64,000 nucleotides of DNA, taken from contig NC_087245.1 in assembly GCF_037042905.1 (NCBI RefSeq), forward strand, positions 16,990,001 to 17,054,000. The letters are read 5' to 3'. The notes beneath the pieces are model-generated. The model searched no databases. It had not been told where the DNA came from and worked only from the letters and a program-made list of their open reading frames with translations. Position numbers and translations under genes: made by a program. The DNA is from Lytechinus pictus. Lineage: Eukaryota. Shown here piece by piece: positions 1-64,000 of the stretch; positions within the stretch are counted from its first letter, which is position 1; each line of letters begins with the position of its first letter.

Positions 1-162
1 AAGGTTTGAAAATTTATCTGGAACAACCGCCCATTAAAAAAACCCACATCCCTTTTCTTTTGAGTACGGTCATTTGGTATATCCATTTTTTTTCATTTAT
101 ATGTTTCATTGATTTACAATCATGCAAGAATTGTAATATGTACAAGACATCGACAATAATTA

Positions 163-1175
163 AACAAGTGGAATGCCTCACCTGCATCACGCGATTCAAT
201 ATAGCAGCAGTGCTGACTTTGAAAAACAACCTTTTAATAATTATTCACAAAAAACACCATTCAAATGATACAATACTACGTTCATTGACATTTGACCTTG
301 ATAATGTGACCTAAAACTTGTCAGTGATACTTGATTACCCCTATATCCACATTTTATACACTATATCTATAAACTTTGAAAGTTATGACAGCAATCTAAT
401 AATTACCTCTAAAATGGCCAAAGTTCAATGACCTTAAATGACCTTTGACTTTGGTCATGTGACCTGAAACTCACATGAGATGTTCAGTGATACTTGACGA
501 CTCTTATGTCCAAGTTTTATGAACTAGACCAATATACTTTCAGAGTTATGATGGTAATTCAACAAATACCCCCAACATGGCCAATATCCATTGACCTTTG
601 ACCTTGGTCATGTGACCTGAAACTCGCACAAGATGTTCAGTGATACTTGGTTACTCTTATGTCCACGTTTTATGATCTAGACCAATACACTTACAGAGAT
701 ATGATGGTAATTCAACAACAAAAAACCAACATGGCCAAAGTTCATTGACCCTAAATGACCTTTGACCTTGGTCATGTGACGTGAAACTCTTGCAGGATGT
801 TCAGTAATACTTGATTAACCTTATGTCCAAGTTTCATGAACTAGGTCCATATATTTTCTAAGTTATGATGACATTTCAAAAACTTAACCTTAGGTTAAGA
901 TTTTGATGTTGATTCCCCCAACATGGTCTAAGTTCATTGACCCTAAATGACCTTTGACCTTGGTCATGTGACATGAAACTCAGGCAGGATGTTCAGTAAT
1001 ACTTGATTAACCTTATGGCCAAGTTTCATGAACTAGGTCCATACACTTTCTAAGTTATGCTGTCATTTCAAAAACTTATCCTTCGGTTAAGATTTGGTGT
1101 TGACGCCGCCGCCGCCGTCGGAAAAGCGGCGCCTATAGTCTCACTCTGCTACATGTATGTAGGTGAGACAAAAAA
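163..1175. mobile_element. DINE-1/Helentron-like non-autonomous element with internal TGACCTTTGACC-containing tandem repeats
   Basis: Starts aacaagtggaatgcctc..cctgcat and ends gccgccgtcggaaaagcggcgcctatagtctc..gagacaaaaa, with several internal repeat units. Same ends as the copies at 5428 and 19024. Confidence 0.65.
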
Positions 1176-2367
1176 CCATTGTCATCATGGACCTGGCCAC
1201 GGAGGATTAGCTATTGTTACTGGGGGTGCTGTGACAATGCTCAGCACCCCCAGTAGCAATAGAATAATCCTCCGTGGACAGGGCCCTGATTGTCATGATT
1301 ACTCAAAATAGAAAGAAATACTGAATAGATAAATTAACAAAATACAACGAAATAAGGAAACATGACAATATAATCTATACCATGTATATGAAATACTTTC
1401 AATACCTTCACAAATATAAATTGTAATCTAAAGCATAAAGTAAACTATAGCATGGAAAATGGGGACTGGGTGAATAAACTTGACATCTAAAATAAGAAAA
1501 TGTATCATAGGGCAAATCGCCATTTTCCAAAGTACTAATTTAGTTTCATTATTTTTTCGGTATTAAAGTAATACTCAGTTTCTTTTTGTTTCCTTATAAA
1601 CTCTTGACAGATCAACATTCGGTATACACATATCACTTTTAACTTTACAAGTATTTTGTTATTATATTTATTTGGGTAATTAATTTATCTGATGGGAAAC
1701 CAAAACGTTTTCCGAAATTGGTGACATTAATCTTCTTGATATCCTTATTCATGTTAAAGAAATATGAAAAAAAAAGTCACAAAACAAATGCGTAATTGAT
1801 TCCTGCTGATAATAACATAATGGACAATTTGACGAATCTCTTCATTGAAAAGGCATTTAAGGCTATGGCGTTGTGGATTTCTTTTAAACAAAAAAGAACA
1901 TTATCTTGTGTCAAATGTCCTAGGCATGGCTGAGGCTTTGCATGAAAAGGGAAAATCTTTACTACCACAGGCAGCAAAGTTTTGAATATGCTAAAAAAAA
2001 CATTTGATATGACTTTAGTGAAATTTCTGAAATTCAGCCTATGTACCAGATTTCCAGGGGGGGTGGTACCAACAGTGAATAATACACGCAGCGCTCCCAG
2101 CATCCTCACTTTCCAGGACCATGGTTCAGGATCTCACACTCTCACAAAATTGTGACCCTTCAAGGTGTTCCCCCCTCAAAAAAAAAAAAAATTACAAATA
2201 CAAGAATAAATAAATCAATAAAATGTTTAAATAAATGAATAAATAAATAAACAAATAAATAAATTAATTAATTTTTAAAAAAGATAAATAAATAAAATGA
2301 ATAAATGAATAAATAAATAAAATGTGTTTGTTGCGTCTGGTGGCTCCTGATATCAATATATAATTAC

Positions 2368-23931
<21,564 letters not shown>

Positions 23932-26900
23932 CTCTATCAGAAAAAAAGAAAAAATTGTTAGGATGAAATAATTGACAAACCGGACGGAGCAACCCCGACA
24001 TGCCTTATTTTCATTGCAAGGTGTGAAAATCACTTGAATTGTTACCATGCATGGTCATAACTGAAGGGTCGGTTTTTAAAAATGGAAATGATACATAAGT
24101 ATTTAACAATTTGAAACATCCTCTAGCCTTCGGCTGTATCAACTCCTATAACTCTGATCTACATTATATTGACAGAGCCGATGAATTACTTACCCATCTT
24201 CAATTTTTTCATATTTGTTATTATCTAAATCATTGCAAATCCTCCATGTAAACAACATAATCACTCGGCACTAATAGATAACTCACTGTTTACATATGGA
24301 TCTGCAGACAAGACACCGAAAGTCACAATTCAAACATAGCCTTTTCCGTATGCATGGCTCCTTGGGGAGCCAGCAGAAAATCAAGATTATCAAGAACATA
24401 ATCTTACAAGCAAACGATCTAAGCGGTCGAGGTGATCACAAAAACCTTTTTTTTTTTCAAAATTAGAACTGAAGGATATCTTGCATGCAGATGCAATGCG
24501 TACGTATATCGGGTAAAATTTAATGAAAATATTGAATGAGTTTTGAAAATTTCATTTGCCCACAGAGACAGAGTACGATGGTGCATTCACAGATTGAAAT
24601 ATCAATTATCCATTCTTTGAAGAAAAAAAATATACAACTTACTGGTTAGTAAAGATGAGATATCGTTTGTAGAAAGAGTTCGGTGCTGACTTCTTGATAA
24701 AAGAAACTGGAGAAACTGTGAAGTTGTTGCTCCAGCAGACGTATTAATAGATGTGTATATCCCATACAGGTGTCTTGGTTCTCATAATTAATAAGTGGCA
24801 ATCAGTGTTGTGTCAAGTTCAATAGTTAGATAAGACTGTTAATTTGGCCCATTAAGGAATGGAAATGAGCTGTTCGTAGATGACATAAATAATAAAGAAA
24901 TTTATGGTATACTCCTTATGATGAAGTTGGTTTTTTTTTTGTAGTTTTCAGTAAATGAGATTGTTCACATAAATTGTGAAAATGGTTGAATTGAAGATAA
25001 TTATTTAATTAATTATGAATTCAGTTTTAAGCAGTCATTGATAATGAATTTTAAAATAGATAACTTAGTATTTGCCCCCCACCCCCCAAAAAATAATAAT
25101 AAACAGATGAACACAAATGTGCTTATTAATTACAGAGGACAGTGTATTGTATTTCCTTTTCTCCTTCTTTCTCTTCCCCTTCCTCCTCCTCTTCTTCTCC
25201 TTTTTTCTTCTTCTTCATTCTTTTACGCTAGTTATCTCATTACTTAAAATTTTTGTATTAAAAATGTTACTTATTCTGCAAAGCAGGCCGTGCTCATACA
25301 TGTATGCAAGTGCAGGCCCTAATGTAATCATCACCTTAATTGCTACAATAAAGTAATTTACCAGAACAAAATGAAATATTTTTAAATGAAAACAAAAAAG
25401 AACGTTGGGAAATAATCTGTAGAGGTTTGTGCTTTAGTAGTTATCAAAATTAGCAAACGAGATAAGGAAAATCATTCTTATCGTACACCGGAAATTGGCC
25501 TGTGGCCATAGTTATTATTTCTATGACCGCTATTACGCACTAAGAGTATCTCCATAATTATGAGAAAAGTGACACATGTGTTGATTTTAAACAAACTCGA
25601 ATATGTAATACAAATAATTATACCTCTTATTTTTTATAATAAATGGGGTAGTCACCAAAAGTTGATTATGAGTACTGGCACAGGTGAGATGGGGGGGGGT
25701 GATGAAAAGTACCCAAAAAGTAATTAAAAAAAAAAAAGAAATAAGGCATATCAACTTTTTCCCTATACAACTACATTTCTATTATGAAATATGAGGCTTA
25801 TGGTCTCTTAAAGTGTAAAGAATTTGTTCTGAAGACGATTATTTTAAATTTATGTGTGTTTGGTGAGCTGACCTGACTAAAACAGTTCATTATTAAGAGT
25901 ATGTTTCAAGTAGACAATTAACACATGCTTTCATTTCAAACAATGTGCAAAATCTGAAAGTAGGGCCATTTTGATGTTGAGGGGAGTGAACTTTTTCATA
26001 AGATGCATTGTTTGGCTGAATATCTTACAGGTAAATCAAATTAAAATGGCTTTGTACCAATCCAAGTTGGACAAAATATAGGAAACTATGTTTGTACCAA
26101 GCATGGTCATTTAACCCATCTTACAGGATGCACTTATTTTACATTGACTGAGAAGTTGAATTTTGGTATGGTTTCAACCATCTTGCATAATTCATAGCTC
26201 GACCAATTCCTGATCCGTATAGAAGCAGGAAATTGAGAATATCTCTATCCATAAACGGGAGGCCCAGTTTTCCCCATTTCCATCCTCTTATTTTATCTCC
26301 TTTCCCTTTCTTTTAATCTTCCCTCTTCTCTACTTTATATATTCTGTCATCCTCCCTCTCTCCCTCCTTAATTCTGAATCTTCCCATTCTCAATTTCTCT
26401 GTCTCTCCCCCCCCCCCTCTTTCTTTCTTTCTTTCTTCATTCTCTCTCTTTCTCTCTCACTACAAATACCTTGTCTGTAAAGGATCTATAACCTTCTTTG
26501 TTTCTTTATCCGGAAAACTTTGTAACAAATGATATTCTGCACGGGTGTCTGCGGGAGAATCATATTAGAAAAGGAATTTCTTGTGGTTGCCTCCAAAATT
26601 GTGGTTAAAACTTAATGTTCAAAGACAGGTCTCTACCAAACTTGGTCCTGATATCAAAACCTCAATTTTCGAACCCAGCACGCAGACCAGACCAATAAAA
26701 TCATCATAACACACAATAAAATACATAGCACATGAACATTTTTACAAAATCATTCATAATACAAACTTGAAATAAATCAATTGTTATTTAATATAAATAA
26801 GATATATACATGATATTTCAGATAAATAATTGACACTATGTACAGAACTTCTAATAATAAAATGTATGTACTTCAACAAATCAATTTGATCAGTTACTGT

Positions 26901-29431
26901 TAAAGCCTGTTAAAAGGCTTAATAAATGTTAAATATATCGGTGTACATAAAACTCATATCAGAGTGCAACCAAATAAGGTAAAATATGTATGGGTCTTGT
27001 GATCGTGCAGTCAAGTCCTCTATTAGTGTTACCGTTAAGCTTCACAGCTGTGGAGCACTTCATAATTTATTAAGTACCGTATAAGGTTCACTATATTATA
27101 TGGTATATGTAAAATACATGTACGATGCCATAAATGATATGTATGGAAAGTAGGATCATTAATAAAAAAAAATTCTACAATAATTGTGAGGTAAACAAAC
27201 AAATGACTGTAACAGGATACTGCAACTGGTAACTGTTTTGTGTGCATCATCTCAAATTCAAATTCAATAACTCATTGTTTTTAAGGACGGCAGTATTAGC
27301 ACATAACGTTGGGAGATCAGAGAACTGATCTGTATCAAGGTGATTTGAATAAGCTCTGAATACAGAAACATAAGTACTGTGGAAGGTTCAACATTTGAGA
27401 AATCATATGCCTCTCATAGAAAATTTAATCAATGTATACAAATTTCAAAATATTCAAATTTAAGTATTCAATTTTTCCCCAAGCACTTTAAAAAAATAAT
27501 AAATAAGTAGGCCATTTCTGTCTGGGAGACATCAGAAAAACCTTACTTCTCAATTAGTACTGAAAACGAGACATCTTAGGAACAGGGGGAAATAACGAAC
27601 TGGATTTGTACTGCATTTTGTTTTTGAAGAAAGTACAATGTTAACAGGTAATAATAATAATAACATAGGCAAATTTGTATCTGAACTGACACACTATTGG
27701 CCAAGGACATTGAAAGATTTGATACAACAGCCAATGGGAAGATAAGGCGAATTCCATATACACATATATACTCCTGAGATATCTCCTGATTAAGATTATA
27801 TAACCACATCTAATGAAACCGAACACTTGTCAGCATTTTTTCTTCTTTTCGCAGTATAAGAAAAAAAAAACATGACTGAGATTTGAACTAAAATTGTTTG
27901 ATCACAAGGAATACTATAATCGTACTGTACATAAAATTGCCAAGTATTTCATACTCTAATGGCCAATGCTTTAAATGATCATTGTGTACAATAGTCAAGG
28001 CCTGGGACGAATGTCATTTTTACCATTCAATATTTCCTGAAAAAACAATTGAATGATTCGATTGTTCGTCGGGAATCACGTCTTTTAAGTCATAATAGTT
28101 GACCTACTTTATGGTGACCTCCCGCAGCTGAGTCCCAAGTCCAAAGACGTCTTAGTAAACAACTCATTCATGAAGTATTTTTTTAGACTGACACGCAGGT
28201 GGTGCATTTCACTTCTTGAAAAATTTCATCCTTTGCCCACACCATGTCCCCACCCCCACTTGACATGCATTTCAAAAACATTTTTCATTTGAAATACCTT
28301 TCAAAATTACAAATATTTATCATTTTAACCTACATGTAGAACTGGGTCTATTTTTAGGAGACTAGTCGAGAAAGTACTGGTGATGGTGGCGGGCGCGTGT
28401 TGGAATGTTGTTTTGATTGTGTGAGGGGGGGTATAAAAAAGGTTGCATTGTTTTGAAACATAGAAGGATTTCTCCGGCTCCCACCCCCTATCTTTCTCTC
28501 TCTCTCTCCTTCACACACACACACACAGATGGGGAGGGGTCAATCTATTTCCTGAAAAGGGAACGCATGTGGCTTCTTCTTCATAATCTTCTTTGTTTCC
28601 CAAAAGGTTTCATTGGCTATCAAGGTCCAATAAGCTCAAGTGAGCTACAAGTAGTTGTGGGTTTACTTTCTGTTTTGAGCACGCAGATGACTTATATATT
28701 GTATCGAGGGCAAGGCCGGGTGGAATTAACATTTTCGGAGCTCTTTCAGGTCGTTTAACTGTGAATGTGATACATTCATTGTTCATTTTTGACAAATTAC
28801 CTTGGTAACATCATTTTTAAACCTGTATCAAGTATTAAAAAACCGTTATCATTGTTATTTTGTCATTTTGTTACTATTATTTGGGTATTCGAGTTATCCC
28901 AACGTCATAATCGGGATCTGCCGAACATTCGTGCAGTGCAAATTTTGCTAATTGATTAGCGATCGGCGGCAAGCCATTCGAACCATTCGATCAATCGATG
29001 TTTACTCCCAGTCCTAGTGTACAAGTGTCCGGTTTTAGAAGATTACTAATTTTTTCAAACCCTGTTTAATACACACCGTATTGATAGCCAATAGGCACGC
29101 TAACAATGAAATCCAATATATAGGAAGAGAAGCTGCCCTGGAACGCAAGAAGCCAAACATCTAGGTATTCAAAGAAATGCTCATTGACCTGAAAAATTAA
29201 TCAAAATAAATTTGAAGATAAAAAGAGTATTTCCACGCAATTGACCAAGTTAACACATTTTCTACTGGAACCAGGTTAACCTCAGTACAAAAACATATTA
29301 ACAGCCCTCACATTAACAAGATATTGATAATCAATTAATTAAAGCAATGCATACATTTCTTGCAACATAATTGCAACAGCAAAAAAAAAAAAAATCCTTC
29401 ACACATGGATGGAAACAAATCTGTTGCTCTC

Positions 29432-29533
29432 TTAGCTCAGACATCCAAGGAAGGACATTCAAGCCATCATTAAGACTGAGAAGTCCTTATGGTGGAAACT
29501 GCGAATGATTGGAATAAAATTCATCATAGCCAA
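29432..29533 (-). ncRNA. SNORD14: U14 box C/D snoRNA copy 1 (in a putative 3'-UTR intron of TMEM237)
   Basis: Minus strand reads box C AUGAUGA, domain A CAUUCGCAGUUUC (antisense to 18S GAAACUGCGAAUG), C'-like AUGAUGG, domain B CCUUCCUUGGAUGU (antisense to 18S ACAUCCAAGGAAGG), box D CUGA. Core 29437-29527; terminal stem UUGGC/GCUAA. Confidence 0.92.
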
Positions 29534-29627
29534 CAGAGATCTCGTTTGTAAAGAAAAGTGATATACATTGTATCATTATATGACACAAAAAGTTTGTAAT
29601 AGAAGATTTAAGAAATTGTGATCTCAC

Positions 29628-29674
29628 CTTCATTTATATGTATCTTTCAAGGATCTAAACTGCCATAAATATAT
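29628..29674 (-). other. Predicted 47-nt non-coding 3'-UTR exon of TMEM237 separating U14 copies 2 and 1
   Basis: Minus-strand acceptor ttcatcttctttctgtttacatgtag and donor AAG|gtgaga. Upstream donor CAG|gtaaac at 31153; next acceptor gattaatttttcag before 29188. Confidence 0.55.
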
Positions 29675-30967
29675 CTACATGTAAACAGAAAGAAGATGAA
29701 TTTACAATTAATGAAGGAAAAAAATGGTTAATAGTTGGAGATATTTATCTTCAACTATCTATATATTAAATTTTCACATATTATAATTTCCAAACCTTGA
29801 TCAACCAAGCAGTTACAAAAATGATGGTACAAAGCAGGATTTCTTAATTTTCTTGCTTAAATTTATAGACCTGAAATGTTGTATTCCTGGTGTGTTACCT
29901 GGTGTGCACGCAGCCACTTTGTTCTGTTTTTTGGGTCGCATTTACACTGGAAATTCAATGCCCTCTATGTTCGTTGGTCGCAAAGATACAATATGGCTAC
30001 GCGCACGCATCAGGATTGTAACGTTTTGGAAAGATACATTCAAGTAAGAAAATTGAGAAATCCTGCTTCATAATAATATTCTCATAACAATACTTCGTTG
30101 ACCAGGGTTTAGAAATAATTTTATGTAAAAAATTTCTAGAAATAATTTTATGTGAAAAATGTTATATATTGATCTAGATAAGGAAATAACTTGGATGATA
30201 ATTCATAGTCTTTGGCGACACTGAATTTCGTAATAATCATTTCTTTATTTTAGCGGCACGACAGTCCTGACAAATTTGCATCAGTGACCGCCCTCGTTGT
30301 GCTGGTATCGGTTGACCTCCTGGTTTGACTCAAGCCTATTGCAGAGGTGCATGAAGAAAGCTTTTTCCAATTTAGTGTAAACCAAGCAACATCGTGTAAT
30401 ATGATTCATGAATGACATTAATTTAAAACATTCCATTGCCATGAGCTGTAACTCAAACAACACAACTTGAGACCAGTTTGGTCTACTGAAAGTGTATAAT
30501 GCCAATTTTTCAGCACAAATGAGGAGCTGTCTTTTCATGTCTCCAAGAAGATTGACAAACCCTAAGGCACCTTTAAAAAAACATGCCAGGATCATGTTTT
30601 TCATGAAGGTATCCTACATGTGTCTTTTCATAATGAAAAAGAACTTGTTAAAAAACAATGGGATGTAATCTGTCCCTCAGATAGGATGTTTAATTGAGGC
30701 CCCAGAGTAGAGGAGTGTCACCACCTTTGTAAGTTAAGAACCCACTGCACTATTCGTAGAAGAGTAGGGGAAAACCCCTGTGTAGTGGTCCAACTGCACT
30801 CCCCCAATCAGTTCCCTTGGGATAAGAGACACACGGGCGATTCAGTTAGCTTTTTGTCTCCCAGGCACAGGTGACGCCAAACAAATAATAAGAATGTAAG
30901 AAGGAGCTATGAAAGACCTATTACGGCAAAAAGACATGGGTCTGACTTTTGATAAGGTGCCTTATTC

Positions 30968-31081
30968 AATTTGTCAGCTCAGACATCCAAGGAAGGACAT
31001 TCAAGCCATCATTAAGACTGACAAGTCCTTATGGTGGAAACTGCGAATGATTGGAATAAAATTCATCATAGCTGACAAATT
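30968..31081 (-). ncRNA. SNORD14: U14 box C/D snoRNA copy 2 (intron starting 3 nt after the TMEM237 stop codon)
   Basis: Same 91-nt core (30979-31069) with one hairpin-loop substitution; 11-bp terminal stem AAUUUGUCAGC/GCUGACAAAUU. Confidence 0.93.
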
Positions 31082-31155
31082 ACCACTATCGTAAACATAT
31101 CCTGTAATTCATTCTAGGTGTATTTTTAAAAGGCCACTAAAAGAGGGTTTACCTG

Positions 31156-34100
31156 TCATGCTTGTGATGTCACATTCCCTAGTTCTGTGTCTTGTTGTTC
31201 TTCCCATAAAGGTACATCTGCATCGTGTAAATGATCTGGGGGTAGATAAAATTATTTATGTATACCTCTTCATATTCAGAACACGGCTACTCACATTTCC
31301 TCTTGTTTGTCTAACACAAGAATACAGATTTTGTCATTAATTTTTTCATCAATCTAATACTTCATATCTTGTATTTCATCTCACCTAATCATTTCACAAT
31401 TCATGTTTTCATAGACAATTTATTTAATCATGTAAAAGCTTTAATCAATCTGTTCATTTATACATTTATCATGTATTCAATAATTCATCTTTATCAATTT
31501 ACCTTATTATCTGTTAATCTTTGACCACATGCACTTATATATAAATTTTTCAATATTTAAGTTTTCATCATCATCATCATTGTTATTATTATCATATTTT
31601 AATTTTTTCTGGAGGGCTGTTCAGATGCGCAAAAGCCAATCTCAAGCATACCTGAAGTATAATCTGTTGTTGGTGTAATAGCTATGATAGTCCAACCCAG
31701 GATGGCACCAATAGCCCGTATCAGGTTGATAATACGCCAGATGTTCAGTCTCGAGGTAGCTTCATCATCATCCCAAAGACTACCATCCTCTGGGCAATTA
31801 GGTTCACTAAAACACAATGAAAATGCAAATGAATGTCTTTCGATATCCACCAAATAAAACAGGAACTTATTATCTGTACCAACGTCTAAAACATGTTCAT
31901 TTGGGGATTGTGCCTTTTAGTCAGCAGCACCTGTACTGTGGAATAAATTGCCTAATCATCTGAGGGCCATCACTTGTACTTCCACCTTTTTCAAATCGTT
32001 TGTATAGGAAAGGTATGTTACAATGTTAGTTTATTAATTTTCCATCTAGAATTTGTTTGTTCTTTTAATTCTTAGTATACTGGTATTAGATTAAATTACT
32101 TTTATGTAAAGCGCATAGACATCCTGTTGAATATTATGCACTATATAAGCATCCAATATTATTATTATGCCACCTAGGCTTACTTTATTAATCAATGAGC
32201 AATGTCTCATTTGCTACAAGAAGTATTTGGACATTATTTTTAATACATTTAGGATGATTTCCATACCTGAAATGAAATGGATATTGTATCTGACTATAAA
32301 TTCTGAGGTAAATTTAAACATATCTTAAACCTTCTTACAATTATTTACTGAATGACCTATGCACACAAGTTAATTAGAGAGTCTAGTTACATCCATGCTT
32401 GAGCTATGTCCAATCTATTGCAAGAAGCCATTAAGTTCTGTGCTAACGATCAAACACAGCCACAATGAAACAAATGAAGACATTTTGTCCATTAGAGTAA
32501 CAGGGAATTGTTGCACATATTGCTACCACCAAAATGTATTAATATCTTGCCGTATAAAAAATAATAATTATGAAATCATATTAATTTGGGCTCAGACATC
32601 CAAGGAAGGACATTCAAGCCATCATTAAGACTGAGAAGTCCTTATGGTGGAAACTGCGAATGATTGGAATAAAATTCATCATTGCCCAAGTCCAAAAAGA
32701 GCTGCCATTGTTTCTTCTTTAATTGCTTTAATCAGAATACACAATAAAACCATATACAGTGGTGCTCAAAAGTTAGTGAACCCCACCAGACAAACAAACA
32801 CATTTGAAGTGTTCAAGTTCTGCCATGTTTTAAATATTTCATTGTGAAATCAGGTAATAAAATATTACCTACAATAAAGTTCATTTCTCTGGGCTCGCCA
32901 AACATTGTAGTGTTGTTGTCTACATTCAACACTCAGCGTGAAGGAGTGCATTTTGTGGTGGGGTTCAATAACTTTTGAGCACAACCCTAACTCTAGTGCA
33001 TGAAAAATAACTAAAATATTTTAAAGAGAGAATTGGCAAATTCATTCTACTTCTTGGGAAGAATGTCTCTGGGAATAACTTACCAATATGGAGGATCAGA
33101 CTTCAAAAATAGGCTTATCCTGTCGTCTATTGCAGCTATGCTTGTTGAGAATATCAACGAAATTAAATAAACTGTGAAAGAAAGTGACGAGAAGATTTGT
33201 TCACCCATTTCATACTGGAACTTGGTGATATCTATACATAATCAATGCGAATAATTAACTCAACATTGAGTTAATCATTTCGGATTGTATCATTTGGAAT
33301 AGGAAATTTGTTTTAATAGACACACAACATGAGCTCAGACATCCAAGGAAGGACATTCAAGCCATCATTAAGACTGAGAAGTCCTTATGGTGGAAACTGC
33401 GAATGAATGGAATAAAATTCATCATGGCTCATTCCTTGCGATATTATGTGCAAAACAAATACATTAGGCAATACAATCAAATACAGTGTAGATGAAAAAC
33501 ATTTTTACACAGCCATTAAACATCACATGTTGAAAGAGGTATGCTCTTAGCATTTCATTGTTCCACAAAATGGTTTAAGAGAGAGCATTCCAAGAAAAAT
33601 TTTGCCTGTGATTTTCACTGACTAATTTGCTCTCAGCCAACCAGATGCAAGGATTTGCAGTAACTAAAAACAGTATTCAGTGATATCACTATTTTTTTTC
33701 AGGAAATGCTCCCCAAGGAGCTTAATACTAAGGAGTGTTATGTATGGGTATATGTCTGACAGGTATATATGACAAGTCATACAGATTTCTCAGCCATTAT
33801 ACTTTGCATCGGCTGAAGCAAGAAAGAGGCAGATCTTCAGAATTATTTAAATGAGACGATTTTCTGCCAAAAAATGAATGAAATTAATCATTTTTGTCAA
33901 AAAAATGAATATATCTTTCAGTTATTTTCCACTTGTTTCTAAGGTAACATGGATGAAGCCACCTACTTTGGTAACAACAATGTCTTATTTTACCCAGGGT
34001 AGCCACTTCAGTTCTGAAGACTGTTCTCCCAGCGGGCCCTGCAAAGAGCAATGTTTTCATGGCTTTTTGTGGGGAACCCTCCTTTGCTAGGAAAAACAAT

Positions 34101-37100
34101 CAAGATTTTTAATGCTTACCTAGAATAGAAATGGCTCCAGACTGGAATGTGAGGAGACCTCTAAAAAACTGTCTGTCTGGTCTTGCTATATCAAATCTAC
34201 AATAATAAATCATTTCAAAGATTATATCACCAAAGATGCGACAACAGCGTACAGATATTGACAATAATACAGTTGGCAGTCAAAATATTGTACTTTAAGA
34301 CAGAAAGTAATCACAATAATTTCCTTGGTTTTAGCTCCAACTGTCTTTATGAGCGCTACAGATTATAAAAGGAATGAATCATGAGCACCTTTTCATTTTT
34401 TACTTCCTCAGGGTCATATGTACCACAATGTGGATATGTATAATGGCTACCATTCCAAACCATGCCCCTCTGATTGTTGAAATACATTGCTTTCACATTG
34501 GTAGTTTTTGTCCTTTACTCCTATGTGGTATTAATACAAGGTTTTATCTCTGTGAATTAAGAGAGAAATGTTTCATATGGAACAGTCAGCTCAGACATCC
34601 AAGGAAGGACATTCAAGCCATCATTAAGACTGAGAAGTCCTTATGGTGGAAACTGCGAATGATTGGAATAAAATTCATCATAGCTGACAGATGGACTCCA
34701 ATAACGATGACATAGTAACATGTACATGGGTTAAGGTATCCTGTAAAGTAAATGCGAATTTACACTTAGCCCATCTTTGAAAGTAATGTTGGTTTGATTG
34801 TTTAGAACAACCTAATACCAATTAATGTAGACATTCATGTTTGCATAAATTACAACAGCTATCTTACATAAAAACAATTGTAATTATCATTATTCTGTTT
34901 TAATATGTACACTTGTTAATTTTCAGTCATTGATAATTTGTACAATATTATTGACAATCAATCTAAGGATCTTTCCATCTATATAAATAATCATGATAGA
35001 AATTTACATCTGATTACAAACATGTGTTTCGCAACATATCCCTAAAATGGACGTTGTAAAAAAATGTAACCTCTAGATCTGTCTCACCTATCAAACACAG
35101 ACACTGTACAGAGGGCAAGCAAGAAGTAGTAAACTGAGGAAGCGGGTTGAGCTAATCTGCTGTATTGTTCTAAGAACTGTGTCTGACCATCCTTCCCAGA
35201 ACCTTGTAATTCTGAAGCTAATACGAAGACCACTACGCACTGCCACAATGAATACCCAGCTAACACTCCGTGGCATAGGAGTGTGAATGTGAGGAACTTA
35301 CGATGGGTAGACTGCAAAGGAAACCAAAAAAATTTGTTAATAACAGACAAATTAGCAACAAATGAATGTCTTATCGGTATAGGTTTGTGTTAACACCAAG
35401 TAGTAGTTCTGAAAAGCAATGTTCATTATTTTTCTTTCTTTGATTGCTAGCTCTGGAAAAAAAAAATCCTGGTGACAACGAGATGACAAACCCGTTGAAA
35501 CGATCAAAGAATTATTTTCAGAGTTAACAATCAGTCAAGAAAGATTACCAGCAGTCCTCTTCAGGGACCTGTTTAACTGTTTCCATAGCAGATGTGCAAT
35601 AACAGTTTAAAGCTACTCAAATCATTCAATTTGATTGGCTGATGGTAAACTTGCTATAGAAATAGTGCATTTATGAAATATGACCCATGACTAAGGTAGG
35701 GGTGACACCACAAATTTACATTTTTCAATTTTTCCACTATGAAAATATTCCTAGATCATCTACACTAATACTTCATAATTCCAGCTGATAAGTTTAATTT
35801 CTATAAACCCCTTTGGTATTTTGTCAATATGTTCTACTTTAAAATAAAGTTACATATTGTGACCACATACTGAACAATATAACATTAAAAAAAGGCCTAT
35901 TCTTTAACTGTATGTATATTTCAAAACTTTGTAAGTGAATATGAGCTCAGACATCCAAGGAAGGACATTCAAGCCATCATTAAGACTGAGAAGTCCTTAT
36001 GGTGGAAACTGCGAATGATTGGAATAAAATTCATCATGGCTCATCTCACATGTCCATGTACAGGTTCAACCCAAACCATCCATCCTTTCATAACATAGAA
36101 CACAAACTATATCAATTGCATGAATATGACTGATTTCATAGACAGGAATAATATACAGCTACAAGTCTCTAAAATGACCATAAAAAATCTATTGGTAAGC
36201 ATATCTTGAGCCCATGCGCTGATAAGTTGGTCATCTTTCTAAACGAAAGACCATTTTACACTATTCTTTATTTTCCAACCACAAGAATCTTACCAATGCA
36301 CACTGAGTTGTAGTAAATTTGATTTCTTCCGGTGCCTCTTGCTGCAATCTTCTCTCGCGATCTCTCCTTTTGATCAAACGCTTCTTGTCTTCGCTTGCAA
36401 AACCACCTTAAATAATAAAATGCATAAATTTATTATAATATGAAACAATTAACTAAATAGAAATAGAATAAAGATGTCACACTGGTGTTAGCTTCTCAAT
36501 ATTTTCTTTTTTTCTTTCCACTTGGTGTTATATCTGTTATACCCATTCATTCAATAGCCTCACTAGATACTATCACATATGAAACCATATAGTCAGCTCA
36601 GACATCCAAGGAAGGACATTCAAGCCATCATTAAGACTAAGTAGTCCTTATGGTGGAAACTGCGAATGATTGGAATAAAATTCATCATAGCTGACATGAA
36701 TTTTAAATACAAGACATAGAATAAAACACAAGACATATGCTATGGGGCAAAATGTGCCTAGGCACCTCAAAAATTTGCCGGATAATAATCGTTAGTTGGC
36801 GATTATTCTTTTAAAGAGATTTTCTAAAAGAGATAAGCAATATTTACATGTATTACTAATGAAACTGGATGATCCTATGGCCCATTGTCTAAAGATACAA
36901 TGCCCAGTCCTACATACAGAATAATTCCATTTAGTAAAGAGTGTGCAAAGCATAGGTAAAGACAAGTCTATACAAACATTCTGTGTAATGACGTATTGCG
37001 CAATGGGAGCAAAAGTTAGATTACAGTTCAGGTAAATCACAGGATTAGTAGAATGTCCACAGACATGGCACACATATCAAACACATCCTGTTCATTAGGG

Positions 37101-40100
37101 CAACCAACTTTTAAATCATAATGTTTTTGTATTCTACTATTCCTGAAGTCAAGGACTTAGCAAATTTTTAAGGTTGTTAAAAGTAATAACCAATGTAGTC
37201 TAACAAAACAAGGAAGCAATTCTGGAATGCATCTCTCAATATTAGAAAATTGTCATTGTTATATGAGTAAATATATGGAGTTACCTTCTATTGAAGTGCC
37301 TATGGCCGTATTCTGCAATCAGGTTTAATTTAAACTCTGGTCTAAAGTTGTGGTATGGATAGACAATTGTGACATAAATCTCAAACAGTAGAGATTTAAT
37401 TTATTAGCCCATTTTACTCTCAAATCATTCTTAACTGTCTACGGAGGGTAAATAGCATACATGTACTTGCCTTCACCATTAAAGAATCAGGAAAGAGCAC
37501 AGTAAACATAAGATCATACAATGCCAACAATATTTTTAAATTTTTGGCTTCCCATAATTTTAATACAGGGTTAGACCATGGTCAAAGTTAAACCTGTCTT
37601 CAGAATACGGGCCTATATTTCAGAAATTATAGGCTATGTGACTTTCAGAGTTGCTTCCTTTTGTCATGGGACAGCTGTATGGGAAAGAGGTCTACATTAT
37701 AAGTGGGATGCATGGCTCCAGGCTGTTTTGAGCTGAACAAACCTTTCCTTTCCATAAAGAGTTTATTGACTGGTTGACTTGGAAGCACAGCGACTTGAGA
37801 GGCCGGTGGTTGACGGGCTGTCTCTACTTGAACCTCTCCGGTTACTACATCATCAGCTGAAAATAACAAGTCTGACAACAGAAAGGAAAAAAAAAATTAA
37901 GATTAAAAAAAAAAATGATTAAAAACAGTCAGTTTTTCTATCAAAACCAAAATGCTGGTATTCTGAATCTTGAAAAGATTTATTCGATAATAAAATATCA
38001 AGTGAAAAGAATAACAAACTGCCTGTTTGTGAAATACCCTACCATAGAGGTCATTAGGTCAAGCTTGATTTCATTTTCATTTTAATAACATTAACACTAA
38101 TACCTGCAAACAATGGTTCAATGTTAGGCAATAGTGCAAGACCCCTAAAATATGAACAGAAATGCATGTTTCTAAGCTATATAATTATTTCTAATAATGT
38201 TAATTCATGAATTGTAAAATTGTCCACATCCTCTCTCAAGTGTGTCAAAGGTCAGCTCAGACATCCAAGGAAGGACATTCAAGCCATCATTAAGACTGAG
38301 AAGTCCTTATGGTGGAAACTGCGAATGATTGGAATAAAATTCATCATAGCTGACACCTATCCTGTATATGAGACTAAATGCATCACGTACATTCATTAAT
38401 ATGATGTAATTCACACACGCATAGCTACTATACGTTATATGTTGAAAGCAGATGTTAGCGATACTAACAAAAAATATGAATTCATATATGTGATGCAATA
38501 AATCACATCATACACACCTTCACCATCAGCATGATAGTTCTCATCACCAGACGTAATCGGTCTGTCAGAATTGATAGAAAACAAGGCGAAAATAAAAATG
38601 GACAATAATTACTATTTTACAAATATCTTGATGAATGAAAGTGAATGCAAGATCTATGTACCATGGAAATTAATCTTATTCAATAATCAATTAACTCATT
38701 TGTAAAAATGGTCTAGATATCTATGGTCAGCTCAGACATCCAAGGAAGGACATTCAAGCCATCATTAAGACTGAGAAGTCCTTATGGTGGAAACTGCGAA
38801 TGATTGGAATAAAATTCATCATAGCTGAAAGATCAGACCAACTACCATTTTTAACAGAAAGGAATCCTAACAATGCATCATTTTTCTTATTGATATCAAG
38901 TCTAAAAAGGCGAGACCAGAGGTAAAAGAAGAGAAATCAAGAAACAGGCAACGAGCCACATTTTAAACATTACTTGTATGTGCATGCTCAACCAAATTCC
39001 ATTGTACTATTCTGCGCTTTCAGGAACTTCCACATCCTTAAACATAAAGTCCCTATTATTAATGATACATCTAAGGTAATTAATTCATTTTTTATTTTAT
39101 AAAAAGTTATCAATACCCCTTTGAAATATTAATCATGGTCCACTACAAGATAAAAGTATGTACTGAATGTCCAATAAATGGATATTTCTTATAAACCTCA
39201 AATCATTTCATTTTGATAAAGAAACTAACTTGGCTTTCTTCTTCTTGGTTTTAGCTTTGCCTGTTGGAGGTCGGTTCTGAGGTGTTTTGGCGCTCTCTTC
39301 TTCACCATCAGCACTGTCATCTGAAATAAGAAATACATGAAATTCTCTGATAATCTTGGTCTTCATGTAACTTGTCTAAGTTTGTAACTATAAATATTGT
39401 TTGTATGGAATTTGTGGGACATGCATAACACCAGATGGGGCACAAATCAGTGCATGATTAAAAATAAAAGTATGACTTAAACAATTAATCAATCACTGAA
39501 CATTAATGTAAGTCATTGCACTTTTCTGATTAAGAAATGTAATTATTGACTTAGAAAAAAAACCTCTACACAGGCTTTAAAACTGCTGTCAACTCAGACA
39601 TCCAAGGAAGGACATTCAAGCCATCATTAAGACTGAAAAGTCCTTATGGTGGAAACTGCGAATGATTGGAATAAAATTCATCATAGCTGACAAACATGAT
39701 TTGTATTGGATAATCGTGATGAGGGGGAAAAAAATACGATTGGCAACTCTGCAATAGCAAATGTTGACAAAGAATAGAACTTTCATACATGTCTTGAACT
39801 TAGCTCAGCAATGGATACTCTTCATAAAATTGAAGATTTTTAATCAATGAGTGATGCACAAGCATTGAATAATATGGTTACCTGGTATAAACTTTGATCT
39901 TGGTCTCTTTGCTTTCTGTTTTGCATTGCCGTTGGATTCTGTTGCTATTTCATCACTCACAGATCGAGGGATGTGGGATTTTCTACCTTCTAACAAACAT
40001 AATAAAAAAGGAAACAAACGCATTCATGAAATATGCCATGTCAAAATAATTTTTTTCTCACATTTCTTTTCCTGGGTAAGGATGAAAGCATGCCAAAGAG

Positions 40101-43100
40101 TGGGTTTTATCTACTCTCTAATAAATATTAGCCATATAATGGCACGAGGCCTAAGAATTGCCTGCAAGCTACGTGAATACAAACTGTAATGCTTCAATTC
40201 AACTCCTCCCACCATCCTAAATGAAATTTGTGATTGCCGCCTGACCCACCGCTTGCTATGTAATTAAACAATGAGTCAACACTCCTTTCTGTAGTCACAA
40301 CTCGGCTAAAAAATAACTTGAGGTTTTTATGATACTTGGTGTACAAAAGATAGAAATTTTTTTTTTCATAAATTGCTGCATAACGATGCTAATTTCATCA
40401 ATTCCAGAAAAAAATGTGGACACATGCCATGACCCCTATGGGTCATTCCATGTCAAATCATCAAAGAATCTGCCGTCATCTCTCAGATTTTTGTAAAACT
40501 TTGGGAACCAATTGGGACTCCTGAAAAATGGCTAGAACTCATATATTTTCGCTAACAGCCTCTAAATTAGTGAGATACAGGCTAACGAACTTTGAACTAA
40601 TTAGCATGACTTCGTGAATTCAAATGGCCATATCTCTAAAAGTATAAAACCTAGAGAGCTGGTTTTGATTTAAGAGATGACGGCAGATTCTTTGATGATT
40701 TGACATGGAGTGACCCCTACCTCTTTTCCTCCTCGCAGCACCTGGGGAAGCTTTCAGGTTCTCAATTGCTGGAGCTTGGCCCGATATATCGCCTTCATCA
40801 GCTGCAAGAATAAGAGCAGAAACAAAAAACAAAAATTGAGAAAAAATTTGGTTAAATGATAGTTCAAATGTTAGAAATAAAAACATCCAACCAACAGGGA
40901 AGCCTTTCATCAAGCAACTAACCATCATTTAACTGCAAATCAGATGCAAAGATTTCAGTAGCATACAAAAAGTTATTTCACCCAAAAAATGCTTCATGAC
41001 ACAGTACACCCTAAACATTAAAAAAAGTTCTCAAAAATTAACCCTAACTAGGCCGGGCTTTTTTGGCTGTTCTGTGGCCGGGGGGGGGGGGGGGGTGATT
41101 CAACCCCCCCTGAGATCTCGGCCGCCGATCACGCGAGCGCCGCAAAAATTTGCACGCTGGTAGTTTGCGATGTAATCTACAAGGCTGTATGGTAAAATTT
41201 TCCAAAATATTGAGATTTTTTTTTATATGAATTAATTATGCTAATTTATGCATAAATCATACTTTTTGCTCTAATTCACTAAATAAAGCTCCTAGAATGC
41301 TAATTTTTGGTAAAAATATTCTTTGTAGCATTCTTAACAATCGCAATTGGAAAAAACTTCGGTTTGGAAATCAATTTCTGATGTATTTTATTGTTTTATG
41401 AATTTCTTATGTATTTCTTTGTTTTTCAACCTTTTGTTTTGTTCACCAGATTTATTGCACAACCTTTTTGAAGCATAATTATGCTAAAATCAATTGATTT
41501 CAGCTTTTAAAAGTAAAAATAATCATATCTTTATGAATAAGATGAGAAAACTCAATTTGCATTGACTTTGTACACAAAATCACGTTTTGGAACAATAATC
41601 GGTCTGACATGCACTTACGAAATGTTGCGTAGTTTCGGAACCGCGTACCGGGCGTCGTAAATTTGGTCTCAAAAGATGCGCGAGACTTAAAAGTATAAAC
41701 TCTGCGAGTGGCGCGGTCAAAACATTTTGCGCGGCGGAATGATCGCAGAAAATGTTGAGGGGGGGGGTTGATTCAACCCCCCCCGGCCATTTTAGGGTTA
41801 AGCAGTGACAAAGAAGAGATAAGCATGAATTTAAACCAGTTCCCTGCCCCCTCAAACCCACTTATATGAATTTAGCTTCTACGAAAAGCCCACTACTGAT
41901 TGAAGTCAGCTCAGACATCCAAGGAAGGACATTCAAGCCATCATTAAGACTGAGAAGTCCTTATGGTGGAAACTGCGAATGATTGGAATAAAATTCATCA
42001 TAGCCAACTTTTCCCCAAAACCCTGCACTACTACCTGAGCAGATCACAGATAACTAACCCATCCATTTGATTTGTTGCGTAGCATATCGAAGAAGAAATT
42101 TTAGAAATAAACAAAATTTATTTAGATAATCCAACAAATTTTAGTTGCTCAAGTCTCCTCAAATCACTCTTATTTTATTTCACTAAACAGGTTATAGAAG
42201 GCCTACATGTACACCCTCTTCTCTTATTCTCAATAAAGCCTCCCACAGATGGGGATTTCAACAAAGTCCCTATTAACCAATTACATGTACATATGGTTGA
42301 TATGGAAACACATTGCACTTTACCATTGCCATCTGGTGCATCCGGTGGTTTACGCTTCTTTTTCTTCCTCTTGCTTCCATTCCCTACATTTGCTATGTCT
42401 TCAGTACTGGCTGTTGTAGTATGACCTCTGACTTCTGTGCTCTCTGACACAGTACCTCTCAGCTTACTCACATTGGAAAGCTGGGAGTCACTAGCATCTA
42501 CTCCTACAGATAAAAAGTGGTAATGTTCTTGAATATGTTCCTTTCTTTGGGTGAATAATATGGCAGGAGTATTATTGACAGCAAAATAATTTTCATTCCA
42601 ACAACATGTAACACTCTACACTGCAAAAAGCAGGCACAAAATTTGCTCCTGCGACAGTTGCTCTGACCTTTATTTTGTCAAAGATATACGGTTACGGCTT
42701 GGTCCCACTGCACTTACGGATGCAGAGAGGATGTAAAACACAAAAGAATCTTGCCATCCGTTGGAAAACGTTATGTATCTGTTGTGTACTCTTTGCATAC
42801 GTGTTTCATACGCTTTATATCCATCGAAAATCCGTCTACTGTGATTTCATTGTTCACACATTTTGTCTATTGTCTGGAGCGGATGAAAATGGAGCCAACC
42901 CGAAATTTTGCTTGTCCGCTGTATCCATTATGAATACGTTTTGTGTCCTTCTGTCAGTGGGATCAGGCCTTCAGGGGATAGGGCTTCACGTTGGGTTAAT
43001 CTATTAGTGTGCAGAATTTATAGCAGAGAAAATGTCATAGAAGCAAAAATCATAACTTTTCATTTTGATGTTATAAACCCATTATTCTTTAGACTTAGCT

Positions 43101-46100
43101 ACCACTTCTTGTCACTGACTTCAGAGTTTTGAACGTACAATTTAGCCAACCTTTTATTAAAAAAATAATTCCACTCACCTTCTCCATTTTTCTTTTTCTT
43201 TTTAGTCTTCTTAGGTGATGCTGTTTCTGTTGGAAAAGAAAGACAGAACTGAATGATCAAACTTTGATAATCAAAGTCTATTAAAAAAAAAATCCAGTTT
43301 GATTTGAATTCGTTTTTATATACATTTTCTGGTAACTGATACAGTTTATATACTGCCCAAACATTAATTTTCTTTAAATAAGAAAAGTCACCTACCTGCT
43401 TCGCTTGTATTCAATGGTGGCAGGCTCCTTCGTTTTGTTGGAGTATCCTAAACATGAAAATGTATAGTATGAAAATGAAATAGTATAGTATGAAAATGGA
43501 ATAGTAGATTGCGAGACAAATGAATACCCTCTAGCCAGGGTTGGCACGTTTTAAACGGTGTGTTTTAAAACATGTTTTAAAACGCGTTTTAAAACACCCG
43601 TTTTTTTTACAAAAAAAACGTGTTTTAAAACACCTCATAGACTTGTGTGTTATAAATATGCATGGTCATGGATGTGATTTTAGATGAATATTTTTTTAGA
43701 CTTTTATTTCTTAAGTGGTATATTATTTTCTTCTAACTAGATCTCTTTCTCAACACCACTCTTTCTCTTTCCCCCTTATCCCCCTCTCTCCATCCCTTTG
43801 TCATGTTCCTTGAAATCCTCTTGTTCAATTGTGCACATCAATCTATATTAAGAATATTTTCATTATAACAAACATGAGTGTTGTGCTTTAAAATAAGCTC
43901 AAATACGGACCTTGAATGAAATGGAAGTGTTGCACAAGCATAATATTTTACAAATAGACTGTAAAACTGACATTGTATTCTTGAGGTACACACAAAAGCA
44001 GGTGTAACTTTGCGCTTCGTAAATATGAAGAAAAGTACTTAAATTCAGTATAAGATAGTCAGCAAGCAAACCTTAAAAGACAAGTCCACCCCAAGAAAAA
44101 TGTATGCTGAAAATTTCGTCAAAATCAGATGCAAAATAATAAAGTTTTGCTTAAGTTTTCAAAACAGTTATATGCCCATCTTGGTCGGTATGCAAATGAA
44201 GGGGACTGATGACATCACTCACTATTTATTTTGTATTTCGTTATTTTCTTATTGTCATGTGAAATAAAGTTTAATTCTTCCCTGAACATATGGAACTACC
44301 ATTGTTTTAACATTTTTTGGTTCAGTCAAGTAGGTCATCTGAAAAAATTGAAATTGTATTGTTCAAACAATAAAATAAAAGAAATAGTGAGTGAGGGACA
44401 TCATCAACTCTCTCATTTGCATATCACTGAGATGTTATTACTGTTTTGTGAATAAAAGCAAAACTTTACAATGTCATACATGTAACTTATTTTATATCTG
44501 ATTTGACGAAACTTTCAGCATTACATACATGTATGCTTGTTTGAATTTTCTCTACAGATTGAAATCAACATTTTTCTGGGGTGGACTTGACCTTTAACCC
44601 TAACAATCCAAGGGGACCGTAATGGCCCCCTAAAATTTCTCTGATAAATCCATAAGCACGACAGGGCCATGCCATATTGTTCAAGACTATTTTTGGGATG
44701 CATGCATGGGTATGGGATTATGATATTACACAAGTGCATGTCAGACCCCAAATTGCTCAATAACGTGATTTCATGTATAAAGCCAATGCGAATTTTTCGC
44801 CAACATTCGTATCTGTATCAATATTTATACAATTGGAAAAATATTTCCAATAATTTCCATTACAAAACGATTGAAAAAAACCAAAACTAACCAAAAAACT
44901 GTACAAATATTTAAATTTTTTAATTCCTCAAAATTAAATTATTCAATTCCTCAATTAAAAAAAATTAGCAGTTCAGGGGGTTTATTTATCAATTTAAACC
45001 CAAACTTGTATTTCATGCACTAAAATGTGTAAAATTGATTAAAATCAAATTAAAAGGATGGTCCGGGCTGAAAATATATCTTAATACATAGAGTAGAATT
45101 CACTGAGCAAAATGTTGAAAAATTTCATCAAATTCAGATAACAAATAAGAAAGTTATTGGAGTTTAAAGTTTAGCAACATTTTTTTTAAAACAGTCGTCA
45201 TGAATATTCATTAGGTGGGCTAATGATGTCACATCCCCACTTTCCTTTTTCTTATGTTATTACATAAAGTCATATTTTTTTCATTATTTCATACTTGTGT
45301 GAATAATATGTCTCCCTTATAATGAAATAAGTTGCAGCAATGAATATCTAATGCACTATATCAGTTGTCAATCCAATTTTTCTAGTTCTTGGAGGAAAAA
45401 AATTGAATAAACCTAATTTGATATGATAAAATACAAAAGAACAAGTGGGGATGTGACATCATCAGCCCACCTAATGAATATTCATGATGACTGTGTTCAC
45501 AAAATATTGCTAAACTTTGAAATTCGATAACTTTGTTTTTGCTATCAGATTTTGATGAAATTTTTCGGCATTTTGCTCAGTGAATTCTACTCTATTTATT
45601 AAGCTATAAATATTTTCAGCCCGGACCATCCATTTCAGCTTTGAAAGCTCATAGTCTATAGATTATGTCATTTTCTTACATTGTGCGAATTCTTCTCACC
45701 CCCTAGATTGACGAGACCCAAAAGTATGTACATATATGTAAATGTATAAGGAATAAACTTATAAAATGTCAACTTACTTGTTTGCATTCAATTTCAATGA
45801 TTTAGTAATTTGGGGGAAAATATGAACTTTTCTATTGGAAATTCAGTAACAAAAAATGTAGTTATCTCTTACTTACTCTAAAAATGAATTTAAAACATCA
45901 ACAGCTTAAATTGTACTGTATTAAGTGTATAGTTTAATTTATTTACAGAAAATTTCATCGTTCGTTGGAAAAAAAACGTTTTAAAACGATTTAAAACGTT
46001 TTAAAACAATAAAAAACGTTTTATTTGTTTTTTTTAATAAAAAACGTTTTTTATTACAACCCTGCCTCTAGCGATTATTTCAGTCCGCAATAATGAACCT

Positions 46101-49100
46101 ATTTAGTATGAAAATGATATATTCAGAACACAACATAAAATTACACAAAAGCTACAACATAAATGGGGGAGGACAGTGGTAATCCAGAAAGACTTATTAT
46201 TCTTTATTTGGGGGAACGGCACAAAAATAAACAGTTTCCTCAAGTCAATCATTTCTGTAAAAGATTTTTACTTGGCCTTCAGGGGCTACGGAAACAGGGA
46301 GGGGGGAGTTGTTTTTTGTTTACTTCTGTTGAAAAGGTTGTCAAAACAGGTATATGTAAGTTTATGTTTTTAAAACAGTTGCTTGAACAGCGTTTAAACG
46401 TTTTGACTCAGCCCTAATCACAATATATGGTAAAAACACAATTGCCAACATACATTTTATGCCAGCCATATTTTGGAGTGGATCATAGACTTAAGTTCAA
46501 GCAGGAAACCTCTCACTTCCTTGGTTCAAGAAAATTTTCAGGCTCAGCGCGCACTCTTATTTATACTGGCTAGAAGTTACACCAAAACATAGGATTATTT
46601 AGGTAGGACAACAAAATTTAGAAAGTTGTTAATTTGTCATTAAAAAACACATAAAAATAATCTTCAAGTCCTAAAACACAATACAAATTACTTAAAAGTT
46701 AAAGAAATCCTAGACCAAAAGCTTCGGTCTCTGTTATGTTGGTTGTTCAGCTGAACTCCGTTGGCTTCACTCTCTCACCAAATACAGAGACCGAAGTTCT
46801 AGCGCGATCTGTACAGGGGACTCAATGGCCATATGTTTATGTACTAAGTTCGGATAAAACAGGGAGGTGAAGTTGCGCGAAAGCCAAGGTAAGTCACTGT
46901 TTTTGTTCCTTTTAACTTGAATTTTTCCCCGTTTTTTGGCAATTAATGCCAAGAGGGAATATAAATTTGCATTTCGGTCGCGTTAATTTTCAAAAGTTTG
47001 ATTCATTAAAGACAAAAATTGAAGAGCCCCGACGGGGGGATTTTGCATTGTAATACTAATAGTCCCCTAATGGTGGCTGCACGATAGCGAGCCGTCTGTG
47101 TACGAGGAGAAATTAAAAAAAATTATAAAAATTCTCGAAACAGACGGCTGCCAGCTGTCTAAAGAAATCCATACCACTTCTGAAAAAGTAGCAAAATAGA
47201 TCAAGTTTATGTGCCAAAAAATGGTACCTCGCTTAGCTGTACGCTGCACGGATGCACGCACGCACGTAAATGACATATACAGTGTGTACATATTTCGTGT
47301 GTAAACATTGCGCTGCGCGTCAGAAAAAATCCATGAAAATCCATGCACTCCATCATACAAGCCTACTATATCTATGATTTCAGTATGCATAGGGCGACGC
47401 CCTGCGCAGGTCTAAAATACCTGTATGGCCACACAGAAACTTCATCAATACAAGTTTTGAAAATAATCCATTAATTAGGACCCATTCGAAATCAAAATTC
47501 ATTTTAATGCAAAAAAATGTGTTGAAACGTTAAATGAGCTATCGGATTCTTCGAATCATCAATAGATTTGAGCTTATTTTGAGCGAATTACATTGGATTA
47601 CGAAGCTAAATTTGGTATCAAAATCTAGCGAAAATCCAGCCGGTTACGATGCTGCCATATGCCGCCGTATGCACTGTACAGGTCCAGGGGTACAATCAGC
47701 AGTAGAGGCGCACGGCCAATATGGGAGACTCTCTCCAATAGGGGAGACAATCTCCCACATTGGAAACTTGCTTTGCAAAAGGACAAAAGAAACAACACCA
47801 ACAAAAGTATGATTTTTTCCACCCAAAATTTTGTCTCACTGAGGTCAGAAGCCCATTTGTTTTGTGTGTGATTGACAACAAAATTCCTTATCAAAATAAA
47901 AGTAGACGGTGAATTTTTAAAGTAGACGGTGAAAAGGGGTAATTTTTCATGAGGAATCTGCTTATCACATTTTTATTCGCCGCCAAGGTAATCCTTTTGC
48001 AGCAAATGTAAACAAAGGAAATTGGACTCCAAAACTGGAGACTGTCTCTGAAATTGGATACCCAAATTCTTTACAAAAGTCTCTGATATTGGAGATAATC
48101 TCCCACATTGGAGACAGTCTCCAATATTGGCCGTGCGCCTCTACTGATCAGAGAGGGGGAAATGGAGTATTCTTCCACCCTTGCATAGATTTTAACCCTT
48201 TGCGTGCGGGCCCGCGAAACCGGATACCTCTCCCTGCGGCGGAGCCGTTTTTGTACATTGCTAGTATTTGGATCTGTGGCGGTGTTTTCCTAATCTATTG
48301 CTAATTGCGCCAAACTGAAGTATTTTCAGGATTTTTAGTAAATGTAAAGATGAAAGATCAGACATTTTTCTTTCTAGAATTAAAGGTCTCGCTTCTCAAA
48401 TCGACAGAATAGTTAAGAAATTTACGAGCAAAAAGTCGTGTTATTTTGTCAAATCTTCGCTTTTTCCCAAGTCAATAGGCACTGTGTACAAAAATGCGTA
48501 AGGGCAATCAGCACGCGCGGACAAGTCGGGTTCGATCGATACCGCTTTGTTGTCTGCTCTAGTGCTTTTTTCTTTGCCTATTGTAACGCTACTCATGAAT
48601 GGTCTCTTTACCCCCTTGTATTCAGATCATTTGCAAAGTGTATAATTACGACGATAATCCGTTTTTGGTGAAATCACAGCATACCAAATACCTTTATTTT
48701 CCAGAATGAATAAAAAAGGGTGAATATATTCCCTTGCAAGTACGATGATGATGCTGCGCAACGAAAGTCCGAAACTATTTTGTGATTTTTGGCTTCTGGG
48801 CTTCAAGACGGTGGCCTCAATGTTTCACTAAAAATCGCCTTTGGTTTCTTCTTTTCATAAATTACAGTTTGTAATAAAAAAATAATTTTGTTCCTGAAGA
48901 TTGCATACCAGTGTTCGATTTGTTTTCCTGTTGCAATTTCAAAGAGCGAAGGGTGTAAATGTGACTCAAATCTGAAATCATACCTCCCAACGCTCTCCTC
49001 GTCTCGTTCTACGTTTCATTTTTCTATCTCAGTTTTCCCTCCAAAATAACCATGCTACCGATTACTGTTCGTCACAATGAGAGAAAGTAAATCATTTTTA

Positions 49101-52100
49101 TCTATTGAAATTTTAGCATCTAAGTGTTTTATTTTGTTCTTTCATTTTATTCATTTTTTAACCGTTCTGGATTTTTTTCACAACCGAAAACAAAAGTAAT
49201 AAATTAGCCATGAAAGATTTGTATCCCGTTTTGTCTCTATCTTTGTACTAGTTCAATTAATTACAGATGCGTTGGAGTCGGTATGAAGCGTCATTCCACC
49301 CCCCCCCCTAAATTCAGCAAACGTATACAAAAACGCGAAGTCCATAAATTTGTGATTTTTAGGGGCCGGATCACTCCCTCCCACATTCAGCTCAACCCCT
49401 CCATTATCGACAATTTTCGCGATATATCTGCTGCGCGAAATTTTTTGACTTCGCCGCTCACTAACTTTTTACTTTTAAGTCTCGTGCAAATTTTGAGACC
49501 AAATTATTGTAGATTACATCGCACACTACCAGCGTTCAAAATTTTGCGTCGCTCGCGCGATCGGCGGCCAAGATCTTAAGGGGGGCCATAATGCCCCCCC
49601 CCCCCCGGGAATGACAAGAATCAAAATACCCCGGGAGATTTAGGGTTAAGCGCCTGCATGTTTTAAATAAGTAAACATTTACTTTTTTATTGTTACTGTC
49701 GTAATATGAAAAGCTGTATTCCTAAGAGCTTTTTGTATCGCTAAATACGAGAAGCATTTACTAGGTCATCCTGACGAAATACACTAATCTTCCTATTATT
49801 CAGGGCGTTGGCTATTAGTCCCCTGCTCTTTTTTATAAGGAATTTGTTTGAGCGTCCGCCATGACTTTCTTTTGTTCATTTTTAAAAAAGCAGAGGATAA
49901 ACGGTGTTTTTAATTCCTTTGTTTTCTGTTTGTTTCCTTTGAAATAGAAGACAAAAATAAGAACAATATCGGATGAGAGAACGAGAGAAAGTCAAAAGTG
50001 TCCAGGGGCCCGTTTTATATAAAATTTGTTTACAAATTTTCAATAACACTTGAAAGCTATATCATTCTATTTGACTGGCGGATGGTAAATTTGTTTAAAT
50101 TATTGCGCATTTTTCAATGTAACATGTGCATGCATAATGTATTTATAAAACGGTACCAATTAGGGATTTCCTCGTTTTCCCTTTCTCTGGTTCCTAACCT
50201 GTAACGGAATGTATTATCTACCGCTTTCATTCCATTATATCTATCGTCTTTCTATTTCCCCTCCCTTCTACACCTTTTTTCTCGGAGTTCTTTTCATTTG
50301 AATTATATCTGTATCGTCTTCTTTCTTCCCGATTTGGATTACGAGGTATATACCCGCCCCCACCCCCCTCAATCCTTTCTTTCTGATTTTTTCTTCTAGT
50401 ACCTGTCATTTTACATTACATCTAACATCCCCCCCCCTCTCTCTTCATCGGTAACGGTTCCGAGAGAATGCCTCGTTTTTGCCAACTTGTATTGATCGGA
50501 GATGGTTGCATTTGTGGGCCTCTCGTCCTTTTGCATCGTGTTCATCATGTCGAAAATTTTGGCGTTTTTCCCCTGTTTCTCATATAATGTCCCGAAAAAC
50601 CTTCTAAAATTACTATTGTAACTGTCATTTCACAATAAATTCTATATTATCTTCCATTTTCTATATTGATAACGTGAGTCTTTCGCAAAAGACAATATGA
50701 TGATGATCATCATCATCATCGTATAAAAATGCACGACTAAACTATTTTTTTGTGAACCTGGGGCTTAGGGTTATGGCAAGACAGAGGCCTCAATCTTTCA
50801 CTAAAAGTTATTTTCTTTTTTAGATTTTTTCATAAATTATATGTTTCATTTAATTTGATTTCCCACGCAGATATTATAGTAATAAAATACATTTTTTTCC
50901 TGAAGTTTGCGCATCGGTATTCGATTTGTAATATCCTGAAATTATTTCAAAGAGTTAAACGAATAAAAGTGACTAAAATTGTAAGTCTAAACTGATACCT
51001 CCCAACTCTCTTCTTGTCACTTTCTACGTTTCTTTCTTTATCTTACTATTCCCTCAAAAAGAGCAAAGCAATTACTGAAAGTAAAAGAAAGTATTTTTTC
51101 TTGAATAAATTATAGCATCCGCAATCATATGTGGTTTTTTATTTGTTCTTTCGTTTTGTTCTATTGTCTCCTTGATTTCACAACCGATAATAAATCATTA
51201 GAAAAATATTCACAATAGTTAGAATTCATTTTTGTCTCTATCGTTTTAATCGTTCAATCTAATAGTACAGACGCGGCGGAGTTGGTAGGAAGTTTCAGTC
51301 CTCACCGTCCTCACCCCTTTCAGCAAACATGTACAAAAAATCCGAAGTCTATATAAATTTCTGATTTTTTTTCGGCTGGTCCACTCCCTCCCACATTCAG
51401 TCACGGAAACATTTTTTGTCCTCTATGAATCTTTTCTAGCACGCTATTCGCCAGTTAAAAAATGAGAAAGAAATTGGCAAAAAAGTAGGAAAATCAATAA
51501 AATTTGGGTCGGTATCAACCTTTTATTTCTTGGGGGGGGGGGAGGATGTAGGTTACACATGAATAAAAGTTTGTAGGATTGATAGCATTCTATCGGGTGA
51601 CATGCCATACAAACGTGTTTTCTTTATAGGGGGTGCCTCAGCGTTATTTATCATCCTGTATCATTCTATTTCCTCCATTTCGCGCGAGGAAACTTTTAGT
51701 TCATTATTGGTTTTATCATTTGAAGTAATTATGTTTCCGTCAACTTTTTAATGCAAAAGTTTTAATCTGGGTGAGAAAAGGAAATAAGATGAAGAGCTTC
51801 TAAAACCTAACCTATTATAAATTCATTCTGTAAAATGACATGAATTAACAAATTGTATTTTTTAGCCGCTTCATCCCCGTCCCACAGCTCAACACCTGCA
51901 CCATAAAAAACATTGCTGTCCCTTCTTTTTCCAAACCATCTAAACCAAAATGGTTTAGATGCTAACCATGGTAAGCGCCCCAAATGCGATTTTTTTTTTT
52001 TGGTCGTAACGGGGGGGGAAAGGGGTCCAGGACGGTCTTTATTCTTATCTTTTCTACCGCGTTACTCGCAATTAAAAACAGAAAATCGGAGACAGGAGAC

Positions 52101-54606
52101 AAACAAGCAATATTAGAGTGTAGGTCAGAACATTTCCATCAGGGGAGGGGGGTCAAACAAGAACAATAATAAAAAGTCATAAGTTTGGGAAGGGTCTGAT
52201 GACCGAGTTGCAAGAAACAAACATTGTGGGATTTTTTAAAAGTAATCTAACCAAAAAATAAAGTCATGTTGTAATTCGTTTAAGTAGATATTCATAGAAT
52301 TTTAGCAAAAGCGCACTTGTCTGTTCCCCCTTTTATCTCTGTCTCTCATTCTCTCTCGTCCTCCCTGACATTTGAACATATTTTTTCGATAATTTCCCTA
52401 AATAATTATTCGTTCATCCTTATATGCATCATCACCCAGGGGAAGCGCCTTTTTGCAATAAGAATTACTGACGGATGTCATAAGCACCTGTGTTGTCGGT
52501 AATGAGACATTTTTTTTTTAGATACGGTATGTTGGTCGAAAAAAATGATTCATAAAAGCTTTTTGTATTGCTAAGTACGAAAAGCGTTCAATGGGTCATC
52601 CTGCCGATAAACACTAATCTTCCTTTTGTTCGGGGCGTTGACCATTTGTATCCTGCTCTTTTCGAAAGGAATTTGTTTGAGTGGCCGCCCAGACATTCTT
52701 TTGTTCGGGTAGTGCCGATATCATGAACTACATGGACGTTCCCCTTTTGAAAAGAGCAGAAGATGAATGGTGTGCTAAGCTGCCTTCTTTTCTCCTTTTT
52801 TCAGAATAGTAGACAAAAATAATGAGAAGAAGAGGGATGATTGGGAGGGAAAAAGTTCAAAAGTGCACCGAGATCAGCTCAAAGTACTAAGACATTACAA
52901 GCTTTTTGCTTTTCTGAAAATGCAATCGATCGATGAAACCAAGGAGATATCATTCTATCTAGAGTGATATCTTCTTGATGAAACAAATAAGACGAAAATG
53001 GTGAAGAAACGCGTAGCTTATTACGTGACGATCTTGCAGAAAAGATGTTAGCGTATATCTATCAGAATAAAAGAACTTAATGTTGGCACTGTAAAAACTG
53101 CATTACTCGTGAATTTGTTTCGCATTTCTGATGTCTTATTATTATTATTGCCAATACGTGGAAAACCAAGATGCTCTACCAGAACAACGATATGGATCAA
53201 ATCATGTGATCAGAACAAATCACGTGATCAGGCCTTATGCGCGCGCGTACGTGCTCGTCACAAAATTTATCCTCCCCGTCCGACTCCAACGAAAAAATCG
53301 GGTAAAGTTGAAATGATTTCCTATTTTCGGGATTTTTCCCCACGTAGCTGTATATTTTTTTCAATCTGTTATCGAAATAGGTTTATGAAGGAAATAGTGG
53401 CAGAGGTTTTAGTACATAACAATTACGAAAAAGCTGAAAAACTTAATTGAATTAAACCAAACATTTCTCGGCTTCTGTAGAAGCCCGTCGTAGCTAAGTG
53501 AATGACTCGCTGGGCTTCTGTGGAAGCCCGTCGCACGCAAAGGGTTAACATTAGCCGTATGCCACGATATTGGCATCAACGCATTGACAAGCGAACCAAC
53601 GAGCCTATACAAATTTTGTGCACATTCTCGAGAGAGCGCTATGGCCGTGCCTTTAAATTTATTATACGTAGAAAGAAGGTGGTATTAACATCAATTTAAG
53701 CCCCCGCTGGCACATCTCCCTGGCAATGTTCATGATGTGAATTGGCCGCTGCTCTAAAAATAAACATGAAATCTGAACTTCACTCTAAATTAAAAATATA
53801 AAATTAAAGTAAAAACAGACAAAATATTTGATTTCTCAAACATTTTCAATAGACTTAGATCTAACGTTACTCTAAAAATCTAGAATAGACTAGGTATGTT
53901 ACTGTTAGTTACCTGTTACTAGTAGTAGTAGTAGGATAGTACTAGTGTTACAACTAGTTCAGACCTAGGCCTACATGAGTAAATTTTACTAAGTATAGAC
54001 TCACTAGTAAAAAAGACACTATCGAGTATCGTATCGACGGTCTATACTTTTTTAAGCTAGACCCTCAATTTCCAGGAATAAAGCCTTTTAAAGGCAGCCA
54101 AGGCAAAGTCCAAACAAAAAAGGCATTTACATTAGGTCAATACATCATGTAGGTGGTAGATCTACTCCAAATAATGTATCAAAAGTAAAATGAGACGAGG
54201 TGGCAGGTAACGGTTGCACTGTAGGCCTACATCAATGAACCACGTGGTCAATGCCGATCGTGGTCTCGGAGCTGGAGTCGCGGAGCGTGGACTGTCACTG
54301 GAGTTAGCCGGAGTAGCCGTCTCCACAGCGGCCAGGTCGCGCCAGCCACTCCCGACGCGACCAGCTCCAAGGACGGTGCCCAATTTCAACAAACCGTCAA
54401 TTCAACCGTCACACTCACTCAGTCACTCAAGTTGTAGAAGCCCTTTTTATCTACAAATATAACACCAAATGCAAATAAATATTTACCCGCTTACAGCTGA
54501 AAGTATACCGAATTGGTTATTTGTCAAATTCTTGCTAAGTTATTCAGTAATTTTCGATACAAGCATTTTTAATTTATTGGAAACTTACCAAGACAGCGGC
54601 AGCCAT
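31156..54606 (-). CDS. TMEM237: Transmembrane protein 237 (ciliary transition-zone protein), about 495 aa, 15 coding exons; host gene of the U14 array
   Basis: Phase-consistent GT-AG exons: 54606-54589 (MAAAVL; least certain), 43447-43396 (RRSLPPL), 43226-43179, 42503-42324, 40801-40721, 39989-39882, 39320-39230, 38561-38518, 37871-37743 (SQPVNKLFMERK), 36406-36294 (FTTTQCAL), 35311-35088 (STHRKF..CHGVLAGYSLWQCVVVF..SVFDR), 34196-34120, 33171-33084, 31806-31652 (LNIWRIINLIRAIGAILGW), 31235-31156 (TGA). Total 1488 nt. Lys-rich N-terminal half plus hydrophobic C-terminal segments match TMEM237 motifs as I recall them (SQPVGKVFVE, HGFLAG). Confidence 0.88.
32586..32689 (-). ncRNA. SNORD14: U14 box C/D snoRNA copy 3 (TMEM237 intron 13)
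   Basis: Consensus core 32592-32682; distinct terminal stem UUGGGC/GCCCAA. Confidence 0.93.
32756..32985. mobile_element. Tc1/mariner-type MITE remnant
   Basis: TA|CAGTGGTGCTCAAAAGTTAGTGAACCCC ... GGGGTTCAATAACTTTTGAGCAC; a related end occurs at about 62301-62331. Confidence 0.6.
33329..33432 (-). ncRNA. SNORD14: U14 box C/D snoRNA copy 4 (intron 12)
   Basis: Core 33335-33425 with one substitution just outside domain A; stem AUGAGC/GCUCAU. Confidence 0.93.
34585..34688 (-). ncRNA. SNORD14: U14 box C/D snoRNA copy 5 (intron 11)
   Basis: Consensus core 34591-34681; stem GUCAGC/GCUGAC. Confidence 0.93.
35941..36044 (-). ncRNA. SNORD14: U14 box C/D snoRNA copy 6 (intron 10)
   Basis: Consensus core 35947-36037; stem AUGAGC/GCUCAU. 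Confidence 0.93.
36592..36695 (-). ncRNA. SNORD14: U14 box C/D snoRNA copy 7 (intron 9)
   Basis: Core 36598-36688 with two substitutions, both in the 4-nt hairpin loop; stem GUCAGC/GCUGAC. Confidence 0.93.
37304..37613. mobile_element. PIF/Harbinger-like MITE
   Basis: TIR GGCCGTATTCTG / CAGAATACGGGCC, flanked by TAT on both sides. Confidence 0.65.
38251..38354 (-). ncRNA. SNORD14: U14 box C/D snoRNA copy 8 (intron 8)
   Basis: Consensus core 38257-38347; stem GUCAGC/GCUGAC. Confidence 0.93.
38727..38828 (-). ncRNA. SNORD14: U14 box C/D snoRNA copy 9 (intron 7)
   Basis: Consensus core 38732-38822; stem UCAGC/GCUGA. Confidence 0.93.
39587..39692 (-). ncRNA. SNORD14: U14 box C/D snoRNA copy 10 (intron 6)
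   Basis: Core 39594-39684 with one loop substitution; stem UGUCAGC/GUUGACA containing a G-U wobble. Confidence 0.93.
41042..41797. mobile_element. piggyBac-type MITE in TMEM237 intron 4
   Basis: TTAA|CCCTAA...TTAGGG|TTAA with subterminal ggccggggggg..gattcaacccccc repeats; related fragment at about 49395-49649. Confidence 0.75.
41903..42010 (-). ncRNA. SNORD14: U14 box C/D snoRNA copy 11 (intron 4)
   Basis: Consensus core 41911-42001; stem AAGUUGGC/GCUGACUU with two G-U wobbles. Confidence 0.93.
44077..44593. mobile_element. TTAA-flanked MITE nested in the hAT element
   Basis: TTAA|AAGACAAGTCCACCCCAAGAAAAA ... TTTTTCTGGGGTGGACTTGACCT|TTAA. Confidence 0.7.
45054..45633. mobile_element. Foldback MITE (sister of 19523-20095) nested in the hAT element
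   Basis: TIR GGATGGTCCGGGCTGAAAATAT / ATATTTTCAGCCCGGACCATCC; the interior is the inverted equivalent of the 19.5-kb copy. Confidence 0.75.
47700..48146. mobile_element. MITE with ~40-bp TIRs and 5-bp TSD
   Basis: CAGTAGAGGCGCACGGCCAATAT / ATATTGGCCGTGCGCCTCTACTG; ATCAG at 47695-47699 and 48147-48151. Confidence 0.8.
48196..53544. mobile_element. 5.35-kb non-autonomous piggyBac-like element in TMEM237 intron 1
   Basis: 13-bp TIR CCCTTTGCGTGCG / CGCACGCAAAGGG, with TTAA at 48192-48195 and 53545-53548; no long ORF inside. Confidence 0.7.
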
Positions 54607-55750
54607 TTCGAAAGGAATTTTTCAGTGCTGCCCTCTTGTGGACGACACGAGAATAGTGCGGATTTTTTTTTCTACTGCACTGCCACCCAAACCTACGAAT
54701 AGGCCTACCGGTATAATTTATCTATTATTCAAATTCAGTTTCAATTTAACTTCCAACACAAAATACACCCAAATAATCATTTCATGCATTTACAATGAAT
54801 AACATTCAATGATATAAATGATATGAAAACACAGGGCTGCAAACTCTCACTCAGAGAGTGACTCTCACTCATTTTGGTCCCTTTTCAGTCTCACTCTAAA
54901 TTTTGCATGCATTTCTATCAATCTCAGTATCTCACTAGATTTTACCCTAAAATTATATAATTCGCCTATGGGAGTCTCACTCTCACCTAGTTATCTAATA
55001 TCGGTTGCCCTACACAACAGGTTACCATCATTGGTAGAAATAAAACAATGTCAATAAGAATTAATGAAGGAAAAATAAAAATAATGCAAACAAAAATTAA
55101 TTGAAATTTTATGTAAAATTGAAAGTACGACATGGTTTTCGCTTATTAGCAGAAAACAGAATGAAATGCACATCAATGGCGATATGCAAGTGGGAATGCA
55201 CAACCTTTCGTCACACATTCACTATATTTTCATTTTATATTTATTATTATTTGTATTATTTGCATGAATACCTGAAAAAGAATTTTTACATTATCCTTCT
55301 AAAATGTAAATAATGGTTTGTTTTAATACTCACGGACCTTGTTTAGTCATAATTCGGAGTGGGTTTTTTTAATCATCAAATCTGTAAAATTTTAACATTT
55401 TGATCAATGCTTATAACAAAATACAACAACAACAAAAACAGAACGATCGATTCCGTTATTCTCATAGCATACATGATCCCAACAGGATCGTATGCATTGA
55501 CCAAGAGTTTTGTGAAGAAAAAAAAATATAAACTAAAAATTGTCATATACTAGTAATTTGTTTTATTTTAGGCCCACACATCCAATATGCGACTGTTCAT
55601 GCTGCATGCTGCCATGTCTCGTGCAAAATGTGTAATACGATCATGAAAAGGGCGGGGCCTGTATTATATCACGTGTCCATCCGACACGTGAGTTTTATGA
55701 GCGCGCAGCGCAGGTGAAGGGTGGGGTGGGGTGCGGGCGGGGGTGAACTG

Positions 55751-57144
55751 GGGCGGTATTCTGAAAACCGTGTTAGCACAAAAACGGTGTGGTGTTAGCT
55801 AACACGATTGGTATTCTGAAAATCGTGTTAGCATGAAAAACACGTGGCCCAAGTGGTAACACCGCGCAGGTCATGAAATACGCAGTGCGCAACGCGCAAC
55901 CCCCATACGCGGTGTTAGGGAGGAAGATAACACGAAATTTGGTATTCTGAAAATGGTGTTAGCTAAAATTTTGTTCAAAGATAACACGAAAATTTAACAC
56001 TGCGTTAAGGAGAGGTTAAGTTGGGGATGACGATGGCTGCACTTTTTCTAGCAGACGCAAACGTCAAGAAGAACATAAACGGGCAAATAACTATCGTTTG
56101 GCAGGATTTACTGTAATTTTCTTTCTTTTTTCCATTTACCTTTAGTCTCTACTAACAATGATTAAACAACAATTTCTTTGGAATTTCCTATGAAAATACA
56201 ATTTAAATGCATCTTTGATTTGGACTAATTAAAATCATTATCATATATGATCATGAGTTATTTATTTGGTTACTTTTTGCCATGATATAAAAAAGACAAA
56301 AAGAGGAAGAAAATTACAAACGTCTAAAAGAAAAGCACAAACAAAAATTAAAAAGAATGGAATTAGCAATTGGGGAAACTTCTATAATATTCACATTTTT
56401 AAAAACCCTTTTTCAATGATTATATAGCTCCAATAATTTTTTTTAACTCTCAATGCTTCTAGGTTATTCTCAATCTATCTATCACGCCAGTCAATCTATA
56501 TGCTTCGGATGGGGGGAGGGGGCGGTCAAAAGTGTTTTTTTTTTGCATGGCTGATCGCTCTACGCATCAAATTATAATATAGAAAAAAATACAATTTTGT
56601 GTTTGATATTTCTATGTCAGATTTAATTTTTCTTAAAGTGCTTTTCATGCTTTTCAAAATTTGCATTTTTATTTTTTCAAGTTCTCAAAATTATTGGGGG
56701 CATGTATAAATTATGCTTGCCCCCATATCTTAGGGCGATCGTCCCCTGCCCGCTCCACAATCGATCGAGGCCTCTGTCTCCTGTTATAATTTCGTATCCA
56801 TGCTGTCTGAAATAATCAATTTCTTGTATTATGTTATTATTTTGTTATCTTGTGAAGTATGAAAATAAATTCAATTCAGTTCTTAATTGTCACAATCACG
56901 TACCCCTCCCCACGTCTCTTTCTAGCTCTAACTTTTATTTACTAGTAGCTGTATGCGCTTACAGAATGATGTCACAATGCAGGCTTCGTATCACCGTGCG
57001 CACGTTCCCTTTTCCCTGAAAATTTTGCGCGATTTGTTTCTTTAACAGCGCATTTGATTGGATTAAATAGATGTAGAGTGGGAGGAGCCGAAGATAACAC
57101 GAAATGAGATAACACGCAGATAACACGGTTTTCAGAATACGCCC
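55751..57144. mobile_element. Harbinger-like MITE in the TMEM237/EF-hand intergenic region
   Basis: TIR GGGCGGTATTCTGAAAACCGTGTTA / TAACACGGTTTTCAGAATACGCCC; internal repeats of ggtattctgaaaat..gtgttagc. Confidence 0.65.
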
Positions 57145-57492
57145 AGAACCCAGCCTGAACCCATCGTCTTGCGCGGTTGTCATTATTGTTGATCCTTTGG
57201 TTTATCCATTATGACATCACCAAAACGTAATATAGGTCGGGTCACGGGATGTCTCGAGTAAACTTTCCCACGGTGACGTCAGACATAAACAAATCCACAT
57301 GACACATGCACACGAGTACCGGTACGTAGACAGCGAACAGAAAAGTCGACTCGATGTAAAATGACGAGCAACTAAAACGTACGGCTGGTTTCGGCTTTCT
57401 GGAAATAGCAAAAAAAGCACTATTCAGTAACAGTAGACCAAATTTTTGTAAATATTTGTTTTGTTCATAATTAGGTAAAATAAACAAAAATC

Positions 57493-60400
57493 ATGTCGGA
57501 TGTAAGTAGAAGAGGGGCGATATATGTCCACCGCAGTGACATGGAGTCGTTGAAGAATAACAATTACAGTACCAAGAACAGCAGGGAGAGTATTGGGGCT
57601 ATACCAAAAGCGAGTAGCTCCGATAGATTTCGAACTAAATCTGAAGATCAGGAAAGAAGAAGCAAGAGTACCATACCGTCAAGTGGGGTATGTAAAATGA
57701 ACAAAAATAATTTCATGGTGTCCATTTTTTTTAAGCCAGCCAGGCACCAGATATCACCCTGTTAATATTACTTTTGGTCTACAGCTTCTCCAAATGAATA
57801 TTGATGGCAATGTGATTGTGAAGAAGAAGAAGATGATGATCATGATGACGATGATGATAGAATAATAAATAGATGAATGAATAATAGATGGGTTTTTCCT
57901 TATATCAAAAAAATTGTGTTTTTACTTCCCTGAGAGTATTACATAATATACTATCTGGAGACAGAGGCTGATCCAGATGCCCCCCCCCCCCCCGCTCAAG
58001 GACTAATGGAATATTTGGTGTTTTTTTTTTAATAGATAATACAAGCTAGTGTGTAGGCCTTCGAAGTTTGGAGGAGGGGGCTCTTTCCCTGACCCTGGCG
58101 CCAAGAGGAGGCAATTATTGCCTAGTGATGTTTTTTATTATTATTATTTTGTGAAAATGAAGAAAAAGTTATGGACCTGCCCCCCCCCCCCCCCCCCGCC
58201 TCTCTGGTCAATCCTGGATCTTAATTTTAACCAGATAGATATCATGAATTAATAGGAAAATAGATTTATATCATGATATTCTTTTTCCTCAGCAAAGTCG
58301 TCGTGGAAGCGTAGCAACTGGTGGAAGGCGAGGCAGCACCATGGGCGACGGGTACCTCCGAAGAGGTAGCGTGCTACCGGAGACTGGCTCGGGAGGTCGA
58401 CGCCAGAGTACTGTTGACTACGGAAGGGGTCCAGCTTCCGGCAGGCGAGGGAGCAGCCACCCTGGAGATGGTGCATATAACCGGCGCGGTAGTCGAATGG
58501 ATGACATGTCATACTCTCCTCATCAGCGACGCAAGAAGAAATCAGCTGAACCCGAACCTGCACTCACCAAAGAGCAGGTTGAAGGTATTGTTTGAAAAGG
58601 GAGCATATCTTCAAAGAGATTTGGCAAATCTTTTATAATGTAATCATATTAATTGGAATGACATTCTCACATTGGAATCTTTAAAAATGTGTAATAATAT
58701 AATCAAAACTTATAATGAAAGTTCTATCGCTTTCATGGATTTATTCTTTCATAAAATATAATTATTTTAACAATTTTTGCCTAATTTCAACTATGAAATC
58801 GTCACAGCCAGGAGGGGATGGTCATTGAGCTGCTGTGTCTGTTGAGAATATTATAATTGGATTGGATTAGATGGGATTATATTTGATTAGATTATAGGTA
58901 ATGTTTAAATTGAGATGTTTGGAGGTTTTTAGTGAAAATTAACCAATGATGATTTTTCACAATCGTCTTGATGGGATTTAATTCATTTTTTTCTTCAGCT
59001 TTCCAAGAGGTGTTCGATCTCTTCGACAGCAATGGTGGAGGAACCATTGATGCAGATGAGCTTCAGCTAGCTTTGAGCTCTGTGGATATCCATCTACCCG
59101 CACAAGATATCCGAGATGTTCTGGAAGGGATCGACAAAGACGGTAAGATTTATTTACATTTTAGAAAGAACGTCAGTGCCAGACAATAAAGACTTATGCC
59201 ATTCTGTGAATATTCATAGCCAATCCAATTGCATTTATCTATTTATTTATCTTTTTGCAAAAACATGAACATAATGAAAAATGAAGATTATTGTCACGAT
59301 AAACATTCATTTAATTATGCTTGAAATAAAAAATAAAAAATCACAATATTAGGCCTATGAGCTGGAAACAAATTACCATCTAAAACCAACAGTTTTAGTC
59401 AATTATCAAGGTTAATTGCCAATTAATGCTTATAAATTATGTTGATTGTTTATTTGCAGGAAGTGGGGAAATTGACTTTGAAGAGTTTCTGACGCTGATG
59501 ACAAATACTGAAAAATTCCTTGAAACTGTTGGTAAGTATAACGAAATAATACCACAGTGATAGCATTGTTTATTATGATAGACCCATGATTTTAAAATGG
59601 GGGAGGGTGGCAAAGAAAGTTGATCGATTTGGTTTCGCATAGTTAGCCCGAAAATTGAGTTCTTACTGTCATGTAGTTGCCGCGAAAATTTTCACAGGAA
59701 AAATTCATTGCTCAAAAAAAGAGACCAAATTTATTATCGCTTCATATACGAGGGAGAGCACAAAAGATGAGAGGGGGGACTTCTGATCACAGGGTAGTGG
59801 CCGGGGCGAGGGGAGGGGGCATACATGCGCGCCTGTACTATTCCTACTTCTCATTGGCTGCGGAACGGTTTGAAAGTGGGAGGGGGGCTGACTATGCAAA
59901 AAATCATAACTAGATGGTTATTTTTACGTTTTTTGTACACGGTTTTGGAAAAAGAAAGTGCGGGGGCTGAGCCCCCGCAGCCCCCCCCCCCCCGTTTCTG
60001 CGGCCCCTGCTTCTCACACGCGGGGTAATGAGATAAAGGTTATTTATTATTCGCAAGGATGTTGCATCTTTTAATGATGCCTTTAACATGTAATTTTTAT
60101 CAAAATATGCTTTTCCATATTCATCATATTTACCATATTTATCAAAAAAAACATTTGTCTTGGATTTCAGCTTAGGTAAAAGAATCACAATTTCTCATAA
60201 TTCTATCTGCGTCAAATTTGATTCAAAATAATGTCAGTTGAAGGTCATGTCTATTTGATTTCCTAGTCAATTTTCAAAACAATGTTGCGTTATCAAATCA
60301 AAATTGACACACTGTAAAAAAATAATTATGAATCAGTAGTTAATATTTAATGAATATAAGTAGAATTTATAATTTGTAATTATTTTTCATTGTTTAAGTA

Positions 60401-63400
60401 GTTTTAACTTGTCTTTTAATTTACTTGATTTATTTGGGTTCAATATACATTTAAGAAAATTCACGTATTGCTGGCTTGCTTTGATTGAGTAAATCTAACT
60501 CAATTAGGCTGAGATGATTATTACTTATAAATTCTTGTTGAATGTACTTATATTTTTCAATTAACGCCCTATTCAAATAATGCATGAATATTCATTAGAC
60601 ATGTTAGAGCAAGTAATTGTTTGGGTTTTTTTTTTTAATAACTGTCATATCTGTTTGTGTTTGAATTTTTTCGGATAAGGGTGTGCTAACTTTTTAATTC
60701 TTTTCTTGAATCAAAGAAAGAGCAACATTAAATAGTCATTTAGCAGAAAATTTTAGATGTCTTTTAGGTTTTCGGAAAATGATTATATTGTTCTCACTGT
60801 TTTATCTGTAAGAATGAAACGATCGCGTATAAATATCAATGTAAGTATCTATATATGTAACAGGTAAGTGAAAATGGACAAAGTCTTATATTTGGATAAG
60901 ATGAAAATGATGCCACTTAAGTAAAAGTGGGACGATGGGGGAGCGGACTTTCGAATAACGAAAGTCTGAATTCGAATAACGAAAGTCCACTCCCCCATTT
61001 GATTTTTCAAACATTTTAGTGATTGTTTTACTAAATTGAATTAAGTTATTGTTACTTAATTTTCTAGAGTGAAATGGATGCAAAGAAAATAAGTAAAGTT
61101 TACTTAAAACTGCCAAACTCATAATACTTAAAAAAATTAAGGCAATCTGTTGAAACAATTTTATTGAGTAATTTCAACTATTTTTTTTACAGTGCAGGAA
61201 TCAAGTCACAATAGAGATTATGAAGAAATTTCACTCGGATAGCGTTCGCCCAAGCTGATGCAATTTCCGAATTCTCTATACATGTAGTAATGTTTTGAAA
61301 ATATTGGTCTATTTACATGCATTGTTTTACTGGTTATTGTGTATACCAATACTATGGTTTATCGTGTATACTACAAGAAGGGTGGATCCAGGGTATTGAC
61401 GGGCCATACAAAGTGCGCTAATTCCACTATTTAAAAACAACGAAGAACATACAAAAAATATATAAATGAATTTAAAATAAGGAATAATTATGCCTTTCAT
61501 GAGAAAAATCTCCGACTTCATGAAGCATGAAGTGACATATTTCCTCATACATGTCATAACAGTCTCTTCTGCCTCACCCCCTGGATCCGTCACTAGATAC
61601 AATATCTTCAAATGTATTTTTGAAAAAATTCTGACGAATTTTCTTCCTTTATCCAGCGGATAGCCATGACGAGCACGCTCTTGGGGAAGATGACGTAGCA
61701 GGGGGTCGCGAGACTGTTTTATTTGACGCCCTTACCAAGTTCATGAAGACCTCCGCTCTCAAACAAATGGATGTACTCGAAAGGTATAAACACTTTACGT
61801 CCTGTAATTCAAATGTAAAATGCACTTTTTCACATCCACAAAAAAGATAATATAGAACATTTATATAAACATTCCAATCGATACACGAGAAAACAATGCC
61901 GGAAATGGGTGGGGGAGGGGTGGGGGATTGCGCAATGCAGTGAATATGGTGAATAGGATATCAGCAAAGGCTAAAATATAAAATTGTGCTGAAAAGTTAG
62001 CATCCCAACTCAAATGCATTCCTTAAGTTCAGTAGCGGACCGTGACCCGAAGGAGACAAATGATTGGAGGGGCACTGTATTCTTTGTGAACAATGTTGTG
62101 CCCCTCCAATGCTTTGTCTCCTCGGATCACGGTCCGCCACTGCTGAAGTTCATGCCGAGTTTTGAATGTAGACGCCAAAACTACGTTCGGCGAGTCCTGA
62201 GAAACAAACGTTATTGAATGTAATTATGTTATCACCCTACTTCACAATTATATCTAAAACATGACAGAACTTAAGCACTTCAAATATGTTCATTTTTGGT
62301 GGGGTTCACTAACATTTTGAGCACCACTGTATGTCGAGGCGGATCCCCTCATTTTCAACATCTTGACAACAACTAACAACAGTTAAAGAAATTAACTTGT
62401 TCAGCGGTTACAAGTCTACTTGGAAGTTTTGTTTCCCTCTTTTTTTTATCAGATATTTCAATACCAAATACAAACGCGCCCAAGCCCCTCATGTTGTCAT
62501 GCATTACGCTGCTGGAGCAAGACTCATTGGCCTGACTGAAAAACAACTAGCTCAACATCTTGATCGCCTGCAGGAAAGCAATGAAGGCAAGTGCCACTGT
62601 TAAATTTTGTTTTCCCATTGTCATGATAAAAGGTAGGATCATTAAAAAAAAACATCAACTGAATTAAGAACTTTGAGGGCCTATTCCTAACAATTGTTTC
62701 TGCCGACTGGCGTGGTTCCGCCAATATATCAATACACTTTTCCAAAAAATACTATGCAGCTGTTTTATTCATCCATGACTACAGACTTAACATTTCATTC
62801 AGAGTCGACACTTTCCCTTTTTTAAATCGATGCTGAACACTTCATCACCGCGTATATATTCATATTGTGCACTACATAAAAAAAAAAAAAAAAAACAGGA
62901 CGTTTACAATGAAAACAGCCGTGTTGAAACTTAAACACCCCATCATTGACTTTTAGGGCCGGGGGTGTTGAAGGCAATAACACCATAAACCTATAACATC
63001 GGTGTATTTGAGATTCCTCTTTGTACATCGAAGGTCTGGTTTAACTTTACAAGTTTTGCATTGTCTAGAAAATTGATGCTAAAAAATCAACTCAGGTTGA
63101 TAGAAATAGATACTTTAATATCGGGGGAAAGTGACGATATTCTTGAAAAAAGGGTAATTATCTGAGTAGAATACAAAATAAATCTACCGGGTTTGTTTAC
63201 AATCTGGTATTTTTTCAATAGTAAAGATAAGTGTTCGTCTAATAAGATGGGCACAAATATTTGAAAAGTCCTAAATTTATTTGGTTAACTTCGGTTTCAA
63301 ATTCAATTAAAGATTAACCAACAACTTAAGAAAAATGAACACAAATGAAAGTTACTGCTTTTTATTAATGTCATCAAAGCTGGAAGATACAAAAAGGCAT

Positions 63401-63752
63401 GGCACATTTTATTAATTAAACGATATCAATACTTGAAGCATTATATAATTAATCCCTATTATCTATACCCCCTATAAAATCAATCTTTTTACCCCTTTCT
63501 ACGATGCTGAATCACCCAGAGTACGACTATAAGTCCCCCTACGCAGAACCTCTCAGAATCATGCTCGCTCCACAGCGAAACGTAAGGAAGAAGAAGAAGA
63601 AGAAGAAACGTATAAAGGATGAAACAGTGGATGTCCCTGATGAACGTCCTCGACTCACTGGAAAGATTCGAATTCGGGTTCACTTTAAGTCGGAAGATGA
63701 CAACACAACCAAGGTGGAGGAGAACAAAAAAGAGGAGGAACTTGTTAGTCAA
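57493..63752 (+). CDS. EF-hand calcium-binding protein of the EFCAB3/SPATA21-like family; continues beyond the window end
   Basis: Phase-consistent exons: 57493-57687, 58293-58584, 58999-59142 (AFQEVFDLFDSNGGGTIDADEL, EF-hand 1), 59460-59531 (DKDGSGEIDFEEFL, EF-hand 2), 61657-61783 (LFDALTKFMKTSAL), 62453-62586 (YAAGARLIGLTEKQL; GC donor), 63520-63752 (KSPYAEPLRIMLAP). The post-EF motifs resemble EFCAB3/SPATA21 from recall; no search was run. Confidence 0.85.
60310..61194. mobile_element. CACTA/CMC-like non-autonomous element
   Basis: TIR CACTGTAAAAAAA / TTTTTTTACAGTG with CA duplicated on both sides. Confidence 0.6.
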
Positions 63753-64000
63753 GTAAGAAGAATAATAATAAAAAAAAGTTTTAAGATTTGTTAGTGTCCC
63801 CCTCGATCTATGTCATATTTGTAGAGCAGGTTTATCTAAAAGGGTGGCAGTTGTGGGGTTGAAGGACAAGTTCCCCCCGGTTTTTTTTGTGTGGACCCCT
63901 TCCCCAGATATTTAAAAAAAAAGTGTAAAGTAACGATTAGAACACTTCATCGAAACTTACAGATTTTGATATTGTAATATTGCAATTTTCTTCCCATTCT

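What the first reader, a model, noticed from the sequence alone, without database searches (positions are those of the whole stretch)
29432..42010. Eleven-copy U14 snoRNA array, one per intron, hosted by the ciliary gene TMEM237
Seen: a 91-nt unit recurs 11 times, always sense to TMEM237. Nine copies sit singly in coding introns 4 and 6-13; two lie after the stop codon. Each has box C (AUGAUGA), box D (CUGA) and two 18S-antisense blocks, CAUUCGCAGUUUC and CCUUCCUUGGAUGU. Established: these are U14 domain A (needed for 18S pre-rRNA processing) and domain B (guides the 2'-O-methyl C equivalent to human 18S Cm462 / yeast Cm414). The +5 rule from box D lands on the C of ACAUC. Vertebrate U14 is hosted in a few copies in hsc70/HSPA8 and RPS13 introns. 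Inference: here a transition-zone gene has become a high-dosage source of U14, tying ribosome biogenesis to TMEM237 transcription. I know of no description of this host or copy number.
Basis: partly seen in the sequence, partly recalled or inferred. Interest (0 to 1): 0.9.

Follow-up and report, generated by a model that had tools for sequence, protein, structure and literature searches.

The report
Eleven U14 snoRNA genes inside TMEM237
A sea urchin's only TMEM237 (cilium) gene carries eleven intact copies of the essential ribosome-making guide RNA U14, each in its own spliced intron, an unusual host and copy number for a well-known kind of gene arrangement.

Summary
Rfam's SNORD14 model finds 11 full-length hits (74.8-80.2 bits, cut-off 64), all on the minus strand, at the stated places.

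- **Host gene.** It is the genome's single TMEM237 gene: 15 coding exons, 493 of 495 residues identical to a Lytechinus TMEM237 protein.
- **Position of the copies.** Nine copies lie singly in coding introns 4 and 6-13. The two copies after the stop codon also lie singly, in two canonical 3'UTR introns. Public RNA data show one of these spliced in raw reads and both in a contig.
- **Rest of the genome.** There is only one other U14 copy, in an intron of dyskerin (DKC1). The RPS13 locus has none, and no HSP70-family match lies at a U14 place.
- **Signs of selection.** Similarity stops at the terminal stems. The stems carry compensatory changes and copy-specific extensions, and both guide blocks pair with the animal's own 18S rRNA.

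Mature U14 RNA and its dosage were not measured. Same-strand U14 clusters of 2-4 copies are common in other eukaryotic contigs, so this is a new variant of a known kind. Interest is moderate.

The parts
41907..42006 (-). U14 copy in TMEM237 coding intron 4 (317 nt after the 5' splice site, 1105 nt before the 3' splice site)
   Evidence: RF00016, 74.8 bits. Intron map; joint 40801/42324 seen in RNA reads. Uninterrupted terminal stem of 8 bp.
39590..39689 (-). U14 copy in coding intron 6 (192 / 269 nt from the 5' / 3' splice sites)
   Evidence: RF00016, 77.0 bits. (joint 39320/39882). Terminal stem 8 bp.
38728..38827 (-). U14 copy in coding intron 7 (402 / 166 nt)
   Evidence: RF00016, 78.5 bits. 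(joint 38561/39230).
38253..38352 (-). U14 copy in coding intron 8 (165 / 381 nt)
   Evidence: RF00016, 78.5 bits. Intron (GT-AG). Its joint is not among the rows shown (25 rows were not shown).
36594..36693 (-). U14 copy in coding intron 9 (1049 / 187 nt), used here as the reference copy. RNA positions: box C 6-12, domain A 26-38, hairpin 46-61, C'-like UGAUGG 64-69, domain B 79-92, box D 93-96.
   Evidence: RF00016, 77.8 bits. Pairing with own 18S. Joint 36406/37743.
35943..36042 (-). U14 copy in coding intron 10 (251 / 631 nt); terminal stem variant AUGAGC/GCUCAU
   Evidence: RF00016, 76.9 bits..
34587..34686 (-). U14 copy in coding intron 11 (401 / 390 nt)
   Evidence: RF00016, 78.5 bits. 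(joint 34196/35088).
33331..33430 (-). U14 copy in coding intron 12 (689 / 159 nt); terminal stem variant AUGAGC/GCUCAU
   Evidence: RF00016, 76.7 bits. (joint 33171/34120).
32588..32687 (-). U14 copy in coding intron 13 (396 / 781 nt); terminal stem variant UUGGGC/GCCCAA, shared with the DKC1 copy
   Evidence: RF00016, 79.0 bits. (joint 31806/33084).
30975..31074 (-). U14 copy in the first 3'UTR intron (31152..29675); 78 nt after the donor, 1300 nt before the acceptor; 12-bp uninterrupted external stem
   Evidence: RF00016, 80.2 bits. Joint 29674/31153 in one contig of run X1, 0 raw reads in X11-X13. Raw-read depth 0 in bin 29804-30437. GT..AG read. Stem.
29433..29532 (-). U14 copy in the second 3'UTR intron (29627..29189); 95 / 244 nt from the splice sites
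   Evidence: RF00016, 77.4 bits. Joint supported by 8, 16 and 13 raw reads in X11-X13 and by a contig of X1. GT..AG read.
31153..54606 (-). TMEM237 coding region in 15 exons: 54606-54589, 43447-43396, 43226-43179, 42503-42324, 40801-40721, 39989-39882, 39320-39230, 38561-38518, 37871-37743, 36406-36294, 35311-35088, 34196-34120, 33171-33084, 31806-31652, 31235-31153. The stop codon TGA is at 31158-31156.
   Evidence: Pfam PF15383 on 4 of 16 ORFs tested, best E 1.1e-23. P0001 (495 aa) maps with 2 mismatches and 14 GT-AG introns. 12 of the 13 coding introns inside the laid stretch appear as joints in the shown rows. It is the only TMEM237 locus in the genome.
29628..29674 (-). 47-nt non-coding exon that separates the two 3'UTR introns, so that each U14 has an intron of its own
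   Evidence: Joints; splice sites read (..tgtag|ATAT...GAAG|gtgaga).
27000..29188 (-). Last 3'UTR exon. The 3' end is approximate, placed where depth fades at about 26.7-27.0 kb.
   Evidence: Acceptor ..ttttcag|GTCAATG at 29188. Depth table and X1 contig piece 27002-27588.

Best explanation
The window holds the single TMEM237 gene of a Lytechinus-type sea urchin. The gene doubles as a multi-copy host for the box C/D snoRNA U14.

Proposed mechanism: each of 11 introns (coding introns 4 and 6-13, plus two 3'UTR introns) carries one sense-oriented U14 gene. RNA polymerase II transcribes the gene and the introns are spliced out. Each U14 is then most likely released by debranching and exonucleolytic trimming up to the snoRNP that forms on the box C/D kink-turn, which the terminal stem holds together. 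One pre-mRNA can thus yield up to 11 U14 molecules.

Mature U14 would pair through domain A with 18S nt 81-93 (the role in 18S processing). Through domain B it would pair with 18S nt 416-429, putting C420 at the fifth position from box D for 2'-O-methylation.

The copies lie 159-1300 nt from their 3' splice sites, not at the preferred spot known from human introns. Assembly probably relies on the terminal or external stems (5-12 bp, built partly from each copy's own flanks) rather than on closeness to the branch point.

Shown here: family identity, intron position, splicing of the host, pairing with the animal's own 18S, and the selection signature.

Inferred, not shown: release of mature RNA from each copy, methylation of C420, and how much of the cell's U14 comes from TMEM237 rather than from the single copy in DKC1.
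For: - Identity: 11 of 11 units pass the Rfam SNORD14 gathering score over the full model.
- Pairing with own 18S: 14 Watson-Crick pairs between U14 nt 79-92 and 18S 416-429, directly before box D, so the fifth position pairs with C420. There are 13 pairs (one G-U) between U14 nt 26-38 and 18S 81-93.
- Host and splicing: 15-exon TMEM237 model with GT-AG throughout. RNA joints match it, with reads only in the first_mate_on+ column, which fits RNA from the minus strand if the libraries follow the usual stranded convention. Two extra 3'UTR introns each enclose one U14.
- Selection: across 12 copies the similarity ends sharply at the terminal stems and the flanks are unalignable. 93 of 108 columns are invariant.
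- Terminal stem: 97.2% of cells are paired, and 3 of 6 pairs show changes on both sides. The covariation score of 0.255 was reached by 0 of 500 shuffles, and slid controls score at most 0.053.
- External stems: each copy's own flanks pair better than mismatched flanks, mean -12.6 against -8.1 kcal/mol. Only 2 of 20000 derangements reach the observed mean.
- Arrangement: one per intron and all sense, far from random.
- Genome-wide: only 12 U14 copies, 11 here and 1 in a DKC1 intron.
[quoted passage not shown] Long external stems can make box C/D assembly independent of splicing (PMC5519232, passage).
Against: - No direct sight of mature U14. The three raw-read libraries (151-nt paired reads, rRNA-depleted) give depth 0-0.2 in bin 34242-34875, which holds one copy, and only 5-9 reads fit two places of the stretch. 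Expression of the small RNA is therefore untested.
- The first 3'UTR intron rests on one contig of a run whose RNA nature is a guess. Raw reads show 0 joints there, though they also show zero depth inside that intron.
- Intron 8's joint is not in the rows shown.
- None of the copies is near the position preferred by human box C/D snoRNAs, about 50 nt upstream of the branch point (PMC5519232). That might lower the yield.
- TMEM237 junctions carry only about 7-44 reads per 8.3-8.7 million records read, so the host is not highly expressed in those samples.
- Conservation in other echinoderms could not be tested.
Confidence: 0.8

Rival explanations
1. Passenger copies. Only the DKC1 copy supplies functional U14. 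The 11 TMEM237 copies would be neutral or decaying duplicates (snoRNA pseudogenes or retrocopies) that happen to lie in introns.
For: Mature RNA from these copies was not seen. In vertebrates only about a third of annotated snoRNA copies are expressed (PMC10234308 abstract). DKC1 is a ribosome-biogenesis-type host like classic snoRNA hosts. The positions are far from the 3' splice site.
Against: All 11 copies keep both boxes and both guide blocks without a single change, while their flanks are unalignable. The stems carry compensatory changes and copy-specific extensions. No poly(A) tails are visible at the 3' flanks in the alignment. The strict one-per-intron, all-sense layout is not expected of neutral insertions. 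No degenerate relics turn up at E <= 1 in 27-56 kb.
Confidence: 0.1
2. Young array kept uniform by gene conversion. The near-identity of the copies (96-100%) would reflect recent intragenic spread or ongoing homogenisation, not long purifying selection on each copy. The array could then be lineage-specific and short-lived.
For: Copies are 96-100% identical over 100 nt. Non-adjacent copies share stem variants: introns 10 and 12, and intron 13 with DKC1 on another contig. This shows exchange or recent copying between places.
Against: Similarity ends within about 3 nt of the stem in every pair, which would need very short and precise conversion tracts. At least four different stem variants persist. 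This rival concerns history, not function, and is compatible with the best explanation.
Confidence: 0.25
3. Separate host transcript. The U14 copies would be served by an overlapping non-coding snoRNA host gene or an alternative non-productive isoform, not by the TMEM237 mRNA precursor itself.
For: The 3' part looks like a non-coding host: a 47-nt spacer exon and two snoRNA introns after the stop. The last junction lies 50 nt past the stop codon, at the edge of the recalled 50-55-nt rule for nonsense-mediated decay.
Against: Every joint shown around the nine coding-intron copies joins the coding exons exactly as in the protein model. One X1 contig runs through exons 9-11 (table 8), and the X1 joints carry only two depth values (125.4 and 121.1). 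No alternative exons were seen in the shown rows, though 25 joints were not shown.
Confidence: 0.07

Closest known systems
Vertebrate U14 (SNORD14) in introns of hsc70/HSPA8 (three copies) and RPS13
   Same: Same RNA family (RF00016). It is intron-encoded, sense, one per intron, several copies in one protein-coding host, and processed from the pre-mRNA. Source: PMC7277114, passages read. The RPS13 part is recalled.
   Different: The host is a ciliary transition-zone membrane protein gene, not a chaperone or ribosomal-protein gene. There are 11 copies instead of 2-3, and two of them use 3'UTR introns. This genome's RPS13 locus has no U14, and no HSP70-family match lies at a U14 place.
Homotypic intronic box C/D arrays SNORD116/SNORD115 in SNHG14 (mouse Snhg14: 204 C/D copies)
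   Same: Many near-identical copies of one box C/D snoRNA, each in its own intron of one transcription unit. Source: PMC10234308 passage. The details for SNORD115/116 are recalled.
   Different: Those arrays are tandem duplications of whole exon-intron units in a non-coding, imprinted host, and the snoRNAs are orphans. Here the flanks are unrelated, the exons encode a conserved protein, and the snoRNA is an essential rRNA-processing guide.
Multi-snoRNA host genes such as GAS5/UHG
   Same: One snoRNA per intron over about 10 introns. Short spacer exons. The host is subject to nonsense-mediated decay (PMC10234308 passage). The 47-nt 3'UTR exon here resembles such spacer exons.
   Different: GAS5 carries different snoRNAs and no conserved reading frame. 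Here one snoRNA is repeated inside a coding gene.
Same-strand U14 clusters in unnamed eukaryotic contigs of metagenomes
   Same: 34 of 129 loci held 2-4 U14 cores, always on one strand, spaced 294-2430 nt apart. One pair lies between exons of an HCO3- transporter-like gene (L055), and another lies downstream of a Tudor-domain exon (L080). U14 multiplicity and non-ribosomal hosts therefore occur elsewhere.
   Different: None of the 129 loci shows TMEM237 or DKC1 exons (tblastn at E <= 1e-4). None holds more than 4 copies, though the contigs are short. The organisms are unknown, and whether the copies are intronic was not tested.
Plant polycistronic U14 clusters and the yeast snR190-U14 dicistron (recalled, not checked here)
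   Same: U14 often occurs in clustered, co-transcribed form.
   Different: Those are released from polycistronic precursors by endonuclease cleavage, not one per spliced intron of a coding gene.

Membership tests
U14 / SNORD14 (Rfam RF00016) | Score at or above the family's gathering threshold over the full covariance model | tested here: met
   11 of 11 window copies at 74.8-80.2 bits against 64, model positions 1-111. The DKC1 copy scores 80.1 bits.
U14 / SNORD14 (Rfam RF00016) | Box C (RUGAUGA) near the 5' end and box D (CUGA) near the 3' end, closed by a terminal stem | tested here: met
   Both boxes are invariant in 12 of 12 copies. The 6-bp stem has 97.2% of cells paired and 3 pairs with compensatory changes.
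U14 / SNORD14 (Rfam RF00016) | Domain A: about 13-nt complementarity to the 5' part of 18S rRNA | tested here: met
   U14 nt 26-38 pairs with own 18S nt 81-93: 13 pairs, one of them G-U.
U14 / SNORD14 (Rfam RF00016) | Domain B: guide directly upstream of box D that places a conserved 18S cytidine at the fifth position | tested here: met
   U14 nt 79-92 forms 14 Watson-Crick pairs with own 18S 416-429. The fifth nucleotide from box D (G88) pairs with C420.
U14 / SNORD14 (Rfam RF00016) | Accumulates as a discrete fibrillarin-associated RNA of about 90-100 nt, and is needed for 18S processing and methylation | not testable with these tools
   The RNA libraries laid do not capture RNAs of this size. 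No small-RNA data or functional assay was available.
Intron-encoded animal box C/D snoRNA (splicing-dependent type) | Lies in the sense strand of a spliced intron, one snoRNA per intron | tested here: met
   11 copies in 11 introns. Joints appear in raw reads for 9 of these 11 introns. Intron 8's joint is not in the shown rows, and 3'UTR intron 1 is seen in a contig only.
Intron-encoded animal box C/D snoRNA (splicing-dependent type) | Preferred position about 50 nt upstream of the branch point (roughly 70-80 nt from the 3' splice site), as in human | tested here: not met
   Distances to the 3' splice site are 159-1300 nt for the 11 copies (for the UTR introns). This is a preference described for human snoRNAs (PMC5519232), not a strict requirement. 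External stems of 5-12 bp are present.
Classic snoRNA host gene class (translation or ribosome-biogenesis genes, 5'TOP) | Host encodes a translation-related product or has a TOP-type start | tested here: inconclusive
   The host is TMEM237 (Pfam PF15383), which is not translation-related. The transcription start site is unknown, because the laid stretch ended at 45000 and exon 1 is at 54606, so TOP status is untested. The 12th copy does sit in a ribosome-biogenesis gene, DKC1.

The most novel reading that the evidence does not exclude
In this sea-urchin lineage most of the cell's supply of an essential 18S-processing snoRNA has moved into a cilium gene. On this reading TMEM237 transcription, not a ribosome-biogenesis gene, sets U14 dosage. 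The gene has been remodelled for that job in three ways: U14 spread from intron to intron until nearly every mid-sized intron holds one; a snoRNA-host-like tail of a 47-nt spacer exon and two extra introns was added behind the stop codon; and the last junction was placed at the threshold for nonsense-mediated decay, so that mRNA output and snoRNA output can be uncoupled. If so, ribosome production in the heavily ciliated embryo would be wired to the ciliogenesis programme.
Probability: 0.2. Interest if true: 0.65.

Novelty: new variant of a known kind. Interest (0 to 1): 0.45.

Why it matters
U14 is one of the few snoRNAs needed for making 18S rRNA, and it was the first snoRNA shown to be intron-encoded.

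Here 11 of the 12 U14 genes of a genome sit in one gene with no link to translation. Each copy shows signs of selection: perfect guides, compensatory stems and private external stems.

- **Host switching and intragenic spread.** This is a clean natural case for asking how snoRNAs change hosts and spread from intron to intron, since the copied unit ends within a few bases of the stem.
- **Copy number versus host expression.** It lets one ask whether many copies make up for a modestly expressed host.
- **Processing far from the branch point.** It lets one ask whether box C/D snoRNAs placed there rely on external stems.
- **Annotation and knock-down design.** A TMEM237 knock-down or promoter edit in this model animal could disturb ribosome biogenesis as well as cilia.

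It does not overturn any principle. Host turnover and multi-copy snoRNAs are well known.

Tried and rejected
- **Run index.** No RNA holder was listed by the look-up of sequencing runs. Three raw-read RNA runs of the same species label and one contig run were laid instead.
- **Mature U14.** It is not visible in those libraries (depth about 0 over U14-bearing intron bins). This says nothing about expression.
- **Other RNA families.** A relaxed Rfam scan of 27000-56000 (E <= 1) gave no other snoRNA and no U14 relics. It gave two miRNA-family matches far below their cut-offs (41.8 of 230 bits and 36.8 of 245 bits), rejected as chance.
- **17-mer search.** The reverse complement of an extended domain A found only the 12 U14 copies themselves, not rDNA. 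The real 18S pairing is 13 nt with one G-U.
- **RPS13.** The 10-kb locus has no Rfam match at E <= 0.1.
- **HSP70.** The 44 matches lie on contigs C8, C15, C11, C3, C12 and C5, not at the U14 places. I did not decide which of them is the hsc70 orthologue.
- **Metagenome contigs.** tblastn with 5 TMEM237 and 7 DKC1 proteins found nothing at E <= 1e-4 in 129 loci. I gave Pfam 150 of the 208 ORFs (55 aa or longer, U14 strand) from 15 multi-copy loci. ORFs of L060, L081 and L028, and part of those of L055, L059, L083 and L048, were left out. Only L055 (HCO3- transporter, 2 ORFs) and L080 (Tudor, 1 ORF) gave hits.
- **Earlier findings of this scan.** Five look-ups gave nothing relevant.
- **Promoter.** The sequence upstream of exon 1 was read, but without a start site no TOP call was made.
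- **Paper supplements.** None was consulted.

Full report
**1. The observation**

A scan of the whole 64-kb window against Rfam at gathering thresholds returns 11 matches and nothing else. All 11 are to SNORD14 (RF00016), all lie on the minus strand, and all cover model positions 1-111. They score 74.8-80.2 bits against a cut-off of 64, with E-values from 7.7e-16 to 2.2e-14.

An independent repeat search of 27-45 kb finds a single direct-repeat family with 11 members at the same places, spaced 475-2317 nt apart.

With the terminal stem the conserved block is about 104 nt.

**2. Not a dispersed repeat**

The window is C1:16,990,001-17,054,000 of an 811.7-Mb assembly. Three searches of that genome agree on 12 copies:
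- The covariance model gives 12 matches, with 106 of 23394 first-look candidates scored.
- BLAST with one copy gives 12 of 12 candidates at 96-100% identity.
- An exact two-block pattern gives 12 on the reverse strand, 0 on the forward strand and 0 for the reversed-pattern control.

Eleven copies are in the window. The twelfth is at C16:13,286,085-13,286,184.

**3. The host gene**

Four of 16 minus-strand ORFs tested hit Pfam TMEM237 (PF15383), in colinear order along the profile; the best E-value is 1.1e-23. A search with one exon returns a 495-aa protein named 'TMEM237-like isoform X1 [Lytechinus variegatus]' (P0001).

Mapping that protein gives 15 coding exons between 54606 and 31156, with 14 GT-AG introns and 2 residue differences in 495. 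Pfam TMEM237 matches nowhere else in the genome.

The U14 copies fall singly in coding introns 4, 6, 7, 8, 9, 10, 11, 12 and 13. Introns 1 (11.1 kb), 2, 3, 5 and 14 have none.

**4. RNA evidence**

Three stranded, rRNA-depleted raw-read runs of the same species label and one contig run were laid on 26000-45000.
- The shown joints reproduce 12 of the 13 coding introns in that stretch. Intron 10 is shown with a 3-base alignment ambiguity. Intron 8 is not among the shown rows, and 25 rows were not shown.
- Junctions carry 2-44 reads per run, all in the first_mate_on+ column and none in the other. That fits RNA from the minus strand if these libraries follow the convention the tool describes for most stranded libraries.
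- Two further introns lie behind the stop codon (TGA at 31158-31156).
  - The first, 31152..29675, encloses the U14 copy at 31074-30975. It is seen in one contig of X1 and in 0 raw reads, but raw-read depth is 0 in bin 29804-30437.
  - The second, 29627..29189, encloses the copy at 29532-29433. It is supported by 8, 16 and 13 raw reads and by an X1 contig.
- Both have canonical sites: CAG|GTAAAC...TGTAG|A and AAG|GTGAGA...TTTTCAG|G.
- The exon between them is 47 nt long. The last junction therefore lies 50 nt past the stop codon.

All 11 copies are thus intronic, one per intron. Random placement by intron length gave that outcome in 100 of 2,000,000 trials, or 4724 of 2,000,000 without intron 1. 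All-sense orientation has probability 4.9e-4.

The libraries do not show the mature RNA. The bin with the intron-11 copy has depth 0-0.2, and only 5-9 reads fit two places of the stretch. This is uninformative for an RNA of about 95 nt in 151-nt paired libraries.

**5. Anatomy and selection**

Aligned with 50-60 nt of flank (200-nt stretches), the 12 copies are nearly identical from stem to stem and unalignable outside it. With 4-nt flanks, 93 of 108 columns are invariant.

Variation is confined to three places:
- the 4-nt loop of a small hairpin;
- one base in the intron-12 copy;
- the terminal stem.

The terminal stem occurs in several variants:
- GUCAGC/GCUGAC in introns 8, 9 and 11 and in 3'UTR intron 1. 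Introns 6 and 7 each differ from it by one base;
- AUGAGC/GCUCAU in introns 10 and 12;
- UUGGGC/GCCCAA in intron 13 and in DKC1;
- wobble variants in intron 4 and in the second 3'UTR intron.

On the 6-bp stem, 97.2% of cells are paired and 3 pairs change on both sides. The covariation score of 0.255 was reached by 0 of 500 shuffles and is at most 0.053 when partners are slid.

Each copy's own flanks also extend the stem. Uninterrupted stems measure 5-12 bp. Own-flank duplexes average -12.6 kcal/mol against -8.1 for mismatched pairs, and 2 of 20000 derangements reach the observed mean.

**6. Targets**

The genome's own 18S rRNA was fetched through Rfam SSU.
- U14 nt 79-92 form 14 Watson-Crick pairs with 18S 416-429, directly upstream of box D. 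The fifth guide nucleotide therefore pairs with C420, the C of ACAUC.
- U14 nt 26-38 pair with 18S 81-93: 13 pairs, one of them G-U.

The equivalence to human Cm462 and yeast Cm414 is recalled, not tested. U14's roles in 18S processing and methylation are taken from passages of PMC7277114.

**7. The twelfth copy and the classic hosts**

Around the C16 copy, the minus-strand ORFs carry the DKCLD, TruB_N, TruB_C_2 and PUA domains. A 565-aa DKC1-like protein (P0009) maps there. That U14 lies in sense orientation in the intron between the PUA exon and the next exon.

P0009 is labelled Lytechinus pictus, and its contig length equals that of C16. The genome is therefore a Lytechinus, probably that species.

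The RPS13 locus has no Rfam match at E <= 0.1 within 10 kb. The 44 HSP70-family matches lie on other contigs than the U14 copies. In this animal the vertebrate hosts are not used.

**8. Mechanism**

Shown:
- family membership;
- sense, one-per-intron placement in a spliced and expressed host;
- pairing with the animal's own 18S;
- a selection signature on boxes, guides and stems.

Inferred: each spliced intron is debranched and trimmed to a U14 snoRNP, giving up to 11 per transcript.

The copies lie 159-1300 nt from their 3' splice sites. The preferred human location is about 50 nt upstream of the branch point. The same passage of PMC5519232 says long external stems can make assembly independent of splicing. 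The private external stems seen here fit that route.

[quoted passage not shown] All three are met here.

How much U14 comes from TMEM237 and how much from DKC1 is unknown.

**9. Context and novelty**

Eight full-text searches found no paper on U14 in echinoderms or on snoRNAs in TMEM237. Passages checked in PMC3247247, PMC8580430 and PMC12309372 do not mention it. Automatic genome annotation may already label these loci, but I could not check that.

- 34 of them hold 2-4 cores, always on one strand.
- None shows TMEM237 or DKC1 exons.
- One pair lies within an HCO3- transporter-like gene, and another lies near a Tudor exon (150 of 208 ORFs tested).

Clustered U14 copies and non-ribosomal hosts therefore occur elsewhere. 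What stands out here is the combination of 11 copies, a conserved coding gene for a cilium protein, and the recruitment of 3'UTR introns.

**10. Verdict**

There are three additions: the 3'UTR introns, the DKC1 copy and the external stems. One claim is left open, namely dosage and the coupling to TMEM237 transcription.

This is a new variant of a known kind, of moderate interest.

Noticed in passing
G000 C16:13,285,367-13,286,393 (L014:86-185 for the snoRNA): The genome's only U14 copy outside the window lies in sense orientation in a DKC1 (dyskerin) intron. It shares its terminal-stem variant (UUGGGC/GCCCAA) and three further upstream bases with the TMEM237 intron-13 copy, which suggests copying between the two genes.
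   Followed up: partly
window 29628-29674 and 31153-31158: A 47-nt non-coding exon splits the 3'UTR into two snoRNA introns. The last exon junction lies 50 nt past the stop codon, at the edge of the recalled 50-55-nt rule for nonsense-mediated decay.
   Followed up: partly
window 40582-41849, 32340-32973, 33608-34241, 37412-38045 and 44386-45000: These intron stretches have high RNA depth on both strands, many variant letters and many loose read ends. They are probably dispersed repeats or transposon fragments expressed from elsewhere in the genome.
   Followed up: no
window about 2356-15223, minus strand: Exons of a subtilase (Peptidase_S8) and CUB-domain gene lie downstream of TMEM237 on the same strand. 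One database protein (P0002, 739 aa) fuses Peptidase_S8, Inhibitor_I9 and TMEM237 domains. It is probably a read-through gene-model artefact.
   Followed up: no
window 58953-59186, plus strand: An EF-hand exon lies upstream of TMEM237 on the opposite strand, possibly from a divergently transcribed neighbour.
   Followed up: no
L055:2817-6225 (metagenome contig, unnamed eukaryote): Two same-strand U14 cores lie between two exons of an HCO3- transporter-like gene (Pfam profile positions 416-451 and 464-525). This is another example of U14 in a gene that is not ribosome-related.
   Followed up: partly
own 18S rRNA, nt 90 (L019): The domain A target reads GAAACUGCGGAUG in this genome's 18S, so its pairing with U14 includes one G-U wobble.
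   Followed up: no
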